Shown here: positions 1 through 64,000 of the stretch, in pieces
How the letters are laid out: every line of letters begins with the position of its first letter
Numbering within the stretch: position 1 is the first letter of the stretch
Assembly: GCA_963819815.1 (NCBI GenBank)
Contig: CAWFXL010000001.1
Span: 1,152,001-1,216,000 of the forward strand
DNA from: an uncultured bacterium
GTDB lineage: Bacteria; Babelota; Babeliae; Babelales; Babelaceae
DNA length: 64,000 nucleotides
Reading direction: 5' to 3'
Program-made: the position numbers and the translations under genes
Notes under the pieces: model-generated
What the model was told of the DNA's origin: nothing
The model's input: only the letters and a program-made list of their open reading frames with translations
The model's database searches: none

Positions 1-151
1 CTTTGGAAAGAGTTTCATGAGGTAGATCGAATAATCTGCCTTCCCAACTTATCCTGAATATGGATATTGAGCTATTGTTCTTTGGCTGAAGACCATAGGC
101 TAACACAACTCATTATGGTATGGAGGGCATACTGATCTAGCAAAGTTTCTA

Positions 152-526
152 TTACCCCGCTGCACCATTGCCTAATGCACCACCCAGCCCCAGCGCTACG
201 TGTTGAGCAACGCCATGGAGTCCATTCCCGGCAGCTACATGATTCATATCATGGAATAATCTTCTCATACCAGCGGATGGCCGAAATGATGGACATAACA
301 TGAATCCAGCAATTCCAATAGCTAAGGCAATGATAATAACTTTATTAGAAAATACCTGTGATGCTGCGAGAATCCCAGCACCAGCAGATTCTAATCGCCA
401 TCTAGATAGAAATTCCGCAATTGACCTGGTAGACGGTAATGTTACTGCAGCAGCATGAAGGCTCTGACAAGAACCTGCTCCGCCCAGTAAAAGGGCAAGA
501 AGTACATAGTTTGTATAGTGCTTCAT
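152..526 (-). CDS. small hypothetical membrane/secreted protein
   Basis: 124-aa ORF with GGGGA SD upstream, hydrophobic N-terminal signal-like segment and a second hydrophobic stretch (VIIIALAIGIAGFML). Confidence 0.6.
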   Translation of the reverse strand: MKHYTNYVLLALLLGGAGSCQSLHAAAVTLPSTRSIAEFLSRWRLESAGAGILAASQVFSNKVIIIALAIGIAGFMLCPSFRPSAGMRRLFHDMNHVAAGNGLHGVAQHVALGLGGALGNGAAG

Positions 527-657
527 ATCATCCCCCAGTATAGAGACCTTTTTTCTTATACTAGTACCACTATAGCATTCCTATGAAAATTCGCCATAGG
601 GGCCTCACGAGAGTACTAGATCTTTCGCATAGCAATGCCTACCTTAAGAAGAGTTGA

Positions 658-2313
658 TTAGGACGAATGATTAAAACCTTGCTCAAACGCAGCATATTTT
701 TGCATAGCAAAATCTACTGCAACGACAATAAGCTCAGGAGTGATAAGACCATCTTCACGAATAGAGGCATCTGATATAAGGCCATTGATAATACCTTCGA
801 GCTCACCCCCTGAAAGTCCATCCGTCTTGTAGGCAAGATCCGAAAGGACCGTATCTGACAAGTTCTTTTGAACAGATTCAATGAATTCAGGGCTATTCTC
901 ACTAGGATCGAGCATCAGTTTATCTCGATATAAGGCAAGGATACCTAAACGTTCACGCTCCGCAGGAAGGGGAATTTCTATAGAATCATCAATACGTCTT
1001 TTCATTGCCTCATCAAGTACTTCTGGATGGTTCGTTCCAAACACCAACATAACCTTATTACTACGCTCACCGGTAAGATTAAGAAAGTTAGTAAGCAGCT
1101 GATACGATTCTGAAGAAATATCCGCACCCGACCTTCCTCCTAAGAATGCTTCGGCCTCATCAATAAAAAGTATAAGCCCACCTGTAGGAGCATGTTGTGC
1201 CCATTCAAAAAGCTTGTTCATATGACTAATCCCTTCTCCCCGACCCCGATATTGCGAAAAGGAAGCGCCTGACATAATCACATAGTCCATGTCCGAATGC
1301 TCTGCTAAAATACGGGCAAACATAGTTTTACCTGTGCCGGGAGGACCCCACAGAAGAAGATTTCTGTAGCGAATATTTTTTTGGCCAGCAATGATTTTTT
1401 CATGTATCGTCCGCGCTGCAAGAGCAATAGAATCTAAGCGCTCAGTAAGATCAGGTGCGCATATCATCCGAGGTTTTTCTTTTTTAGTGCTGCCCAAAAG
1501 ATAGCACAAGAAGCGCTGCAGATAATTTTTATGCGAGGTTTCAAGTACTAAAGCGGGTGTCCTTAAATTTCTATCAATATGCCTCCAAAGAAACCATGAA
1601 CTTATAAGGAGCACTCCACCTATTAGCACATTTCTCACAACCTTTTGGGAGGCATCATCAAGAGCATCGCCAACCTCTTCCACGCCGCCACGCACATTCT
1701 GTGCGGCTGCTCTCACAGCTCTATGAGCTGCTCCGCCATCCAGATTTAATGCTTCAAAGTGTTCAAAAAGTATACGTACCTCATCAACAGCAAGGTTTCG
1801 CATGTCTTCAATCAGTGCTTTCATCACACCATCTTCATTAATATAATCCTTGAGGGTATTAATTATTTTTCTCAGGGCTTCACGTCCTTCACCATCGGGA
1901 TTATATAAGTCGCCTATCGCAATTGCACCATTTTTAAATAAATTTTTCATGAACTGTGCGCCTGCTGCTTCTTTATCTTTAGAATCGGTTGCCGCATTCA
2001 GCGCTTTAAAAAAGGTGTTAACTATCTCTTTCATCTGAGCGTCCTGGCTCTTAACCTCAGGATTTACCAACCCACCTGGAATTACCTGTTGCCTCGGTTG
2101 CAATCGCTGTTGAATATTTTCCAACGCTCCGTCAACGGTAGCTGAGCCCATGGCTCTAAATGGATATTTAAGGACATCAGTAATACCTGTATAAATGCCA
2201 GATAACGCACGAACAAAAATATTTGACTGCGGTTGCTCTGACTGAACCACCGCCTGCAAAGAAAGGCTATAGAAAATACATAAGAACCCTAAACTTACCA
2301 GCTTACAATGCAT
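658..2313 (-). CDS. AAA+ ATPase, ATAD3-like, with N-terminal signal peptide and internal TM segment
   Basis: Walker A GPPGTGKT, Walker B LFIDEAE, SRH TNHPEVLDEAMKRR; HSDMDYVIMSG, KLFEWA and TPALVLETS match motifs I recall from eukaryotic ATAD3. Confidence 0.85.
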   Translation of the reverse strand: MHCKLVSLGFLCIFYSLSLQAVVQSEQPQSNIFVRALSGIYTGITDVLKYPFRAMGSATVDGALENIQQRLQPRQQVIPGGLVNPEVKSQDAQMKEIVNTFFKALNAATDSKDKEAAGAQFMKNLFKNGAIAIGDLYNPDGEGREALRKIINTLKDYINEDGVMKALIEDMRNLAVDEVRILFEHFEALNLDGGAAHRAVRAAAQNVRGGVEEVGDALDDASQKVVRNVLIGGVLLISSWFLWRHIDRNLRTPALVLETSHKNYLQRFLCYLLGSTKKEKPRMICAPDLTERLDSIALAARTIHEKIIAGQKNIRYRNLLLWGPPGTGKTMFARILAEHSDMDYVIMSGASFSQYRGRGEGISHMNKLFEWAQHAPTGGLILFIDEAEAFLGGRSGADISSESYQLLTNFLNLTGERSNKVMLVFGTNHPEVLDEAMKRRIDDSIEIPLPAERERLGILALYRDKLMLDPSENSPEFIESVQKNLSDTVLSDLAYKTDGLSGGELEGIINGLISDASIREDGLITPELIVVAVDFAMQKYAAFEQGFNHSS

Positions 2314-2415
2314 GAACCCCCCTTAGTTCTAACATAGCAATCTGGAGCCTATGAAATCAAGGATTGATGCATTAATTGAAATGAAAAACGTGATGATAAG
2401 AAGGTTAAAGAGAGT

Positions 2416-2449
2416 GTACTAGGTGTATAATCTAAAATACACCTAGTAC
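2416..2449 (-). terminator. hairpin terminator downstream of the OMP-like gene
   Basis: 13-bp inverted repeat GTACTAGGTGTAT/ATACACCTAGTAC just past the stop at 2457. Confidence 0.6.
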
Positions 2450-2456
2450 TGAAGTC

Positions 2457-4643
2457 CTAGAAACTATACTGTAAGCCGATATTAAAGAAGTATGAAGTAT
2501 CATCACCTAGCAAGGGGACCCTATCATTTACGATACCGGTCTTGCCAATGTTTTCGATAAAGTCTTTTTGAGCTCGATTCAGTGGTCGCCCTTTAATATC
2601 TTTATAATGGCTGCCTGGAAAGAACAGTGCACTGACCGAATACAATTTTAGGTCTGGAAGCAGTTCAGCGTCTATAAATATATTGAGCTCAACACCAAGG
2701 AAGGTACGGGCGAACCGACTTACCGATTGTTGATGCGTTTTTAGGTCATGAAATGGTGTTGCAAAATCATTCCAGAACCACAAAACATTGGGGTTAAAGC
2801 TCCATTTACGGGTTGACCAACATGGTCGATACATGCAACCGGTACCCACAAACACTAGATTAGTAAATCGAGAAACAACTGTTGCAAATTGGTTGCGCAC
2901 ATCTTCAGAGGGGAAAGCGAGCGGTCGAGGAATACGTCCCTGGCCACTCAACAAGTAGGCGCTTTTTACACGCGTTCCTGAATAGACTTCTTGAAGGCCA
3001 ATAAACCCTTCATAGACTTCATCTCGAATATGGTCACCACGCTTGATATGATCTTTATTAGGGTTTGGACCACCGCTTGCATACCCAAGGCCAGCACAGA
3101 CCTTAAGATCTGGCTTACATACAAGATAGCCCATATCAAACACAAACATAGAGCCATGGAACTTGTTAGTATACCCGTCACTAAACCGATCTCTATCGTT
3201 AATAAGTATACCCAGACTGTTTACCCCAATCACTTTCCCATTTTCAAGCTGGGTCTCAGGAGATACATCAATAATATCTTGGTTTTCTGGAACATTTAAA
3301 GCAAGAGGCGACTTCAGCGTCGGTTCCTCCCCAGGGGGCGCCTGGCGAACTCTGCTGTTCACAATAACTGCAGTTCCCGCTCTATTTTCAGGTCTAATAA
3401 CGTTACGATCCCACCCACAAACTCTCTGGTGACCAAAGTTATGTGCTGTATCAAAACCCCAATCAAATCGGCCCCAATCACTTTCAGCAGCGATACCTAT
3501 AGTAATAAGATCACTTCTAGCGTCACCGCGGAACTCAATTTTTTGCTCAGGATTATGATTATACAATATATAAGGTTCAATACGGCTCGCAGCATTATTG
3601 CGCCACATCGTGTGTATTTTGAGCCGAGCAGCCAGAAGATAATTAATCACACCAAAACCACGAGCCTGATCATTTCTATGAAAATATTGTTGACACCGTA
3701 TCTTTGCATTGGTCTGAGAAAAGGATGCCCCTTTATTATCTAAAATAGCACCATATAAATCGTAAAATAATATCCCTTTACAAAGCTCACCAGAAAGCTT
3801 GCCTCCAAATGCATATTGATCAACAGCATATTCAGAAATGAATCCTAAATCAGACGCATCAAGAGCATACGCAACTCCTAATGCAATCCCTCGCCCAAGT
3901 TCAAACGGGAAAGCACCGAAGGTTAAACTATGAGGACTTGAAAAGGGAAGACACATAAGATCATTTAACGAAAACTGAATCCACAACTCTCGAATCCAGA
4001 GAAAGTGAAGCGGAATTCCATGGCCATGCTCCCCAAAGGAGGTCCCGAACTCATTAACTGCAGCAGACGTTGTTGAAGCAATAGACTCAGGATCACCCCA
4101 AACCCCTTTGTTACGAATAGTCATCTTAGCATAGACAATGTCGTACGGCACCTTGGGCTGCCCATACCGAAATTGCGTAATGCAATCTACCGTATGACGA
4201 AAATAAATCACCCGATCAGTAGGATTATCGTTATTCAAAAGCCTCAGATTCTTCCCATAAAAGAACTCAGGGAGGCGTAGACGCACTTCAAACTTAAGTT
4301 CGCTATCACCTGGATGAAACACCATGCTTCCTTTTTTAGGAGGCCCAGACGTCTCATCCTTTTTTTCTACGGCTTCTAGTTCATTGGTTGTAGGATTTTG
4401 TGCTTCTTCACCTGTATTGGTCTTCGCCTCCTCATGAACTTCTTGCTTTGCTGGACTACCTGTTGAAGAAGTTTGCTGGACCTGTTGAATCTTCTGAACA
4501 GGAGTTTCATGACCTGCTGCAGCGCCTTTCTTTATTGAAGGTTTATAGCTATGAGAAGATATGCTATCTTGAGCTTTTACGTAAGCATTTGAGCAGATGA
4601 CCCCAAGCCCCATTACTACCTCCAGGCAAAGACGCCGATTCAT
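2457..4643 (-). CDS. putative outer-membrane beta-barrel protein
   Basis: AGAGGAG SD before ATG 4643, signal peptide, low-complexity N-terminus, alternating aromatic beta-strands, C-terminal YFFNIGLQYSF BAM-type signal. Confidence 0.65.
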   Translation of the reverse strand: MNRRLCLEVVMGLGVICSNAYVKAQDSISSHSYKPSIKKGAAAGHETPVQKIQQVQQTSSTGSPAKQEVHEEAKTNTGEEAQNPTTNELEAVEKKDETSGPPKKGSMVFHPGDSELKFEVRLRLPEFFYGKNLRLLNNDNPTDRVIYFRHTVDCITQFRYGQPKVPYDIVYAKMTIRNKGVWGDPESIASTTSAAVNEFGTSFGEHGHGIPLHFLWIRELWIQFSLNDLMCLPFSSPHSLTFGAFPFELGRGIALGVAYALDASDLGFISEYAVDQYAFGGKLSGELCKGILFYDLYGAILDNKGASFSQTNAKIRCQQYFHRNDQARGFGVINYLLAARLKIHTMWRNNAASRIEPYILYNHNPEQKIEFRGDARSDLITIGIAAESDWGRFDWGFDTAHNFGHQRVCGWDRNVIRPENRAGTAVIVNSRVRQAPPGEEPTLKSPLALNVPENQDIIDVSPETQLENGKVIGVNSLGILINDRDRFSDGYTNKFHGSMFVFDMGYLVCKPDLKVCAGLGYASGGPNPNKDHIKRGDHIRDEVYEGFIGLQEVYSGTRVKSAYLLSGQGRIPRPLAFPSEDVRNQFATVVSRFTNLVFVGTGCMYRPCWSTRKWSFNPNVLWFWNDFATPFHDLKTHQQSVSRFARTFLGVELNIFIDAELLPDLKLYSVSALFFPGSHYKDIKGRPLNRAQKDFIENIGKTGIVNDRVPLLGDDTSYFFNIGLQYSF

Positions 4644-4879
4644 AAAAACTCCTCTGTGCGAGAACAAGAAACAATGAACACCAACGCTTGCATTACCCGA
4701 AGCTTACAGAACACTCTGAAAATCCACTGAAAAATAGACTTTTTTAGTGTGACAATCTCTCTAAGTTTATGTTAATATTTACGCGAGATCAACTTGATTT
4801 CATGTCCTACTCACTTTCCTACAAGAAGTAAAAAGGGAAATATTTCCCCATACTCTAAACTTACCAAGCAGGCAAAAAT

Positions 4880-5734
4880 ATGACCCAAAAACATCCTATC
4901 ATTCTTGGAGCGCACATGTCCATCGCAGGAGGCATCGAAAATGCCTATTTGAGCGGCGCTTCAATAGACTGTACGGCAATTCAACTATTTACACATAGCA
5001 ATCGGCAATGGGCAATCAAAGAGCTATCGGCTGACACCATAGAAAAGGTACAAACAGCTCAACAACAGACAGGCATTACCCACGCGGTAGTGCATGCAAG
5101 TTATCTTATCAATGTTGCCTCTACCGATGCCGAAACCAGAAGAAAATCGAAAAATATGCTTCATATGGAGCTCAATCATTGCGCAGCCTTGGGCATTAAC
5201 TTCCTTGTGCTGCACCCAGGATCAAACCCTTCAATTGAAGAGGGAAGCAAGCTCATCAGCGAAGCAATCAATGAAACCTTTGAAAAGAACAGCTCAAAGG
5301 TCACCATTCTCCTTGAAAACATGGCTGGCCAAGGCAGTCAAATTGGCTACCGTCTTGAGCAGCTTGCTACACTCAGACAAGAGATCTCTGCAAAAAAACG
5401 CATTGGCTTCTGTATCGATACGTGCCATCTATGGGCAGCAGGGTATGACTTTTCAGACCATACAGGATATCAGAAGGTCTTAAAAGAGGTGGATACTATC
5501 CTTGGAATTGAGCATATACATGCGATTCATCTTAATGATTCTAAACAAAAGCTCAATTCACAAGTAGATCGTCATGCAAATATCGGAGCGGGAACCATTG
5601 GCCTTGAAGCATTCAGGCTTATTATGAATGATCCTACGCTTAAAAATATCCCAAAAATTCTCGAGACCCCTGGCAAAGAGCTTCACGAGTATGCACATAA
5701 CATGAAAATACTGTTGGATCTTGTAAAGAGCTGA
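4880..5734 (+). CDS. nfo: endonuclease IV (AP endonuclease)
   Basis: LGAHMSIAGG, HASYLIN, LHPG, LENMAGQG, CIDTCH, HLNDSK, DRHANIG, KILETP motifs. Confidence 0.97.
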   Translation: MTQKHPIILGAHMSIAGGIENAYLSGASIDCTAIQLFTHSNRQWAIKELSADTIEKVQTAQQQTGITHAVVHASYLINVASTDAETRRKSKNMLHMELNHCAALGINFLVLHPGSNPSIEEGSKLISEAINETFEKNSSKVTILLENMAGQGSQIGYRLEQLATLRQEISAKKRIGFCIDTCHLWAAGYDFSDHTGYQKVLKEVDTILGIEHIHAIHLNDSKQKLNSQVDRHANIGAGTIGLEAFRLIMNDPTLKNIPKILETPGKELHEYAHNMKILLDLVKS

Positions 5735-5740
5735 ATTTAA

Positions 5741-5902
5741 TAAGAACGTGTAGTTAAAGACCCGTATAATAGCTAAGAAGGAATTGTAGTATATATTACG
5801 AGTCCTTAACTAACACTTTCTTACAAGCAGTGCCTCACCATATAGGAAGTCTAATAACTATTGAAGGGAGAGAAAGATAGTTATTAAAGCTACACTAACT
5901 AG
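5741..5902 (-). ncRNA. putative structured sRNA, sibling copy 1
   Basis: One of three near-identical elements; two stems whose mismatches become G-U pairs only on the minus strand; TAGAAT -10-like hexamer at 5914-5909; ends approximate. Confidence 0.65.
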
Positions 5903-6293
5903 GAAGCAATTCTAAGTTTCTACGAATTTTGCCTAAAAAACAACAGTTTATCTTTCGCAACATTATAAAACAACACAAAAACTGCTATTTCCAGGCGACT
6001 ATTTCCAAAATAACGTATTTTTATTGTAAAAGCAACCACAAAGCAACAAGATTTACCTCGTGCGCTTTCTCATCATTGAAACAATATACAACCAACATCT
6101 CCGCCAAAGTTTTCTACCTGAACGACTACAGGGTGTCTAGCTGTTTTTAACATCACTTGGGTATACCAGTTTTAGGGTTCCCCTATATCAAAAGAGGATG
6201 ATTGCTTGGCCTTAAGAAATCTCACCTGAAGGCATTTTTTCTAAGGCAACTTTGGAAATAGGATGGGATTATGGGGCGAGAAAGAGATGGTAC

Positions 6294-6458
6294 TAAGATC
6301 GTGATAGTTAAAGACCCGCAAATAGCAGCTAAGAAGGAATTGTAGTATACATTACGAGTCCTTAACTAACACTTTCTTACAAGCAGTGCCTCACTATATA
6401 GAAAGTCTAATAACTATTGAAGGGAGAGAAAGATAGTTATTAAAGCTACACTAACTAG
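6294..6458 (-). ncRNA. putative structured sRNA, sibling copy 2
   Basis: Near-identical to copy 1 (AGCTAAGAAGGAATTGTAG, TAATAACTATTGAAGGGAGAGAAAGATAGTTATTA conserved); TAGAAT at 6470-6465. Confidence 0.65.
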
Positions 6459-7045
6459 GAAGCAATTCTAAGTTTCTACGAATTTTGCCTAAAAAACAAC
6501 AGTTTAGTTCCTGCATCGTCAAGCAACAACATAAAAAGGTGGGTACCTACGAGCATTTTTGTCCTTTGGAGTATTTTTTTGCACAAAACAACCTCTTAAC
6601 AACGCTATGTTGCTGCAGAAAAAGCTCCATGATTCTTCTTAAGACAGAGAAACACGGATCAAAAGTTCCCCAACGATGCCTTGTTGTACATCTAGGATAT
6701 TAAGAAACACCTATTACATAAACAATCAAGATCCAGAAAAGTTGAAGGATGAGACTTCAAAATGAACAGCATCTGACAATTTCATCATAGCTTTCTATAA
6801 GAGCTTATGTGATTGCACAAGTCTGCCTGTTTTTCTATGCCTTTTTAATGAGGCCTTGTATCGTCCACAAGGTTGTACAGATCTTTCATGTAGAAAGATA
6901 TAGATTGTAAAAGGGCAATACCTCAATAGAAACGGGTCTAGAGATGCACAACATGTACATAAAAAAATTTCATCGGTTACACAAGCCGATATAAACAAGA
7001 GCAATATGTCATTAGGTGGAAAATTCAGTGAGGTGGCTGATACTT

Positions 7046-7208
7046 TAAGATCGTGTAGTTAAAGACCCGTTAAATAGCTAAGAAGGAATTGTAGAATAAT
7101 TTTAACGTACGAGTCTTTAACTAACACTCTCTTACAAGCAGCTTCTTTAGAGGAAGTTTAATAACTATTGAAGGGAGAGAAAGATAGTTATTAAAGCTAC
7201 ACGCTATC
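7046..7208 (-). ncRNA. putative structured sRNA, sibling copy 3
   Basis: More diverged copy retaining both stems and loops; two G-U pairs replaced by A-U; TAGAAT at 7220-7215. Confidence 0.65.
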
Positions 7209-7482
7209 AAAGCAATTCTAAGTTTCTAGTAATAGTGCACAAAAAACAACAGTTGGTTTTAGAGCACACACCGCAACAACAAAAAGGAGCCTTAGTTTTC
7301 GTTGTTTTTTAAATAGTTGGTCTTTTTCTTGTAAAAACAACCACTGCGCAACAAAAATACCTTTTGCGCACCACTAGCCGCACTTTCTTTCGAATGTGCT
7401 CATTTGTAGAATGTATTCGTAAACCTGTTTGGAACTCAAACAAGAGGGGTCGTGGACAAATCTTGTTGTGTATCACACACTA

Positions 7483-9639
7483 CTATTTTGTTACGGGAAC
7501 TTCTTCATAGCATTCTACACGATCATCGGGCTCAAAATCACTAAACCCTTCTATCATGAAACCACATTCAAATCCCGAGTGAACTTCTTTCACTGCTTTC
7601 TTTTCACGTTGGAGACTCTTAATAGGGCCTTCACCAATCTTTTCCTTACCGCGGTACACCTTTACCTTACCATTACGTGTAAAGCGCCCTTCACGTACAA
7701 TAGAACCCGCAATAACACCAAGATTCTTAATATCAAATACCTTGAGTACTGTTGCTTCACCAATTTTCTTGGTAACCATTTCAACAGGTTTGCCTGATTC
7801 TAAGAGCGCCTCAACTTCTTCTATCAGCTTATAGATGATATCGAAGGTTTTAATGACGACACCTTTTTTGTGCACAAGATCCATGGCATTAGGTTGCACT
7901 TTTACTCCGAACCCATAAATATAGGCTCCTGTATCGGCTGCAAGCATAACATCACTTTCAGTAATATCCCCTACGCCAGACTGAATAATTGAAATAGCAC
8001 CATGTTTAGAAGTTAGACGGGAAAGAGATGCTGCAACTGCCTCGCGCGATGACACATTATCAGTTTTGAGAATAATATCGATATCTGCTTCTCGAGAAGC
8101 ACCAGCTTTGCGCAGCAGTAAGTCAGCTCGCTGCTGAGCAGCAGGGATGCCTTTTTTAATAACTTTTGACGTATGTACCTCAAAAAGATCCCCCGAATGA
8201 GGAAGCTCTGAAAATCCTGCAACTTGCACAGGCACCGAAGGTCCTACTTTTTGTACCCTTTTACCATCAGAAGTAACGAGAGAACTTACACGCCCCGTTG
8301 CTTCACCAGCAATAAAATAATCGCCAACCTTAAGAACACCATGCTGACAAATAACTGTGGCTACTGGGCCTCGACCCTTTTCAAATTTTGATTCTAAGAT
8401 GTACCCGCGAGCTGGAACCGTAACATTCGCCTTAAGATCCATAACTTGAGACTGGAGCACCAGCACATCAAGAAGATCATCTACACCTTGTCCCGTTTTT
8501 GCTGAAATCGGCATGACAATAGTCTGTCCGCCCCATTCTTCGGGAACCAAGTTATGACGCGCAAGTTGACTTTTAACCGCTTCTATTTGAGCAGGAGATG
8601 CTTTATCTATCTTGTTAATCGCTACAACCATAGGAATGCCAGCAGCTTTAGCTGCATTAATCGCTTCTTCTGTTTGAGGCATGATACCGTCATCTGCAGC
8701 TACAATGAGAATTGCAATGTCGGCCACTTTAATTCCACGTACACGTATTAACGAGAAAGCTTCATGGCCGGGTGTATCGAGGAAGATAACCCCGCCCTGT
8801 TTCGTCTTAACATCATACGCGCCTACATGTTGCGTTATGCCCCCTTTTTCACGAGAGGCTACACGTGTCTTACGGATAAAGTCTAGCAGAGTAGTTTTAC
8901 CATGGTCCACATGTCCTATCACAACTACTATAGGCAATCTTTCTTTCCATTCTCCAGCAGCCTCTTGAGAAACTAAGGGCATCTCTTTTGATTGCCGTGC
9001 TGTCTCTTTTTTTACCAAAGTAAGACCATGCACAGTAGCAAGGTCTCTAATTGTTGTTTCAGGTAAAAGCTGAGTCACCGGTGCTGCAATACCTTTCTTC
9101 AGGAGAGCAATAATAATTTCGCTTACAGGAACTCCCGCTGCTGCAGCAAAATCTCCTACCGTCATCGGCGCATCATATGCTGTTCCGGGCTCCAATCCAG
9201 GCTTCTTAGTTTCAGGTTGCTCAACAACCTTCTTTTGAATTACAGGAGTTGCAGCTTTCTGGACTGTCGGTTTAGCCTGTATGGTCGGTTGGCTGGGTTT
9301 TTGTGGAGCTTTTTTTTCTGGAGAAACTTTTTGAACTGGTTCCTGAGCGGCTTCTACTTTTTTAACTGGAGCTTTTTTAGCTTGTTCTTTTGGCTGTTCC
9401 TTAGATTCAGTCTTAGGAGATTCGATCTTAGGTTGTTCTTTTTGAGAAGCAGGTTCTTTGCTCACCGGTTTTTGGACCTTAGAACTTCCTTTGGTCATCA
9501 GCTTTTCTACGAGAGCCTGCGCTTCTGGCGGTACCAAGGCAATACTTGCCAAAGAATAGCCATGCTCCTTCAAAAGATCTATAAGCTCTTTATTGGTAAG
9601 GCCTAACTTCTTTGACAATTCATATACGCGTATCGCCAT
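7483..9639 (-). CDS. infB: translation initiation factor IF-2
   Basis: N-terminal [32 protein letters not shown]-terminal ECG motif. Confidence 0.98.
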
Positions 9640-9671
9640 ATTTTTTTTCCTTAAGTCATGCAACCAAAGAT

Positions 9672-10763
9672 CTATTCAGTTTCTTCCTGAGAAGACTCTT
9701 CATGCTGAACATCCTCGTCACTATCTTCAAAAAGCTCTTCCGCCGTGGTAGCTTCATTTTTAACCAGATTGAGCTGCATCCCGGTAAGCTGGGAAGCAAG
9801 AGCAATATTTTTGCCCATCTTACCAATAGCTACCGAGCGCTGATCCTCATCAACCCACACATTTGCCGTTTTGTCATCAAGAATCTCAACACGATTAACC
9901 TCGGCAGGCTTCAGTGATTTTCTAATAAGCTCTTCTTTCGAAGTTGTAGCCTCAATGATATCGATCTTCTCAGCGCCAAGCTCACGCAAGATAGGCTTAA
10001 TACGGGCTCCACCTACACCTACACAGGTCCCTACGGGGTCAATATTAGGATCATTTGAAGCAACCACAATCTTGGATTTGTAGCCTGGAGCTCGAACAAT
10101 CCGCTTAATTTCCACAAGTCCTTCAAAGATCTCGGGAACTTCAAGCTCAAAGAGCTTCATAAGAAACTCGGCTGAAGAACGATCGAGAATGAGCTGATTT
10201 TCATTACGAGGTTCCGTAAGCACCTCTTTCAATAAGGCACGAATCGAGTAGCCAACCACATACTTTTCTTCCGGGATCTGAAGAGATCTTGGTAAAAAGG
10301 CTAAAGCATCCTCAATTTTAACGGTGACCCCATGTCGGTCAGCCTTATGCACAACACCATGCACAATAGTGCCTTCTTTGGGCTTAAACTCATTATAGAT
10401 GGCTTCGTACTCAATTGAGCGAATCTTTTGAGCAATTATTTGCTTTGCTTTTAAGATTTCTATACGACCGATTGGCCCTTCAAAAGGCAGGGGCATCATG
10501 TCATCAAGATCTATATCTTTCTTAACAGCCCGCGCTTTTCGAAGACTTATTTCTGCCAAATCGTCTTCAACGTTTTGAACGACCTTTTTATCAACCGTAA
10601 CCTCTAACTCATCAGAGTTCTTATTGTAGGCAACGTTTAAAGGAAGGTCTGGATACCTTTTTTTGTAAGCAACAAGAAGACCTTCGCAAATGATAGCGCT
10701 TAACACTGATCGGTCAAGACCTCTTTCTTCAACGAGCTCTTCGATAACTTGGGAAAGTTTCAC
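9672..10763 (-). CDS. nusA: transcription termination/antitermination factor NusA
   Basis: NusA N-domain, S1 and KH motifs (FELEVPEI, RAPGYKSK, DPVGTCVG, AIGKMGKN); directly upstream of infB. Confidence 0.97.
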   Translation of the reverse strand: MKLSQVIEELVEERGLDRSVLSAIICEGLLVAYKKRYPDLPLNVAYNKNSDELEVTVDKKVVQNVEDDLAEISLRKARAVKKDIDLDDMMPLPFEGPIGRIEILKAKQIIAQKIRSIEYEAIYNEFKPKEGTIVHGVVHKADRHGVTVKIEDALAFLPRSLQIPEEKYVVGYSIRALLKEVLTEPRNENQLILDRSSAEFLMKLFELEVPEIFEGLVEIKRIVRAPGYKSKIVVASNDPNIDPVGTCVGVGGARIKPILRELGAEKIDIIEATTSKEELIRKSLKPAEVNRVEILDDKTANVWVDEDQRSVAIGKMGKNIALASQLTGMQLNLVKNEATTAEELFEDSDEDVQHEESSQEETE

Positions 10764-10884
10764 GTATTATGTTCCTTGTAAACAACTAAGAATACTTGAG
10801 CATTGGTCTAAGTGTACCAGATTTTTCTAAAAACAGAACTCAGTTCTTTACCTTGGGTGGCAAGATTTCTTCTTAATGAGACTC

Positions 10885-11120
10885 ACTAACTATAATATAT
10901 GTATAATAATAGTATATATAAATATAGTTATAGTAGGGGGAAGAATCTTGGTGGATAGGTCATGGGTTTTGTTCGAAATAATATCGATTGAATCTATATA
11001 TTCGTGCCATTTGGGAGTGGTGGTTATCTGGTGGGGACTAGGTGAATCTGTGGTGGACAACTCGGGGGCTTACTTTGTTATACACCACCTATCCCCATTT
11101 CATTCACCAGTTATTCACCT
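10885..11120. promoter_or_regulatory. probable chromosomal replication origin (oriC)
   Basis: AT-rich DUE 10890-10933, TAG trios plus a G run, DnaA-box-like 9-mers at 10950, 11019/11030/11041/11052 (reverse) and 11078/11089/11100/11111 (forward). Confidence 0.8.
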
Positions 11121-11161
11121 TAGAAATCTTCTAAGGTTTTTCTTTTCCCGCCAAAGAGAAA

Positions 11162-11749
11162 CTATCTCGATTGCACGCTTAAAAGGGCATTTTTGAGTGT
11201 CTTGAAATCTTCAAGCCAGCTGAGAGCTTGGCTTTGGTTTCTCAATATATATGCCGGGTGGTAGGTCGGTATAATGGTGAATCCTTCCCACTCTAAGCTG
11301 GTTCCACGAAGCTTTGTGATCGAGCAAGGCTTACCAAGAAGATTATTGAGCGCAATCGAACCGAGTGGGCAGATAATCTTAGGCCGAATGATCTTAATTT
11401 GGTTATATAAGAAGAGGCCCATACAGGTAGCAGCCTCTTGGGGACTCGGAGCTCTATTATTAGGGGGCCTGCATTTGACGATATTGGTGATAAACACCTC
11501 AGATCGCTCAATGCCAACTTGTGCAAGAACGCGATTGAGCAGCTGGCCTGAGCGGCCAACAAATGGGCGACCTTGCTCATCTTCATCTCTTCCGGGTCCT
11601 TCTCCTATGAATAGGAGTTCGGCGTCAGCATTTCCTTCACCAAAGACGACATTTTTTCTTCCGGTAAATCCTAGGTGACACTCTTTACAGTTCTTATAGG
11701 GAGCATAGAGTGCTTTTAAAAGCTCTTCTTTGTATTCGCGTGGGTTCAT
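11162..11749 (-). CDS. udg: uracil-DNA glycosylase family 4
   Basis: CxxC, IGEGPG, GRPFVGRSG, NIVKCRPP, TYHPAY motifs. Confidence 0.95.
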   Translation of the reverse strand: MNPREYKEELLKALYAPYKNCKECHLGFTGRKNVVFGEGNADAELLFIGEGPGRDEDEQGRPFVGRSGQLLNRVLAQVGIERSEVFITNIVKCRPPNNRAPSPQEAATCMGLFLYNQIKIIRPKIICPLGSIALNNLLGKPCSITKLRGTSLEWEGFTIIPTYHPAYILRNQSQALSWLEDFKTLKNALLSVQSR

Positions 11750-11831
11750 TGTGGCTACGTTTTGTGTGAGGAATATATCCTTTTCCTCTTATCATAGCAG
11801 AAAGCAAGCATGAGGACTAGCGGTCTTTTGG

Positions 11832-13193
11832 TTATTGGGAGTTTACAAATTCTTGAAGAAATGTGAGCCAATGGGTACGTTGTGCAAAGCTATTTGTTTT
11901 ATACGATTTATGAATCAAAAATTCAGGGAAGTAAATCGATATACCTGAGGCATGTTCATGTTTATTGCCTACCTCATTTGCTTTAACCGCTTTTTTAATG
12001 ATGGTTAGCCCCTCGTGAAGAATAGCAGTAAGTTCCTGCTTAAATACATCTGAATTCTCTCCTTTTAAGGTACATATATCGACGTTGATTAGAAGATTTG
12101 CATACAGGCTACCTAGGTCAAGGTACGTTGGTTCATTAAAGCGAATGCAGTTTTTTTTATGTCTGCTTAATCGTATTGCTTCTTTGACTGATCTTTGTTT
12201 TTGATGGGTAAGTCCGTAGCTTAAACAGCGTGCCAGGCTATCAATATTGGTCTCGAGGGCTTGAGCATGGGAGAGATCGATCGCCGCATGGGTATAAAAG
12301 TCGATTTTAGGGCTATAGTACTCCCTGTATGCCTGCACAAAATGGCGAGCAAGTTCCTCTCCGCAGCAGATCTGATTACGTACAAGAGGCTCTACAATAT
12401 GGTCATATTGATATCCTAGTCCTAGTTCAACTTCCTGTGAAGCGACAAAAAAGTTTGCAAAGGGATGAAGTCCAGTAAAGATTTCGATTCCTGACATTAA
12501 GCAAGCATCGCAGGCAATGATGCTAAACTTCTTATGTATTACCTGTTGTGAAATATACTCGATTGCATCAGTTAAATCTTTGGTGGTAAGGTAGTGACCT
12601 GTAGAATCATCGAAACATATTCCTTTAGGTTCATTATAGGAACCTTCACCTGGAGAAAAACGGTCAATGTAACCTATTGACTGGTCAAGATCGATTTTGC
12701 CTGATCGCTCATCGACATGCCATAATTCCCATTGACGTATGTATGGTGCAACCATAGGTTCTAATGTACCCGTACCATGATTCGATAAGACAAGTACTAC
12801 TTCATCTGCAGGGAACTGCTCATATGCCATAGAAGCGGCATTAATGAGTGTTTCTTTTTTTCCACTATCCATGGGGCTATCACTGCCTACGGGTAGAAGT
12901 TTGTCTTTTTCAACGAAAAAATTCTTGGTAACAAGGGGCTCATCGCTCTTTTGTAAGTCTAAGTGCACAAAAAGTTTTACTCGGTCAGATGCGCCTAAAT
13001 TAAGCAGCTGACGTATATGAGCTTCAGCATACAATGAAAGATCATTGCGAGCTGCCATGTAGATAATTACCAAGACCGACTTTGTAGGAGGCTTCCTATA
13101 TAAGCGATATTCGTCATGAGCAAAGATTCGAGTGCCTTCTGGGCATGCCGTTATCCAAAGAATTATCAAAATGAGTTTATTTGCTTTCATCAT
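11832..13193 (-). CDS. clostripain-family (C11) cysteine peptidase, secreted
   Basis: IYMAARNDL, SNHGTG (catalytic His), DACLMS (catalytic Cys), ASQE, GISIYFP; signal peptide. Confidence 0.9.
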   Translation of the reverse strand: MMKANKLILIILWITACPEGTRIFAHDEYRLYRKPPTKSVLVIIYMAARNDLSLYAEAHIRQLLNLGASDRVKLFVHLDLQKSDEPLVTKNFFVEKDKLLPVGSDSPMDSGKKETLINAASMAYEQFPADEVVLVLSNHGTGTLEPMVAPYIRQWELWHVDERSGKIDLDQSIGYIDRFSPGEGSYNEPKGICFDDSTGHYLTTKDLTDAIEYISQQVIHKKFSIIACDACLMSGIEIFTGLHPFANFFVASQEVELGLGYQYDHIVEPLVRNQICCGEELARHFVQAYREYYSPKIDFYTHAAIDLSHAQALETNIDSLARCLSYGLTHQKQRSVKEAIRLSRHKKNCIRFNEPTYLDLGSLYANLLINVDICTLKGENSDVFKQELTAILHEGLTIIKKAVKANEVGNKHEHASGISIYFPEFLIHKSYKTNSFAQRTHWLTFLQEFVNSQ

Positions 13194-13497
13194 ATTCTCC
13201 CTTATTGCTTTCAGTATATTAAATATATATTTGAAATATCAATGATAATTATTTTTTTATTTTTAAATTAATTATGAAATTGATTATAGGTCTGAAGCGC
13301 GGGAAACAGTCCATTTAGAGAAGTTTTCTCAAAGTTTCACCTTAAGTTCTATCATGATGCTAATGGAAATAATATGGATGTTAAAATTTAATTAACGTGC
13401 CTTCTTCGGTGGGTTAGATATGTTGGAAATCCTTAGCAGATGAATGGTGAAATCATGGCGAATCAAGCAGATCGCTTGCTCAACCGAGAAATATTGA

Positions 13498-14652
13498 TCA
13501 TTCGTGAGTGATTGGTTTATTGAGTGCACCTATCGCTATAGAGCACTTATGCTGATAATATGCCTCCTGCCACCAGGCAAGAGCACAGGTTAATCCAAAG
13601 CTCAATTGAAAATCGAGAAAAAAAAGCTGATAAGGGTTGTTAAGCAACACAATCAGGGTTGTCAGGGCGAGTATATGGAGTATTCTTGGTGTTCGTCCTA
13701 TGTATATAAAACATTGATAACAAAGCCATGCTATACATGCTCGTATGAATGAGATGCTTGACCATGAAAGGAGGTAATAAAAGCCCAGGATAAGTAGTAG
13801 AATGATCTGGCTTAGTATCCAAGGAATGCAAAGGTAGACTAAAAAGGTTCTCCAGACTCCCATAAGGACCATAACGTGGAGGCCTGACCGTGCAAGGAAG
13901 TGGACAATGCCCCAGTAAGAAAAGATGCGACGTAGTTCCTGGTGATGGGTTGGTGCCTTACCCCCCATAAAAAGGGTAGAAAAAAGAGCACCTGCTTTTG
14001 GTGACATCTTATGCAGAAGATGTTTCATCATCCTTTCTCTCTTTTGTACGCACCATCTTCTTGGACTGAGCAAGGGGCGTGCCACACGTCTATATATAAA
14101 TCTATCGGAATAGATCGCAGTTACAATTCCTTCTTTAAAAAGGTACTTTTCATATGATGAATTGGTCATTCTTTTGCATGTAAGACCGTTGAATTGAATC
14201 TCATCGCCAGGCATTAGGGAGGGTTTTTTAAGGAGGTACAGCGTGATAACCCTACGTTCAGGAGCCTCCTTAAGCTTGTTGAAAGAAAGAATCCTGATGG
14301 TCAAACAGTTAGGATATCTTTTACCATGCTGAATTTCTTGATCTATGACAAGTGCCATTCCTGAAAGCGCTTGATGAGCATGATCCCGGAAAAATTGAGC
14401 GCTTGCCTGAAATGAAGCATTATAGCTGGTGAAACGATATGCTCCAGCTATAAAAAAGCTCAGAAGTATAAGGCAATGGGACCTTCTTTTGAGCCATAAA
14501 AAGCTTATAGTGGTTATGAAGATACCTCCAAGAATGGTATAGTTGATTGAAAGGATCGATGCACATAAGATGCCACCAATGCATGCCCAAGCACTTAAGA
14601 AGCTGAGCGCAATGGGCACAACTATTAAGCGCTGAGTGAAGTATTCTCTCAT
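13498..14652 (-). CDS. comEC: ComEC/Rec2 competence membrane protein (no MBL domain)
   Basis: GIVHFLARSGLH, SFIRA, NPYQLFFLDFQLSF motifs, multiple TM segments; start uncertain. Confidence 0.85.
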   Translation of the reverse strand: MREYFTQRLIVVPIALSFLSAWACIGGILCASILSINYTILGGIFITTISFLWLKRRSHCLILLSFFIAGAYRFTSYNASFQASAQFFRDHAHQALSGMALVIDQEIQHGKRYPNCLTIRILSFNKLKEAPERRVITLYLLKKPSLMPGDEIQFNGLTCKRMTNSSYEKYLFKEGIVTAIYSDRFIYRRVARPLLSPRRWCVQKRERMMKHLLHKMSPKAGALFSTLFMGGKAPTHHQELRRIFSYWGIVHFLARSGLHVMVLMGVWRTFLVYLCIPWILSQIILLLILGFYYLLSWSSISFIRACIAWLCYQCFIYIGRTPRILHILALTTLIVLLNNPYQLFFLDFQLSFGLTCALAWWQEAYYQHKCSIAIGALNKPITHE

Positions 14653-14840
14653 ATGTAAGATGCTTAACTGGCACATGAAGATGGGTGGGGAGGAGGGGTA
14701 TGGTACTAGAGTAGTTACGTGAGAAAAAACGTCAAGCAAGGATAGATAGAGATCTGAGGGAGGGGAAATATCTTGTAGGAGAAGCTGTTGGAGAAGTTAG
14801 AGATCGGTTATTCTCAGCTTTTTTGAAAATTTTTTTACAG

Positions 14841-14919
14841 AACAGCCGTCTGTTTTGGATGATTATTGGTTAAAACAGACGGCTGTTTTATGGGAAAACC
14901 CTCAGAACAGCCGTCTGTT
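14841..14919. repeat. three copies of a 14-bp imperfect palindrome (putative operator array)
   Basis: AACAGCCGTCTGTT at 14841 and 14906, inverted copy at 14874; spacing 33/32 bp. Confidence 0.85.
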
Positions 14920-14994
14920 CTTGAAATTTTGAGAATTTCAGATACACTTTACCCTTGAATTTATAAAGTATTCAGCCATTGCATGGGGAGCAAG

Positions 14995-16368
14995 ATGTAT
15001 AGAACGAGCCTGCCTTTCTTGAAAAATTGGCTTTCACACCCTGATCGCAAGCCTCTGGTGATTCGCGGTGCACGTCAAGTTGGAAAAACCTGGCTTGTTA
15101 GGAAACTGGCTGAAGCTGAGGGAAAGAAACTTATTGAAATTAACTTTGAAACTCATCCATCACGTATAAGCCTTTTTGAACCTGAAGATGTGAGTCGTAT
15201 ATTTTTTAATATTGAAGCAGCCTTTAAAGAGTCATTTGATTCGCATAAAAGCATCTTGTTTATCGACGAAATTCAAGCAGCTCCTCATGTTTTTGCAAAA
15301 TTACGAAGCTTTGCAGAAGAAATGGTGCAATTGCCCGTCATTGCAGCAGGCTCTCTTCTTGAGTTTATGCTTGAGGATCATGAGTTTAGTATGCCCGTTG
15401 GTCGCATTGAATATATGTATCTTGAACCATTTTCTTTTGAGGAATTCTTACTTGCGCGCAATGCGGGAAAGCTTGTTGAGTATCTCAAGCAGTATAGCTG
15501 GCATGAGGAGATACCACTTTTCATTCACAATGAGCTTATGACCTACATTAAAGAATATATGATTGTAGGGGGCTTACCTGCAGCAGTTAAGAGTTGGCAA
15601 TCGCATCAGTCCCTTCAACTTGTGAATCAAGTGCATCACAATCTCATTGGCACCTATAGAGATGATTTTCCGAAATATAGTAGAAAAATATCCGCAGCCC
15701 AGCTTAATGATGTTATGATGGCGGTGCCAAGACACTTGGGGCATAAAATTATGTACAGCAAAATCAATCCGGACATACCGGGCGCTATAGTTAAACAAGC
15801 GCTAACACTATTATGTGGCGCTAAACTCTGTTATAAAGTAAGAGGATGTCATGCTAATGGGATCCCTCTAGGCAGTGAGCTGCAGGAGGCATATCGCAAG
15901 GTGATCCTTGTCGATGTTGGCTTGTGCTCAACGACATTAGGGCTCTCTTTAGAGTACATGGCTTCAGTTAACGAGATAGATCTTTTTAACAAAGGAGGTA
16001 TAGCAGAGCAGCTTGCAGGACAGATTCTAAGAACCGTTAATCCGTATTATATTGAACCGGCACTATATTACTGGCATCGCGAGGAGTCTGGATCAAGTGC
16101 TGAAATAGATTATGTTGTGCAACATGGTAACAAAGTAGTTCCTATCGAAGTTAAGGCCGGTACCACAGGAACACTCAAATCTCTCCATGTTTTTATGGAG
16201 CTTAAAAAATCTAAGCTAGCAGTTCGTGTAAATTCTGGCGTACCAACGAAAACTGAAATATCGGTAAAAGGGTTACGGGGTACACCGGTGCAGTATACAC
16301 TTCTTTCAGTTCCCTTTTATCTCTTTGGCGAGGTACATCGATTGATTAAGAGCGCCGATGTACTTTAA
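14995..16368 (+). CDS. AAA_14 ATPase with DUF4143 and C-terminal PD-(D/E)xK-like domain
   Basis: GARQVGKT, FIDEIQ, AGSLL, GGLP, EIDY...PIEVK. Confidence 0.9.
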   Translation: MYRTSLPFLKNWLSHPDRKPLVIRGARQVGKTWLVRKLAEAEGKKLIEINFETHPSRISLFEPEDVSRIFFNIEAAFKESFDSHKSILFIDEIQAAPHVFAKLRSFAEEMVQLPVIAAGSLLEFMLEDHEFSMPVGRIEYMYLEPFSFEEFLLARNAGKLVEYLKQYSWHEEIPLFIHNELMTYIKEYMIVGGLPAAVKSWQSHQSLQLVNQVHHNLIGTYRDDFPKYSRKISAAQLNDVMMAVPRHLGHKIMYSKINPDIPGAIVKQALTLLCGAKLCYKVRGCHANGIPLGSELQEAYRKVILVDVGLCSTTLGLSLEYMASVNEIDLFNKGGIAEQLAGQILRTVNPYYIEPALYYWHREESGSSAEIDYVVQHGNKVVPIEVKAGTTGTLKSLHVFMELKKSKLAVRVNSGVPTKTEISVKGLRGTPVQYTLLSVPFYLFGEVHRLIKSADVL

Positions 16369-16562
16369 GATATCTCTTTTGTGAGTTTCCAGATGACAAA
16401 GCTGATGAGTTTCAAGATGAAAAAGATCATACAATTTGTTACCTCCGTTCATTTCTTATTCTTAACTTATTTGCTCAGGTTTGAATTAAAGGTAATAGTG
16501 CGCTATTCTTGGTAGACAATCATTATTATTTAGTGAGCGCACAGCATGCGCGTAGGATGCAT

Positions 16563-19190
16563 ATGAAACCACATGTCATTAAGAAAGTTTTATCAAATGG
16601 GCTCACCGTATTACTTAAGCCCTCATCGGTAGTGCCAAAGGTATCTGTTCAGCTGTGGTATAATGTTGGCTCTAAAGATGAAAAGACGAGCGAAAAGGGA
16701 ATAGCACACCTTATTGAGCATATGATATTTAAAGGCACGAAAAAGCTTTCTGAATGTGATATCAATCTTATTACACATAAGCTTTCAGGCTATACGAACG
16801 CTTTTACCTCCTATGATTATACCGGTTATTTATTTGATTTTCCGTCGCAACAATGGGAACCTGCCTTAAGTATACTTGCAGACTGTATGCACAATGCCAC
16901 TTTTAAAGAAGAGCATTTAAATTCTGAATTGAAAGCGGTTATTCAAGAGCTCAAGATGTACAAAGATAGCTATACGTCAAGTGTTGTAGAAGATCTTGTT
17001 GGGATGATGTTTCCCGATCACCCTTACCATTATCCAATTATTGGGTATAAGCAAGATTTATGGAGTCTAAAGCGCGAATCCTTGGTGAATTTTTATAAGA
17101 AGCATTATATACCCAATAATGCAACGCTGGTAATCGTCGGAGACATAGATCCTGATAAAACTATTGAGCTTGTTAAGAAAGAGTTTGGCCATCTTACGCC
17201 GAATTTTGAGTATAAAAAAGAAGTTTTTTATCACGGCAGTGATCTTCAAAGTAAGTCGGTAACTATCTACCGTGATGTGCAACTACCAAGTTACATTCTT
17301 GCATGGGAAATCCCCGGTGCAATTCATAAAGTCGACTATCTTGTAGATATCATTCTCTGGATTCTCGCCGATGGTAAGGGGTCTCGACTCTATAGGAAGT
17401 TGGTCGATGAGCGTGAGCTGGTCACCGACCTAGATGTATTTACCTATGACCTATTTGATGCGGGGATACTCTTTTTCTATTTTCAACCTCGTGAGGGCGT
17501 CTCTTTTGATCAAATCATCGAAGTAGTACAGCAAGAACTTGCTGACATTGTTACCAATGGGGTTACCCATAATGAGCTTGTGCGCGCGATTAAGCAGGTA
17601 GAAGTTGATCAGCTATCACTTCTTGAAAATCTTTCAAAGCAGGCCTATGAACTTGGAAAGTTTTATCTTGCAACGGGAGATGAAAACTATCTTTACACAA
17701 GGACTCAACAGTCAAAAGATGAACTTGCCGTTGATGTGCAAAGTTTTGTAAGAAACTATTTGCGACCGGCACTTACGCAACGAGGTTTGGTCGAACCGAT
17801 CTCGGAACAGGAGAAACAGCATTGGCTCCTTTTACAGGAGCTTTCTGATGAGGAAGATGCTCGAATACTTTCAGGCAGAAGTAGAGAAGAGGCGGTAGAG
17901 GAAGGTTGCCACGTAAAAGAGATCAAGGTAGTTCCTCCAAAGCCATTTGCTTTTCCTCGAGCAAAAGTTTTTGGGCTAGACAATGGACTTAAGGTGCTCT
18001 CTCATGCATCTTCACATCTTCCCAAGATAGATTTTCTTGTCGATTTTGTTGCAGATCATTTATATGATCCCAAAGGAAAAGAAGGCATTAACGCCTTTGT
18101 TGCTGCAATGTTATTAGAAGGGACAAAAGATTATTCTGCTCAAGAGTTTGCCGATACTGCGGAGTCTTTAGGTATGAGTATCTCAAGTTCTCCAGGTCAA
18201 ATTAAGATGAGCGTACTTTCTGAAGATCTCCCTAAAGCCCTAGAGTTGCTTCAACAAATGCTTGTGCATGCTACGATGAACAATGATGCAATTGAGCGTG
18301 TTCGTGCACGTATGCTTGCTGGATTAAAAGAATATTGGGATGCCCCAGAGCAGTTTGCTGGGCAACTTGTACGACAAGATATTTATAAAGATCATCCCTA
18401 TAGTAAAAATGCCATGGGCACCCCTGAAGGGGTACAGGCAATTACGAGAGATGATATTATTGCTCATTATAAGAAATACTTTAGCCCTTGTGGAGCTCGT
18501 ATGGCTATCGTGGGAGATATGAAAAATTATGCACTCCAGCAGGTGCTTTCAGAGGCACTTTCTTCATGGAAAGGGGCAGCTGTAGAACCACTTGTCTTTC
18601 CTGAAATTAAGCCGGTGAAGTGGCATGAAGTAAATTATCCTATAATGAGAGATCAGACAGTTCTTTATTATGGAGCACTTTCTGTTTCTCGCTTAGATAA
18701 AGACTATGATAAGCTTCTCTTATTTGATCAGATATTTACAGGCGGTGTACTTGGTTCAATGGCATCTCGGCTATTTGATTTACGTGAGCAGTCAGGACTT
18801 TTCTATACTATTGGAGGCTCGTTGCTTTCTCGTGTAGATAAAGATAAAGGCCTTATTGTCATCCGTACGATTGTCTCAAATGATCGCCTTAAAGAGGCGG
18901 AAGTTGCTATAGAACAGCTTATTAATTCAGCCATCAACGAAGTTTCTGATGATGAGTTTACTGAAGCGCAACAAGCTATTATTAATAGTTTGGTAAGTGC
19001 TTTTGAATCGAACATTTCAACGGCCGCAACACTTCTTGCTCTTGATAAATTTGGGTTACCAAATGATTACTTTGATACTCGAGCAGCTCATCTTGCACAA
19101 ACCAGTAAGCAGGAAATGCAGTATGTTGTTAAAAAGTATCTCACAACGGAGCGGTTTGTCTTAGTTCGTGCAGGGCGTATGGGTTCCTAG
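16563..19190 (+). CDS. M16 family zinc peptidase (fused two-subunit form)
   Basis: HLIEH inverted zinc motif, NAFTSYDYT, HPYHYP, second inactive M16 half, SRLF..LRE..GL.Y. Confidence 0.93.
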   Translation: MKPHVIKKVLSNGLTVLLKPSSVVPKVSVQLWYNVGSKDEKTSEKGIAHLIEHMIFKGTKKLSECDINLITHKLSGYTNAFTSYDYTGYLFDFPSQQWEPALSILADCMHNATFKEEHLNSELKAVIQELKMYKDSYTSSVVEDLVGMMFPDHPYHYPIIGYKQDLWSLKRESLVNFYKKHYIPNNATLVIVGDIDPDKTIELVKKEFGHLTPNFEYKKEVFYHGSDLQSKSVTIYRDVQLPSYILAWEIPGAIHKVDYLVDIILWILADGKGSRLYRKLVDERELVTDLDVFTYDLFDAGILFFYFQPREGVSFDQIIEVVQQELADIVTNGVTHNELVRAIKQVEVDQLSLLENLSKQAYELGKFYLATGDENYLYTRTQQSKDELAVDVQSFVRNYLRPALTQRGLVEPISEQEKQHWLLLQELSDEEDARILSGRSREEAVEEGCHVKEIKVVPPKPFAFPRAKVFGLDNGLKVLSHASSHLPKIDFLVDFVADHLYDPKGKEGINAFVAAMLLEGTKDYSAQEFADTAESLGMSISSSPGQIKMSVLSEDLPKALELLQQMLVHATMNNDAIERVRARMLAGLKEYWDAPEQFAGQLVRQDIYKDHPYSKNAMGTPEGVQAITRDDIIAHYKKYFSPCGARMAIVGDMKNYALQQVLSEALSSWKGAAVEPLVFPEIKPVKWHEVNYPIMRDQTVLYYGALSVSRLDKDYDKLLLFDQIFTGGVLGSMASRLFDLREQSGLFYTIGGSLLSRVDKDKGLIVIRTIVSNDRLKEAEVAIEQLINSAINEVSDDEFTEAQQAIINSLVSAFESNISTAATLLALDKFGLPNDYFDTRAAHLAQTSKQEMQYVVKKYLTTERFVLVRAGRMGS

Positions 19191-19298
19191 GACTAGAGTT
19201 ATGGATGGTTCATTTTGTTGCAACTGTTTGTTCTTCAATAGCTTAAAATGCTTAATGTAAAGACATCAGGGATATTGGATACGAATTGGAGTCTCACC

Positions 19299-20132
19299 AT
19301 GCCAAGGGTACAAACATTATCTGAACAGGAAGTAAACCTATTTAAGAACCTGATCTACGGTTACTATGAAAGCAACAAGCGAATATTTTCTTGGCGGAAT
19401 GTCGACAATGCTTACCATATAGTGGTATCCGAGATTATGTTGCAACAAACTCAAACTGACCGTGTTGCAAAAAAATATGAGGAATTTCTTGGAATGTTTC
19501 CCACCATTCAATCATTAGCTCATGCTTCGCTTGATAGAGTTATAGCTACTTGGCAGGGGCTTGGGTATAATCGGCGTGCCATAGCGCTTAAACAGTTTGC
19601 TGAGAGAGTTGTTGCAGAACATGGAGGGGCTGTTCCCAAGGATCCGGAGATTCTCGTAACCTTTAAAGGGATTGGACCCAATACGGCAGCCTCGATCTGT
19701 GCCTTTGCTTTTAATAAACCGACAATCTTTATCGAAACAAACATTCGGTCTGTATATATTCACGAGTTTTTTAAAGATGAGACGGAAGTGCATGACCGGG
19801 ATCTTATGCCGCTCATTGAGCAAACTCTTGATAAGAACAATCCGCGCACCTGGTATTATGCCTTGATGGACTATGGAGTGATGCTCAAAAAAACACTCAA
19901 GAACCCTAGCAGGAAGAGTAAGCATCATACAAAACAGTCTCGGTTTGAAGGCTCTGATCGGCAAGTACGTGGAGCAATCTTGAAAATGCTTGTGATTGGG
20001 TCAACCCTCAGTGAAGAGTCTTTCGTTGAGACAATCGCACGGCCAGCAGAGAAAGTGAAACAGATATTGAATGATCTTGAAACTGAGGGTTTTATCAGGT
20101 ATAAAAAAGGATATTATGTACTGTCGAGTTAA
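19299..20132 (+). CDS. mutY: A/G-specific adenine glycosylase, short form without FeS cluster
   Basis: VSEIMLQQT, WQGLGYNRRA, HhH KGIGPNTA, ALMDYG; no Cys cluster motif; start may be 19248. Confidence 0.85.
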   Translation: MPRVQTLSEQEVNLFKNLIYGYYESNKRIFSWRNVDNAYHIVVSEIMLQQTQTDRVAKKYEEFLGMFPTIQSLAHASLDRVIATWQGLGYNRRAIALKQFAERVVAEHGGAVPKDPEILVTFKGIGPNTAASICAFAFNKPTIFIETNIRSVYIHEFFKDETEVHDRDLMPLIEQTLDKNNPRTWYYALMDYGVMLKKTLKNPSRKSKHHTKQSRFEGSDRQVRGAILKMLVIGSTLSEESFVETIARPAEKVKQILNDLETEGFIRYKKGYYVLSS

Positions 20133-20143
20133 GGAGATAGAAA

Positions 20144-20473
20144 ATGCTGTTCTATAAAACATCATTATTGATAGCGGATGAACTTTTATCATTCATTGGA
20201 ACTGCGATTATTCTTTTTGCGGGACTGAAAGCTGCATTTCTTTTTTGTAAGGCTTTGTTCACAGATAAGATTGATGTTAATAGCTTGAGACTTGAGCTTG
20301 GATATGGGATTATTCTTGGCCTTGAGTTCATGATTGGTGCAGACATTATTGAATCGATGGTGAAACCTACATACTATGATATCGGTATGCTTGCGATACT
20401 CGTGGTAATTCGAACTTTTTTGAGCTATTTTTTGGGAAAAGAGTTAGCGGAGCTCAAACCTGAAAAGAAATAA
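20144..20473 (+). CDS. DUF1622 family membrane protein
   Basis: RLELG..I.LGLEF.IGADII, LAILVVIRTFLSYFL.KE pattern. Confidence 0.85.
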   Translation: MLFYKTSLLIADELLSFIGTAIILFAGLKAAFLFCKALFTDKIDVNSLRLELGYGIILGLEFMIGADIIESMVKPTYYDIGMLAILVVIRTFLSYFLGKELAELKPEKK

Positions 20474-20617
20474 AGACCTCAGCTTTCAAGAGCTTTCAAG
20501 CCTAATATCTCTTTTAAATGCTATAGGTTTTTCGCTCACTGTTCAGCCGTGTAAGAACGATAAATAACTCATCAAGAAGCTTAAGCCAAACTTCAGAAAG
20601 TCATGAGGGACAATTCT

Positions 20618-21229
20618 TTAAACAAGAAGTTCCAGCAAACCTATAACGAAGGTAATCGCTTGTATGAGAGCATTACGAAAAGGTGGAAGCATTATGAGTA
20701 CGATGAGCACAATAAAAGAGATGCGTTCAAATTGGTAATAGTAGGGTAAAAATTTCTGAGGCATCAGTGCCTTAAGAAGATGGCTCCCATCTAGAGGTGG
20801 TATGGGTAGCAGATTGAAAACTCCCAGCATGACGTTAATCCAAACACTAAGTTGAAAAAATTCATTCCATACGAGTGTCCACTGTAGCGATAAAAAAGAT
20901 GGTACATGATGCAATGCTAGTAAAGATACTGTCGCAAGAAGAATATTGGAGAAAGGTCCTGCGAGCCCTACCATTACCGAATAGAGGCGCGGGTGAGTAA
21001 AATTGTTAGGATTAAAAGGTACTGGCTTGGCCCATCCAAATCGGACCAAAATTAGGAACAGCAGACCCAAGGGATCAATATGCGCAAGGGGATTTAAGGT
21101 AAGACGTCCCATCCGTTGTGCAGTGTCATCTCCAAGGAGGTATGCTGTTAGGGCATGGCAGAACTCGTGGAATGTTAGTGCGCATATGAAAACGATGATC
21201 GATATGATAGCTGTGGTAAAATCAAACAT
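20618..21229 (-). CDS. site-2 protease (M50 family)
   Basis: HEFCH, GRLTLNPLAHID, LAGP.SN, FNLLPIPPLDG. Confidence 0.95.
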   Translation of the reverse strand: MFDFTTAIISIIVFICALTFHEFCHALTAYLLGDDTAQRMGRLTLNPLAHIDPLGLLFLILVRFGWAKPVPFNPNNFTHPRLYSVMVGLAGPFSNILLATVSLLALHHVPSFLSLQWTLVWNEFFQLSVWINVMLGVFNLLPIPPLDGSHLLKALMPQKFLPYYYQFERISFIVLIVLIMLPPFRNALIQAITFVIGLLELLV

Positions 21230-21342
21230 AGGTACTCTTTAATGTATTGTTCACGGGCTGGTCGAACAAAGCTTAGATCCCTTACGGAGAATTGTCGAGA
21301 GATTAAGCTTATAAAAATCCTGATTATTATGTAAAGAAATCG

Positions 21343-22735
21343 TTATTCGCGGAACTTCGCGGCCGCTTCTTTGTAAAGCTCCTTTATTCTCATGCTTTCT
21401 GTTGCATGATCGACCATCGGCAAGGGATACCCATTGATGGAACTCTTCTGGTTATACCACGTGTGTATAATCTTCGGATCACACTGCATAAGTTCAGGAA
21501 TCCATCTTTTAATATAGGTACATTCAGGGTCGAACTTTTTCTGTTGCAACCAAGGGTTGAAAATTCTAAAAAAGGGCTGTGCATCACATCCGGTAGAAGC
21601 TACCCATTGCCAGTTTCCATTGTTCACGCACGGGTCATAGTCTTCAAGTTGTTGCGCAAAATATTTTTCTCCCCATTGCCATGAGATGTGTAGATCTTTG
21701 GTACAGAAACGAACCTACAATAAGCCGAGCTCGGTTGTGCATATAGCCAGTTGCATTTAATTGTCTCATACCTGCGTCAACAACAGGAAAGCCTGTCGAG
21801 CCTGTGCACCATCTTTCAAAATCCTTTTTGTTAGTGCTCCAGGGTACCTGTTCGAATTTTTTCTGAAAGGCATGACCAAAGACCTTAGGATTAAAGTAAG
21901 CAACATGGGTAAAAAAATCGCGCCAATAGAGTTGACGCAAGAGCCCTGAACTTCTGCCTACAGCTCCGACTACTGCATGGTACAATTCACGAATTGAGAT
22001 GGTGCCAAATTTATTGTGAGCAGAAAGCTTAGTTGTGTGTAAGGAAAGAACATCATGGGTGATCGCATAATTTTTGATATCTTTCAGATGCGTGATGATC
22101 TTTTGTGCTTCAGTACGACCACCATGAGTGTACAAGGCTGTTTGAGAGGGAACAAGACTATCAAGAAATGCATGAGGGACGAAAGACGAAGTAAGTTTTG
22201 TTATGTAGTGAGCATGTTGATTATATTGGGGCAGTGCAATAGGTAACAGTCGGTTCTTGTTAAAGAATGGCGTAAACTTTTGATAGGGAGTACCTTGCGC
22301 GCTGAGACCATCTTCCGGCTCGATTAAAAGACTATCCGGGCTCGTTATAAAAGCAACGTTGTTCTTGTTGCAGATCTTTTCAATGAGCTCATCCCTAACT
22401 TTGCTATAGGGCGTATAATCGCGGTTTACAAATACTGCATTAATTTTTTCAGCACGTATCAGACCCTCAACTATAGTATGAGGAGGTCCATGAAAGAGAA
22501 ATAGGTGAGCTCCCTTTTTTTCAAACTCTTGAGCAAGATCTTTTAATGACTCCACCATGAATTGAATGGCATGCATGCTCCTAAACATATTATCCGAACC
22601 AATTTGGTCATCAGTGAATATAAAGCAGGGAATAACGCGTTCTGATAACTCAAGTGCGTTGTGTAGTCCAGTATTATCTTCAATGCGTAGGTCCCGTCTG
22701 AAAATAAAGAGACTTGTAGAATAGCGTTTAGTCAT
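21343..22735 (-). pseudogene. phrB: deoxyribodipyrimidine photolyase, one frameshift near 21703 (likely sequencing error)
   Basis: FRRDLRIEDN, RQLYWRDF, TGFPVVDAGMRQL, HNRARL then +1 shift to KDLHISW..NNGNWQW..FRIFNP. Confidence 0.88.
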
Positions 22736-22939
22736 ATGATGCCGTGGTGGTTCGGTTGCTTGTCTAAGTGTGCAGAGTATAGACTAATCGGATGAAATGA
22801 AAAGAGATGAGAGACATCTCTTGTTTGTAGTCGATCATTTTTCCCTTCAGATCACGATATGCTCCCTGATCCCTCGAGGAACTTTATCAGCTAGCTTCGA
22901 CTCTGTTGTTGCCCTTGAGGAACATGCTATACTAACTCC

Positions 22940-24172
22940 ATGAAGATAGCACAGATATATTATCTGGTACTGACTCTTATAACCCTTCCTGCAAGATGTC
23001 CTGCTCAGAAACAGGCACTGGTAAAAGTGCCCGTTGCTGATGCATGCGGTCTTCAGATGGGTAGTTGTACAAAGCAAATCACTGATTATTATGCAACTCT
23101 TCCCTATGCACCTGATTCGGGATCATATGGATGTTTAAGAATTCACCAATTATTGTTTAATGAACTAGTTACTATCACTAAGGAATATCCTGGAGGTGAA
23201 GTTGGGGTAGAAGTTTCAGGATTCTTTTTTCTTGATGGACTCCATAGAAAGCGTCATGATTTTTGGATGCTGAAGAAAGATCTTGTGCTCGTTAACAGCG
23301 TACCGCAGAGGTTACGAAAATATATCCCACCACCAGTAGATTACGAAAAACCGATCGAAGAATTCTCAAAGAATGTGCTGGTATTGTCCGCTCCCTGGTT
23401 TGATGAAAAAACGAACCAGATCTATTCTGTGGGAACGCGATTTCTGCGCCAGCTAGAAAAAGATACCGAGACTGAGTATGCAGTGTCCTTAGTAAGTTTG
23501 GAAAAGAAAGCAGCAATCTCAGCATTGGTTCCTAAGGAAAAGGCTCTCGTATATGCACCTAAATCTTTTGATGCGTCTTTGCAAACGTTTTTATCTCTCA
23601 TTCGGAGTTGGGCTCACCAGAAGGGTGGTTTTATTCCTTATGTTTATGGTGGTTGTAGTTTTAGGGAACTGCTTCACGATATAAGTTATAGTAAAATATC
23701 TGGAACGAAGTGTCATTCGAAAGCAAGCTATTGGGATCGACCGGCAGTGAGCAGTATAGTGCCCCATTCTGGGTTTGACTGCTCCAATATGATTCTGCGT
23801 GCAGCACAGATGTCCTTTATGCCCTATTATTTTAAAAATACCTTAACGCTGATTAAGTATCTTAGGCCGCTAAAGCTGGGTGAGAAATTGGAAGAGGGTG
23901 ATCTTGTATGGTATTCAGGGCATGTTATGATTGTGAGTAACGTCGAAAAAAATCTCCTGATTGAAGCAATAGGATACGATTCAGGCTATGGACGGGTTCA
24001 TGAGCTGTCTGTACGCCAGGCGTTTCACGGTATGAAAAACTTCGAACAATTAATTCATGCTCATCATGCGCGTCAGTTTATGTACCGTCTTAATAGCTCT
24101 GGCGGGTTATGGCGTTCTGTGTACCGTCTGAGACTTTTTAAGCTGCGGAGCATCTTAGAAATTACGTATTAA
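22940..24172 (+). CDS. NlpC/P60 family peptidase, secreted
   Basis: PYVYGG, GFDCS, GDLVWYSGHVMI; signal peptide. Confidence 0.85.
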   Translation: MKIAQIYYLVLTLITLPARCPAQKQALVKVPVADACGLQMGSCTKQITDYYATLPYAPDSGSYGCLRIHQLLFNELVTITKEYPGGEVGVEVSGFFFLDGLHRKRHDFWMLKKDLVLVNSVPQRLRKYIPPPVDYEKPIEEFSKNVLVLSAPWFDEKTNQIYSVGTRFLRQLEKDTETEYAVSLVSLEKKAAISALVPKEKALVYAPKSFDASLQTFLSLIRSWAHQKGGFIPYVYGGCSFRELLHDISYSKISGTKCHSKASYWDRPAVSSIVPHSGFDCSNMILRAAQMSFMPYYFKNTLTLIKYLRPLKLGEKLEEGDLVWYSGHVMIVSNVEKNLLIEAIGYDSGYGRVHELSVRQAFHGMKNFEQLIHAHHARQFMYRLNSSGGLWRSVYRLRLFKLRSILEITY

Positions 24173-24211
24173 ACGTACACATTATTAATGCAGTAACGAG
24201 TTACTCTTTAG

Positions 24212-24415
24212 TTATTGGGTAATAATACACATCGATTTCTGTAATGATTCTATATGTTTTTCTAAATCCAGACGGATTGCTGTTAAAGCTTTAACACATT
24301 CTTTATCACCAGCCTCTTGAGCATCCTTGAGTGCATGTTTGTCAATAAACCAGCAAAGCTTACTTAATGTGCTCAGCATCTTAACTTTATTGTATGTTGA
24401 ATTATCAAGCATCAT
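24212..24415 (-). CDS. small conserved hypothetical protein (helical, ferritin-like fragment)
   Basis: GGAAGGG SD; LDN.TYN..K.L...S...W.I..H...DA...G..EC amphipathic pattern. Confidence 0.65.
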   Translation of the reverse strand: MMLDNSTYNKVKMLSTLSKLCWFIDKHALKDAQEAGDKECVKALTAIRLDLEKHIESLQKSMCIITQ

Positions 24416-24495
24416 AACGAAACCCTTCCTTTTCTATGGTAACTTGTTCTAAGGTTAGTGTGATAAAGAAAACTTCTTAACGTCAAGAGTTTGTC

Positions 24496-25743
24496 ATGAA
24501 GATTGCACAGGTGACTGCTCGGGAGCTGTACGATTCACAAGGATGGCCCACGGTGCAGTGTGAGATTATCTTAGACACGGGCGAGTTTGTAACGGCCATG
24601 GTCCCTAGAGGAACTTCGGTTGGCCTTTATGAAGCCAAAGAGATGCGTGACCAAGAATCGCGCATGGACGGTAAGGGCATGCATAAAGCCGTAGAGATTA
24701 TCGAAAGTGTTATAGCACCTCTTCTTATTGGTGAAGAGCCACGTGCGCTGGAGCTTGACCTCAAAATGATAGAACTTGATGGTACCTCCGATAAGTCTCG
24801 TCTTGGTGCTAATACGATGCTTGCCGTCAGTCAGGCTCTCTACCGAGCGGAAGCATTATGGCACGATATTGAACTCTTTGAATTGTTTGCTGCACTCTAT
24901 AATGTAGATACTGTTACGATGCCAATCCCAATGCTTAATGTTATTAATGGTGGGGCTCATGCATCAAATAACTTAGCGATACAAGAGTTTCTCATAGTCC
25001 CTGTTGGTGCTCCGACATTTAGAGCAGGATTGGAGCTCGGCATTACGGTCTACCATGAACTTGGCAAAGTACTTAGGGGCCTTGGTAAATCAACAGCGGT
25101 AGGGCTTGAAGGAGGATATGCTTCTTCATTTGCCAACGAGTATGAGGCACTTGATATTCTCAGTGAGGTTGTTGAGCGTATCAATACTCAATATACTTCA
25201 AGTTGTATGATAGCACTTGATATGGCTGCATCTCAATGGACGGTGGAGGAAGGGCTCTATCTTTGGCATCAGAATGTATACACCACTGACGAGATGATTG
25301 CGCTTTATAAAGACTTGGTCAATCGCTACCCATTGTACTCGATCGAAGATCCGTTAGGGCAAGATGATTGGAGCGGCTGGCAGGAGCTTTCTAAAGAGCT
25401 TGCAAATAGGGTACAGTTGGTGGGTGACGATATTTTTGCAACAAATGTGCAACGCATTGTCCGAGGAATTCAGGAGAAGACAGCAAATGCAGCTATTATT
25501 AAGCCTAACCAGATAGGGACGGTTACCGAGGCACTGCAGGCAATTATGTTTTGTAGAGACCATCAAATAAATACCATAGTGTCTCACCGCTCTTCAGAGA
25601 CGGAAGATACCTTTATTGCAGATCTTGTTGTTGGCACGAGTGCTGGTCAATTCAAAGCGGGTGCACCCTGTAGGTCTGAGCGTATGGCTAAATATAATAG
25701 ATTGTTAGTGATCGAAGATACCCTTACCTTTTTGGTGGAGTGA
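24496..25743 (+). CDS. eno: enolase (divergent)
   Basis: LDGT.DKSRLGAN, NVINGGAH, QEF, SIEDP, VGDD, IKPNQIG, SHRS.ETED, RSER.AKYN. Confidence 0.93.
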   Translation: MKIAQVTARELYDSQGWPTVQCEIILDTGEFVTAMVPRGTSVGLYEAKEMRDQESRMDGKGMHKAVEIIESVIAPLLIGEEPRALELDLKMIELDGTSDKSRLGANTMLAVSQALYRAEALWHDIELFELFAALYNVDTVTMPIPMLNVINGGAHASNNLAIQEFLIVPVGAPTFRAGLELGITVYHELGKVLRGLGKSTAVGLEGGYASSFANEYEALDILSEVVERINTQYTSSCMIALDMAASQWTVEEGLYLWHQNVYTTDEMIALYKDLVNRYPLYSIEDPLGQDDWSGWQELSKELANRVQLVGDDIFATNVQRIVRGIQEKTANAAIIKPNQIGTVTEALQAIMFCRDHQINTIVSHRSSETEDTFIADLVVGTSAGQFKAGAPCRSERMAKYNRLLVIEDTLTFLVE

Positions 25744-25752
25744 GCATCTGTC

Positions 25753-28119
25753 TTATGCGCTTTGCGCAGCTGGTCTTTGCACGATCGGTTTTATTCCGAT
25801 CGGTGCTTGCTTAGAGACAAGAACTCGCTTCAGTTTATGGGGATCATAAAGAGGGATAGGAGGTTCTTTTTTCTGTCCTTGTAAGATTTTAAGGCCACAG
25901 AGGGAAGTGTCGGTATTCGTTCCTGCGGCAAGAAATCGATCAATTGTTTTTTGTTCGCTTTCATCTTTAAGAAAGAGTCGATAAATCGGATCGCGTGGTA
26001 CCAAGGGTGTTTGATCTCTCGTAACAAAGTTTTTATGGTCGCACAGGTATTCGTTCGTTTTATTCGTCCAACGAGATCTGGGCTCTAAGATGGTTGGCAT
26101 AACAAAAACGGTAAGATTTGTGGTGATCGTTTCTGCTTGGGTACCTCTAAAAAATGCACCAAAGATCGGTACATGTCCTAAGATGGGAGTGTAGCTACCA
26201 AAATCAAGATTATCGACACGAAGAAGGCCACCCATCACAAGAATCTCTCCCGAGTTGAGTGTGGCTGTGGTTGTTAGTTCCTGTGTACGCCGAGTTAAAT
26301 TAGTCGTGTTGGTGTACCTATCATCTTTAAATCCTACAACTATTCTAAGACGGGTATCTGAAATAACGTGAGGAACCACATTGACGGAAAACGTTGCTGG
26401 TAAGTCGACTATAGGAATCGTGGCAGTACCATTGGTGGTGATAACAAGATCACCTGTCGTACGAATCATAGTGCTTGAATCAAGCAATCCCTCCATGTGA
26501 TTCTTGACGGTCACATAGGGATACGAATTTATTCTTGCAGATACTACCGTATTAAGAATTTCAAGGAGTCCAAATATACCTGGGGTCTTAGGATCGTTAA
26601 GAGATATCAACATAGATCCTGAGGCAATTTGGCTTGGAACATTGCCAGGCCCAATAACCTGTAGAAGGTCGCTTGCAAGCTGGGTAGGTGGTATTCCCAG
26701 TACCGAGACTACGGGAGTAATATGGGATGCTAAGTATTGCACCCCATGAGGAAGTATTGAAGAATCTGTTTTACTTCTGATGGTGCCTGAAACATTGGTT
26801 GTTTGGTCATAGGCAAACTCGACGACAAGGACTTCTAAGAGGACCTGCGGTTGAGGAGTGTCGAGCTGCTCTATAAGCTTTTTAATGATGTGCCAATCTT
26901 TCTGGCGTGCTGCAATGAGGAGTCGGTTGCCTGCATTAGTGGCTATAAAGTCTAATTTTTGTACCTCCTCAAATCCTTTTTGCTCAATGGCAATATCTTC
27001 TGTTTGGAGGGCTGGTTTGACAAGAGTTGACTCGAGAGCAGCGATTGCCACACCCTGAAATAGGGGCGGTTTTTCACTTTCAGCAGTAGCTTGCTCTCCT
27101 GTAGGGAGTGCTGCGGCAACGATACGGTTAAGTATAGGAGCCGTTTTGACACTATCAAGATAGTTAAGGTCATAATAATGGAGAATAGATTCTCCAGCAT
27201 CTTCTTGGAGATCAAGGCTATCTTGTATAAAATCGATGATCCTATCTATATTTGCTTTACGGCCCATGAGTATGACGCCATTTCTTGCGGGATCTGCGAC
27301 CATTTTGGTATCTTCGGTGATAAAATTAAGGCCATCAGCTTTAGGACCTTTTCGAATAAAAGTTCGTATCGTATCAGTTCCTGCTGCCATCTTAAGAGAT
27401 TCAAAGACGTTCACGACCTCTTGTGCAGGAAGGTACTTGAGAGGCACATAGGCTACATGTTCTTTCATTCCTTGATTGTCGAACTCTTTGAGTAGCTGTC
27501 CGATAGATGCGGCATGCGAAGCTTTGTCGATGATAATGATGGCATTACTTCTTGGATCAAACATGAGTGAGGCATTGTAGGTGAGGAGCTGTTTCAACAT
27601 CATAGACAAAGGATGAGAATCTTTTTCTGCAACCTCGGGAACCTTTAAATTTTTAAGATAATGAATGTAGATGATGCGCCCATCATCATGCGGCAACTCC
27701 TCAGGAAGAACTCCTGCATAGACAGGTAAGGGTTCCCGGTTAATAGCTCCACCGTCGACACTTGCATTACGCACAATAGTAAAGTTTTGCTCTTGCTTAA
27801 ATAGGCTAAAGCCTGATAATTCTAAGAACGTCTTTAAAAGGTTCCATGCAGCATCTTGCGAACTCTCTTTTTCTTGTGGTAGATAGGTGATCTGTTGTTG
27901 TTTGAGCATCTCAAGATCAGCAGCTCTTTGCGGGAACAGAAGATTTGATCCTGACGGGGCCATTTTTTCAAGAAGGTCTATCAGCGATTTCTTTTTAAAA
28001 GAAAAGGGCACTTTCCTATCCGGCTCATGAGAATGCTCATTAGACGACTCTGCATGGAGCATCATGCCTACACTGAGCATGGTCCCCATGACCCAAACAT
28101 GATTCCATCGTACATTCAT
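25753..28119 (-). CDS. secretin (GspD-like), paralog 3
   Basis: Signal peptide, N-domain repeats (DPRSNAIII, DPARNGVIL), LDTPQPQVLLEV, GEILVMGGL, TPILGHVPIFGAFF. Confidence 0.88.
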   Translation of the reverse strand: MNVRWNHVWVMGTMLSVGMMLHAESSNEHSHEPDRKVPFSFKKKSLIDLLEKMAPSGSNLLFPQRAADLEMLKQQQITYLPQEKESSQDAAWNLLKTFLELSGFSLFKQEQNFTIVRNASVDGGAINREPLPVYAGVLPEELPHDDGRIIYIHYLKNLKVPEVAEKDSHPLSMMLKQLLTYNASLMFDPRSNAIIIIDKASHAASIGQLLKEFDNQGMKEHVAYVPLKYLPAQEVVNVFESLKMAAGTDTIRTFIRKGPKADGLNFITEDTKMVADPARNGVILMGRKANIDRIIDFIQDSLDLQEDAGESILHYYDLNYLDSVKTAPILNRIVAAALPTGEQATAESEKPPLFQGVAIAALESTLVKPALQTEDIAIEQKGFEEVQKLDFIATNAGNRLLIAARQKDWHIIKKLIEQLDTPQPQVLLEVLVVEFAYDQTTNVSGTIRSKTDSSILPHGVQYLASHITPVVSVLGIPPTQLASDLLQVIGPGNVPSQIASGSMLISLNDPKTPGIFGLLEILNTVVSARINSYPYVTVKNHMEGLLDSSTMIRTTGDLVITTNGTATIPIVDLPATFSVNVVPHVISDTRLRIVVGFKDDRYTNTTNLTRRTQELTTTATLNSGEILVMGGLLRVDNLDFGSYTPILGHVPIFGAFFRGTQAETITTNLTVFVMPTILEPRSRWTNKTNEYLCDHKNFVTRDQTPLVPRDPIYRLFLKDESEQKTIDRFLAAGTNTDTSLCGLKILQGQKKEPPIPLYDPHKLKRVLVSKQAPIGIKPIVQRPAAQSA

Positions 28120-28130
28120 GGCTATCGTCC

Positions 28131-30578
28131 TTAAGCAACTAACTCAGCAACTTCGCCGGGAGTAGCCTTTTTTGTTATAGGGGGCTCCGGACGTTTTGTT
28201 GGTCTACGTGCTTCCCTGCGACGCTGTCTTGAACCTTTTATATATTCTGCATCAGGTGGGTTGCTTACCTGGCTCAAGTATTTTGGTAGAACTTGTTCTG
28301 CTGGATTTGTACCTTTAAAGAAGAGCCGAGTAATCGGATCTTTTGATTCACCAAAAATTGCGAAGTCATCAATGTCACGCTGACCTTTGCGAATTTTATC
28401 TGCAGTATACACATCAAGGCCACCACGCAGTTTTGGATGAACGATCGTAGGGCAGATAAAAATGGCGATATTAGTCGTTGTTGGCATACGGCTTTTACTA
28501 CTAAAGAATGAACCTATTATAGGAATTCGCGACAAAATAGGGGTACCCGTAACGATGTCATTTTGTGTCGTGCTTGCAAGCCCTCCAATTACCAGGACCT
28601 GTCCACTTTCTAAATTGGTATTGGTATTTACCCGTCGTGTAAGACGCGTATTAGAGTTAGCATCAACAAAGGTATTGATATCTACAGCGACTTGGAGACT
28701 AAGCCGCTGTAGGGAGCTTAAACGTGGTATCATCTGCACCTGCAGTGTTGCCGGAAGATCGACAATTTCAACAGTAATTACCCCTGCAGCTCCTGGAATT
28801 GCGTTACCTACAACGCGGCGGAGCTCCTGGTTTGTGAGTGTTGCTTTCTGATTATTTGTCGTTATCAGGTACGGGTGTGAAAGAATTTTGCTATATAGTG
28901 CCGTATCTAAGATTTGTAAGAGACCAAATATACCTGGAGTTGAAGGATCATTAATTGAAACAATCGTTGACCCTGGAGCAAGCAATGAAGTGAGTGAAGG
29001 ATTGCTGGCATTGGCACCGGTAATTATTCCCAGTAAATCTACATCAAGCTGTGGCGGAGTTGCCCCAAGTACGTTATTGACGGCTGTTATGTTTGAGGAA
29101 AGAAGTTGAAATCCATTAGATGGAAGATTCGTTGCGGTCTTATTACGGGTGGTTCCTGCAATAAGTTTTTGTCGCGTGCCGGTGACATCTGCGATAACTA
29201 CCTCAAGAATAACATAGGGCTGTGGCTTATCAACTGCTTCTATGAGATCCTTAAGCCTCACCCAATCATCTTGTAATGCTGCAACAATTAGCCTGTTGCC
29301 TCCAGTAAAGATTTTTTGAGAGCCAAGGCCTGTAGGGAGGAAGCCTCCAGTTGCTTCAAGTGTAATTTCCTCTGTGGTCGTTTTTATATCAACCTCTTTT
29401 ACTTCTTCAGCTGCGATGACGACGCCTTGGAAATACCGTTCTGGGCCTGCCGGTTGTCCTGCTGTTGCTTGAGTTCCTGTAGGTGGGAGTGGAGAAACAA
29501 CTTGATTTAACACTGTTGCAAATTGAGTGGCATCGAGGTACTGAAGGTCATAGGAGTGGAGGACCGACTTACCACTATCAGGTGCTGTATCCATATAGGT
29601 TGATACAAAATCAGCAATTCGCTCCACCGATGATTGGCGGCCCATGAGGATAATATTGTTTTGTCGTGGATCTGCTACAAGAACGGTATGTTCTGCAAAG
29701 CTTGATAAGGATTCTGTACGGGAATCATGCCGTATAGAAGGTCCAGATCCGTCACCTCCAGCGGCTGCACGGAGAGACTCAAATATTTTTACGACATCTT
29801 GGGCCGGTGTGTTATTCAGATGAACGACCTGAATAGTTTCATGGAACCCGCTATGGTCAAGTTCATCGATGATACGCATAACTGAGGCTATCGTGTTTGC
29901 TTTATCCGTAATAATTATAGCATTTGTTTTTTGTTCAAACACAACGGGAGCACCGGGAGTAAGCATGTCTTTAAGGATGCGCGCAATGGCGTTGGTATCC
30001 TTGTCCTTTTCATCAGGTACGCGCAGATTTCTTAGATAATAGATGTACCGTATATATTCTTGGCTATCGGGAAGCTTATCCGGTTTCACATTTGCAAAGA
30101 TAGGTAAAACTGAACGGCTGATACCCGGCTCTAGAGGTTTGCCAACGCGCTCGATGGAATATAAGAAGGGCTTCTTTGGACTTATTGCAAAGCCAGAGAG
30201 CTCGAGAAAAGTACTGAGGAGCTGCCAGGCCTCTTCAATCGGGATTTCCATACGCCCTTGTGGTCGGTAGGTGATCGTTTGCGCCTTCAGTATTTCAAGG
30301 TCTGCTGCATTTTGGGGCAGAATAATATTGGCCTCCTTTTTAAGAGCCAATTCGCCGATAATATCGACTAAACTTTTCTTTTCAAATGAAAAATTGATGA
30401 ACCCTTTTTGGGGTTCTTTCTTTTGAACAAAATCGAAGGGTTCATCTTTTAGCGGTACATCTTGAAGTAGAGAATTTGGGGTGGGTGTATCATCTTTTGC
30501 ATAAGCGGCAAAAGATAAAGCAACCCCTACAAGGAGCATAGAAAGAACCCGACGAGAAAAGAATTGCAGGTCGATCAT
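28131..30578 (-). CDS. secretin (GspD-like), paralog 2
   Basis: Signal peptide, TNAIII/DPRQNNIIL N-domains, DKPQPYVILEV, GQVLVIGGL, TPILSRIPIIGSFF. Confidence 0.9.
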   Translation of the reverse strand: MIDLQFFSRRVLSMLLVGVALSFAAYAKDDTPTPNSLLQDVPLKDEPFDFVQKKEPQKGFINFSFEKKSLVDIIGELALKKEANIILPQNAADLEILKAQTITYRPQGRMEIPIEEAWQLLSTFLELSGFAISPKKPFLYSIERVGKPLEPGISRSVLPIFANVKPDKLPDSQEYIRYIYYLRNLRVPDEKDKDTNAIARILKDMLTPGAPVVFEQKTNAIIITDKANTIASVMRIIDELDHSGFHETIQVVHLNNTPAQDVVKIFESLRAAAGGDGSGPSIRHDSRTESLSSFAEHTVLVADPRQNNIILMGRQSSVERIADFVSTYMDTAPDSGKSVLHSYDLQYLDATQFATVLNQVVSPLPPTGTQATAGQPAGPERYFQGVVIAAEEVKEVDIKTTTEEITLEATGGFLPTGLGSQKIFTGGNRLIVAALQDDWVRLKDLIEAVDKPQPYVILEVVIADVTGTRQKLIAGTTRNKTATNLPSNGFQLLSSNITAVNNVLGATPPQLDVDLLGIITGANASNPSLTSLLAPGSTIVSINDPSTPGIFGLLQILDTALYSKILSHPYLITTNNQKATLTNQELRRVVGNAIPGAAGVITVEIVDLPATLQVQMIPRLSSLQRLSLQVAVDINTFVDANSNTRLTRRVNTNTNLESGQVLVIGGLASTTQNDIVTGTPILSRIPIIGSFFSSKSRMPTTTNIAIFICPTIVHPKLRGGLDVYTADKIRKGQRDIDDFAIFGESKDPITRLFFKGTNPAEQVLPKYLSQVSNPPDAEYIKGSRQRRREARRPTKRPEPPITKKATPGEVAELVA

Positions 30579-30594
30579 AATGATCCTAACATCG

Positions 30595-31140
30595 TTATTC
30601 AAGCTCCAATGTTGCCACGGTTATATCTATATCTACAGTCTGACGACCGGGTGTTCTTTTAATAGTAACCTCTTTTGTATAGAGCTGAGGAATCTCTGCT
30701 ATACCCACAAGAAAGTCGGTTACTTCCTTCATGGTAAGCCCCTTCAAATGTGAGGTTATCTGTACTTCTGTTTTCCCGCTAATTGATTCACCTGTTGTGG
30801 GAGATGAGGTATCAACGAGTTTTGGAGCCATTCCAACATTGCGCACAACAGATTGGTACGCTTCACCAATTCTGAAGTCCTTATCTTTTGAGAGAATTTC
30901 TTCAACTTGCTGTTGTTGTGCTTTTACCAGTTTCGCATCTCGAAGAATTTGAGAGGTCTGTTTGCGCATAGCATCAAGCTGTTTCAGTTGGCCCGTATAC
31001 CAATTTACTCGCCTATAATGCATGAAGATAAGAAGACCAAAGACCAGGCAAAATACTCCTGCAAAAATGCCAAGATATTTAGCAAGCTCTTTCGGTTCAG
31101 AATATTTAACGACATCCCGTAGCGAATCAAGCATGTTCAT
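30595..31140 (-). CDS. GspM/PilO-like inner-membrane platform protein
   Basis: Single TM, coiled coil, ferredoxin-like C-terminus (LKGLTMKEVTDFL); position after GspL-like gene. Confidence 0.65.
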   Translation of the reverse strand: MNMLDSLRDVVKYSEPKELAKYLGIFAGVFCLVFGLLIFMHYRRVNWYTGQLKQLDAMRKQTSQILRDAKLVKAQQQQVEEILSKDKDFRIGEAYQSVVRNVGMAPKLVDTSSPTTGESISGKTEVQITSHLKGLTMKEVTDFLVGIAEIPQLYTKEVTIKRTPGRQTVDIDITVATLELE

Positions 31141-32686
31141 TGATAGCCTCCGGATTAATAACGAGTGTTATAGGCTCAGATTTAAAGTTGAAGGCCTGCA
31201 ATTTCTGGACCTTTTTAAAGATTGGGCATTCAAGCTGGTCCTGCAAGCGGGTGAGCTGTTGATACCCAGGAACACTTCCATATATCTTAATAGTGTCGTC
31301 TTTTATAATAAGTGTATCAAGTTGAAGTTGAGACTCTTTCATATTAATGCATTTGGTGAGTTCGGCCAGATAAGTTACGTATGCATATCTATTTTCTGCA
31401 GAGATACGTTTCCAAGCCGATTCTTGCTTGCGAAGTTCTGCTTGTGCCGCTTTGTTTGCAATATCGAGTCGCTGCGTTTGAGTTGCTCGCAATTTGAACT
31501 GTCTTTTAAGTTCATCGATAGCTTCCAATTCTGATGCTTTATAACTCTTCTTTAAGGCGCGAGTTCTTAAAAAGCTATAGCCCATAAAAGTTGCTAACAG
31601 GGTTATGGCAAGGGCTCCAATAGTGTATAGTTGATAGGTAACCTGCTTGTTCTCTTTCTCCAGCTCTTTTTCTTGAAGTAGGTTAAATGACTCAGTTTTT
31701 TCAGAAGCACAACCAGCAGCTATGCTTGGCATATAGACTCCTGATATAGTAGGAATTTTACTTGAGACTACCTGCTCCTGAATCAGCTTTTTGGGGTCAA
31801 GCAGCTCTGTGGGGCATGCCAAACTGCGGGTTGCATGCTCTTTAACTCCCTGATCTTGTATGTCGGTAACCGCTCCTGTAAGAACTATTTTTGAAAGTGA
31901 CGATCCTGGAGCAACTTTTTGAAGAGCGATATCAGTGGTAAGTTTTATCTCATCAAAAAGTGAGCTTACCTGTTCTTGCATCTGCTTATCAAAAACATTT
32001 TCTTGGTGGTTTGCTTTGGGAATATGAACACCTTTTTGAAGTGTTCTCACAAATTTAAGTTGCCCATTAGTTATGAGACCTATCGTAGTCTCAAAAGTTC
32101 CCATCTCGACCAAGGCTATGGTTGCATTGCCTTGTCCGGGAATTGTTTCATAAAGACTATAGAGCTCTAGAATCCCCACAGAAAGCTTATTAAGAGGAAG
32201 CTCAGCATCTTCAAAATATTTTTCAAAACGGGCTATGCTATCTCGCTTCATCGCAGTTACAAGCACATTGGTCTTTTGCGCTTCTTCATTTGTTCCGATG
32301 ATGATACCATCTACTACCCCGTCAGCAAGATTGAAGGGGAGTTGTGGTTCTACTTCAAAAGGGATCACAATCTTAACTTTTTTAGCTCCAATAAACGGTA
32401 ATGTCAGCTCCTTAAAAATCGCATACGAACTTGGAATTATCCCATAGATTTCATGATAGGATCCAAGTTTCATTTTGAGATTCTTGAGCGCTACAACCAC
32501 CTGCTCATCAAAGCGCTCTGCACCATGGAATCGTTCAGTAAGTACGCTCTCTATAGTGCGAGATCTTCCTTTCAGTACAATCACTGTTGCATGGACACTC
32601 TGTTTTGTAATCTCGATACTTACAATTCTATGAGCTAAGGGGTAATAAGAGCCTATGCGCTTTGGCAAAAACAATGAGACAATCAT
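31127..32686 (-). CDS. GspL / PilM-PilN-like protein
   Basis: Actin-like cytoplasmic domain (ELTLPF, IPFEVEPQLPF, LVEMG, IVLTG), TM, periplasmic PilN-like tail. Confidence 0.75.
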   Translation of the reverse strand: MIVSLFLPKRIGSYYPLAHRIVSIEITKQSVHATVIVLKGRSRTIESVLTERFHGAERFDEQVVVALKNLKMKLGSYHEIYGIIPSSYAIFKELTLPFIGAKKVKIVIPFEVEPQLPFNLADGVVDGIIIGTNEEAQKTNVLVTAMKRDSIARFEKYFEDAELPLNKLSVGILELYSLYETIPGQGNATIALVEMGTFETTIGLITNGQLKFVRTLQKGVHIPKANHQENVFDKQMQEQVSSLFDEIKLTTDIALQKVAPGSSLSKIVLTGAVTDIQDQGVKEHATRSLACPTELLDPKKLIQEQVVSSKIPTISGVYMPSIAAGCASEKTESFNLLQEKELEKENKQVTYQLYTIGALAITLLATFMGYSFLRTRALKKSYKASELEAIDELKRQFKLRATQTQRLDIANKAAQAELRKQESAWKRISAENRYAYVTYLAELTKCINMKESQLQLDTLIIKDDTIKIYGSVPGYQQLTRLQDQLECPIFKKVQKLQAFNFKSEPITLVINPEAINEHA

Positions 32687-35508
32687 GCAAGGACTCCTTC
32701 TTGGTCAACAAGGTCTAGAAGCCCTTGGCGCTTTTCTGGTGAAGACGAACGTGCTGGTTTTGTTTCTAGCGGAGAATCGTCCAAGTTGGCTTGTTTACGC
32801 TGTGAGGCATCTATGTACCGTTGTTGTGTAGCCACAAACTTATCAAGAGCGCTGGCCTGTTTCTCTTTATGATCACTGAAGAACCATCGATGTATAGGGT
32901 CACGTTTTTCAGAGCGCGAGCGCATAGAATACAGTGAGTCTTTAATGTCATTGATATGTCCAAAGGTATAGGTTTCAACGACCTCAGGTTTGATAATCTC
33001 AGGGCAAATGAGAATGAGAAGACTTGTGCGTTCAACAGTTTTCTTTTTACTCTTAAAGAGCCATCCAAGAAGCGGTATATCACCTAGAACAGGTACTTTT
33101 TGAATGGTCTCTGAGATCGTATCTTGGATAAAGCCGCCAAGAGCAAGAACCTCGCGGTTGGCAAGGAGTGCTTCGGTACTTATTTTTCGAATAATACGGT
33201 TCTGTGTAGTAGCATCGGTAAATTGGCCGAGCTCAACGTATACATTGAGATCAACCATATCATCATAACTTATCTGCGGGGTGATGACGATTCTAAGATC
33301 TGCAGAGAGGTCACCTTGAGCCTGAGTCTGGGTTTGACCTGTTACGATTGAGGTAGTAGTACGTCGCGTTTCCCCCACTTTAAATTCAGCCTTGTATTTA
33401 TGAGTTGCGATAAGGAACGGGTTAGCAACGACGCTGGTTCGCGTATATGATTCAAGTGCTTGCAACAGGCCGAAGAAGCCAAACATGTCTTGTCCGAGGG
33501 TCACCAAGGTACTTCCTGCCTGAAATGGTGAAACCCCATTGACACTGTTTGCAAGATTAATCAGATTGCCAAGTAGGCGCACTGCTCCGTTAGGAACTTG
33601 AGTGGGAGTCGTTCCTGAAGGAGGATTGGTAATGATAGGTCCAAGCATTGAAGTTTGGAAGTTAATATTGTTTTTTCCTAGGATGCTATCAAGGCCTCCA
33701 GTTCCGTCGCAGCAGGCTACACTATTTCTTAATTGAGTTCCTAACTCATTGGTATTGGTAAGATCAACGTTAAGAATAAGAATCTTGATGATCACTTGGG
33801 GCTGCTCGACATCAAGTTTTTGAATGACCTCTCTCAGTTTGAGGAACTCTTCATAATCAGCATTGATAATGAGCCTGTTAGCTGATGGTTCATCGGTAAT
33901 TCTTACGGTAGGTTTAAAGAACTTATTGCCATCGCGGACACCCCCCACGAGGGCGGGCGCAGTGTTAGCAGGATAGGAGTTAAACTTCTGTATGACTTCG
34001 TTTAATATTTTTGCAAGCGAAGTTGCGTCGATGTATTTAAGTTGAATGATATGTAATGGAGAAAACGGTAATTCAAGTGTCTTGTCGACATAGGTTTTCA
34101 CAAAGTCTTCAAAGCGCTTAATATTTTCGTGTGTACCTAAAACGATGAGCGAGTTGGTATAAGGCTCCTCAAATACTCGGGTAGCTTCAGTAAAGTATTG
34201 TGTGGTACTCGGTTTTCTCTGGCGCATATAGGGATTGAATGTGGCGCTCTTCGGGTCTTTTCCAATTAATCGATAATAGAGCTCTCGAACTTCACGTGCA
34301 TCTGTATGTTTTAATCGGATGATGGAGAGAGTTTCGGGTAATGTTACTTGGTCGATTTCCCTGAGAATGCCCATGACCGATTTAATATTTGCGGCCTTAT
34401 CAGTGATGATAACAGCACGTAGTGCTGGTACTTCGATAATAGGTGCAGAAGAGCCACTTTTAAGTTGTTCAATTATTTGAACAACCGTAGAGAGATCGGC
34501 GTTCTCTGCAAAGTATACATACCGAATTTTTGCATCGGTGTTTGGAAGTAACTCAGGATCGATGCCGATAAAGGTAGGCATCGGTTCACGGTTAGCAGAT
34601 GGTTTATCTCGTGAGGCGCTTGCAGTGACTCGGTACGTTCGTGGCTGTGTTGCAGGAATAATAGAGAACCCAGCCATTTCAAGGAAGGTAAGTCCAATAT
34701 CCCAGGCCTCCTTCAGTGAAAGGGGGACCATAGACTTAAAAGTTATTTTAGTACCCGCTAACGGTTGGAGCCCCTCTGCACGATTAGGCTCGACATAATC
34801 ATCTAGAATAAACGTAATGTTAAGAACATCTGAAAGGAATTTAAGCAGCTCGGAAATTTCTTCATTATCAAAATTCATTTCAACACGTTCTTCAGGATCA
34901 GCCCCTTTCCAGGGCTCGAGATACTGTCCTAAATAAATAGCTCCCGATGCGGTAAGTTTTTTAAGTGCTTGCTCATTCTCCTGTTTTTGCTCTTGATCAG
35001 TAAGCGAAGGAAGCTCTCCTGGTAAGGTAACATCGGCCATAGTGACCGTTGGCACCAGCTCATGTTCACGCTTAGAGGGAGCTACTTTGCCTGACTTGCT
35101 ACCTTTTTTAGACTTGCCAGGAGGTACCGGTTTGTGCTGCACTTGGGGAATATCAATGATATCAAGCACATCCTGCGCTGGCTTTCGTTTGGTTTCTTTA
35201 GGCTGATCTTTTTGGTCGCCAAGCGCAGGTACCGAACCAAAAGGAATATTCGTAATTTCAACATTTCCACCCGCAACAGATTCTTTTTGGGGCTTAGCGG
35301 GTTCTCCACCCTTTGGCTCTTGGGGGGGCTTTTCAGGAGAAGTTTCTGGCGCGGAGGGAGCAGTAGATACAGAGGGTAGCATGTCACTAAGCTTACCTAC
35401 GTTATCTTGGCTGCTTGGGCTTTCGACGGCTGTCTCAGCCTTAAGGTGAGCTAATCCGCCAACAAGAAGAACCAACATTAAGGTCAAGCGAATGAGCATG
35501 TACTTCAT
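32683..35508 (-). CDS. gspD: secretin (GspD-like), paralog 1 with long Pro/Lys-rich N-terminal extension
   Basis: MNFDNEEI N0, LKHTDA/LKYIDA N-domains, LDVEQPQV, VLALGGFI, KVPVLGDIPLLGWLF. Confidence 0.9.
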   Translation of the reverse strand: MKYMLIRLTLMLVLLVGGLAHLKAETAVESPSSQDNVGKLSDMLPSVSTAPSAPETSPEKPPQEPKGGEPAKPQKESVAGGNVEITNIPFGSVPALGDQKDQPKETKRKPAQDVLDIIDIPQVQHKPVPPGKSKKGSKSGKVAPSKREHELVPTVTMADVTLPGELPSLTDQEQKQENEQALKKLTASGAIYLGQYLEPWKGADPEERVEMNFDNEEISELLKFLSDVLNITFILDDYVEPNRAEGLQPLAGTKITFKSMVPLSLKEAWDIGLTFLEMAGFSIIPATQPRTYRVTASASRDKPSANREPMPTFIGIDPELLPNTDAKIRYVYFAENADLSTVVQIIEQLKSGSSAPIIEVPALRAVIITDKAANIKSVMGILREIDQVTLPETLSIIRLKHTDAREVRELYYRLIGKDPKSATFNPYMRQRKPSTTQYFTEATRVFEEPYTNSLIVLGTHENIKRFEDFVKTYVDKTLELPFSPLHIIQLKYIDATSLAKILNEVIQKFNSYPANTAPALVGGVRDGNKFFKPTVRITDEPSANRLIINADYEEFLKLREVIQKLDVEQPQVIIKILILNVDLTNTNELGTQLRNSVACCDGTGGLDSILGKNNINFQTSMLGPIITNPPSGTTPTQVPNGAVRLLGNLINLANSVNGVSPFQAGSTLVTLGQDMFGFFGLLQALESYTRTSVVANPFLIATHKYKAEFKVGETRRTTTSIVTGQTQTQAQGDLSADLRIVITPQISYDDMVDLNVYVELGQFTDATTQNRIIRKISTEALLANREVLALGGFIQDTISETIQKVPVLGDIPLLGWLFKSKKKTVERTSLLILICPEIIKPEVVETYTFGHINDIKDSLYSMRSRSEKRDPIHRWFFSDHKEKQASALDKFVATQQRYIDASQRKQANLDDSPLETKPARSSSPEKRQGLLDLVDQEGVLA

Positions 35509-36719
35509 GAGTTAGCTCCTGCTGATAAGGAAGGTGAAGGCATGTTTTCAGGTCTTCCTCCATACCGTTTCATTGCATCAAGATCACGCTTTTTAATATC
35601 TTTTATATCGTTGCGCGCGGGCGTAGTTGGAGCTTGTGGTAGTACGGGAGCTACTTGAGCAACCGAAGGCCCATTTTTTGGTACGTCGTTCTGAGCTACT
35701 GGCTTCTTAGCTGCTACTGGTTGCGAAGGGCTCGGAGCTCTGCGTTGCGTACCGTCATCTTCTGTATCGAGCCTTGCTGTTGGATCTGCAATATTAAAAA
35801 GTGTATACGTGTTTACATTGAGGGTATTATGGCGCATATATTGAACAGGTATCTGGGCACCTAGTTCAAGTGATGCTATCTCATTAAAGAGAGCCATGCG
35901 CTCAGCTGATGAAACGGGAGCTGTTGAAAGGATCTTGGTAATAATATCTCCAGGCTCAAAGCCACCTGCAAAGCCGATCGATGTTTTCTTCATCTTGCCT
36001 ATTCGTACCCCAGCCGGCTTCCCTGCGCGGGATACGGTAGTGAGGTCGAGCATTTCAATAAGGTCTGCAAGGGAATTCACACGAGACTTAAACTCTGTAG
36101 GATTTATTAGGAAACTATGCTCACTTTGTTGTTGTAGTACTTCTGACCAACTTGTATCTTGCAGGATGGTAGTATCTTCTTTGGCCTCGTTTGAGTAAAC
36201 ATATATCGTTTCTTGCTGTCCGTTTGATCGTACTACAAGAACTTTTTTCGGTAAGATTCGTAAGATGTAGGCATCGAGTACTTTGTCACCGACTTTGAAC
36301 GACTCAGTCTTTCCTGTATTGGTGTTAACAAAAGATACCTGAGATTTCATTTCGTTGTTTGATCCGATAATACCGGAAATTTTGAGTGGTAATGGCTTTA
36401 AAAATTGAATAGCCTGTTTAGGTTTGCTCCTTACCGGAATACGTGCGGGTGGTGTAGGAATAGCTGGAAGTGTTTCTAAGGATTTGATGGGTATAATAGC
36501 GGGACGATAGGTGCCAAAAAGATCGTGTTCTTCGTAAATAACACTGACATCTCGCGGTGCTGCTTCTTCTTTCTTGCCAACTTCAGGTATCGCGGTAACT
36601 TTGATAGCAGCGGCCTTTGGAGCTATAAAAAGTGATTTCATGGAATAGAGGATGAATGCAAAAAGTGCCACAAGGATTATCGCGAATAAACTTGTGATAA
36701 TCCACAGAGGGCTTTTCAT
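35505..36719 (-). CDS. GspC-like protein with PDZ-like domain
   Basis: N-terminal TM, HR domain (LKISGII, FKVGDKV), GFEPGDII PDZ motif; directly upstream of a secretin. Confidence 0.75.
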   Translation of the reverse strand: MKSPLWIITSLFAIILVALFAFILYSMKSLFIAPKAAAIKVTAIPEVGKKEEAAPRDVSVIYEEHDLFGTYRPAIIPIKSLETLPAIPTPPARIPVRSKPKQAIQFLKPLPLKISGIIGSNNEMKSQVSFVNTNTGKTESFKVGDKVLDAYILRILPKKVLVVRSNGQQETIYVYSNEAKEDTTILQDTSWSEVLQQQSEHSFLINPTEFKSRVNSLADLIEMLDLTTVSRAGKPAGVRIGKMKKTSIGFAGGFEPGDIITKILSTAPVSSAERMALFNEIASLELGAQIPVQYMRHNTLNVNTYTLFNIADPTARLDTEDDGTQRRAPSPSQPVAAKKPVAQNDVPKNGPSVAQVAPVLPQAPTTPARNDIKDIKKRDLDAMKRYGGRPENMPSPSLSAGANS

Positions 36720-36883
36720 ACAATAGTATCCTTGCTAACCTGCTTATCCGAATTCGATCATTCTTCCTAGCATAGTTTACTGTAAGTTATATTTTTGTAA
36801 ACTTTACCCACAGGTTTTGTAAGCGTTTTCAGATTTTCTTTAAAAGCATCAAGAGATACTTTTATGGACCTTGACACAAAAAA

Positions 36884-37849
36884 TTATGGTGTCGGAACGG
36901 TAAGCAAAATTTTCTTAATAAGAATATCAGGTGTGATATTTTCAGCCTCGGCGTCTACCGTGAGTACGATACGATGCCTTAAAATAGGCAGTGCAACTGC
37001 TTTAACATCATCAGGGGTTACAAACGTTCTCTTTTTTAGGAACGCGTGAGCGCGACTTGCTTTATGCAGAGCCAGGGTTGCTCGCGGAGATACTCCGTAC
37101 AATATATATTTTCTCAACTCTTCTAGGCCGTAATTTTGGGGAGCTCTTGTTGCAAAGGCAAGAGACACAATGTAGTCAAGAATTTTTTCATCGCAATAGA
37201 TTTGGTCAACCGTTTTTTGAGCAGCGAGGAGTGTTTCTTTATCAAGCACCGGCTTGATTTCATCAACATCACGGTCTCTTCTCAATATCTCTTTTTCATC
37301 TTGGGGACTTGGATAGTGTATAAGGAGCTTGAACATAAAACGATCTACCTGTGCCTCTGGCAATCTATAGGTTCCTTCTTGTTCAAGTGGGTTCTGTGTT
37401 GCAAACACTAAAAAGGGACGATCAAGCATAAAGGTTGTTGAGCCAATGGTGACCTGATGTTCTTGCATAGCTTCAAGTAGCGCAGCTTGTACTTTTGCAG
37501 GTGCCCTATTTATTTCATCGGCAAGAATTAAGTTCGCGAAAATGGGCCCCTGTTTGATTTCAAAGTCTGCAATTTTTTGATTGTAGATGGGTGTTCCAAT
37601 AAGATCAGAAGGAAGTAGATCAGGAGTAAATTGTATGCGCTTGAAAGAAAGACCCATGGCTTTGGTAAGCGCTTTAATCATCGTTGTTTTTGCGACTCCT
37701 GGTACCCCTTCGAGCAAGATGTGTCCATCACACAAGATACCAAGAAGCATGTAATGAATGGTGTCATGTTGTCCGATGATAACTTTTCCAACTTCATCGG
37801 TGAGTTTCTGAAACGCGGTACTTTGTTCAGTAATGGTAGTATCGGTCAT
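36884..37849 (-). CDS. moxR: MoxR family AAA+ ATPase
   Basis: HILLEGVPGVAKT, RIQFTPDLLPSD, ADEINRAP, ATQNPLEQEGTY.LPEAQ.DRF. Confidence 0.95.
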   Translation of the reverse strand: MTDTTITEQSTAFQKLTDEVGKVIIGQHDTIHYMLLGILCDGHILLEGVPGVAKTTMIKALTKAMGLSFKRIQFTPDLLPSDLIGTPIYNQKIADFEIKQGPIFANLILADEINRAPAKVQAALLEAMQEHQVTIGSTTFMLDRPFLVFATQNPLEQEGTYRLPEAQVDRFMFKLLIHYPSPQDEKEILRRDRDVDEIKPVLDKETLLAAQKTVDQIYCDEKILDYIVSLAFATRAPQNYGLEELRKYILYGVSPRATLALHKASRAHAFLKKRTFVTPDDVKAVALPILRHRIVLTVDAEAENITPDILIKKILLTVPTP

Positions 37850-38182
37850 AGTTTTTCTCTCATGATAGCCTGGGTATGTAGTTTATAGTGGCAGTATACC
37901 ATAGATTCTTATGACGTTCTACTTGCGAATAATTATAAGGGTGGGAATATGAGCGATTGTTTTTAAAAATAAACTTATTTTTTGGTCTGCAACTTGTATA
38001 AAGACTGATCATATTAAAGTGTCTTCGGCGTAGTTGGCTCTCGCAGTTAGGGTGTCTTTATCCGACATCACCTCACCTATCCTAACTATATCGTCACATT
38101 AGTTAAAAACTTGTTCCCGATAGGTCTTGCCAAGCAAAGAAGAGCTTCTTCATACCCCTTACGCCAGATGGCATTCCTCTAG

Positions 38183-38226
38183 ATCTCGTAATCCCACAAG
38201 TAATTTGCCTTGTGGGATTACGAGAT
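38183..38226. terminator. perfect 18-bp hairpin (terminator or REP-like)
   Basis: ATCTCGTAATCCCACAAG / CTTGTGGGATTACGAGAT with an 8-nt loop, ~100 bp downstream of the stop at 38332. Confidence 0.55.
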
Positions 38227-38331
38227 TAAGTATCATTTTGCAAAATCATATCATAGAATACTATGTTCTAAAGGCTTTAAACCAAAAGAGCTTCTAATAC
38301 TCAAAGAAAATTCGTGTAAGGGATACAAAGA

Positions 38332-39690
38332 CTATCTTGCAACAGTAGCCTGCCACTGAGCGTGCAAGCCATTAAAGAGTAATTGTGCACGTTCTGCAAT
38401 AAGAGCATAGTACATATAATTAGCCCTATAGGTTACACATCCCTCAAAGTTACCGGGCTCCAACGAATTCCTTGCACTTATAATAATTTCTTTTACTGCC
38501 TCTACAATGGCGGTAAACGCCTCTAAAGGGGATGCTTGCGAGAAAGAATGTATGCTTCTCTGAAATACAATAGCTTTATGGGCTAGATCGGAAGCTCCAC
38601 TTTCAATGCCAGAAACTGCTAACCTTGCGTGTTCAAGTTTTTGCATCATATTCGGAGCATATGTTTGCAGCGACACCCTGCATTCATCGAGATTCCTTTG
38701 GCATTGCTTTTGCTCTTCTATGAATGTCTGAAGGGTGGAAGCTACGGCATTGCCCGAAACTTGGGAATGGATATTTATTGAAGAATTTGCACATGCTTCA
38801 TAAAACCCTGGCAAGAACGCTTGTGCTTCAGGTGTCTGGGCATCAAAAGAAAATAGCTGAGCCATTTTGAAATACTTGGTGTTACCAAACTCAGCCTCTA
38901 CAGGATTAACGATAGCATCATAAGCACTCTTACGACTTTCAGCGCGCTGGCGTGCACCTGCTCCATGCAAGATTACATCTGTATGATACACTAGATTATT
39001 CAAAGCATCTAAGCGAGTTTTTGAAGCTACAAATTCCGCAAACATTGTTCTCAGATTCCTCTCTCTTGTGTCAATAAAATCGAGAGTTTTTGTCAGCTTC
39101 ACGAGTCCTTGTATGAATTCATCGCTGGCCCCCAAACGAGCTGAGATACTTTCAGGGTGCCGTACAAAATACTCTGCTGCATTTGTCTTAAAACTACCCT
39201 GTGCTTGTAGAAGCATTTTTTCAAATGGCTCAAATGAAAGCTCTGCAAGCGCACGCTGCACAGCTTCTGGAGAATTTTTTGTGAGAGCTAACCGATTTCT
39301 GTTCGCTTCTAGGCTCATAGCAAGGTTGCTTAATCCGCCCATGAGCTGAGTAATGAGCTCACGTAAATCAATGTGAGTAACCATGAGTGCTGTGAGGAAT
39401 TGATCTTCTTGAGTACCTTCAAACTTGTCGACAGATTCTCGGATGCTCGTAATTATTTTTGTATAGTCGGTGGTTTGACCCAAACAATTCAATAAGATCG
39501 GCATGTTTTCGCATAAAGCTTTCTCGGCTTGCAGTGTAGTACACGTAAGAGGCATAAGGGGATACAACATCTCTCTGCAGGATTTATAGTTCTCGACTGG
39601 CTGCTTTCGTACCAGAGTACTTTGGCATGCTCTTCCTTGACCATAATTTGCACATACGATCAATGTAATCGCTAGAATTTGTTTTTTCAT
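38332..39690 (-). CDS. secreted alpha-helical hypothetical protein, paralog A
   Basis: Signal peptide MKKQILAI...YGQGRACQ; collinear similarity with 40133..41494. Confidence 0.8.
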   Translation of the reverse strand: MKKQILAITLIVCANYGQGRACQSTLVRKQPVENYKSCREMLYPLMPLTCTTLQAEKALCENMPILLNCLGQTTDYTKIITSIRESVDKFEGTQEDQFLTALMVTHIDLRELITQLMGGLSNLAMSLEANRNRLALTKNSPEAVQRALAELSFEPFEKMLLQAQGSFKTNAAEYFVRHPESISARLGASDEFIQGLVKLTKTLDFIDTRERNLRTMFAEFVASKTRLDALNNLVYHTDVILHGAGARQRAESRKSAYDAIVNPVEAEFGNTKYFKMAQLFSFDAQTPEAQAFLPGFYEACANSSINIHSQVSGNAVASTLQTFIEEQKQCQRNLDECRVSLQTYAPNMMQKLEHARLAVSGIESGASDLAHKAIVFQRSIHSFSQASPLEAFTAIVEAVKEIIISARNSLEPGNFEGCVTYRANYMYYALIAERAQLLFNGLHAQWQATVAR

Positions 39691-40132
39691 GGAGATCATC
39701 CTTTTCTTGTTACATATAGTTATTTTGTTTTACTATGGCCTTCATTGGCCGTCTCTAAGATTATTCTAAATTTTATTAATAGTAAAATTTAGAATAGGAA
39801 GTGTGCTGCAAAATGTTGGTCACATAAAGAGTAACAAGGGAGTAAGGAGGCTGAAGCTTGTATTTGAGAATCTAGATCAATTTTGCATACCGCAACCACA
39901 GCTCATGCTCTTATATAAATTTGTTTTCCTTTTGTTGCCTACGATTATGTTGCTATTTCTTCCCAAGCAATAGCTCTATGGTGACAGCCAGTTTCTGCGG
40001 TTGAGCACCGTTGTCCCGATGCTCTATGCATCTTGTCAACAAAGTAAGGTTTTCCTCGTTCCGAGATATTAAGACCCCACAAGGCTTAACCAAGGCTTCT
40101 CGTACTCAGAAAGTTTTGCGTATAGTGAAGAA

Positions 40133-41494
40133 CTATTTTGTAACTGCAGTCTGCCACTGGGCCTGCAAGCCTTTAATAAGTAATTGTGTACGTTCTGCAA
40201 TAAGTGCATAGTGTTCATAATCAGCCTTATAGGTTGTGCACTCCTCAACGCTACCTGGTTTCAACACAAATCTTGCGCCAGTAATAATTTCCTTTGCTGC
40301 CTCCACAATAGCCCTAAACGCCTCTAAGGGAGATGCTTGCGAGAAATAATGCATGCTTTCCTGAAACGCAATAATATTATGGGCGAGATCCGGAATTTTC
40401 CGTTGAATGCTACTAGCTGCTAACCTTATTTGTTCCAGTTTGTTCATAATCTCTGGAACATCTGATTGCATCATTAACCTGTATTTATCGAGGCTCTCTT
40501 CGCAGACATTCTGCTCATCACTTAGTGATTTAAGGGTGGTGGCTAGAGCATTACCTGTATATCTGGAAAGGGTATTTACTGAAGAGTTTGCGCAGGCCTC
40601 ATAAACCCTTGGCAACAATGCTTGTGCTTGGGGTGTCTGGGCATTGAAAGAAAACTGATGAGCCATTATGAAATAAAGGTTGTCACCATGCTCGGCCTCC
40701 GCGGAATTAACGATAGTATCATAATCCTTCTTACGGTTTTCAGCTCGCCCCAACGGTGCTCCATGCAACATTACTTCTGTATGATAGAGTACATTATTTA
40801 AAATATCTAGACGAGTTTTTTTAGCTATATACTCCGCAAATATTGCTCTCAGTTTACTCTCACATGCATTGCAATGATCGAACATTTTTGCGAGGCCATT
40901 GAGTCGCTGAATCCATGCATCGCAGGATCCTAAACGAGCAGATATACTTTCAGGATGCCCTATAAAATATGCTGCAGGGTTTGTTGCAAAACTTTGTTGT
41001 GCTTGTAGAAGTATTTTTTCAAAGGGCTCTGATGAAAGCTCTGCGAGTGCGCGCTCCACTGCCTCTGGAGAATTTTTTGTGAGAGCTAACCTGTTCTTGT
41101 TTGCTTCTAAGCTCATACCAAGGTTGCTTAATTGACCCATGAACTGAGTAATGAGCTGATGAAAATCTACGTGAGAAAGCATGAGTGCTGTAAGATAGCG
41201 GTCTTCTTGAGATCCCTCAGATGTGTCGACAAATTCTCGGATGCTTGGATTTTTTGCAAAGCTAGTAGTTTGATCTAGATAATCCAACAGAACCGGCATA
41301 TTGTCGCGAAAGGTTTTCTCGGCCTGCAGCGGCATATAGCCCCATATGCCCGTATCATAGTAGCTAACTGGAAGGCCTTGCACCGTTGAGTAACACATAT
41401 TTGGCTGATCTTCCACCAAAGTATTTTGGCATGCTCTTCCTTGGCCATAGTGTAAGCATATGAGAAAGAGGATCGCTAGAATTTGTTTTTTCAT
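40133..41494 (-). CDS. secreted alpha-helical hypothetical protein, paralog B
   Basis: Shares blocks such as MSLEAN.NRLALTKNSPEAV, HPESISARLG, FSQASPLEAF with paralog A. Confidence 0.8.
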   Translation of the reverse strand: MKKQILAILFLICLHYGQGRACQNTLVEDQPNMCYSTVQGLPVSYYDTGIWGYMPLQAEKTFRDNMPVLLDYLDQTTSFAKNPSIREFVDTSEGSQEDRYLTALMLSHVDFHQLITQFMGQLSNLGMSLEANKNRLALTKNSPEAVERALAELSSEPFEKILLQAQQSFATNPAAYFIGHPESISARLGSCDAWIQRLNGLAKMFDHCNACESKLRAIFAEYIAKKTRLDILNNVLYHTEVMLHGAPLGRAENRKKDYDTIVNSAEAEHGDNLYFIMAHQFSFNAQTPQAQALLPRVYEACANSSVNTLSRYTGNALATTLKSLSDEQNVCEESLDKYRLMMQSDVPEIMNKLEQIRLAASSIQRKIPDLAHNIIAFQESMHYFSQASPLEAFRAIVEAAKEIITGARFVLKPGSVEECTTYKADYEHYALIAERTQLLIKGLQAQWQTAVTK

Positions 41495-41690
41495 GAGGGG
41501 GTCCTTATTACATATAGTTATTTTGTTTCACTACGACCTTCATTGGCCACCTCTAAGATTATAATAACTTTTATTAATAGCAATATTTAGAATAGGAAGT
41601 ATGTTAGTCACATAACGAGTGGCAAGGGATAAGAAGTCTAAAGTTAGTATTTGAGAATCTAAATCAAGTTTAAAGGAGTGAAACTACAAC

Positions 41691-42017
41691 TTATGCTTTT
41701 GTGTAAATTTGTTTTCCTTCACGCTTCACCTTGAAACAGAGCGAAAACATATCTGTTGTTTGCTCTTCAAATTCCACTTTCGTGTACAACAAAAGATCTT
41801 TGGCAATTCCTAGATTAAAAAGTGCCAAGTACCCTTCAAAAAGTAGTCCATTTCGATCTTTAGCGAGTTCGTTAACAATGATTAATACATCGAGATCACT
41901 ATCCTCTGTTGGCACACCCCATGCATATGAACCAAAAAGATAGATCTTGAGAGGGTTATATGTTTCAATGAGACTTCTTTTTGCGGCGCTGATTAAATGC
42001 TCGGTTGCACTTATCAT
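41691..42017 (-). CDS. minimal nucleotidyltransferase (MNT) antitoxin-like, orphan
   Basis: IYLFGSYAWG.PTEDSDLDVL; GGAGG SD before ATG 42017. Confidence 0.88.
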   Translation of the reverse strand: MISATEHLISAAKRSLIETYNPLKIYLFGSYAWGVPTEDSDLDVLIIVNELAKDRNGLLFEGYLALFNLGIAKDLLLYTKVEFEEQTTDMFSLCFKVKREGKQIYTKA

Positions 42018-42305
42018 ATTTACCTCCAAATCTCCTCAGGCTAGTGTTTAATTGTGCGATGAAATAATCTACTTTTTTTGAATATTCTACATATCCTATC
42101 TATCAGGAAGAAGTATATCAAAGTGAGCTTAATGCTTACAACTTTATTAGTTCAGATGTTGTGATTTAAAGATCTCTTTTCTCGGAACTTTGAGAGCATC
42201 AGAAAATACTCATGCTAACTCGAAGCAATGTTTTGAAAAAGAAATGTATTCATGGTATACTCGCTGCCATGGGACCTATACTTGTATACCTCATGAAAGG
42301 ACACC

Positions 42306-42626
42306 ATGATTAACAGAGATATGATTGAATTAGTGAAAAATAAACTTGTAGAAACGTATAATCCTCAAGCTATCTATCTTTTTGGTTCATATGCATGGGG
42401 AATGCCAGATGATGAAAGTGACCTTGATCTTCTTATAGTAGTCGATGCACTGACTGACACACATTACAAAATGCTAGTGGATGGTCATATGGCACTTTTA
42501 CGGTTAGATGTTTCAAAAGATCTGTTGCTGTATACCAAAGAACAGTTTGACGTGCTTTCACAAGACAATATGACCTTCTGTTATAAAATCAAACAAAGAG
42601 GGATTAAGATTTATGCAAAAGCATAG
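42306..42626 (+). CDS. MNT antitoxin of MNT-HEPN pair
   Basis: IYLFGSYAWG.PDDESDLDLL; overlaps the HEPN gene. Confidence 0.9.
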   Translation: MINRDMIELVKNKLVETYNPQAIYLFGSYAWGMPDDESDLDLLIVVDALTDTHYKMLVDGHMALLRLDVSKDLLLYTKEQFDVLSQDNMTFCYKIKQRGIKIYAKA

Positions 42627-43044
42627 CCTTTGGTTGGCTTATGCACAAGATGATCTAGAAATTGCGCAATTAATTCTTGCTTCAAGGGGCATAAGAATCG
42701 TCGCTGTGTTATATCATGCGCAACAATCTGCTGAAAAGGCGTTAAAAGCCTACTTAATTGCCCAAGATGCCTCAATACTGAAAACACATGATCTTGTTAA
42801 GCTGGTAATCGCTTGTACCAAGTTAGATTCAGAGTTTGAAACTATTGGAGAGCATGCGGCTGCGTTTAATCCATTTTCAATAAAAACCAGATATCCGGAA
42901 GATTTTTTCTTAATGCTTCACACGAGCGTTGCAATTCAGGCGATAGATCATGCCCGCCAGATCCTTGAATTTACAGAAATAAAAATAGCTTCTATAGCTC
43001 CTTCATGTAGAATGCCTAAAAAGCAGATTCGTAAGCAAATTTAA
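42613..43044 (+). CDS. HEPN domain protein
   Basis: WL..A..DL..A, HAQQSAEKALKA, KTHDL..L, TRYP. Confidence 0.9.
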   Translation: MQKHSLWLAYAQDDLEIAQLILASRGIRIVAVLYHAQQSAEKALKAYLIAQDASILKTHDLVKLVIACTKLDSEFETIGEHAAAFNPFSIKTRYPEDFFLMLHTSVAIQAIDHARQILEFTEIKIASIAPSCRMPKKQIRKQI

Positions 43045-43069
43045 TAGCAAGCTCAAGGTCACGTGGATT

Positions 43070-43813
43070 TTAGTTCTGTTGAATTGGCCCTGTAGTTAGC
43101 CCCCTGATAAACTGATAGATATAAGGATTTTCTGATTCCCAAATAGTTGATGCTTCACCGAAGTACTTAATATTCCCTTCATAGAGAAGAGCAACATAAT
43201 CAACATACTTAAATACTTCAAGATCATGGCTGATGATAACAGAAGTTACCTTAAGCCTTTTTTGCATATCTCTCATAAGTTCATGTACAACTCGTGAGGT
43301 AATTGGATCAAGTCCTGTGGTCGGTTCGTCATAGAGAATGATCGACGGGTGGCTAATGAGTGTGCGAGCGATACCGACCCGTTTACGCATTCCTCCAGAA
43401 AGATCCGAAGGATAGCGGTCCATGATATCACTGTGTAATTCAACAAGGGCGAGTTTTTCTATGACAAGAGGGCGTACCTCTTCTTCTTTAAGACCATGCT
43501 CAAGTAGGGAAAGGCCAACATTTTCAAAGACGGTAAGTGAATCAAGAAGAGCGGCAAATTGAAATACATAGCCACAGGTCTTATAAAAGGTTTCTCGCTC
43601 TCGCTCACTGAGTCGAGTTACCTCCTTGTTATCGATGCTGATAGAGCCTGAAGTGGGATATAAAAGTCCGATAATCGATTTGAGAAGGACTGACTTTCCT
43701 TCACCAGATCTTCCTATGATGACGGTCATTTTACCCTCAGGCAGCTCAAGATTCAAATTATCAAGAACCTTACGCCCATTGAACTCTTTGGTGAGATGTT
43801 TGATAGTAATCAT
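43070..43813 (-). CDS. mlaF: MlaF/Mkl-type ABC transporter ATPase
   Basis: GRSGEGKS, FQFAALLDSLTV, LSGGMRKRV, YDEPTTGLDP. Confidence 0.9.
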   Translation of the reverse strand: MITIKHLTKEFNGRKVLDNLNLELPEGKMTVIIGRSGEGKSVLLKSIIGLLYPTSGSISIDNKEVTRLSERERETFYKTCGYVFQFAALLDSLTVFENVGLSLLEHGLKEEEVRPLVIEKLALVELHSDIMDRYPSDLSGGMRKRVGIARTLISHPSIILYDEPTTGLDPITSRVVHELMRDMQKRLKVTSVIISHDLEVFKYVDYVALLYEGNIKYFGEASTIWESENPYIYQFIRGLTTGPIQQN

Positions 43814-44589
43814 AGGCCAGCTTTCCAGAGATAGACGCTGAGGAAATAGTTTGCAATTAAGATGGCAATGCAGCCAACTACCACAGCTTGTGTGGTCGAA
43901 AGACCTACTCCGCGGGCTCCGCCAGTTGTTTGAAATCCTTTATAGCAGCCAACAAACGCAATAATATATCCAAAAGCGCATGATTTTATGAGCCCCCCTA
44001 CGATATCCCCAAGGGTCAAAAAGTTTCTAATATTCACCAGATAGATTTCTGGACTGCTGGTGAGCGTAATAAGTGCAAAGAGATAGCCGCCAAGGATACC
44101 AAAAAACATACCAAAGAGGGTAAGGAACGGCATGATAAGAGTTCCTGCCAGTATGCGAGGAACAATTAAATAATGAAAGGGGCTTATGCAAAGGGTTCGT
44201 AGAGCGTCAACCTGTTCAGTGATTTGCATGGTTCCCAGCTCAGCAGCTATTGCTGATCCTGATCTTCCGCATACCATGATTGCGGTGAGTACTGGTCCAA
44301 GCTCTCTGGTCATACCCCAGGCTACAATGACGCCGAGCATCTCTTGACCGCCAATACGGCTCAGCCCTGCATAGGATTGGAGCGCTAAAGCAAATCCAGA
44401 TGAGAGGGTGCTCAGTACGATAACCGATGATGAGTCTACCCCAATGCGCTTCATTTGAAGGGCAAGCTCTTTTACACGTAGGCCCTTGGTAAAGACAGAT
44501 TTTACCGTTCTCATAAAGAAGAACGACCAAGCACCTATTTCTGTAAAGAAATGGATAAACGTAGATCCGATACTATCGATGATATACAC
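43810..44589 (-). CDS. mlaE: MlaE-type ABC permease
   Basis: RELGPVLTA, GRSGSAIAAELGTM.ITEQVDAL, GGARGVG.STT.AVV. Confidence 0.93.
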   Translation of the reverse strand: MYIIDSIGSTFIHFFTEIGAWSFFFMRTVKSVFTKGLRVKELALQMKRIGVDSSSVIVLSTLSSGFALALQSYAGLSRIGGQEMLGVIVAWGMTRELGPVLTAIMVCGRSGSAIAAELGTMQITEQVDALRTLCISPFHYLIVPRILAGTLIMPFLTLFGMFFGILGGYLFALITLTSSPEIYLVNIRNFLTLGDIVGGLIKSCAFGYIIAFVGCYKGFQTTGGARGVGLSTTQAVVVGCIAILIANYFLSVYLWKAGL

Positions 44590-44613
44590 GAGCTTTAGAT
44601 GTTTGAGCTACAC

Positions 44614-44985
44614 TTATGCCTGTGCCGATTCTGCAGATTGTGTCTCTGCGGGGACTTCAGCTGTTGCAGGTGCCGCAGGTATAGATTCTGCCATAGGTGA
44701 AGGAGGTGTTTGGGCCTGCTGGCGTGCAATACTTCCTATAACTTTTGAAGAAGTAGGACGCTTTATAACAGCTAGTAGAAGAGAGCCACCAATAAAGAGA
44801 GCTCCTAAAGCCCAGGTAACTTTTTGAAAAAGGTCCTGTCCTCCAGAGCCGCCAAAGAGTAATTGAGTACCGCCGCCCATACTGCCAAAACCAAGGCTAC
44901 TTTTACCTTTTTGCATAAGGATGAGAAGAATCATAAAAGCGCACAAGAGAACAAAGGCAAAGACGAGTAGGTTATACAAAAACAT
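44614..44985 (-). CDS. secG: preprotein translocase subunit SecG
   Basis: ILMQKGK, Gly-rich loop LFGGSG, two TMs; follows tpiA. Confidence 0.92.
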   Translation of the reverse strand: MFLYNLLVFAFVLLCAFMILLILMQKGKSSLGFGSMGGGTQLLFGGSGGQDLFQKVTWALGALFIGGSLLLAVIKRPTSSKVIGSIARQQAQTPPSPMAESIPAAPATAEVPAETQSAESAQA

Positions 44986-45035
44986 GGTCAGCTCCTTATC
45001 AAATTTTTTTCAAGAATCATATGCTGAGTCCTAGT

Positions 45036-45749
45036 CTAGCATGAAAGAATTATTTTTTTAAGTTCTTCGCTCTTGAGGCTAGACGTTCCGAGTAAAAAGC
45101 CGTCTACAAAGGGGCTAAAGAGCTTTGCTTGAGCTTCCTGTACACTGCCCCCATAGAGAATAAGATGCTTGTGATCACCAAGGAGCTCTCGTATGAGCTC
45201 AAGGATGGTACATAGATCCTCTTGTGAAGGAACTTTGCCTGATCCTATCGACCATACCGGCTCGTAGGCGATGATGCACAAGTCATCGGAGGTAAATGCC
45301 GGGAGTACCGATTCTAGTTGTTCTTGTAAGATAGATCTGCGAATGGGTATCTGGTCAGCTGCTTCACCTATGCAGAGCACGGGATGCATATGGTGCTTAA
45401 GAAGCAGAGTAGCTTTTTTTCGTATTAACTCGTTTGTTTCTCCTTGATACCGACGACGTTCGCTATGGCCTATCAGAGTGTAACGCACCCCCAAGTCTTT
45501 TAAAGAAAGGACCGATACATCACCTGTATAAGCCCCTTTTTCTTCAGCTCCACAATCCTGTGCACCCCATGCAAGATGCTCAAACAGTGAGGTGGCATAG
45601 GGAAGTTCGGTAAAGGATGGACAGATAATGAGCTCATGCTCAGTGAACGAGAGGGTTTCTTGTACTGAAGGAAGCTCTTTTTCAAGCCAGGTACAGGCTT
45701 CCTCATGGCTTAATTGCATCTTCCAGTTAGCAATCAGAAGCTTCTTCAT
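45036..45749 (-). CDS. tpiA: triosephosphate isomerase
   Basis: ANWKM, GAYTGDVS, IGHSERR, AYEPVWSIG, LYGGSV. Confidence 0.96.
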   Translation of the reverse strand: MKKLLIANWKMQLSHEEACTWLEKELPSVQETLSFTEHELIICPSFTELPYATSLFEHLAWGAQDCGAEEKGAYTGDVSVLSLKDLGVRYTLIGHSERRRYQGETNELIRKKATLLLKHHMHPVLCIGEAADQIPIRRSILQEQLESVLPAFTSDDLCIIAYEPVWSIGSGKVPSQEDLCTILELIRELLGDHKHLILYGGSVQEAQAKLFSPFVDGFLLGTSSLKSEELKKIILSC

Positions 45750-48310
45750 TACTGTATCACGATCGTATCTTTTTTAAGCGATATTGATAGCTTTTTCTGA
45801 TCGGGATGTGCAAGCAGGTACTGAGAAAGGGGGACACTCAGATACTGTTGCAGAGCACGTTTTAAAGGACGAGCACCAAACTCTTGCTCGTAGCCAAGTG
45901 AGGCGATCTTTTCATAGACATCCTCGTCAATGGCAAGCTCAATATGTTTTTCTGCAAGGCGCTTTTTAAGCTGTTCAATCTGCAAACGTGTAATCTGAAC
46001 GACATCCTCATGAGTAAGCATCGTAAAGTACACAATAGCATCAATTCTATTGAGAAACTCTGGCCTAAAGTGCTGATGGAGAAGTTTATCAATCGAACGC
46101 TTTACCGATTCATCAAGTTTTTGAGCTTCAAGGATCAGAGAAGAGCCGATATTAGAGGTCATTATGATGATAGAGTTTTTAAAAGATACGGTACGCCCTT
46201 GCCCATCAGTAAGGTGTCCTTCATCAAGAATTTGTAAAAAGAGATTAAAGACATCTGGATGAGCTTTTTCAATTTCATCAATGAGGAGTACACAATAGGG
46301 ATTTCGTCGTACTGCTTCAGTAAGCTGACCACCTTCCTCGTAGCCGACATATCCTGGAGGTGCTCCGATGAGTCGAGCTACTGCATGCTTTTCCATGTAC
46401 TCAGACATATCGATACGGATGAGCTTTTTAGGATCATCAAAAAGAAAGTCGGCTAGAGTTTTTGCAACTTCAGTTTTACCTACGCCGGTAGGTCCCAGGA
46501 ACAAAAAGGATCCAATAGGTTTATTAGGGTCGGTAAGCCCTGTGCGATGCATTTGAATAGCATTGCTAATAAGTTCAAGTGCTTCATTTTGCCCAACAAC
46601 TCGTTTTTTCAAAATGTCGGTCATGTGAAGAAGCTTTTCAGACTCAGAGGTCTGGAGCTTTTCAACGGGAATTCCCGTCCAGCGTGCAAGAACTGCAGCG
46701 ATATCCTGCTCATCAACTTCTTCTTTAATAAGGTGCTTATTAATACTTTGGAGCTTCTCTTGCTCTTTCTGTAATTGTTGCTCAAGCTTTACTAACGTCC
46801 CATATTTGATTTCAGATGCCTTAGCAAAATCACCTTGACGCTCAGCATTGGTAAACTTGTGTTGTGCTTCATCGATCTGCTCTTTTAATTTACCGATAGA
46901 TTCAAGAGGTGCTTTTTCTGCTTTCCATTGATTTAAAAGCGTTTGGAAATCTTCCTTAAGAGTAGCGAGCTCCTTTTCAAGCTCAGCAAGTCTCTTTTGG
47001 CTTACTCCATCACCTTTTTCTTTGCTGAGTGCAACTTTCTCAATCTCAAGTTGACGTATCTTCCGCTCAAGCTGATCAAGCTCAATAGGTTGTGAATCGA
47101 TTGCCATCTTAATCATAGCAGCAGCTTCATCGACAAGGTCGATAGCCTTATCCGGCAGGAACCGTTCAGGAATATTTTTAGCTGAAAGGAGTACAGCGTT
47201 AACGAGAGCCTGGTCCTTTATTCTGATGCCATGATGCAGCTCATACTTCTCTTTAAGGCCGCGAAGTATTGAAATAGCATCTTCAATTGAGGGCTCTTCT
47301 ACAAGAACTTTTTGAAAACGTCGCTCTAATGCTGCATCTTTTTCGATATACTTTTTGTATTCTTTAATCGTTGTTGCACCAATGCAGTGAAGGTCACCTC
47401 GAGCAAGTGCTGGTTTGAGTAGATTTGAGGCGTCCATGCCCCCGCCAGTTGCACCAGCTCCGACGAGCATATGGAGTTCATCGATAAAGAGGATAATCTT
47501 ATCTGAGCTTTCTTGAATCTCTTTAAGGGTACCTTTTAGCCGTTCCTCAAATTCCCCTTGATATTTAGCGCCTGCGATAAGAAGTCCTAGATCAAGTGCA
47601 TAGATGACATTGTTTTTTAAGCTTTCAGGAACGTCATTATTAATAATACGTTGAGCGATCCCTTCTACGATAGCAGTTTTACCGACGCCCGGTTCTCCGA
47701 TGAGTACTGGATTATTCTTTGTTCTTCGTGAAAGGATTTGGATTACACGCCGTATCTCGTCATGGCGCCCGATAACAGGATCTAATTTTCCCTGACGTGC
47801 TTGTTGCGTAACATTGAGGCAATATTTTTCAAGCATTTGGTATTGCTTTTCCGCATTTTTATCGGTCACTTTTTTCCCTTTCCGAATACTAGACATATGC
47901 TGCAAGAGCATCTGTCGTGTTATCCCGGTTTGTTTAAAAAACGAGCGAAGAGACTCAGGAAGGTAGCTCGTTTCCCACCATTGTACCATAAGATGCTCAA
48001 GAGTGACATATGCATCACCAAGCTCTTGTGCTTCTTTTTCACACGCTTGTAAGAACATATCAAGAGAGTGGTCTCCGGTGAGCTGCGCACCTTCAATGCG
48101 AGGGAGCTTTTCTAGCTCTTGCTCAATGAGCAACGTTAATTTTTGCACATCTACAGCAAACACGGTAAAAAAGGAGAGACAAAACTCTTGGGTTACTGAA
48201 GCTGCTAAGAGATGCAAAGGCACAAGTGCCGGATTCTTACGCTCTTGTGCAAGAAGGATAGCATTGTTTATCAGTTCTTGAACTGAGGTTGAAAAGCGCT
48301 CTGTATCCAT
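45749..48310 (-). CDS. clpB: ATP-dependent chaperone ClpB
   Basis: Two AAA modules ([16 protein letters not shown]), long coiled-coil M domain, GYVGYEEGG. Confidence 0.96.
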
Positions 48311-48353
48311 GGTTATCCTTGAACTACTTCAAATCATTAGTATAGGGAAAACC

Positions 48354-49748
48354 CTACTTAACGACCTCACCATCTTTAACGAGCTGGGCATTTTTACGTC
48401 CAACGTAGAGAGCCGCAAGTATCCAAATAAAACTAAACCCTAGACTATAATAGGTACCAAATATTAAGAGGTCGGTTAGGTTATGCTTATAGGCGTCAGT
48501 AATTTGTGCACCACCCATTTTTGCCATTCGTGCGCCAAAGACATCCGTAAAACCTTTTGTTTTGAACTTTACATCTTTGCTTGTTGGAATGTACATCATT
48601 TCCTTGACCGGATTATTGACTGCGTAACCAAGGCCTTTGGCAATCATCATAACTACGAACGTTGCTAATAAGAGTAAGCCAGCTGTTGGGGCGCCATACG
48701 TAAAATAGAGAAAGAGTGATACGAAAGCGATGATTAAGCAGACAGGGAAGAACAAGAGACCAAAGCGTAAGCCATAATTCTTTATAAGATAGCTCGTCCC
48801 CAGAAGAGCCATCAAGAAGGCTAGAGTATTCGTAGCTACCCCATAGAATCCCTGAAATTGGGCAAAGCCAAGCTCGGTTGAAAAACGGGGAAACACATCC
48901 GCCTGGGATTTCATCTGATACTCAATGATCTGATTAATAACTTCATAGAGTGTAGAGACGATAAAAATGCCAATCAGATACGGACGAGTGAGTAGTAACC
49001 GTATACCTTCAGTAAATCCTGAAATGCCTTCACTTTTAGTTGCAACTTGTGCGGCATGAATATCACCTATTTGCTGGGATGCAGGGATAGTCTTCATGAA
49101 GTACCAGATAAGTATCATAATACTTGCGGTGACACAGGTAACCAATCCAAAGAGTTGCCAGAGGCCAAAAGATGCGGAAAATATCATGAGTGATGATCCG
49201 ACAATAGCCCCTATTTGTGCCCCAGCGATTATAAAAGGATACCCTCTTTTTGCTGATTCTGAATCGCAGATACTGTTGGTAAAAGACCAAAAGAGTGCTG
49301 CAATAAGTGAACCAAAGCTTTCAATTGCAAAGTAAGATACCCAACCTACGTATGCAAGCACATCTTTCCCAAGAAATATATCACCATAGATGCTCCGCAT
49401 TGCTAGGAGTACCGTAATTGTACCAAAAAGCAGAGAATAAAAGGTACAGATAATATAAAATAGCTGATGTTTCTTAAATATATCAACCAGTTTGGAATAG
49501 ATCATGACGACGGCAAAGACCACAAATGGTGACCAGAATTTTGCGGTTGGTTGGAACAACCTTCCTTGGCAGGGGAGCCAGCCGAGATCAGCAGGAAAGC
49601 ATACTTTAAAAAAGAGCGTATCTTTTAATAAACGTAGAAGCCAGTATGCGCCAATAGTCATAAAAAAGGTAAGCGCGAGTAGCGAGAATTTTTTTGTTTC
49701 TTCAGGTTTCAAGTCAGGATAAAAATACTTAATAAGTCCGGCTTTCAT
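48354..49748 (-). CDS. nucleotide transporter (NTT/TLC ADP-ATP translocase family)
   Basis: About 12 TMs, LR.LKD, LFWSF.N, K.L.YA.N.P.KEM.YIP...D.KFK.K...DV.G.R..K.GG. Confidence 0.9.
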   Translation of the reverse strand: MKAGLIKYFYPDLKPEETKKFSLLALTFFMTIGAYWLLRLLKDTLFFKVCFPADLGWLPCQGRLFQPTAKFWSPFVVFAVVMIYSKLVDIFKKHQLFYIICTFYSLLFGTITVLLAMRSIYGDIFLGKDVLAYVGWVSYFAIESFGSLIAALFWSFTNSICDSESAKRGYPFIIAGAQIGAIVGSSLMIFSASFGLWQLFGLVTCVTASIMILIWYFMKTIPASQQIGDIHAAQVATKSEGISGFTEGIRLLLTRPYLIGIFIVSTLYEVINQIIEYQMKSQADVFPRFSTELGFAQFQGFYGVATNTLAFLMALLGTSYLIKNYGLRFGLLFFPVCLIIAFVSLFLYFTYGAPTAGLLLLATFVVMMIAKGLGYAVNNPVKEMMYIPTSKDVKFKTKGFTDVFGARMAKMGGAQITDAYKHNLTDLLIFGTYYSLGFSFIWILAALYVGRKNAQLVKDGEVVK

Positions 49749-50012
49749 TGAGGCACCTCGTCAAAATATAAGAGATGTAGCTAACGAATTTTCAGTATAG
49801 ACCCCATGTAATAATTATGCAATGGACCCAAAGCTGATGGAGTACGTATATTTTGATAGGATGGGATATTTCTTGGACCAAAGTGTTCGAAGTATTGAAG
49901 TGCTTTTTGCAGAATTTATAAAACTCGTGGAGTAATCGTTTTCGGCGTGAAATGCCTTAAGAAATTTCTTGGGAAGATCATCAAGAAAAGCATCTGTACA
50001 TTCCTTCAAATA

Positions 50013-50042
50013 TTGCATTCATAGTTTTGGCTAGGCTATGCT
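50013..50042 (+). promoter_or_regulatory. sigma70-type promoter of beta-helix paralog 1
   Basis: TTGCAT-N18-TATGCT, with identical hexamers upstream of paralog 2. Confidence 0.6.
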
Positions 50043-50095
50043 GAAACTAATCTGGGTAGGATGCTCGAAATACAAACCTTTACAGGAGAAATCAT

Positions 50096-51691
50096 ATGAA
50101 GCTCACGTCAAAAATTCTTGGGTTACTGATAACCCTTACTGTGCTTATGCCTGCATTAGCAAAATCGAACAAGCGCAATGACAATGATTGTAAAGAAGAA
50201 ATCGTAAAGTATGTTAAAGGAGGGGGCTATACACCAGGTAAAGGTACCAGGAAACATCCTTTTTCCTCACTCGTAGAGGCACAAAATGACCGAAGTTGGG
50301 ATGTTCTTATTGTCCTTCCCTCAACTATAGCACTTGATTACGGTATTACCCTTAAACCAGGGCAGAAACTAATCGGTGAGTGTAATCCTACGAGGGGTCT
50401 ATTGCCAACCCAGCCTACCATTACTAACACTCATAGTACTTCTAATGGTGGCAATGGAGCAGTGGTTTTGGGCGATTCGACTATAAAGAACATCTATTTT
50501 AAAAATACCTATGCTTCTGCAATCAATTATGATTCAGCGAAAGATCTTGTGGTACAAGATGTCCTCATTACCCGTTTTGATCACGGAACTGGCACTATAT
50601 CGGGGATACAGGGGACTTGCACAAAGTCCGGAAGCACTCTTATTGAGCGCACTATTATTCGCAATGACAATGGCGGATATGCAGGAGTTAATGACGCTAC
50701 ACCAGCAAAGTCCGTTGGAATTCATCGGGACTTAACTGTGTGCAACTGCGAGCTTTCCGAACTTTCTGATACTGGTATAAATACTGGGCCAGTAGGTGAT
50801 AGCACGAACTCATCGTTTGTTGTTATTAAAGATTGTAATTTTCATGATTTTACTAATCTTGCTGAAAACGGAATTATCTGCGGTGGCACTGGTGGAGCTA
50901 CCCAGATAGTTCTCGTAGAAAGTTCAAGGTTTTATAACATTGGTGGTGAGAGTGTCCATATTTATGGCCATCCCGTTTCTCTTTCCTCATTAAAACTCAA
51001 AATCGATTCATGCTTATTTGAAGAAACCAGCCTAAATGGGGCTGTGGCGGTAGAGACGGAGACTTTTGATTCATCAAGTGAATTGATTATAGAAAATTCC
51101 GCAAGTGTGAGTTTGTCGAACTTTTTTGTGTCGCAACAGGATAAGGGTACCGCTGCGAATGTTCAAAAAAGCAAGCTCTGTGGTAATACTGTTACTGGAG
51201 GGATTTTCTATTCTGTTAGTGGTGACGAGACAACTTCTATAGAAAATGTGGCAATGACCGATGTCGTAGGGAATCTCTTTACTGGGTTAACTGGTATTTT
51301 AGTTTCCCCAAATGAGCCGTGGAAGCTACTGACCATCAACTTAGAAGGCAATTGTTTCAGTGGTAGCAATGCTCTAGGCAGCAGCGGTATTTCCATAATA
51401 AGATCCAATACCAATACAAATGCTGGTAATGCGACGATTAATGCCCACTGCAACTCAATTATAGACTTTGCTACTGATATTCAGAATGAAACAAGTGCAA
51501 CCATCAATGCGACCGAAAACTGGTGGGGAGGTCAGCGGTGCCCATCCGGTACCGGTTGCGTTGGCTCACAAATCTGCCAGAAAGGAGTATGTGTAGGACC
51601 AGCGCATGTCATTAACACTGGCGGTGGTACGGTATATGTAATGCCTTCCCTTACAGCCTCTATTAAATGCCCACTCTGTTGTGTAAAATAG
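50096..51691 (+). CDS. secreted Cys-rich right-handed beta-helix protein, paralog 1
   Basis: Signal peptide, G.GT.K.PF.SL.EA N-cap, repeated short beta-strand/Asn-Gly units, INAT.NWWG. Confidence 0.8.
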   Translation: MKLTSKILGLLITLTVLMPALAKSNKRNDNDCKEEIVKYVKGGGYTPGKGTRKHPFSSLVEAQNDRSWDVLIVLPSTIALDYGITLKPGQKLIGECNPTRGLLPTQPTITNTHSTSNGGNGAVVLGDSTIKNIYFKNTYASAINYDSAKDLVVQDVLITRFDHGTGTISGIQGTCTKSGSTLIERTIIRNDNGGYAGVNDATPAKSVGIHRDLTVCNCELSELSDTGINTGPVGDSTNSSFVVIKDCNFHDFTNLAENGIICGGTGGATQIVLVESSRFYNIGGESVHIYGHPVSLSSLKLKIDSCLFEETSLNGAVAVETETFDSSSELIIENSASVSLSNFFVSQQDKGTAANVQKSKLCGNTVTGGIFYSVSGDETTSIENVAMTDVVGNLFTGLTGILVSPNEPWKLLTINLEGNCFSGSNALGSSGISIIRSNTNTNAGNATINAHCNSIIDFATDIQNETSATINATENWWGGQRCPSGTGCVGSQICQKGVCVGPAHVINTGGGTVYVMPSLTASIKCPLCCVK

Positions 51692-51920
51692 CGATTGGCC
51701 ATAGAGCTGTCATGCTCTCAGAAGAGACGGGGCGGGAGAGAAGGAGTAAAAGCCTGGCGTTCATACATATAGCAGCTGTTTAAGCTGCGTAACAGTAATC
51801 TAGGTCCTACTTATCATATCTGGTTGGTTGATGTGTATAGTCGCAAGTTATGAAATGAATCGGGAATCTTTGTAGCAAGGTTAGAAATAAAACAGATGAT
51901 TTACCTTCTAAAAAATACCA

Positions 51921-51950
51921 TTGCATTCATAAGCTTCACTAAGTTATGCT
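51921..51950 (+). promoter_or_regulatory. sigma70-type promoter of beta-helix paralog 2
   Basis: TTGCAT-N18-TATGCT. Confidence 0.6.
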
Positions 51951-52003
51951 GAGAGTAACGGGGCAGAGCGCCCAGAATAACAAATCTTTAAGGGAGATAT
52001 CAT

Positions 52004-53584
52004 ATGAAGCTCATATCAAAAATTCTTGGGTTATTGGTAACCCTTACTCTGCTTGCGCCTGCGTTAGCAAAATCGGACAAGCTCTGTGACAAGAATTGTA
52101 AAGAAGAAATCGTAAAATATGTCCAAGGTGGTGCCTGTGCCTCGGGTAATGGCACAAAAAAATCTCCCTTTGCAACACTTCTGGAAGCGCAAGATTCGTC
52201 GTGGGATGTGCTTATTGTTCTTGCTTCGCCAGTAGCACTTGATTTTGGCATTACTTTGAAACCAGGACAGAAACTGATCGGTGAGTGTAATCCTACGAAG
52301 GGCATATTGCCAACTCAGGCAACCATTACCAATTCAAATGGCGATGCACCTAACAATGGTAATGGTGTTGTTGTGATGGGTGATGCGACTATTGAGAATA
52401 TTTATTTTAAAAATACGTATTCATCTGCTATCAATTATGATAAAGCTAGGAGTCTTACGGTAAAAAATGTTCTCATCGATGGCGCTAACCAAAATGCTGG
52501 CATTGCAGCAATTCAGGGAACGTGTCCAAAATCAGGTGATACTCATATTGAACGGGCGATTATTCGTAATGGCAATGGACAAGGCGTTTTAGATGCCCCA
52601 TCCGGCAGCGGAATTAATCGGGAAATAGTGGTATGTACCTGCCAGTTTGATAGTCTTAATGATGTAGGTATCACTCTACAGCCTACCGGTGCTAACAGCT
52701 CATGTGCGGTGATCAAAGATGCTTATTTTCATGATTTTCAAATTAGCTCACAAGTTATTCAATGCTTGCCCACATCTGGCGCTGAAAGCGCTGTTTTGAT
52801 ACAGAACTCAAATTTTTATAATAATTTTAGTCTAAATGGGAACGGTACCGGGGTTTTAGCTAACCCAAGCGGCACTTCCTCTTCCTTGAAACTTAAAATC
52901 GATAGCTGTTCGTTTATAGAAATTGAACCACTGTCTGAAAGTGAGACCGTACAAATCGATAATCAGGGAGAGTCGAGTGAAGTAATCGTAGTAAACTCAG
53001 TAAGCGTTAACTTTAGTACTTTTTTCCAATCTACAGGTGGTGCTAGCCTGCACAATACGCTCTGCAATAACACGGTTACTGGGGTGGAGTTTTACAGCGT
53101 AAATAATAGCTTCAGTGGATCTACAGAAATAACTGAGATACAAGGCAATATTTTGAATGGGGCACTATTTCTTCTTGATGTTACTTCCAACCCAGCTGCA
53201 CCTTGGAAACAGCTGGCAATAACTCTAGAGGATAATTGTTTTACCGGTAATGGGGACTCTGGTAGTATAGGTATTGCTACATACGGCTCAGGTGGCAGCA
53301 CGGTGACGATTACCGCTCATAATAACTCAATTATAGATTATAATATGGATATTAATAATGGGACGGCAGCGACTATCAACGCGACGAGTAACTGGTGGGG
53401 ACCCGGCAAGGCTTGTGCGACCAGTACAGATTGTAATCCACTGTATCAAACCTGCCAACATAGCGTATGCGTAGGGCCTGCGAATGTTATTAATGGAGAT
53501 GGGGGTACAGTTCTGACGATTCCTTCGCTCACAGCCCCTATTAGATGTCCTCAGAGTTGTCCCCCGGTAAAATGCACTCGATAG
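52004..53584 (+). CDS. secreted Cys-rich right-handed beta-helix protein, paralog 2
   Basis: N- and C-terminal parts highly similar to 50096..51691 (GITLKPGQKLIGECNPT, NIYFKNTY, CVGPA). Confidence 0.8.
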   Translation: MKLISKILGLLVTLTLLAPALAKSDKLCDKNCKEEIVKYVQGGACASGNGTKKSPFATLLEAQDSSWDVLIVLASPVALDFGITLKPGQKLIGECNPTKGILPTQATITNSNGDAPNNGNGVVVMGDATIENIYFKNTYSSAINYDKARSLTVKNVLIDGANQNAGIAAIQGTCPKSGDTHIERAIIRNGNGQGVLDAPSGSGINREIVVCTCQFDSLNDVGITLQPTGANSSCAVIKDAYFHDFQISSQVIQCLPTSGAESAVLIQNSNFYNNFSLNGNGTGVLANPSGTSSSLKLKIDSCSFIEIEPLSESETVQIDNQGESSEVIVVNSVSVNFSTFFQSTGGASLHNTLCNNTVTGVEFYSVNNSFSGSTEITEIQGNILNGALFLLDVTSNPAAPWKQLAITLEDNCFTGNGDSGSIGIATYGSGGSTVTITAHNNSIIDYNMDINNGTAATINATSNWWGPGKACATSTDCNPLYQTCQHSVCVGPANVINGDGGTVLTIPSLTAPIRCPQSCPPVKCTR

Positions 53585-53662
53585 GGGACCGTTATGCTCG
53601 GAAAAGAAAGATAAGCTTGATTGTGGCTATGCATTAGAACTAATCAAGTCTCATAAAAATTG

Positions 53663-53709
53663 ACCATACCTACCTAGGGTAGCCTTAATTTACCCTAGGT
53701 AGGCATGGT
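53663..53709. terminator. hairpin between convergent genes
   Basis: ACCATaCCTACCTAGGGTA / TACCCTAGGTAGGcATGGT inverted repeat. Confidence 0.6.
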
Positions 53710-53884
53710 AATGGTATCCAAAAGTAAGGCATACTCAGTCTCTGTAGATAGAGTACATCAAACATCAATCCTATTCAGCTGTCTATGGCAAGGGTTTGAA
53801 AACTTTGTTGAAACGAATCATCGGAGGCGTATAGACACGCGGTTCCTTACAGCGAGATCAATGCATGTGCATATAAGTCTACGA

Positions 53885-55159
53885 TTAAAGTTTGGTGAAG
53901 TTCTTCGAACGCAGTACCCTGTGATAGGATATCGCAAAGTGATGGGCATAGTCTCTCAGGCTCATCAGGAGTCGCCCAAGAGGGGTCTTGATATCAAGAG
54001 GAATTCCCTCTGGATGTAAGGGTGTATGCAGAAGCTCTTCTTTTTTAGCAAGGCTTATGCAATACAGATCAGGAAAAAGCTGCTGTACCGATGAAAGCTG
54101 ACCCTTGCCCCCATCAATCAGTGCAATATGGGGCATATCTTCAGGGTTTCTATAGCGACGGGAAACTATTTCTTGCAATGCTGCATAATCATTCTGTTCC
54201 GTGAGCGTCTTAATTCTGAAGCGTCTGAATCTGTTTTTATCGGGGATACCATCCTTGAATCTGATGCAGGACCCCACTAGATAGCTACTTTGGAAATGCG
54301 ATATGTCAAAACAGTCTATGGTCTCTGGCCGTTCTTTGAGCCCAAGAAGTTTCTGCAGTTCAAAGAGGGCCTCCATCGGTTGCTGAATTTTTGCCGATAA
54401 TGGGGTAGACATAACCGTAATGTCTTTTTCGTATTTGCGCTCAGTAAAACCGGTTTTAAGGGCTTCAAAGAGTGATGCAAGATCAGTGAGGTAGATGCTT
54501 AATCGCTTAGATTTTTCAAACTCAAGTCGCTCATTATGCGCTTGTATTTGTTGCATAAGGAGTGTTTGGCAGGCTTCGTATTTGCCTTCAAGTAATCGTT
54601 GTGCAACCATAAGTCTTATCAGATAATCTTCTTTGCTAAAGGACGCTCGACAATTGCCGGCACAGAGACCCATATGGTAATCAAGGCATCCTTGCTCTAT
54701 CTTGGTAGTGCAGAGGCGAAGCTTCAAGGAACGCAGAAGATACTCATAGGATGAACGAGCCCGCTTTTTGTAAAGAAATGGTCCGAAAAAGGTCCCCTTA
54801 CCCTTTTTTTGCCGAACCAATTCGAGCTGAGGGAGCTCTCCTGCTGTAATAACCAGGTATACAAAGGGGTTTGCATGCTTTAGAAGCACATTGTACTTAG
54901 GTTTATAGGTCCGAATTAGCTGGGCTTCTAAGAGTAGCGCTTCAACCTCGTTTTTCGTAAGGATGTATTCGATTGTGGCGTGCTCTTTGATTAATTCTTG
55001 AACTTTCCAATCATCCTGTTTGCGGAAGTATGAAGAAACCCTATTTTTGAGCTGTTTGGCTTTTCCCACATAGATGATTGTACTCGAATGGTCCTTGAAT
55101 ACGTATATTCCAGGCAATCGAGGTAAGGAGCGTACGTAATCAGGTGATACCATAGTCAT
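53885..55159 (-). CDS. uvrC: excinuclease ABC subunit C (no C-terminal HhH)
   Basis: GIY-YIG (PGIY...IIYVGKAK.LKNRVSSYF), PKYNV.L, CFDISH, DYAALQE, LIDGGKGQ, LRD.AH.FAI.YHR. Confidence 0.92.
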   Translation of the reverse strand: MTMVSPDYVRSLPRLPGIYVFKDHSSTIIYVGKAKQLKNRVSSYFRKQDDWKVQELIKEHATIEYILTKNEVEALLLEAQLIRTYKPKYNVLLKHANPFVYLVITAGELPQLELVRQKKGKGTFFGPFLYKKRARSSYEYLLRSLKLRLCTTKIEQGCLDYHMGLCAGNCRASFSKEDYLIRLMVAQRLLEGKYEACQTLLMQQIQAHNERLEFEKSKRLSIYLTDLASLFEALKTGFTERKYEKDITVMSTPLSAKIQQPMEALFELQKLLGLKERPETIDCFDISHFQSSYLVGSCIRFKDGIPDKNRFRRFRIKTLTEQNDYAALQEIVSRRYRNPEDMPHIALIDGGKGQLSSVQQLFPDLYCISLAKKEELLHTPLHPEGIPLDIKTPLGRLLMSLRDYAHHFAISYHRVLRSKNFTKL

Positions 55160-55313
55160 TATCGTAAGTGTTTTTTTATACAGTCTTTTTAATTCATGAT
55201 AAAAGTATACCACACAAATGGCCATTTGAATATATACTTCTTTGTTTACGAGCTGTTATGAATGAGCTATACTTGATACTGTTCTCAGGCGTTACATATA
55301 AGGAAACTAGAGC

Positions 55314-55487
55314 ATGTCGAATACTAAATGGGCTATACAATTAATAATTCTGTGCGTGCTTACCATAGGTGGTTTTATCGGGTGGCACTATCTTGAAAGT
55401 TTATTCAAATTTGATCGACTTAAAGCAATGAATTCACAGAGGGTATATCAATCTGAAGATAAAAGAGTCACGGTGTACAAGTATTAA
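55314..55487 (+). CDS. 57-aa single-TM protein resembling the N-terminus of the downstream M23 peptidase
   Basis: Translates MSNTKWAIQLIILCVLTIGGFIGWHYLESLFKF...; upstream GGCGTTACA.ATAAGGAAA.TA.AGCATGTC is duplicated before 55535. Confidence 0.6.
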   Translation: MSNTKWAIQLIILCVLTIGGFIGWHYLESLFKFDRLKAMNSQRVYQSEDKRVTVYKY

Positions 55488-55534
55488 TGAGTGTTCATAG
55501 AGCAAGTTGGCGTTACAAATAAGGAAATTAAAGC

Positions 55535-56747
55535 ATGTCATATATAAAAGCTGGGTTATTTCTAAGCGTTCTTCTCGTAGGTGGCTATTTTGGTTGGCGT
55601 TATTATGAAAGCCTTTCACGTACTGTGTCCCCCTCTTTAGAGATTCTTGGTATAGAACCGGAAAGTGGTATTTCGAAAGATACCGAAATAACGATTAAAG
55701 GCTCTGATGGATCTAAAATAGAATCCTTACAGATTTCTCTTGATGGAGAGCCCCTTATAAAGCCTGTTTCTTTGGGGAAAAGAACCTTTACGCAGCCTCT
55801 GGCCCTTGTAGTTAAAGAGCTTGGGGAAGGAGCTCATACGCTGGTTGCTGAAATGACCAGTTCAAATCAGGAGCAACCGAAAACTATCCTCGAACTTTCT
55901 TTTCACGTTGATACCTTACCATTACAAGCGACTCTTACTAAAAATGAATTTGACGGACGTGTGTATCAGGGCCATACCCTTCATGTAGAGTTCCAAACAA
56001 ATAAGGAGATACGAGAAGCTCAGATTAAGACGCTTTCAGCATCATATCCTTGTTATTTACAGTCTAACAGAGGTTTGATCTACGAATGCTTTGTACCTCT
56101 TGAATGTGAAGAACTTCCTCAAGAGTATCCCTACACCATAGAAATAACTGATTGGGCAGGCAATTCGATGCTTCTTGAAGGTAAGTTTACTATAGTTGCT
56201 TTCCCTTTTAAAAAGCAGACAATACGGGTAGATAAGCAAAAGATTCAGGAAGAAAATAGTCTCGGTCGTCCCGAAAAAGAGCTTGAAGATGCAATAGTTG
56301 AGCTCACGAAAAAGTCTCCTCAGCAAAAGCTCTGGCATGGCCACTTTATTGTACCCTTAGAGCTCAAGGATACAACGCAAATCACCTCAGATTTTGGGGT
56401 GATTCGTGCAACGCAAGAACGTGGTTTGTGTCAGCATAAAGCTCTTGATTTGATAGCCACACCGAAAAGCGTCGTCTGGGCTCCCCAGGAAGGAATTGTT
56501 GTGATCAAGGATCGGTATGCGCATAGTGGCAATACGATAGCAATAGATCATGGCTATGGACTTATGTCACTCTTTTTTCATCTTGATGAATTTGCTGATG
56601 CGAAGGTTGGGGATCGTATTAAAAAAGGTAAACCGGTAGGGTACGGTTGGTAAAACCGGCTATGCAACGGGGTATCACCTACATTGGGAAATGCGCGTTA
56701 ACACCATACCTGTAGAACCTCTCGAGTGGACAAAGCCAACCTTCTAA
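55535..56747 (+). CDS. M23 family peptidase, frameshift near 56640 (likely sequencing error)
   Basis: HKALD, GNTIAIDHG, HL; after +1 shift VGKTGYATGYHLHWE completes the HxH motif. Confidence 0.88.
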
Positions 56748-56786
56748 AGAAACTAAGAACAACTTCCTCGCCCGAACTTGTTACAA

Positions 56787-57344
56787 ATGAAGTACCAATT
56801 CTTGGGGTCATATATTACAGCAGTTTCCGATACGTATCTTGCTCTTGGTGCGTTTCTTTTTTTTGCTAGTATGGTGGGCTCTTGGTACATATGGGGCTTA
56901 TGCCCTCTTTACCAAGAAATGAGTATTCAGAGGCAGCACACAATGCAGCTTCAAAAGCGCATTGCACTGATACGGAAAAGAATGCGGCATGCACACCTCA
57001 TTAAGCAAAAGCTATCAGATTTACAGCAGTCCTTTGCTCAGCAGAACCTGCCCCCCACGACAATGGAGACCTTAGGGTGCTGGATGAGAGCCATTCATAG
57101 CAATAACCTACATCTTATACGGTACAAAAATGAACCTCCAAGAGAGTATCGATATGTTGTTGAGCAGATGGTTGTCTGCGAACTTCTTGGGTCATATGAG
57201 GACCTCTATGGGTTCCTATCTTCAGAAAGTGTTCGATGTGGTGAATGTACTATTACTCAACGGTCAGAAGGGTTGCTCTTGGGGGGTACATTTGGTGTTT
57301 ATGCTTGTGCACGTGAAGAATCATCCTCTAAGGAGTCTCTATGA
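56787..57344 (+). CDS. PilO/GspM-like protein
   Basis: TM, coiled coil, LLGSYEDLYGFL motif typical of PilO. Confidence 0.55.
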   Translation: MKYQFLGSYITAVSDTYLALGAFLFFASMVGSWYIWGLCPLYQEMSIQRQHTMQLQKRIALIRKRMRHAHLIKQKLSDLQQSFAQQNLPPTTMETLGCWMRAIHSNNLHLIRYKNEPPREYRYVVEQMVVCELLGSYEDLYGFLSSESVRCGECTITQRSEGLLLGGTFGVYACAREESSSKESL

Positions 57345-57652
57345 AGGCCCTTGTTCTCAGTGTATTGTGGGCATTCTCGATGGGGGCTGTCCACCGAAAC
57401 CCTTTTTCATATGGCGATGACTATCGGGTGATTGTCTGCGTAAGCATCGGCTGTCTTAATAATCAGGAGTATTTTGCACGCATATACCTTGATGGAGAGT
57501 TCGTGATTCTGCGAGCGTATGAGAGATACCGAGAGTATGAAGTCGTCAGCATTAGCTCCCATAGCATTACGCTGAAAGATAGCGCTGGGATTCATCATGT
57601 GATGCTAGCTGACCAAAAAATACCTCTAAAAAAAAGCCCTTCAACTTTGTAA
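57341..57652 (+). CDS. PilP-like small secreted protein
   Basis: Signal peptide, RNPF motif, short beta domain (YEVVSISSHSITL); ATGA overlap with upstream gene. Confidence 0.5.
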   Translation: MKALVLSVLWAFSMGAVHRNPFSYGDDYRVIVCVSIGCLNNQEYFARIYLDGEFVILRAYERYREYEVVSISSHSITLKDSAGIHHVMLADQKIPLKKSPSTL

Positions 57653-57794
57653 AGCTGAAGGGTTAGGGGGGACACGAACAATACGAATATTGTTCGGGGA
57701 CAATAATGTCATTTCTATTTACTAAGAAGCAAGACTAACAGTTAATTTCAAAAAGGTCAAATATTTCAGAAAGACTTTTGTGAAATACAAGATA

Positions 57795-58499
57795 TTACTC
57801 CTGATGTCCTTCTATAAACTTTTTAATGAGAGGGTAGTTAGCAGGATTTTTTTCAAAATCAGAACTCTTAGCTATTTGGGCAATCTCTCCCTTTGTTTTC
57901 ATCAGATAGATTGTACAGCCAAGTTTGTTAAGCAACCCAATATCATGCGATGCAACGAGCACCACATAGCCATCTTTTGCAAGGTCTTGTATGGTTTGTG
58001 CAACATAGTTAGTAAGCATCGGATCTAACGCTGAAGTTGGTTCATCTAAACAGATAACACGGGGCTTCATAGCTAGTGAGCGTGCGATAGCAAGTCGCTG
58101 CTTTTGTCCTCCAGAAAGATGGCTTGGATAGAGTAATGCTTTATCTGCAAGGCCATAACGGGTAAGAAGATCATGTGCGATGAGCTGAGCTTCTTGGGGA
58201 GTCTTACCTGCTGCTTTAATCAGCGAAAATGTAATATTAGTTTCTACGGTCATATGATCAAAGAGATTGAACTGCTGAAACACCATGCCTACATCATGCG
58301 GCTTGAGTGGTGCTCCATCAAGTAACAGCGTACCTTCGTCAATCGTTTCAAGATTGTTAAGGACACGCAAAAGGGTAGACTTCCCAACTCCTGAGGGGCC
58401 TAATAGGAAGGCGATTTCTCCTGGTTTAACTGCAAGAGTAATCTCATTAAGTATTTTTTGGGAACCAAAGCATTTGGTGAGCTTTTTAATTTCTAGCAT
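57795..58499 (-). CDS. polar amino-acid ABC transporter ATPase
   Basis: GPSGVGKS, MVFQQFNLF, LSGGQKQR, DEPTSALDP. Confidence 0.93.
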   Translation of the reverse strand: MLEIKKLTKCFGSQKILNEITLAVKPGEIAFLLGPSGVGKSTLLRVLNNLETIDEGTLLLDGAPLKPHDVGMVFQQFNLFDHMTVETNITFSLIKAAGKTPQEAQLIAHDLLTRYGLADKALLYPSHLSGGQKQRLAIARSLAMKPRVICLDEPTSALDPMLTNYVAQTIQDLAKDGYVVLVASHDIGLLNKLGCTIYLMKTKGEIAQIAKSSDFEKNPANYPLIKKFIEGHQE

Positions 58500-59148
58500 G
58501 TTTTTTACGATAAGAATGTTCGAGTTTTAAAAAGAGTAATGATACTATTGAGGTTATTAAAAGATAGAGAAGTCCCACCAGGGTATATACTCCCAGGGCA
58601 TTATAGGACTGGGAAACAAAGATTTCACCGCGCTTATACAGCTCAAGAACTCCAATAGTTGATGCTAAACTTGAATCTTTAATGAGCGTAATAAATTCAT
58701 TTCCTAAGGCAGGTAGAACGATTCTCAATGCTTGAGGAAGAACGATATAGCGTGTGATATCATAGCGTGATAAGCCAAGCGTTGTTGCAGCTTCGATCTG
58801 TCCTTGTGAAACTGAAGTGATTCCTGAACGAACAATTTGGCTGATATAGGCACTGCTATTTAAGCCAATAGCTATAATGGCGGTTGGTAAAGGCGCTATA
58901 TGGATGCCTAGGTTTGGTAACATAAGAAAAAAGAACATAATCTGGAGCAGCATAGGAGTACCGCGGATGATAGTTACATACAGCGTAACCAAGAAACGCA
59001 GAAGCTTTGAAGAGCCTGTTTGAGCTATACCAAGAAGTGTACCTCCAAAAAATCCAAGTAGTGAGCCACAGAAGGCTATTTGGAGGGTAACTAAGACTCC
59101 CCTAAGAAGCTGTGGAGCTGCTGAGGTAATAAGAGCGAGATCGATCAT
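58486..59148 (-). CDS. polar amino-acid ABC transporter permease
   Basis: IRGTP.L.Q, SAY.S.I.R.GI.SV..GQ.EAA, LPQA.R, KDSSL. Confidence 0.93.
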   Translation of the reverse strand: MIDLALITSAAPQLLRGVLVTLQIAFCGSLLGFFGGTLLGIAQTGSSKLLRFLVTLYVTIIRGTPMLLQIMFFFLMLPNLGIHIAPLPTAIIAIGLNSSAYISQIVRSGITSVSQGQIEAATTLGLSRYDITRYIVLPQALRIVLPALGNEFITLIKDSSLASTIGVLELYKRGEIFVSQSYNALGVYTLVGLLYLLITSIVSLLFLKLEHSYRKKHARN

Positions 59149-59918
59149 AGTACGTTCCACTTCTTCTTGAGAGCTGCAAGGGTACCATCAGCTTCCATAT
59201 CATCAAGCGCCTTCTGTACTTTTTGAACAAACTCTTCAGGAAGATGCTTAGATATAGCAAGGGCATTTTCTTCATCAGTCTGAGGTATGACATGGACCTT
59301 AAAGCGAGTATCACCTTCTTTTACATAGGGCTGTAAAGTAAATGCTGCCGTTACGAAAGCATCAGCTTTGTTATACTCAAGAGCTGTTAAGGCATCCGTA
59401 ACGCGGGGTAAGCGTAGGAGCTCCATAATGGCCATTGAGGACATGAGCGAGGTCATGTATGCTTCTGCTGTATACCCGGTATTTACGATGACCTCTTTCA
59501 ATTTAAGATCTTCAAGCCCTTGGATATCTGATGAAGATTTGGTGACGATGAGTAGTGGGTTACCTGAGAGATATGATTTGGTAAAGTGAACACGTTTTGC
59601 CCGTTCAGGAGTTGGTGTCATTCCTGCGGCAATTACATGAATTTGGCCAAGCTCAATTTGGGGGATTAACGTACCAAATGGTTTATCTTGAATCTCAATC
59701 TCAAGTGAAAGTCGTTTAGCGACCTCTTTAATCACATCAATATCAAAACCAACAATTTGGTCATCCTTGGGGCTTCTAAAAGAAAAAGGTGGAAAATCAG
59801 CGCTCGTTCCTACGATGAGAACTTGGCTTAGAGGCTTGACGTCACTTGTAGACCGGTACCAAAATAAGAAGCCAGCTGCTGCAATGAGTAACGCAAGTGT
59901 GCCGAGTATTTTTTTCAT
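59145..59918 (-). CDS. polar amino-acid ABC transporter substrate-binding protein
   Basis: VGTSADFPPF, GFDID, GMTPTPERAK.V.F, DGT...L.KKW. Confidence 0.93.
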   Translation of the reverse strand: MKKILGTLALLIAAAGFLFWYRSTSDVKPLSQVLIVGTSADFPPFSFRSPKDDQIVGFDIDVIKEVAKRLSLEIEIQDKPFGTLIPQIELGQIHVIAAGMTPTPERAKRVHFTKSYLSGNPLLIVTKSSSDIQGLEDLKLKEVIVNTGYTAEAYMTSLMSSMAIMELLRLPRVTDALTALEYNKADAFVTAAFTLQPYVKEGDTRFKVHVIPQTDEENALAISKHLPEEFVQKVQKALDDMEADGTLAALKKKWNVL

Positions 59919-59995
59919 AGGTTACGTCCTTAGGTGGATGTTGTACTGGGTGAAGCTGAAAGCAGTATAGCTCAGAGTAAGCTGAGCTGCAAATA

Positions 59996-60601
59996 TCATG
60001 AAGAAAAGAGCTCTTTTCTTCGGGCAATAACAGAATAGATAGTTCCGTCTTCTGAATGTCCAGTATCCTGCACTTCGTACAGCTCTTTGGCTTCGGCAAA
60101 GTAGATACTCTCAAAATCTTTTAAAAGCTCTCGAAGCTCTTTTTCGGTAAACAAGGGAACTAACTCAGAGCTTTCTTCGGTAAAGAAACCGTCAATTTGA
60201 GTATTTTTTTGAAGATGGGTGTAGAGTTCCCCTATGAAATACCCACCAGGTTTGATCTGCTTGACGATATGGTGCCATATACTCTGAAACTTTTCTGGTT
60301 GTATAAAACAGAGCGAAAATGACGCAACAAAAAGGTCAACTGGTGGAATAAGATTCCAGTCGAGCTCTTCGAAATTAGCCTGTATGGTATGTAATCGGGT
60401 AAGGTGCGGCTGAACGTCTTTTCGTAAGCGCACCTCGTCGAGAAACTCCTTAAAATTATCAATAGCAATCACTGAATAGCCATGATGAAGCAGGGCGCCC
60501 GTTTCTTCTCCCGTGCCAATGCCAAAGTCTATCGCAACAGCACCATCGGTGGCTGGGATAAGAGCAAGTGCTTTTGTTATAAGTGGACGTACGGTTTCCA
60601 T
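59996..60601 (-). CDS. class I SAM-dependent methyltransferase
   Basis: AIDFGIGTG motif I, VIAID, IKPGGYF. Confidence 0.85.
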   Translation of the reverse strand: METVRPLITKALALIPATDGAVAIDFGIGTGEETGALLHHGYSVIAIDNFKEFLDEVRLRKDVQPHLTRLHTIQANFEELDWNLIPPVDLFVASFSLCFIQPEKFQSIWHHIVKQIKPGGYFIGELYTHLQKNTQIDGFFTEESSELVPLFTEKELRELLKDFESIYFAEAKELYEVQDTGHSEDGTIYSVIARRKELFSS

Positions 60602-60706
60602 ATGAAAGTAGTGTATCGTGTATATGTTGGGTATACAAGGGGGGTTTTTTCAAATAAGGAGATCTGTAGTACACTTTCTCATGAACCCATATGTAACGGA
60701 GGTCCT

Positions 60707-61660
60707 ATGTATTTATCACGAATCTGTGCGTTTCTTCTCATGTCCCTGAGCTTCTTGTCTTGCTGCGGCCAGGAGCTTCCCTTGCCCCGTAAGCTAGCTT
60801 CAAAGGCGGTCCATTACATGGAAACTAAGCAACTTGATGCCTTTAGCTGCGGCTATAATTGCCTCTTCAATGCAGCGAACTTTCAGCAGAAGTGTAGCTT
60901 TCAAAATAAGGCATATAAGTATGAAACCTTTGAGGATAAGGTTCTGCCCTATGTACAAAACAAAAGATTAGATCCTCTACAGGCTAGTACCAATACCGAT
61001 ATACAGCATCTTGCACGTAATATCCTTAAGCTCATGCCCACGTACGACCTGTATAGAGGCAAAAAGACAAAGCAGATTGAGTTCTTGAGTTCTGAGTCCG
61101 TAAGGATTTCCTATCCTGCAGGCTCTTCTCAGGCAGAGATTAATCGCCGTATGGATGCAGCAGTTTTGCAAAAGCAGAAGGGTACTATTGAGTCTATAAA
61201 AAAGTACCTCACAAAGAACCCAATAACGGTCATTCATTTTATATGCTACGTAAAGAGCCAAGGTGTTGATCATGCTGTTCTTGTTTCATTGCATCAGAAT
61301 GCAACAGGTCGGGGTCTCTATCTTTTTGATAATATGAATGCGCTTGTGAATGAATCAAGTGATGTAGTACAGTGTATTGAGTATCTCTGTAAGACTTTTT
61401 CTGTAAGTTCTAGGGCGAGCTTCGTTGGCCCTGAATTGCCTCGGCGATGGCCCTATCTTGATAGTGATAGAGAGTATGCTAATCCTATGTATTATCCATA
61501 CTCTACTGAACCAGCTTATGAAGATGATGTATTTAGCTACATTGAGAATGTATGCAAGAACCTTTCAATAAGTCCTGCAAAACGCTTTGTTGCTACTCGC
61601 CGCCGGTCACGCAATAACAGATATAAAAAGAATCGTACATTTAAAAGATATCTTCGATGA
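60707..61660 (+). CDS. secreted hypothetical protein, putative papain-fold cysteine peptidase
   Basis: GGAGG SD, signal peptide, Q..AFSCG, later HAVLV and LFDNMN; basic C-terminus. Confidence 0.6.
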   Translation: MYLSRICAFLLMSLSFLSCCGQELPLPRKLASKAVHYMETKQLDAFSCGYNCLFNAANFQQKCSFQNKAYKYETFEDKVLPYVQNKRLDPLQASTNTDIQHLARNILKLMPTYDLYRGKKTKQIEFLSSESVRISYPAGSSQAEINRRMDAAVLQKQKGTIESIKKYLTKNPITVIHFICYVKSQGVDHAVLVSLHQNATGRGLYLFDNMNALVNESSDVVQCIEYLCKTFSVSSRASFVGPELPRRWPYLDSDREYANPMYYPYSTEPAYEDDVFSYIENVCKNLSISPAKRFVATRRRSRNNRYKKNRTFKRYLR

Positions 61661-63245
61661 GCTGTTTGACCGGTTTTGCTGCCATAGTATGCATCATAGC
61701 AAGATAAAACTTCTCATCGTATTCACGTGTTTGGATAACTACCGGCATAGCGATAGCATGGCCAAGAAGAATGCCTGTTTTTTCGTTTCAAGGCCGGCAA
61801 GAACGGTGCGCAGCTGTGCAGCGTTATTAACTCCCGTTAGAGTAGCTTGGATATCTTTTTCATCATTTAATTGAGCTACAATCTTAGTGCCAATCTGAGA
61901 AAGTATTTCTGGATCTATACCAGAAGGACGCTGATCAACGACTAAGTAATGATACGTAATATTTTCGCATTTCACGTGCAATGATGCCAAAAATAGTTTG
62001 TCGTGCTGCTTGGAGATTAAGAAATTTATGAGCTTCTTCAATGGTGATCATCAGTTTTTTTGGCTCATCTTCTGTTCTTTGTGAACCGAGAAATTTTTCT
62101 GTTTTTTCAATATAGAGTGCATGAATACGTCGAGTAATAATGTTTGCAATCAATAGATAGCAGAACGTAGAGGTAAAGTTACCAAACTCAATTACTATTG
62201 AGATTCCCTTATCTATATATTCCATCATCTGAGTCGATAACATCTCTTTGAGATGCTACTGATGGTGTGATAAAAGGAAGTCGTTCGATAGCTTTAAGCT
62301 TTCGATACAGTGCGGCGATGGATTCAGGATGAGCACCAATCTCTTGTGCAAACTCCTTCAACGTGTCACCTTGTGCTAAAAAGACTTCAAGCCAGTTTTG
62401 TTTATATTTGGCTGCAATTAAATAAGCTGCTTCATAGGCAGTCGGATTAAGATTAAGTTCTGTATCGAGTGAAACAATATCTTCAACTGCGATAGAGCTT
62501 ATATGAAATAGTAAGTTCAACATCGGGCATACCGCCACGGCGCCGAGTTGATGCAGGATCTAATGAGAAGATAGCAACTTTTTCGGGAAATAGTGTTTTT
62601 AAGTCCTTTTACGAAATGACTTTGGTTGCCCTCTTTGCGTGCTTGTAATCCATATTCACTATGCATATCAAAGATAACATTGACCGCTTTGTCATTTTGA
62701 ATAAGCCCTGCAAGTACTAAGCGAGTTAAAAATGTTTTACCGGTTCCTGTTTTTCCAAAAATGCCATTACTACGCTCAGTGAGTTTTTCAAGATCAAGGC
62801 ATACAGAAGTATCCATATCAAGAGGGTTACCGATATTAAAATAGCGTTTACTCGCATCTTTTTCATCACCAAAAATCTGAGCAATATCTTTTGCGTTGCT
62901 TCATATACCGGAGCAAAATGAGGAGGAATGTTTTTACGGGAGCAGGTATTCCGTCAGCGGTAGAGCATGAGCATAGGGCTTAACGTTGCTGTTGCATAGA
63001 TATCTTTGGTTCGCAAGAGATCTTTTAAGAGCAGTTCTTCATTCGTTGGAGGAAATAGCAAGATATCGGGATGAGTTACTTCTAAACTTACATCGGTAAT
63101 TAAAGAAAAAAAGCGATGGTTGTCTCCATGAATTGAAACAAATTTCCCCGTTTTAAGTTGCTCAAGTGCCGTATGAGCACTGTACTCGCATGGTAAATCC
63201 TTCAGTAAGAGAACCAGAAACGATATGGCCTAAATGTTCATTCAT
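61641..63245 (-). pseudogene. HerA/DUF87-like ATPase, multiply frameshifted
   Basis: N-terminal HAS-barrel-like LGHIVSGSLTEG, GKTGTGKT, IFDMHSEY, IEEAHKF, AREMRKY, VDQRPS spread over several frames. Confidence 0.8.
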
Positions 63246-63480
63246 GAGTTATAAGCAGGGTTATGGAGGTTCGAGTAATTTGTAGTATGCCACCAGCGAT
63301 AGTCATCTCAGTTCGGGTACAATCCCACATTTCAATGGAGAGTTCTTTATTAGGGGCAAGCAAAATAATCATCGGTGTATGACCTGGCATAATCACAAAA
63401 TTGCCTTGTTCAGTTTGAGCTTCAAGCCAATTGATATTCATGGTCTGAGAGCTCATGGGCCGCACAATCTTGAGTTCCAT
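63238..63480 (-). CDS. atpC: F1Fo ATP synthase epsilon subunit (short, beta-domain only)
   Basis: Follows atpD; G.F.IMPGHTP.I..L and IAGGIL motifs. Confidence 0.85.
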   Translation of the reverse strand: MELKIVRPMSSQTMNINWLEAQTEQGNFVIMPGHTPMIILLAPNKELSIEMWDCTRTEMTIAGGILQITRTSITLLITHE

Positions 63481-63482
63481 AG

Positions 63483-64000
<518 letters not shown>

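Follow-up and report, generated by a model that had tools for sequence, protein, structure and literature searches.

Does the gene at 658..2313 encode a bacterial relative of ATAD3, and if so, where would its product act and where did it come from? ATAD3 is essential in animals and is mutated in human neurological disease, and we know of no study that has so far addressed its evolutionary origin. Excerpts of the literature describe ATAD3 as “conserved in metazoans” (PMC8785211) or confine it to animals, plants, and protists (PMC3790746; PMC2063933). No description of a bacterial ATAD3 was found in the portions of the literature retrieved for ATAD3 in combination with bacteria, Dependentiae, HGT, or eukaryogenesis, and the words ‘AAA’ and ‘ATPase’ have zero occurrences in the main text of the Dependentiae genome papers PMC6561590 and PMC4776705. 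The gene was analyzed within a 64-kb window, i.e., the whole stretch of DNA under study, and compared with related bacterial loci and with eukaryotic ATAD3 sequences.

The ATAD3-like gene and its surroundings

The DNA belongs to an uncultured, intracellular Dependentiae (TM6) bacterium. The gene lies on the minus strand (658..2313, stop codon included) and encodes a protein of 551 aa according to the ORF list and translation, hereafter P0001. A Shine-Dalgarno-like AAGGGGGG can be read from the sequence 3 nt 5′ of its ATG (2317-2324, minus strand). The gene is real and under purifying selection: against the 96%-identical L009 orthologue, pN/pS amounts to 0.17 for the N-terminal and 0.095 for the C-terminal half of the protein. 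On a contig of 1.6 Mb, it is flanked by infB, nfo, and aspS, in an order that is kept in six out of 34 related loci, and the GC content of the region shows nothing unusual. It is therefore considered a resident gene and not contamination.

The preceding gene (2457..4667, minus strand) encodes a 736-aa protein with a signal-like N-terminus and the C-terminus ...GLQYSF. No Pfam or NCBIfam family matched this protein, which we take to be a putative outer-membrane protein, the C-terminal aromatic motif being the sole basis of this assignment. A terminator-like hairpin of 13 bp, found by pattern scan between both genes (2416..2449, minus strand), suggests that the ATAD3-like gene is a separate transcription unit. 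An operon or complex formed with the 736-aa gene was considered and dropped because of this hairpin and because the two genes are adjacent in only six of the 34 related loci, all six also having infB, nfo, and aspS.

On the 3′ side, an ORF of 124 aa (152..526, minus strand) codes for a product with a signal peptide and a single hydrophobic segment. This ORF shares 85% identity with its own L009 orthologue and 38% identity over 125 aa with the L009 copy of a tandem, catalytically dead AAA paralogue. This similarity makes the ORF a paralogue of the N-terminal part of the dead AAA protein, whose gene is located just outside the window (G000:C1:1150433-1151872). The dead paralogue was kept in all four syntenic loci examined and is one of four ATAD3-like copies in this genome.

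Homology of the motor half to ATAD3

Pfam yielded a single match in P0001, the AAA domain PF00004 (residues 319-449; 967..1359, minus strand), with an E-value of 1.2e-23 over the full model (1-131). The motor motifs comprise Walker A GPPGTGKT (residues 323-330), Walker B D385/E386, sensor-1 N428, and R439/R440 at the Arg-finger position, with only R440 invariant among relatives. Pore loop 1 reads S-Q-Y-R-G-R-G-E-G. The catalytic motifs are all intact, and the pore loop has the aromatic residue typical of AAA motors that thread their substrates. The classical AAA clade is marked by Walker A and B, sensor-1, an Arg finger, and a lid with G.SG.(D/E)L but no sensor-2 Arg. P0001 shows the marks of this clade (PF00004) in its full-model Pfam match, its motifs, and its fold matches. 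In the AF2 model, pLDDT is about 84-95 for the AAA domain alone and about 90 when the lid is included, and its best Foldseek matches are Rpt subunits, p97, FtsHi (Ycf2-FtsHi motor), and i-AAA.

A sequence-only reading of this DNA had compared a series of strings in the protein to ATAD3 motifs. All the strings that it quoted are found in the P0001 translation, in which we located RNLLLWGPPGTGKTMFA at residues 317-333, LAEHSDMDYVIMSG at 336-349, MNKLFEWA at 365-372, GLILFIDEAEAFL at 379-391, and LTGERSNKVMLV at 413-424. The cited ATAD3 counterparts are likewise recognizable in ATAD3 sequences such as P0048 and P0049, which show LGKPSLV(R/Q)ETS, MDYAI(L/M)(T/S)G, VFDWA, and RTG(E/D)QS(G/D)(K/R)FM(M/L)V in register with P0001.

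The similarity reaches past the AAA core on both sides. Using BLASTP, residues 244-540 of P0001 align with the spider ATAD3B-like protein P0049 with 39% identity over 307 aa (E-value 7e-53), well beyond what chance would give. This region starts at a juxtamembrane motif, RHIDRNLRTPALVLETS (residues 244-260; 1534..1584, minus strand), which according to BLASTP and the multiple alignment is common to ATAD3 (RYIEAHLGKPSLVQETS in P0049) and in which P253, L255, and S260 are invariant across 30 relatives. On the other side, the lid domain with an ATAD3-type insertion and C-terminal helix (residues 450-551; 661..966, minus strand) aligns to ATAD3 through residue 540. In the multiple alignment, the motifs (K/T)P.L(V/I).E(T/S)S, LF.WA, FIDEAEAFL, and FL..TG..S.K.M(L/M)V, as well as the lid insertion and C-terminal helix, are common to the bacterial family and ATAD3 and absent from FtsH and CDC48. 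Both also have a shortened second region of homology, with ..RR/DR-I/M-D-D/E replacing the R-P/A-G-R-F/I-D/G of FtsH and CDC48.

Profile and database searches agree with this picture. The C-terminal regions of 22 eukaryotic ATAD3 sequences were made into a reciprocal profile, against which P0001 scores 231.8 bits (model positions 2-292) and other Dependentiae proteins reach up to 315 bits. The lowest true ATAD3 has 321.7 bits, compared to only 59-72 bits for archaeal CDC48 and for AAA proteins encoded elsewhere in this genome, including the FtsH-like one. In a search of 5.8 billion proteins, the top matches with a recognizable non-AAA family are ATAD3_N (PF12037) proteins (22 of the 120 rows listed, among which no other such family ranked higher). 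These have a single AAA domain and score 160-178 bits, compared to at most 142 bits for the two-domain CDC48 proteins. In a database-wide ranking, whose listed matches were tested for ATAD3_N only, more than 100 clusters of bacterial relatives (at 50% identity) score above eukaryotic ATAD3. Matches in viral contigs were generic and of AAA level only (E-value at best 3e-19), and residues 244-260, with the juxtamembrane motif, lie outside all of them. These comparisons show that residues 244-551 are homologous to eukaryotic ATAD3, which is the AAA family closest to them.

The N-terminal half

The N-terminal half was said in the sequence-only reading to show no recognizable resemblance, and PF00004 indeed remains the only Pfam match. 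The domain at residues 22-224 (1642..2250, minus strand), predicted to be periplasmic and all-helical, matched no Pfam or NCBIfam family and no ATAD3_N, and a protein-atlas look-up with residues 24-224 gave no usable match. ATAD3_N was not detected by Pfam in P0001 (E≤0.01) or in any of eight further bacterial relatives, and a profile of 11 ATAD3 N-regions (--max) found no bacterial protein at E<0.1. When the full P0001 was modeled by AF2 with 30 relatives, helices were predicted for residues 1-233 at a pLDDT below 50, and a run on residues 1-262 with 18 closer relatives had a mean pLDDT of 46. The term ‘all-helical’ is thus the most that the AF2 models support for this domain. Close orthologues have the motifs YPFK..GSATVDGA and GDLYNPDGEGR in common, and the N-domains are hypervariable between subfamilies of the bacterial family.

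The proposed signal peptide is consistent with a signal-peptide-like N-terminus at residues 1-21 (2251..2313, minus strand), which consists of MHCK, a hydrophobic core, and ...SLQA followed by VV. The hydrophobic stretch covers residues 5-23 (Kyte-Doolittle 2.02), with the cleavage site placed by eye and hydropathy as the only method. A putative transmembrane helix follows at residues 225-243 (1585..1641, minus strand), directly before RHIDRNL. It is only moderately hydrophobic (Kyte-Doolittle 1.66), contains R and N, and falls within an AF2 helix spanning residues 222-251. We also considered [GA]-M-[ED] as a sorting motif at the end of the signal peptides of many relatives. It was rejected, as there was no enrichment in this genome (5 out of 332 signal-like ORFs versus three in a control window).

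An N-terminal hydrophobic stretch is present in 93 out of 129 bacterial family members and in none of the 22 eukaryotic ATAD3 sequences. A hydrophobic segment directly before the juxtamembrane motif is found in 87 out of 129 bacterial relatives and in 21 out of 22 eukaryotic ATAD3 sequences. The remaining relatives fall below the thresholds for a clear N-terminal stretch (36/129) or a clear internal segment (42/129), and some of them may represent truncated gene calls. Among the 87 members with an internal segment, Lys and Arg are more frequent after than before it in 43, less frequent in 22, and equal in 22, a weak positive-inside bias.

Distribution of the family

By sequence, a large family of bacterial proteins is sister to ATAD3, and roughly every second Dependentiae genome contains it. 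ATAD3-like proteins are encoded in 128 of 261 genomes of this phylum (95 of the 189 high-quality ones), often in multiple copies, and are spread over 75 out of 145 genera. The family is accordingly accessory and not core in Dependentiae. A patchy, multi-copy family with hypervariable N-domains is also typical of host-interaction genes. A pattern-seeded scan of one genome per prokaryote species returned 79 loci, 34 of which are ATAD3-like. Eighteen of these are labelled Dependentiae/Babeliales/TM6, 11 ‘bacterium’ only, four ‘Pseudomonadota’, and one Oligoflexales. A Chromulinivoraceae MAG (L014) is among the carriers. In a tree of 88 rows, all four rows with the label ‘Pseudomonadota’ fall within clades of Dependentiae-labelled sequences. 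Among the relatives that look unlike Dependentiae, a cluster look-up gave a name for P0057 only, putatively an ‘Epsilonproteobacteria/Campylobacterota’ MAG. In another ATAD3-like subfamily, the genes conserved next to the ATPase encode a thioredoxin with a lipoprotein-like signal and a DsbD-like membrane protein.

Phylogeny and origin

In a careful maximum-likelihood tree of 58 rows, eukaryotic ATAD3 falls into a single clade with its bacterial relatives (support 100/99), apart from CDC48, FtsH, and the other AAA proteins of this genome, the outgroups being limited to CDC48 and AAA proteins of this genome (proteasomal, katanin/Vps4, Bcs1, and Msp1 branches left out). The quick 88-row tree recovers this clade with a support of 99, and in both trees the genome's own FtsH-like protein falls with the outgroup. 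The sequence-only reading had presented the protein as a bacterial ATAD3 homolog. With the BLASTP alignment and profile score described above, this clade bears the claim out from the juxtamembrane motif to the C-terminus, and the clustering with FtsH/SpoVK-like AAA proteins that the reading had named as its refutation did not occur.

Eukaryotic ATAD3, represented by 22 sequences of which none is known to come from a plant or amoebozoan, is monophyletic (100/100) and forms a polytomy with five bacterial lineages in the 58-row tree. Bacterial monophyly was recovered in 0 out of 200 bootstrap trees, and a tree in which the bacteria are held together, with eukaryotic ATAD3 outside, was not rejected by the AU test (p 0.866 and 0.33). 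The gene had been read as ‘host-derived or ancestral’. A recent capture from the host is unlikely because the family has a long history of diversification within Dependentiae. The AU tests favor neither direction of transfer.

Capture of the ATAD3-like family by a bacterium from a eukaryotic host is compatible with either of the mechanisms discussed below; we regard it as possible, yet rather unlikely. Although the tree with eukaryotic ATAD3 outside all bacterial rows survives the AU test, the free trees put eukaryotic ATAD3 among the five bacterial lineages, and no bacterial sequence lies within the eukaryotic clade. Dependentiae live within eukaryotes, and the 34 ATAD3-like loci are mostly of Dependentiae type or merely labelled ‘bacterium’ (with the four ‘Pseudomonadota’ rows nested as described), which would suit a capture, but the family is deeply diversified over its 75 genera. 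ATAD3 is described in animals, plants, and protists in the excerpts cited above (PMC3790746; PMC2063933), against which stands the narrow eukaryote sample of the trees. In addition, the bacteria keep the canonical aromatic pore-loop residue where eukaryotic ATAD3 has P-(M/L)-G, and ATAD3_N was found in no bacterial member.

A further idea, which we put forward with considerable doubt, is that eukaryotic ATAD3 and the Dependentiae family share one ancestral bacterial envelope machine. The bacterial proteins would be AAA+ tethers that span the periplasm and connect both membranes, with a possible role in the traffic of membranes or lipids in bacteria for which an excerpt of PMC6561590 states that there is no evidence of lipid biosynthesis. 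A bacterium of this kind would have been the source of eukaryotic ATAD3, whose N-domain would have been swapped for ATAD3_N. A periplasm-spanning stalk formed by the N-domain of P0001 is conjecture (pLDDT below 50).

Predicted topology and mechanism

P0001 is probably an AAA+ motor resident in the inner membrane, with its N-domain facing the periplasm and its ATPase the cytoplasm, the bacterial equivalent of the ATAD3 topology, as predicted by hydropathy only. Such an arrangement requires a signal peptide and, about 200 residues later, a stop-transfer-like segment. The signal peptide would send the helical N-domain of about 200 residues via Sec into the periplasm, and the hydrophobic segment at residues 225-243 would stop transfer, keeping the ATPase in the ATP-containing cytoplasm. 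Sec and type II components are reported for TM6 in parts of PMC4776705 and PMC6561590. The protein would thus reside in the inner membrane like an FtsH without its protease, presumably as a hexameric ring beneath the membrane by analogy with other classical AAA proteins. Driven by ATP, this ring might pull or remodel a membrane-associated substrate, or hold an envelope-spanning assembly, and it may act together with the catalytically dead paralogue encoded alongside.

The earlier suggestion of an effector acting on host mitochondria is not our first choice, and we consider it improbable. In that case, the whole protein would leave via Sec and subsequently by type II secretion or outer-membrane vesicles, and would insert in a host membrane, e.g., that of mitochondria, mimicking or perturbing ATAD3. 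Proteins in which a hydrophobic segment comes after a Sec signal are normally anchored in the membrane and not secreted. The internal segment is marginal, however (1.66), as is that of ATAD3 itself, which is not called by TM predictors according to an excerpt of PMC2063933. The life style would favor an effector: available parts of PMC6561590 describe Dependentiae as obligate intracellular parasites of protists, and Chromulinavorax as a bacterium with the host mitochondrion wrapped around it, signal peptides in 44% of its CDS, and outer-membrane vesicles. Secretin genes occur in this genome, three of them within the window, but type III (FHIPEP) and type IV (VirB4) secretion markers were not found in this 88%-complete genome. 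The patchy occurrence in 128 out of 261 genomes, multiple copies, and fast-diverging N-domains would also suit an effector, whereas retention of the dead tandem partner in the four syntenic loci resembles a resident hetero-oligomeric machine, and the thioredoxin and DsbD-like neighbors of the other subfamily are envelope housekeeping genes. Moreover, P0001 has no ATAD3_N, the region that in ATAD3 carries the contacts with the outer membrane and cytosolic partners, as stated in an excerpt of bioRxiv 10.64898/2026.06.23.733767.

Comparison with other AAA proteins

The resident motor favored here resembles ATAD3 in the order of its parts: a hydrophobic segment, the (K/T)P.L(V/I).E(T/S)S motif, the AAA domain, a lid with insertion, and a C-terminal helix. 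The predicted orientation is also alike, with the N-domain between two membranes and the ATPase innermost (the side being inferred for P0001); in mitochondria, ATAD3 has its N-domain in the intermembrane space and its ATPase in the matrix (bioRxiv 10.64898/2026.06.23.733767, in part). Unlike ATAD3, P0001 has an N-domain of about 200 residues that is unrelated in sequence, without the coiled-coil region ATAD3_N (PF12037), and a cleavable-looking Sec signal peptide, which is present in 0 out of 22 ATAD3 sequences. The aromatic pore-loop residue (Q-Y / K-F) of the bacterial family is replaced by P-M/L-G in ATAD3. Finally, P0001 is bacterial, multi-copy, and paired with a dead paralogue, whereas ATAD3 (ATAD3A/B) is a nuclear-encoded AAA+ ATPase of the mitochondrial inner membrane.

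FtsH shares with P0001 the predicted series of an N-terminal hydrophobic segment, a periplasmic domain, a second segment, and a cytoplasmic classical AAA domain, but P0001 has no Peptidase_M41 (Pfam) and ends about 100 residues past the AAA domain. Its NCBIfam scores lie far under the cut-offs, both for FtsH (TIGR01241; 66.5 bits versus 600) and for the SpoVK/CbbX type (TIGR02881; 18.8 versus 422.95). Cdc48/p97/VAT and the proteasomal Rpt/PAN ATPases share the classical AAA features and, among solved structures, match P0001 best both in sequence (about 55 bits per domain) and in fold. They are, however, soluble, with double-ring or N-domain architectures, and have no membrane anchor, juxtamembrane motif, or ATAD3-type lid insertion as found in P0001. 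No solved ATAD3 structure was found in the PDB copy searched with P0049, which as a query also matches only Cdc48-type proteins there.

A generic FtsH- or SpoVK-like AAA protein, similar to ATAD3 by the shared AAA fold alone, is an extremely improbable identity for P0001: PF00004 is the only Pfam family and PAN, CdvC, FtsH, and Cdc48 are the best named NCBIfam and PDB matches, the latter because these libraries contain no ATAD3, but the BLASTP match to ATAD3 extending past the AAA core, the reciprocal profile (232 versus 59-72 bits), the missing protease domain, and the 58-row tree (100/99) refute it.

Significance

With a bacterial sister family that shares the position of the membrane anchor and retains a canonical pore loop, ATAD3 can be seen in a prokaryotic context. 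The family also raises a testable question of gene transfer between intracellular parasites and early eukaryotes. Its members are simpler proteins for biochemistry. If a common origin in a bacterial envelope machine were true, the mechanism of ATAD3, which is still unsolved, could be approached in a tractable model, namely a bacterial protein of small size whose pore loop is intact. For the biology of Dependentiae, the finding points to a family of ATPases that has expanded and is directed at the envelope or the host.

Genomic setting

P0001, a 551-aa ATAD3-like AAA+ protein, is encoded on the minus strand by an open frame (551 codons) at window 658-2313; in the sequence, AAGGGGGG is followed after three bases by its ATG start. 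All peptide strings quoted in the sequence-only reading were located in their places in the translation. The contig that carries the gene measures 1.6 Mb, in a genome of 1.64 Mb (88% complete). The GC content around it is ordinary relative to the window, and it is flanked by infB, nfo and aspS, an order kept in six of 34 related loci. Both halves of the protein are coding and constrained, since pN/pS against the 96%-identical orthologue of locus L009 is 0.17 for the N-terminal and 0.095 for the C-terminal half. The gene is thus a resident bacterial one and not a contaminant.

The adjoining 736-aa protein (window 2457-4667, minus strand) has a signal-like N-terminus and the C-terminus GLQYSF, and is more strongly conserved than the ATAD3-like gene (47-65% identity across five related genera). 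It matches no family in Pfam or NCBIfam; from its C-terminal aromatic motif, we take it to be possibly a Dependentiae-specific outer-membrane protein.

The C-terminal region is ATAD3-like

Pfam assigns P0001 a single domain, AAA (PF00004; residues 319-449, E 1.2e-23, whole model covered), and the NCBIfam models PAN (76 bits versus 500), FtsH (66.5 versus 600) and SpoVK (18.8 versus 423) all remain below cut-off. BLASTP against P0049, a spider ATAD3-B-like protein confirmed by Pfam as ATAD3_N plus AAA, gave 39% identity over 307 residues (E 7e-53), in an alignment that begins at RHIDRNLRTPALVLETS / RYIEAHLGKPSLVQETS and ends within 11 residues of the C-terminus. Proteins without ATAD3_N occupy ranks 1-42 of a word-seeded search through 5.8 billion proteins, and the two named ones are both Dependentiae. 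Among the 120 matches listed, 22 carry ATAD3_N (PF12037) and score 160-178 bits over one AAA domain, CDC48 proteins rank below them, their two domains together reaching no more than 142 bits, and no other recognisable non-AAA family ranks above them. An exhaustive HMMER search with residues 246-551 against 1.84 billion representatives returned 403 proteins at E<=1e-30; the best 150 of the 403 were checked, for ATAD3_N only, and four carry it according to a custom-built profile. The other single-stretch matches, forming more than 100 clusters, are relatives without ATAD3_N.

Reciprocally, a profile of 22 eukaryotic ATAD3 C-terminal regions matches P0001 end to end with 231.8 bits and another Dependentiae subfamily with up to 315 bits, the lowest true ATAD3 scoring 321.7; FtsH-like and other AAA proteins of the same genome and archaeal CDC48 domains reach only 59-72 bits. 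We calculated a careful tree with IQ-TREE (58 rows, 313 columns, LG+C20+F+G4 PMSF), leaving out 30 rows that were long branches, dead paralogues or near-duplicates. Bacterial relatives and eukaryotic ATAD3 form one clade (100/99), with CDC48 D1 and D2 and four AAA proteins of the same genome outside; a quick 88-row tree recovers the same clade with support of 99. CDC48 and own-genome AAA proteins were the only outgroups in the trees. The alignment shows characters that the bacterial family and ATAD3 have in common and that FtsH and CDC48 lack: the juxtamembrane motif, LF.WA, FIDEAEAFL, FL..TG..S.K.M(L/M)V, an insertion in the lid and a helix at the C-terminus. In addition, the second region of homology is two residues shorter in both and lacks the P/A-G-R of classical AAA proteins. 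P0001 therefore does not group with FtsH/SpoVK-like families, the outcome named beforehand as speaking against ATAD3. Judged by BLASTP, reciprocal profile, tree and shared sequence characters, the proposed bacterial ATAD3 homology is borne out for residues 244-551.

A different N-terminal half

The N-terminal half had been described as resembling nothing recognised, and indeed the first 300 residues have no Pfam match, ATAD3_N included; a profile from 11 ATAD3 N-regions, also when run with filters off, had no match among bacterial proteins. Sequence conservation of the domain is seen between close orthologues (e.g., YPFK..GSATVDGA, GDLYNPDGEGR and FE.F.ELNLDGGAA) and does not extend across subfamilies. 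Two AF2 attempts yielded helices only, with pLDDT below 50. A signal-peptide-like start is found in 93 of 129 bacterial members versus none of 22 eukaryotic ATAD3 proteins. Pore loop 1 differs as well, retaining an aromatic residue in the bacterial proteins (Q-Y in P0001, K-F or Q-F in relatives), whereas eukaryotic ATAD3 has P-M/L-G.

In many relatives (P0018-P0030, P0035, P0039, P0041; other Dependentiae), the signal-like stretch is closed by (G/A)-M-(E/D), after which comes a run that is acidic or rich in proline. Among the signal-like ORFs of the P0001 genome, this motif shows no enrichment (5/332).

Motor and predicted topology

The motor motifs of P0001 are intact (Walker A GPPGTGKT, Walker B DE, sensor-1 Asn, Arg at the finger position) and mostly invariant among 30 relatives compared. 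The AF2 model of residues 280-548 is confident, and its structural matches are Rpt subunits, p97, FtsHi and the i-AAA ATPase domain; a PDB search with an ATAD3 query detected no ATAD3 chain.

Residues 225-243 are moderately hydrophobic (Kyte-Doolittle 1.66), fall within an AF2 helix (222-251) and directly precede the conserved motif. A hydrophobic segment occupies the same place in 21/22 ATAD3 proteins and 87/129 bacterial relatives. In the latter 87, Lys+Arg residues are more numerous after the segment in 43 and fewer in 22, which is the right direction for the positive-inside rule, and weak. With a Sec signal followed by a stop-transfer helix, residues 22-224 would lie in the periplasm and the ATPase would stay on the cytoplasmic side. 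Periplasmic delivery of a long N-terminal domain requires a signal peptide; the presence of one in P0001 is therefore by itself no sign of secretion. The predicted layout is an FtsH-like architecture minus the protease and would be the exact counterpart of ATAD3 topology, in which, according to part of a preprint (bioRxiv 10.64898/2026.06.23.733767), the N-terminal part crosses the intermembrane space and the ATPase ring lies in the matrix.

Paralogues and a probable dead partner

The genome encodes four ATAD3-like family members. Directly downstream of the P0001 gene lies a dead tandem paralogue of 479 aa (G000:C1:1150433-1151872 in contig numbering, minus strand, about 130-1570 bases before window position 1), which lost the Walker A Thr (GKR), Walker B Glu (DN), sensor-1 Asn and Arg finger. 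Its counterparts in syntenic loci (L010:8563-10170, L011:8352-9860, L018:9199-10698) form one clade with it, and Walker A (GKR/GKQ), Walker B (DN/NN), sensor-1 and Arg finger are degenerate in all four loci. The dead paralogue is probably a non-catalytic partner subunit. The conserved active/dead pair suggests, by analogy with other AAA systems, that both proteins may form a hetero-oligomer.

A 124-aa ORF (window 152-526, minus strand), whose product has a signal peptide plus a single hydrophobic segment, is ~38% identical over its first ~125 residues, signal peptide included, to the N-terminus of the dead paralogue. L009 retains this ORF (85%), which may have arisen by duplication of an N-terminal fragment or may encode a small envelope protein. 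Two proteins of 720 and 773 aa (G000:C1:52113-54275 and 58553-60874, both minus strand), paralogous to each other, begin with a signal-like stretch, continue with a long N-region and end in an AAA domain. On a separate, very long outgroup branch (length about 2.1), they constitute a further AAA family that is expanded in the genome.

Distribution

The family set comprised the 34 best related loci on prokaryote contigs, one genome per species: 18 are labelled Dependentiae/Babeliales/TM6/Chromulinivoraceae, 11 only 'bacterium', four 'uncultured Pseudomonadota' and one Oligoflexales. The four 'Pseudomonadota' rows are nested within Dependentiae-labelled clades in the 88-row tree. Residues 246-551 match in 82 of 261 Dependentiae genomes at E<=1e-35. 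With the family profile (E<=1e-28; five candidates scored per genome), matches occur in 128/261 genomes, 95/189 high-quality genomes and 75/145 genera, in up to five copies, though matches close to the cut-off could be generic AAA proteins. By these counts, the family is widespread, old and accessory.

In the Dependentiae subfamily nearest eukaryotic ATAD3 (L025, L027-L032, L035), the ATAD3-like gene is accompanied in eight loci by a thioredoxin gene (about 160 aa, signal-bearing and lipoprotein-like) and in three by one for a DsbD-like membrane protein, which is an envelope redox neighbourhood. In five loci, a 500-aa signal-bearing protein without known family lies directly upstream.

Resident membrane protein or effector

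P0001 is rather likely a resident membrane protein, given its Sec-signal plus stop-transfer architecture, the conserved dead partner and the envelope-type neighbours in the subfamily nearest ATAD3. We found neither FHIPEP nor VirB4 in its 88%-complete genome, and for TM6 bacteria Sec and type II components are described in parts of two papers (PMC6561590, PMC4776705). The sequence-only reading had proposed an effector, which we consider improbable. Pointing towards it are the patchy, multi-copy distribution, N-domains that evolve fast, an internal segment of only marginal hydrophobicity and the secretins encoded in the genome, among them three neighboring minus-strand genes of about 800-940 aa with a secretin domain (PF00263; window about 26086-26547, 28440-28895 and 32989-33459; G000:C1:1178086-1185459). 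Moreover, Chromulinavorax, of the same phylum, reshapes the host mitochondrion and bears signal peptides on 44% of its proteins, as stated in part of PMC6561590. A further secretin locus (G000:C1:22164-22663) is split by TGA.

Origin and novelty

In the careful tree, eukaryotic ATAD3 is monophyletic (100/100; 22 sequences, a narrow sampling) with no bacterial row inside; basally in the joint clade, the eukaryotic lineage and five bacterial ones form a polytomy. Although 0/200 bootstrap trees recover bacterial monophyly, it is not rejected by the AU test (p 0.33 for the careful tree, p 0.866 for the 88-row set); in the 88-row set, the tree constrained to it had the higher likelihood. Recent capture from a host is unlikely because the bacterial diversity is deep.

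ATAD3 is placed in animals, plants and protists in parts of PMC3790746 and PMC2063933. A full-text literature search, covering articles without their supplements, found no description of a bacterial relative, and the words AAA and ATPase are absent from the main text of two Dependentiae genome papers (PMC6561590, PMC4776705). Automatic annotation labels the bacterial proteins 'AAA family ATPase'. What is new here is the ATAD3 motor and anchor in bacteria, joined to a different, signal-peptide-led N-domain.

Follow-up and report, generated by a model that had tools for sequence, protein, structure and literature searches.

In a 64,000-nt window from the genome of an uncultured bacterium of the Dependentiae (an amoeba-associated, obligately intracellular, and uncultured phylum), three tandem elements encode a structured RNA, here called class A, on the minus strand. 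Judged by comparative sequence, the loop of its 3' hairpin has co-evolved with the 5' end of a second RNA, B. The three elements probably encode sibling base-pairing small RNAs (sRNAs), whose loop would pair with B and likely block ribosome loading. A narrow literature search turned up no report on small RNAs of Dependentiae, and class A would be the first candidate riboregulator family for this phylum. Systems of this type, in which sibling sRNAs have anti-Shine-Dalgarno (anti-SD) loops and one sRNA pairs with another, have been described in Firmicutes. For few bacterial sRNAs can a partner be recognized from co-evolution in trans; because it can be here, the pairing can be tested directly with two short RNAs plus compensatory mutants.

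Three tandem copies between an nfo-like gene and infB

The genome to which the window belongs (G000) is 1.64 Mb and 88% complete. An earlier reading made from the letters of the window (the sequence-only reading) had described three copies of a ~160-nt element in a region without credible genes between nfo and infB. The copies are present where it placed them, and their length as measured by repeat search and BLAST is ~170 nt (Table 1). They are flanked by an AP-endonuclease-2 (nfo-like) gene on one side and by infB, then nusA, on the other; the spacer open reading frames (ORFs) of 73, 72, 69, and 55 amino acids had no Pfam match, and a tRNA/tmRNA scan of the window found none. The repeat search gave three-copy direct-repeat families at 5741-5793, 5797-5830, 5838-5895, and 5904-5948, with partners at +556 and about +1306. 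When copy 1 was compared by BLAST with the whole genome, the only full-length matches were the three copies themselves (100%, 95%, and 83% identity; E values from 3e-106 to 2e-58). The 170-nt core and the promoter were kept between copies while the spacers diverged. In the alignment of the copies, indels fell mostly in loops and linkers, as had been noted from the sequence, and the closing stem of copy 3 was remodelled with its pairing kept. The tandem triplication occurs in only some species of the genus, where it would increase the amount of RNA made.

TABLE 1 Features of the class A loci, in positions of the window
Feature	Position	Strand	Remarks
sRNA copy 1 (class A)	5741..5908	-	~168 nt; fold z -5.7; covariation and G-U bias in 23 homologues
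sRNA copy 2 (class A)	6294..6464	-	~171 nt; 95% identical to copy 1; fold z -4.8
sRNA copy 3 (class A)	7046..7214	-	~169 nt; 83% identical to copy 1; fold z -4.5
Loop 1 (SL1), CUUUCUCUCCCUUCA, copies 1 to 3	5862-5876, 6418-6432, 7169-7183	-	Anti-Shine-Dalgarno-like; MFE and consensus folds
SL2 loop, UACUACAAUUCCUUCUUAGCU, copies 1 to 3	5771-5791, 6327-6347, 7076-7096	-	21 nt
Loop 2 seed, copy 1, UACUACAAUUCCUUCUUAGCUA	5770..5791	-	22-nt perfect complement of B 5' end
Loop 2 seed, copy 2	6327..6347	-	21 nt complementary to B
Loop 2 seed, copy 3	7076..7096	-	In plus-strand text, first 19 nt match B and last two differ
Single-stranded linker between domains, copy 1, CACUGCUUGUAAG	5820..5832	-	C(A/G)CUGC common to all families
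Promoter-like region, copy 1	5915..5943	-	-35 TTGTTT 5938-5943, 17-nt spacer, -10 GAAACT 5915-5920; conserved block
Promoter-like region, copy 2	6471..6499	-	-10 6471-6476, -35 6494-6499
Promoter-like region, copy 3	7221..7249	-	-10 7221-7226, -35 7244-7249
Upstream conserved element, copy 2, TGTTGTTGC	6523..6531	-	Equivalent at 7273-7281 (copy 3)

Class A is a structured RNA of the minus strand

The minus-strand fold energies of copies 1 to 3 were -50.8, -51.7, and -44.0 kcal/mol, with z scores against dinucleotide shuffles (Table 1) far better than those of the plus strand (-38.1, -36.6, and -39.4 kcal/mol; z of -2.4, -1.9, and -2.3). The two hairpins that the sequence-only reading had described are the minus-strand MFE structures. 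Class A has a 5' domain, closed in copy 1 by UGCUUCC/GGUGAGGCA, with stem-loop SL1, a single-stranded linker, and a 3' hairpin, SL2, with the 21-nt loop. The loops CUUUCUCUCCCUUCA and CUACAAUUCCUUCUUAGCU were unpaired in both the MFE and the consensus folds. In its conserved form the linker can be written CACUGCUU; its alignment columns 1 to 7 were invariant or nearly so among 42 sequences. The foot of SL2 is the 3' end of class A as drawn, with no clear U-run after it in the window copies.

The fold is conserved in homologues. In 23 of them, 96.3% of 915 cells were paired, versus 34 to 53% when the partners were slid, and 12 of the 40 pairs had double-sided changes (35 cells), which was equalled by none of 500 shuffles. 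G-U cells outnumbered A-C cells on the minus strand by 108 to 10 in the same homologues; the sequence-only reading had noticed several internal mismatches of the window copies that are A-C on the plus strand and G-U on the minus strand. The two G-U pairs that it saw turned into A-U in copy 3 are at alignment columns 130/188 and 16/101. Across families, 12 of the 15 SL2 pairs had double changes (42 sequences), and the loop was invariant. The minus-strand fold, the covariation, and the large excess of G-U over A-C therefore identify minus-strand structured RNA genes. Computation establishes that there are three copies, on which strand and how class A folds, and that the family is conserved; these results support the earlier proposal of multicopy sRNAs with a putative regulatory role.

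Each class A gene would be transcribed by its own promoter, and the 5' ends were placed by promoter alignment. A promoter-like block was kept in 30 class A loci from several families, and that of copy 2 was 100% identical to that of copy 1 over 5904-5948 / 6460-6504. The TAGAAT that the sequence-only reading had pointed out is upstream of all copies (5909-5914 for copy 1), but the cross-family alignment suggests GAAACT/TTGTTT as the conserved -10/-35 pair instead. None of the proposed promoters was picked up by a simple scan for sigma-70 promoters and terminators. The upstream element TGTTGTTGC may be a site for a regulator; it is degenerate at copy 1, and TTTTxTGTTGTTGC aligned in nearly all class A loci.

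B carries a complete initiation region and is conserved with class A

The 5' end of B reads AGCUAAGAAGGAAUUGUAGUA-AUG-AAGC and complements the 21-nt class A 3'-hairpin loop with no mismatch. In this genome the site is outside the window, at G000:C1:1001108-1001129, 151 kb from class A. The B 5' end is a complete initiation region: AAGGA, a 9-nt spacer, AUG or GUG, and then AAG. All 109 genomes with a class B match had AUG or GUG as its start codon; the frames that follow it run from 3 to >20 codons, and neither their length nor their sequence is conserved between genomes. The promoter of B is conserved (cTTGaTTTTTTT..TAGxxT, then AGCUAAG 7 to 8 nt on). In ~17 distinct loci examined, the usual neighbors of B were an rluD-like gene before it and a convergent pair of PLD-like and TamB-like genes after it. 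The existence, synteny, and promoter of B are established by computation.

A search of Dependentiae genomes, which had been suggested with the sequence-only reading, found class A model matches in 70 of 151, with one per genome outside genus g1. Class A was found in Dependentiae only, both in these 151 genomes and in an 18-mer search of 185,579 species genomes. The exact 18-mer occurred there in 87 stretches, whose titles were Dependentiae, Babeliales, or TM6, or else those of unnamed or doubtfully labelled MAGs. Of 261 genomes, 109 had a single match each to a 27-mer of B (≤3 mismatches), and 0 had a match to its reversed control. Among the 70 class A genomes, 68 also carried B, and the two RNAs are conserved together in at least six families.

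The class A loop and the 5' end of B have changed together

The duplex between the A loop and B was compared in 40 genomes. Among its 720 cells, 682 were Watson-Crick pairs, 35 were G-U, 1 was A-C, and 2 were other; A and B had both been collected by likeness to one motif, and near-complementarity is thus partly built into these numbers. The case for co-evolution therefore rests on the asymmetry between 35 G-U and 1 A-C, on the compensations, and on shuffling of the partners. In 12 columns both A and B had changed and Watson-Crick pairing was kept; because the genomes are related, independent events are fewer than cells, and these columns represent at least eight separate lineage-and-position events. 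Nonpairing cells numbered 3, compared with a mean of 13.0 (standard deviation, 1.3) with shuffled partners, and none of 10,000 shuffles was as good. A prediction set beforehand also held: B of family f12 has C at motif position 14, and the compensating base was found in 3 of 3 class A genes there. Direct A-B pairing, the criterion for an RNA pair of the RoxS-RosA type, is thus indicated by comparative sequence only.

Formation of a 21-bp helix inside a closed loop requires SL2 to open. The net gain from cofolding A and B was only -4 to -9 kcal/mol, calculated with a method that cannot model a loop-to-end kissing complex and therefore given no weight as evidence. In the RNA sense the one-sided changes were A to G and C to U, which transcription-linked mutation bias could favor too. 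A further pairing, of AUGAAGC in B with GCUUCAU at the A 5' end in this genus, was considered and dropped because GCUUCAU is absent in family f10 and B there keeps AUGAAGC.

Loop 1 and other possible targets

Loop 1 is an anti-SD look-alike (CUCUCCCUU here; UCCUCC-type, ACUCCUCCUU-like, in other families), and the 3' end of the 16S rRNA of this genome is GGAUCACCUCCUUUC. Loop 1 probably binds the Shine-Dalgarno (SD) regions of mRNAs. We searched the whole genome with 10- to 12-mers complementary to loop 1 or loop 2, and their frequency was roughly that of reversed controls. With 10-mers, loop 1 had 82 complements elsewhere versus 43 for the reversed control (15 versus 6 with an ORF), and loop 2 had 112 versus 99 (13 versus 21 with a downstream ORF); we claim no target from either. 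Beyond B, loop-complementary sites near start codons were no commoner than those of reversed controls. Beside B in this genome, the ribosome-binding site of the PLD-like gene has an 11-nt match, but other genomes do not keep it and it was set aside. The idea that the CU-rich loops pair with ribosome-binding sites holds in a specific form for loop 2, which complements, and has co-evolved with, the SD plus spacer directly before the AUG/GUG of B; for loop 1 the search yielded no target.

What the pairing may do

In the reading that we prefer, the 5' domain of class A would expose the CU-rich, anti-SD-like loop, the linker and the long 3' hairpin would follow, and the 21-nt loop of this hairpin would pair in trans with nucleotides 1 to 21 of B, itself made from its own strong promoter. 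Because the duplex would take in every base of B ahead of the start codon, blocked ribosome loading would be the most likely outcome. In many B RNAs, A would also compete with an internal 3' arm of B that covers those bases; the B motif was inside an internal arm of at least 10 nt in 34 of 79 B sequences, whereas shuffling of the 5' ends gave 16.5 on average. We infer that both RNAs are transcribed as drawn, where they end, that A is the one that acts on the other, and the effect on translation.

The direction of action could be the reverse, although we doubt it: B would be a decoy or sponge that imitates the ribosome-binding site of an mRNA and titrates or destabilizes A, and A would repress many mRNAs by means of loop 1. 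B has a strong, conserved promoter but no conserved coding potential, loop 1, like the corresponding loops of other families, looks like the 3' end of 16S rRNA, and sibling multiplication is typical of multitarget regulators. In addition, an sRNA-sRNA sponge pair that follows this logic is documented for RoxS and RosA (PMC8216469). However, loop 2, which binds B, is separate from loop 1, so binding of B would not mask loop 1 directly. The frequent burial of the motif within B is odd for a sponge, loop 1 showed no target enrichment, and a sponge has no need of the start codon conserved in every genome with B.

It is unlikely, but conceivable, that A and B are matched translation mimics that set the amount of available ribosomes or of free anti-SD-like RNA and so control initiation globally. 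A would then join an anti-SD loop that looks like the 16S 3' end to a loop dedicated to B, and B would offer a consensus initiation region (SD, spacer, AUG, AAG) with no gene behind it, made from a strong promoter.

We give little credence to B being a riboregulated terminator, in which the 5' motif would be the 5' arm of B's own terminator hairpin and A on this nascent arm would prevent termination and allow read-through antisense into the PLD-like and TamB-like genes. In several families (e.g., at loci L020, L028, L040, L043, and L046) the motif does pair with a downstream UCCUU(U/C)UUAGCU that is followed by a U-run, and B faces the convergent PLD-like gene across families. But only 24 of 79 B sequences had an arm of at least 8 nt plus a T-run, versus 13 of 79 with shuffled 5' ends (a weak test, less clear than that of arm length above), B of this genome has no clean arm plus U-run, and plain synteny can explain the conserved position.

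A plus-strand protein sponge of the CsrB/RsmZ type, the alternative offered by the sequence-only reading, or a repeat or mobile element with no RNA function, is very improbable: the plus-strand loops are indeed purine rich with GGA (GGA/AGGGA loops) and the copies are tandem repeats, but the G-U excess places the structure on the opposite strand, CsrA (PF02599) was not found in this 88%-complete genome although positive controls were detected, and core and promoter were kept while spacers diverged, with covariation across families. A MITE or dispersed repeat, likewise, does not fit three tandem copies with no others in the 1.64 Mb and one per genome in other families.

Relation to known RNAs and RNA-binding proteins

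An Rfam 15 scan of positions 5000 to 8000 at E ≤10 gave four chance matches to microRNAs or lncRNAs and no LhrC or other sRNA family, and related loci had no Rfam match in scans at the gathering threshold and at E ≤1. The sequence-only reading had recognized no known family either, and it had likened the elements to LhrC. The pairing motif of LhrC is short and of the UCCC type, whereas the class A 3' loop is a 21-nt seed dedicated to one conserved partner RNA. In LhrC1-5 of Listeria monocytogenes, CU-rich single-stranded stretches of a 5' loop and of the terminator loop pair with AG-rich Shine-Dalgarno sequences and block initiation (PMC5880928). Here, too, there are sibling copies with CU-rich unpaired 5' and 3' loops, a likeness of design, not of membership. 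LhrC belongs to another phylum and has no sequence or model match to class A, which is larger (~170 nt) and in the window lacks a U-run terminator.

RoxS (RsaE) of Bacillus subtilis, a bacterium for which no RNA hub protein is known, is a C/U-rich anti-SD sRNA that pairs with the small RNA RosA (PMC8216469). Class A is likewise C/U rich and anti-SD-like and would pair with another small RNA. In contrast to RosA, B opens right at its 5' terminus with all the parts of an initiation region (SD, spacer, AUG/GUG); there is no homology to A or B, and the A/B pair is conserved in at least six families.

Trans-encoded type I antitoxin sRNAs, such as IstR-1 for tisB, perfectly complement ~20 nt in the 5' region of a small-ORF RNA whose gene lies at another locus, and in type I targets the initiation region is also masked intramolecularly. 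A and B resemble such pairs in the ~20-nt complementarity to the B 5' region and in the masking of the initiation region in B. We rejected a type I toxin-antitoxin system: there is no conserved small hydrophobic toxin ORF, and the frames of B vary in length and sequence, which makes a toxin unlikely. Also rejected was 6S RNA, as RF00013 had no match in this genome and class A is two separate hairpin domains, not a single rod with a central bubble. Transfer-messenger RNA (tmRNA) and SRP RNA are both encoded elsewhere in the genome, so A and B are neither.

Searches of this genome for Hfq and ProQ, as for CsrA, gave no match, and no RNase III domain was detected in it or in 29 of the 30 relatives searched. 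The absence of Hfq, ProQ, and CsrA matches fits long, chaperone-independent pairing, and A and B could show base-pairing regulation that works without the usual helpers.

Three copies of a probable minus-strand structured RNA gene

The 1.75-kb gap between the nfo-like gene and infB carries three direct copies of one element, here called class A (see the table). The sequence-only reading had placed three copies there, and this was borne out by a repeat search of the window, which gave three-copy repeat families with spacings of 556 and ~750 nt, and by a BLAST search of the complete 1.64-Mb assembly with copy 1, which returned only three full-length matches (100%, 95%, and 83% identity). Conservation begins at the base of a long hairpin (5741, 6294, and 7046) and extends to the end of a promoter-like stretch (~5950, 6506, and 7254), whereas the spacers between the copies have diverged. 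The four small spacer ORFs have no Pfam match. Rfam 15 identified no known family, giving only four chance matches (E values of 2.4 to 8.4), and a tRNA/tmRNA scan of the window found none.

Coordinates of features in and around the class A region (window positions)
Feature	Position	Strand	Remark
ORF, 736 aa	2457-4667	-	adjoins nfo-like gene; no Pfam match at E up to 0.01
AP-endonuclease-2 (nfo-like) gene	4880-5734	+	flanks the gap
Class A copy 1	5741-5908	-	
Class A copy 2	6294-6464	-	
Class A copy 3	7046-7214	-	
TAGAAT	5909-5914		
Putative -10 of copy 1	5915-5920	-	cross-family alignment
Putative -35 of copy 1	5938-5943	-	cross-family alignment
-35 repeat of copy 1	5938-5949	-	class A promoter element
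Terminator-like hairpin with T-rich tail	6037-6062	-	spacer between copies 2 and 1
Upstream repeat TGTTGTTGC	6523-6531 and 7273-7281	-	class A promoter element
infB	7483-9663	-	flanks the gap; followed by nusA

Folding energies of copies 1 to 3 on the minus strand are -50.8, -51.7, and -44.0 kcal/mol (z-scores of -5.7, -4.8, and -4.5); the plus-strand z-scores are much weaker (-2.4, -1.9, and -2.3). The predicted minus-strand fold has a closing stem (UGCUUCC with GGUGAGGCA), a 5' hairpin, SL1, with the loop CUUUCUCUCCCUUCA, a single-stranded linker, CACUGCUUGUAAG, and a long 3' hairpin, SL2, displaying UACUACAAUUCCUUCUUAGCU. By BLAST, each of the nine remaining genomes of the genus has one to four homologous copies, and matches in other genera are weaker. 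The RNAalifold consensus of 23 copies from 12 genomes has 40 pairs. Pairing holds in 96.3% of 915 cells, versus 34 to 53% after displacing the 3' partners by 1 to 3 columns, and 12 of the pairs have changes on both sides (35 cells); none of 500 column shuffles reached the observed values. The structure is conserved among homologues. Because a G-U pair on one strand is an A-C mismatch on the other, the 108 G-U versus 10 A-C cells in the minus-strand reading assign the structure to that strand. The same asymmetry rules out the weaker alternative raised earlier, a plus-strand CsrA sponge with GGA loops. We conclude that class A is very likely a real family of minus-strand sRNA genes.

It is neither tmRNA nor signal recognition particle RNA, both of which are found elsewhere in this genome (C1:1058578-1058946 and C1:104071-104162, respectively). 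Its two-domain shape is also unlike that of 6S RNA, for which the Rfam model RF00013 has no match in the genome.

Putative promoter and ends of class A

We compared 30 class A loci from several families in RNA orientation. They share TTTTxTGTTGTTGC followed ~30 nt on by TTGTTGTTTTTT, an xAxAxT block (GAAACT in the window) 17 nt after TTGTTT, and a variable RNA start ~7 nt past that block. The putative -35 and -10 elements would thus place the start of the copy 1 RNA near 5908, in exact agreement with the beginning of the closing stem. A simple sigma-70 scan did not flag the proposed promoters. The TAGAAT noted earlier does lie upstream of each copy; the block conserved in other genera is a different one. 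In many families the promoters contain two TGTTGTT-type direct repeats ~32 nt apart, TTTTxTGTTGTTGC upstream and TTGTTGTTTTTT at -35, where a regulator of sRNA transcription may bind. A U-run often follows the equivalent of SL2 in other families, but none follows it in the window copies. The terminator-like hairpin listed in the table, the only such site found by a terminator scan of 5500 to 7700, could stop read-through coming from copy 2.

Class A across the phylum

A covariance model of the class A 3' domain matched 70 of 151 Dependentiae genomes; since the sequences used to build it carry the motif, it may overlook diverged members. By family, the matches were in 7 of 20 genomes of f1, 7 of 7 of f10, 50 of 55 of f19, 3 of 13 of f12, and the single genomes of f15 and f17, with none in the 12 other families searched. 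Copy number is exactly one per genome outside the window's genus and 3, 3, 4, 1, and 1 within it. Outside the genus the linker C(A/G)CUGC, the lower stem (GUAAUAG with CUAUUAC), and the loop are retained, and the upper stem is wholly altered; among 42 diverse 3' domains, 12 of 15 consensus pairs have double changes. In the 5' domain, other families have a ACUCCUCCUU-like loop in place of CUUUCUCUCCCUUCA; both resemble the 16S 3' end of the window's genome, GGAUCACCUCCUUUC.

Among 185,579 species, each represented by one genome, the exact 18-mer of the motif occurs in 87 stretches. The records are titled Dependentiae, Babeliales, or TM6, or are unnamed or doubtfully labelled MAGs, except for one 1.4-kb contig titled Methanomicrobia archaeon. 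The flanks of that match have no CACUGC linker, and the contig is probably a misbinned or chance-context fragment.

A proposed partner RNA, class B

The whole-genome BLAST with copy 1 also gave a fourth match, to the SL2 loop, 22 nt and perfect, at C1:1001108-1001129, 151 kb before the window. This would be the 5' end of a second, putative small RNA, class B. ATGAAGC follows directly on the purine-rich motif. Upstream of the motif, TTGATT and TAACCT are separated by 17 nt in a promoter-like arrangement, and TAACCT ends 7 nt short of the motif. In other families the layout is a strongly conserved promoter, cTTGaTTTTTTT..TAGxxT, then AGCTAAGAAGGAATTGTAGTA(A/G)TGAAGC, then 30 to 100 variable bases. 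Allowing up to one mismatch, we found the 18-mer in 92 of the 261 genomes sampled from the phylum, mostly with two occurrences in each; its reversed control had no matches in the sample. A class B-specific 27-mer (up to three mismatches) was found in 109 of the 261: 13 of 40 in f1, 8 of 16 in f12, 10 of 10 in f10, 5 of 5 in f15, 2 of 2 in f17, 69 of 80 in f19, 1 of 4 in f3, and none in the remaining families. Once class A loops that also passed the threshold were set aside, there was one copy per genome except in G186 of f19, which has one class A and two class B matches (C2:421673-421699 and C6:38179-38205); the second may reflect duplication or a mixed bin. Class B is present in 68 of the 70 class A genomes, the exceptions being G022 and G207.

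At ~17 distinct loci the usual gene order is an rluD-like gene, class B, a convergent PLD-like gene, and a TamB-like gene. Since no gene lies downstream on the class B strand, class B appears to form a small transcription unit of its own. The start codon is AUG or GUG in all 109 genomes, but the frames that follow (3 to more than 20 codons) are not conserved. A downstream UCCUU(U/C)UUAGCU-like arm, in some cases with a U-run after it, can pair with the 5' motif in many sequences; arms of at least 10 nt occur in 34 of 79 distinct sequences, versus a mean of 16.5 (maximum of 23 in 20 rounds) for composition-matched shuffled 5' ends. The class B of the window's genome (C1:1001109 onward, plus strand; locus L004:1502-1625) is flanked by an ankyrin-like gene and a convergent PLD-like gene and, unlike many relatives, has no clean terminator of this 5'-arm/3'-arm kind.

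Class A and class B covary

With class A read from the minus strand and class B from the plus strand, the class A loop is antisense to the class B 5' end. Both classes were collected by their similarity to one motif, so complementarity in itself is weak evidence, and the test lies in the differences. We compared the 18 motif positions of class B with the complement of class A in 40 genomes with both loci. The 720 cells comprise 682 Watson-Crick pairs, 35 G-U, 1 A-C, and 2 others; with the opposite strands as RNAs there would be 1 G-U and 35 A-C. In 12 columns both RNAs depart from the window's motif yet remain Watson-Crick: position 5 in G186, G187, and G011; 11 in G011; 12 in G220; 13 in G009, G200, and G219; 14 in G065 and G079; and 17 in G079 and G218. 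These represent at least eight separate lineage-and-position events. The 3 nonpairing cells compare with a mean of 13.0 (SD of 1.3, minimum of 7) when the class A partner is taken from another genome, and none of 10,000 partner shuffles matched the observed pairing. The base preceding the motif also covaries by lineage (U-A, G-C, A-U, and C-G), with mismatches in f10. Because class B of f12 has C at position 14, we predicted beforehand a matching base in class A of that family; it is present in all three genes found.

The 40 genomes are related; the one-sided changes, read as RNA, are A to G and C to U, a pattern that mutation bias on transcribed genes could favor; and the full 21-bp helix requires SL2 to open. 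None of these explains the compensations or the partner shuffle. The class A loop likely pairs with the class B 5' end in vivo. The earlier proposal that the loops pair with ribosome-binding sites holds to the extent that the SL2 loop coevolves with the class B initiation region, but in the window's genome loop-complementary 10- to 12-mers near other start codons are about as common as reversed controls. The neighboring PLD-like gene was rejected as a target because an 11-nt match at its ribosome-binding site is not conserved.

Possible consequences of pairing

Class A would be a trans-acting base-pairing sRNA, with three sibling copies in this genome, whose SL2 loop would bind the first 21 nt of class B. 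The bound region would consist of the Shine-Dalgarno sequence and the spacer, ending immediately ahead of AUG/GUG, and binding would block ribosome loading on class B. The conserved AUG/GUG and AAG second codon suggest that initiation on class B matters and its peptide does not. Repression of initiation on class B is the outcome that we favor, tentatively. It is rather unlikely that class B is instead a sponge for class A. The pair resembles RoxS and its sponge RosA (PMC8216469). Control by class A of a class B terminator, the structure that the 5' motif and its downstream arm would form, is very improbable.

Searches of the window's genome (88% complete) for Hfq, CsrA, and ProQ domains found none, and the positive controls were detected. 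The RNase III domains PF14622 and PF00636 were likewise not found there; among 31 genomes spanning 13 families of the phylum, only one, a 70%-complete MAG, had PF14622 matches, in a search whose controls were detected in 8 of 14 reference genomes. Any effect of the duplex, if formed, may thus come from occlusion or refolding and not from cleavage by RNase III.

The design of the class A siblings is that of the LhrC siblings of Listeria. Since no Rfam model matches, class A is not a member of LhrC or RoxS/RosA, and a full-text literature search on the phylum name and small RNA found no earlier description of Dependentiae small RNAs. Class A appears to be a new family in a system of known kind. 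What is unusual is a dedicated 21-nt loop with a gene-less initiation region as its partner, the two having coevolved across at least six families.

Follow-up and report, generated by a model that had tools for sequence, protein, structure and literature searches.

A type II secretion-like operon with a conserved pair of GspD-type secretins in the Dependentiae

Gene content and organization of the operon

The 1.64-Mb assembly of an uncultured bacterium of the Dependentiae (TM6) carries three secretin genes on the minus strand at positions 25753-36719 of the 64,000-nucleotide stretch of DNA analysed here (hereafter, the window). Six tightly packed open reading frames (ORFs) encode, in order of transcription, a GspC-like protein, a first secretin (D1), a PilM/GspL-like protein, a GspM-like protein and two further secretins (D2 and D3):

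35505..36719, minus strand: GspC-like adaptor, 404 aa
32683..35508, minus strand: secretin D1, 941 aa
31127..32686, minus strand: PilM/GspL-like protein, 519 aa
30595..31140, minus strand: GspM-like small bitopic protein (tentative), 181 aa
28131..30602, minus strand: secretin D2, 823 aa, with a TTG start and an in-frame ATG 8 codons downstream
25753..28119, minus strand: secretin D3, 788 aa, duplicated in tandem from D2

From the GspC-like gene to the D2 gene, successive ORFs overlap by 4, 4, 14 and 8 nt, and the D2 and D3 genes are separated by a gap of 11 nt. This tight packing suggests that the D1 and D2 genes are probably co-transcribed and that, as products of a single operon, the two proteins are probably made together. 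A promoter and terminator scan of positions 25000-38500 returned counts at the level of shuffled sequence (31 vs 25.3 expected, and 14 vs 12.0), and tRNA and Rfam scans of the window gave no matches. A search for sequencing runs that contain this DNA listed one DNA run and no RNA run. An earlier note on this DNA had described a type II secretion system (T2SS)-like operon with three intact secretins, and both the ORF coordinates and the Pfam results bear this out: all three secretins are full-length and of the GspD type.

The same note correctly held that GspE, GspF and pseudopilins, for which we also searched, are absent from the window. Those genes map elsewhere on the same contig, at the following contig positions:

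1005295-1007091: GspE, 649.7 bits vs the TIGR02533 cut-off of 630.25
1257215-1260795: GspF, GspG and further pilin-like genes
1448769-1449095: prepilin peptidase, Peptidase_A24 at 55.1 bits

The GspF protein scores 358.5 bits, below its family cut-off of 424, and matches Pfam T2SSF with an E of 2.3e-58; a T2SSG-type pseudopilin is matched in this genome with an E of 3.5e-13. The genes for the machine are dispersed over at least five loci.

The secretins and their partner subunits

The Pfam Secretin domain (PF00263, cut-off 27.5 bits) is matched by D1 (120.5 bits, E 7.4e-35), D2 (89.0 bits, E 3.4e-25) and D3 (73.1 bits, E 2.7e-20); Pfam also identifies Secretin_N in all three (E 1.6e-21 in D2), and scored the GspD N0 domain in D1. 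GspD (TIGR02517) is the best-scoring family for each protein, with 262.5, 193.9 and 166.3 bits for D1, D2 and D3, respectively, all of which lie below the equivalog cut-off of 351.35 bits. D1 is composed of a signal peptide, a disordered Pro/Lys/Glu-rich linker at approximately residues 21-168, N0, N1-N3, the secretin barrel and C-terminal helices, and D2 of a signal peptide, N0, N1-N3 with an insertion in N3, the barrel and C-terminal helices. In AF2 models (pLDDT 71 for D1 and 76 for D2), four alpha/beta N-domains precede the barrel in both proteins, and Foldseek ranks PulD (6hcg) first for both (E 1.3e-37 for D1 and 9.1e-33 for D2), followed by the GspD proteins of ETEC, E. coli and Vibrio. 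The order of domains is identical in D1 and D2, and the two sequences are collinear in an alignment of ~730 aa; D3 is collinear with D2 (39% identity over 731 aa) and is 25% identical to D1; within each of D1, D2 and D3, the domains are all conserved. Judged by eye, each N-terminus presents a charged segment, a hydrophobic segment and a site resembling A-x-A, and in the D1 and D2 models an N-terminal helix leads into a disordered linker, features that agree with the earlier assignment of signal peptides to all three secretins.

Among the partner subunits, the GspC-like protein has an N-terminal membrane helix, an HR-like region, a PDZ-like region and a low-complexity tail. A Pfam search with this protein gave no match, and its NCBIfam matches are weak and under cut-off (GspC_delta, 6.4e-9; TIGR01713, 3.2e-6). 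A profile built from 22 orthologues aligns with E. coli K-12 GspC over residues 109-308 with an hhalign probability of 94% (E 9.5e-8) and, by such sequence comparison, the first gene of the operon is a GspC homologue. In the PilM/GspL-like protein, a PilM-like cytoplasmic domain is joined to a membrane helix and a periplasmic portion, as in the architecture of GspL. It matches Pfam PilM_2 with an E of 2.7e-9 (36.9 bits vs a cut-off of 27), its ~540-aa orthologues, also encoded between both secretins, match the same family with E values down to 1.7e-31, and in most sampled genomes the sole PilM_2 match per genome sits between the two secretins; the corresponding profile aligns weakly with E. 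coli GspL (hhalign probability 18%). The GspM-like label is a tentative one, based on where the gene lies, on the size of the protein and on a hydrophobic helix at its N-terminus: Pfam T2SSM is matched in 3 of 23 orthologues, with a best E of 7.9e-4, and a profile of the family gave no match to a single E. coli GspM sequence.

The operon resembles the canonical T2SS module, as exemplified by PulC/D/L/M of Klebsiella and GspC/D/L/M of E. coli K-12, in having a GspC-like adaptor that includes HR and PDZ regions and secretins alike in N0-N3, barrel and C-terminal helices, with PulD the best fold match for D1 and D2; GspE, GspF, GspG and a prepilin peptidase are also encoded in this genome. However, the canonical module has one secretin, whereas the Dependentiae have two co-operonic paralogues (three in this genome), the machine genes lie at scattered loci, a protein with a PilM-scoring N-domain occupies the GspL position, all of the secretins fall under the GspD equivalog cut-off, and D1 carries its long disordered N-terminal linker. 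A PilM-like N-domain and the secretin superfamily are likewise shared with the PilMNOPQ module of type IVa pili (T4aP), for which E. coli HofMNOPQ served as comparison. Yet the operon includes a GspC-like gene, the PilQ (TIGR02515) scores of 143.8, 93.9 and 85.2 bits for D1, D2 and D3 do not reach the cut-off of 284.35 bits, and the three secretins stand apart from HofQ.

Conservation and ancestry of the secretin paralogues

All 22 complete related loci, which represent at least nine family codes, share the gene order C-D1-L-M-D2; a 23rd related locus is interrupted by a contig end. At least two PF00263 matches, typically ~4.7 kb apart and on the same strand, were found in 149 of 151 sampled genomes, a phylum sample that consists of one GTDB order whose members are related and hence are not independent cases. 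In the two exceptions, both secretins are missing or the assembly is fragmented, and loss of D1 or D2 alone was seen in none of the 151 genomes. The earlier note had focused on the secretin triplet, but the unit conserved across the sampled phylum is the D1/D2 pair, the third copy being a clade-specific duplicate of D2.

D3 stems from a single, old tandem duplication of D2, observed in a sub-clade of the family to which the window belongs and nowhere else; the D3 sequences form one clade (SH-aLRT 99) nested among the D2 sequences of a family sub-clade. In a tree that was obtained by a quick search with two outgroup sequences only and whose base is unresolved, with a support of 40 for D1 monophyly, the D1, D2 and D3 sequences fall into a single clade (SH-aLRT 99) whose sister is E. 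coli GspD, and HofQ and the short Dependentiae secretins are placed apart from it. The sub-threshold TIGR02515 scores and this placement lead us to reject D2 and D3 as PilQ/HofQ-type secretins, a grouping that the earlier note had raised as a reason for abandoning its interpretation. It had likewise asked whether paralogues 2 and 3 lack purifying selection, and they do not: all six genes of the operon are under such selection (dN/dS 0.06-0.12), with values of 0.07 for D2 and 0.10 for D3. That value and the conservation of all of its domains also dismiss D3 as a decaying copy. D1 and D2, in turn, appear to have arisen by an old duplication of a GspD-type secretin.

The presence of two gspD copies in TM6 genomes is not new. 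Yeoh et al. (2016; PMC4776705), in the portion of the article available, reported two copies in all seven TM6 genomes compared and the absence of pilQ, and these copies correspond to the same gene pair as D1 and D2; that portion does not deal with the interleaved operon, a third copy, selection, or retention alongside a single motor. The literature searched holds no account of the interleaved two-secretin layout, the third copy or the argument for one machine, and 12 of the 21 secretin passages of a further article (PMC6668835) include none on several secretins in one system. The architecture that the earlier note had suggested to be undescribed has thus been described in part, as regards the possession of two gspD genes.

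Deployment of the paired secretins

Among the 151 sampled genomes, 32 encode a single T2SSF protein and a single T2SSE protein, of which 30 retain two or more secretins. Five genomes of this single-motor, single-platform group have an N_methyl pilin-like gene cluster, which adjoins GspF in all three for which a GspF position is listed. Because both secretins are retained alongside one motor and one platform, the likeliest reading is that D1 and D2 work in one machine and not in two, and the earlier proposal of one platform gains support. An additional ATPase and an additional platform protein are encoded by ~119 of the 151 genomes, and a division between two machines could apply there.

The best overall explanation, and in our view a probable one, is that the operon specifies the outer-membrane and alignment half of one shared T2SS-like machine, with D1 and D2 docking on the same platform. 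This would be a single type II secretion-like (type IV filament) machine common to the sampled Dependentiae, to which the operon would contribute the GspC-like adaptor, D1, a PilM/PilN-type GspL analogue, the GspM-like protein and D2, with D3 an extra component in this lineage; the GspE motor, GspF platform, pseudopilins and prepilin peptidase would be supplied from other loci. D1 and D2 are complete gated-channel proteins with N0-N3, barrel and C-terminal helices and would not be redundant, and we infer that the two share one inner-membrane platform as their docking site, that they form channels and that labour is divided between them. At the D2 position, the tandem copy D3, which is diverging from D2, would provide a third variant. 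The most likely form of this arrangement, which we put forward tentatively, is a pair of specialised channels, each a homo-oligomer, which might for instance serve different sets of cargo or different states of the filament.

An obligate hetero-oligomer, in which D1 and D2 (or D3 in place of D2) would co-assemble in one mixed ring that neither could close alone, is the main alternative and seems to us rather unlikely, although several observations are in keeping with it. No paralogue is lost singly and both are present in 149 of 151 genomes, and modules other than the pair can be dispensed with, the second ATPase and platform being absent from 32 of 151 genomes and the short secretin from most families; additionally, D1 and D2 share their domain order and collinearity, and the tight gene packing suggests coupled translation. 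On this reading, the two proteins would resemble other duplicated ring subunits that have lost the capacity for solo ring closure. However, co-retention is equally expected of two essential specialised channels, every solved secretin among the matches listed is built from many copies of one chain, and the matched T2SS secretin entries consist of 15 copies of one chain, an odd-numbered ring that does not allow strict alternation of two subunits. A pore of unlike subunits more generally, with D1 and D2 (and D3 as a lineage-specific third) forming either a mixed ring or two different rings locked together, is similarly a minority prospect. One comparable case is the mitochondrial T2SS-derived system of some protists, for which the available part of the report (PMC8134430) describes a GspD and a divergent GspDL that its authors read as an elaboration of the pore. 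There, too, two paralogues of the secretin C-domain co-occur, but the system is eukaryotic and its N-domains are separate polypeptides, whereas D1 and D2 are full-length proteins encoded in one bacterial operon.

It is improbable that the secretins are divided between two machines, with one gspD acting in the T2SS and the other replacing PilQ in a type IV pilus (Yeoh et al. 2016, PMC4776705). This idea, raised in the available passages of that article and of a second (PMC6561590, 'derived pulD channel'), agrees with the two ATPases and two platform proteins of most sampled genomes and with the lack of a PilQ-type secretin in most families. Yet 30 of the 32 genomes that encode a single motor and a single platform retain both secretins, which argues against the 2016 proposal, families with an additional short secretin (located 2-3 kb from the long ATPase in family f10) still keep D1 and D2, and D2 lies inside the GspC/L/M operon and clusters with GspD, not HofQ.

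We also give little credence to D2 and D3 as interchangeable spares, each able to replace D1 on the same platform: the three secretins do share an architecture and an operon, and D3 is a recent, fastest-evolving addition, but redundant genes would be expected to suffer frequent loss in genomes of 0.8-1.9 Mb, and the pair is kept in 149 of 151, with strong purifying selection on every copy. Pseudomonas aeruginosa offers a spare of this kind in XqhA, an unlinked and dispensable orphan secretin that can substitute for XcpQ. XqhA likewise indicates that more than one secretin can work with one T2SS platform, whereas D1 and D2 are co-operonic and co-retained. D3 alone is a possible redundant gate.

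With two specialised channels on one platform as the favoured arrangement, the Dependentiae present the case of a phylum of obligate intracellular parasites that, despite very small genomes, keeps two diverged, full-length secretins in one secretion operon. Retention of the pair even alongside one motor and one platform suggests that the second pore protein does something that the first cannot. Should D1 and D2 instead form a pore of unlike subunits, it would be the first such bacterial secretin, so far as the literature and structures searched show. Three species of Dependentiae are in culture (Babela, Vermiphilus and Chromulinavorax). In Chromulinavorax, signal peptides are found on 44% of coding sequences, according to the available text of PMC6561590. 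A large part of the proteome of Dependentiae is exported into their host cells, which makes this T2SS-like machine a likely main route of host manipulation.

A T2SS-like operon with three secretins

The earlier note had described a T2SS-like operon with three full-length secretins, an observation confirmed by the open reading frames (ORFs) and by the Pfam scores; its interpretation, a hetero-oligomeric ring or interchangeable gates on one platform, is partly supported. Six genes compose the operon:

36719..35505, minus strand: GspC-like gene (gene 1), 404 aa ORF
35508..32683, minus strand: secretin D1, 941 aa ORF
32686..31127, minus strand: PilM/GspL-like gene (gene 3), 519 aa ORF
31140..30595, minus strand: GspM-like gene (gene 4), 181 aa ORF
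30602..28131, minus strand: secretin D2, 823 aa ORF
28119..25753, minus strand: secretin D3, 788 aa ORF

From gene 1 to D2, successive genes overlap by 4, 4, 14 and 8 nt, D2 and D3 are separated by 11 nt, and GGAG or AGGA SD-like motifs lie ahead of the gene starts. A MoxR ATPase gene is located 164 nt upstream of gene 1; at the other side of the operon, 9 nt separate D3 from the end of a convergent enolase gene.

All three paralogues carry a Pfam Secretin domain above the gathering score as well as Secretin_N repeats, and the GspD N0 domain was detected in D1. In NCBIfam, the T2SS secretin GspD is the top family for D1, D2 and D3 (262.5, 193.9 and 166.3 bits, respectively), with lower scores for PilQ, SctC, MshL and HofQ; none of the three reaches the GspD equivalog cut-off of 351 bits. 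D2 and D3 share 39% identity over 731 aa, and D1 aligns collinearly with both over ~730 aa (27% identity to D2, 25% to D3). AF2 models of D1 and D2, made from a 51-row alignment of Dependentiae (TM6 phylum) secretins, have pLDDT values of 71 and 76 and predict the same layout for both: the N-terminal helix is followed by a disordered linker and four alpha/beta N-domains, after which come a beta-barrel and the C-terminal helices. The D1 linker (residues 21-168), between the signal peptide and N0, is long, Pro/Lys/Glu-rich and predicted to be disordered; orthologues span 770-1142 aa for D1 and 769-952 aa for D2. The best Foldseek matches of both models are T2SS secretins, PulD (6hcg) ranking first with E values of 1.3e-37 (D1) and 9.1e-33 (D2).

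Gene 1 has weak GspC matches in NCBIfam, and hhalign matches a profile of 22 orthologues to the HR and PDZ regions of E. coli K-12 GspC with a probability of 94% (E 9.5e-8). By score, gene 3 is PilM-like (PF11104, 36.9 bits; orthologues up to 1.7e-31); its product has room for both a membrane helix and a part in the periplasm, as in the layout of GspL, and matches E. coli GspL weakly. Gene 4 is tentatively termed GspM-like on its size, position and N-terminal helix; T2SSM was detected in 3 of 23 orthologues, and comparison with E. coli GspM gave no match.

The surrounding genome

The genome (1.64 Mb, two contigs, 88% complete) contains the window at C1:1152001-1216000. As had been claimed, the window's gene content includes no GspE, GspF or pseudopilin genes. 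Elsewhere the genome encodes a prepilin peptidase and the following:

C1:1005295-1007091: GspE, above the TIGR02533 cut-off
Contig 2: a second, shorter GspE/PilB-type ATPase
C1:1257215-1260795: GspF, then a T2SSG-type pseudopilin and more pilin-like genes, 41 kb past the window
C1:839477-840694: a second platform gene
C1:22134-31468 (positions 7134-16468 of locus L045): a classical type IV pilus cluster outside the window, with PilM, PilN, pilin-like genes and a PilQ-like secretin

The PilM of the classical cluster is a strong match (PF11104, 1.3e-54), and a comparable one is absent from the other 150 Dependentiae genomes of the sample, the next best (E 1.7e-31) being a GspL-like gene; the PilM/PilN cluster may have been acquired horizontally. 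Its PilQ-like secretin gene, which together with PilM/PilN occupies C1:22134-27348, is split into two overlapping ORFs of 447 and 120 aa, reflecting either a frameshift or an assembly error.

Several other features of the window were recorded. A TLC-family ATP/ADP translocase (48354-49748, minus strand; PF03219, 2.3e-27), a hallmark of energy parasites, is consistent with Dependentiae living inside host cells. A clostripain-family (C11) peptidase gene adjoins a ComEC-like competence-channel gene at 11832-14739 (minus strand). At 41691-43044 two small genes encode nucleotidyltransferases (NTP_transf_2 / Polbeta), and a HEPN-domain gene comes after the second of them, an arrangement that is usual for HEPN/MNT toxin-antitoxin pairs. 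Positions 5735-7482 (1.75 kb, low GC of 0.377) lack any ORF of at least 90 aa and hold three direct copies of a ~215-240 nt element (5741-5981, 6297-6537 and 7046-7254), the only copies in the whole genome; each has a conserved internal hairpin, Rfam and tRNA scans returned no match to it, and it may be a local repeat, or the copies may be small-RNA genes arranged in tandem.

Origin and retention of the D1/D2 pair

The secretin phylogeny suggested in the earlier note (63 rows, omitting the near-identical locus L022 and the split PilQ-like gene; IQ-TREE quick search, LG+C20) was rooted on HofQ, with two long-branched outgroup sequences. With these two outgroups, the three paralogues fall into one clade (SH-aLRT 99) whose sister is E. 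coli GspD, so that D2 and D3 group with D1 and GspD, apart from HofQ and ten short Dependentiae secretins (~450-570 aa; support 100). Support is 100 for a main D1 clade and 99 for a D2+D3 clade; D1 and D2 of three genomes of families f10 and f12 are unresolved at the base, and support for D1 monophyly is thus just 40. D3 is a single clade (99) with longer branches, nested among the D2 proteins of one sub-clade in the family to which the window belongs. The simplest reading of these sequences is that a GspD-type gene duplicated once, long ago, into D1 and D2, and that D2 later gave rise to D3 by one tandem duplication.

Among 151 genomes sampled from the phylum, all of one order code, 149 have at least two PF00263 matches (the exceptions being G140 with one and G102 with none), usually ~4.7 kb apart on the same strand. 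Inspection of 23 related loci from at least nine family codes, the 23rd lying on a 4.7-kb contig truncated on either side, revealed the order GspC-like, D1, PilM-like, GspM-like, D2 in 22 of 22 complete loci, and in most genomes the sole PilM_2 match is the ~540 aa gene between both secretins. The conserved unit is the D1/D2 pair. D3 directly follows D2 in the window, L022 (97-98% identical proteins), L023, G048, G098, G152 and G079; in G133 a contig break falls between the two. Of the 24 genomes matched in the family search, 6 have D3 after D2 and the other 18 have one D2-type gene.

Nei-Gojobori estimates against L022 (dS 0.11-0.17) gave dN/dS values of 0.12 (GspC-like), 0.11 (D1), 0.12 (PilM-like), 0.06 (GspM-like), 0.07 (D2) and 0.10 (D3), the values for D2 and D3 bearing out purifying selection on both; synonymous sites are saturated against L023 and L025. 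Within D1, D2 and D3 separately, mean identity is 0.34-0.54 in each folded domain from N0 to the barrel, and therefore no domain has decayed. D1 is the most conserved paralogue, D3 the least.

Probably one machine with two secretins

Passages of Yeoh et al. (2016; PMC4776705) state that all TM6 genomes carry two gspD copies without pilQ and that one copy possibly substitutes for PilQ; a passage of Deeg et al. (2019; PMC6561590) mentions pilus assembly "through a derived pulD channel". To test whether one copy substitutes for PilQ, motors and platforms were counted across the 151 sampled genomes, a single motor and platform being defined as one T2SSF protein (two domain matches) plus one T2SSE match at E <= 1e-30. 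This combination occurs in 32 of 151 genomes (f5 13/13, f6 11/12, f9 2/2, f16 1/1, and five of f1), 30 of which keep at least two secretin matches. Five of the 32 were inspected and have 3-4 clustered pilin-like genes, the cluster lying beside GspF in all three with listed GspF coordinates. Families bearing short secretins also retain D1 and D2. In f10, a third, short secretin (~560-580 aa) is often 2-3 kb from a long GspE/PilB-type ATPase (e.g. G142:C6:39719-43612, G041:C1:656152-660731 and G077:C8:26959-30779); these genomes have three secretin types of differing origin, the short ones forming their own clade. Because some genomes lack the second motor/platform and the short secretin, these are dispensable and the D1/D2 pair is not; no sampled genome was found to have lost exactly one of D1 and D2. 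This pattern favours a single machine whose two secretins are not redundant. In the ~119 genomes with two motors, a division of labour in which D1 and D2 serve different machines is possible. Overall, both secretins probably work on the same platform.

Alongside the observed gene content, integrity, conservation and co-retention of the pair, a working model can be outlined in which the operon genes would be co-transcribed, the secretins would form channels, and their N0 domains would dock onto the HR region of the GspC-like protein. On such a shared platform, D1 and D2 might, tentatively, build separate, specialised homo-oligomeric channels. A mixed or paired D1/D2 hetero-complex is a somewhat less likely alternative. 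In its favour, D1 and D2 are never lost singly while other modules go, their architectures are in register and their genes are tightly packed; against it, the solved secretin entries among the matches listed are all copies of one chain. Simple redundancy, for which XqhA/XcpQ is a precedent as a case of interchangeable secretins, is improbable, although possible for D3 alone; it fits poorly with retention in 0.8-1.9 Mb genomes and with strong purifying selection.

In the main texts of the literature searched, neither the interleaved operon nor the third paralogue was found described, and the single-motor argument was not found either; what has been published goes no further than noting that gspD is present in two copies (PMC4776705). 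The nearest printed analogue among the papers searched is the GspD/GspDL pair of a mitochondrial T2SS-derived system (PMC8134430). The Dependentiae machine resembles the T2SS in its parts and its probable mode of working, but its secretins fall short of the GspD equivalog cut-off, and its operon departs from the usual single secretin per system.
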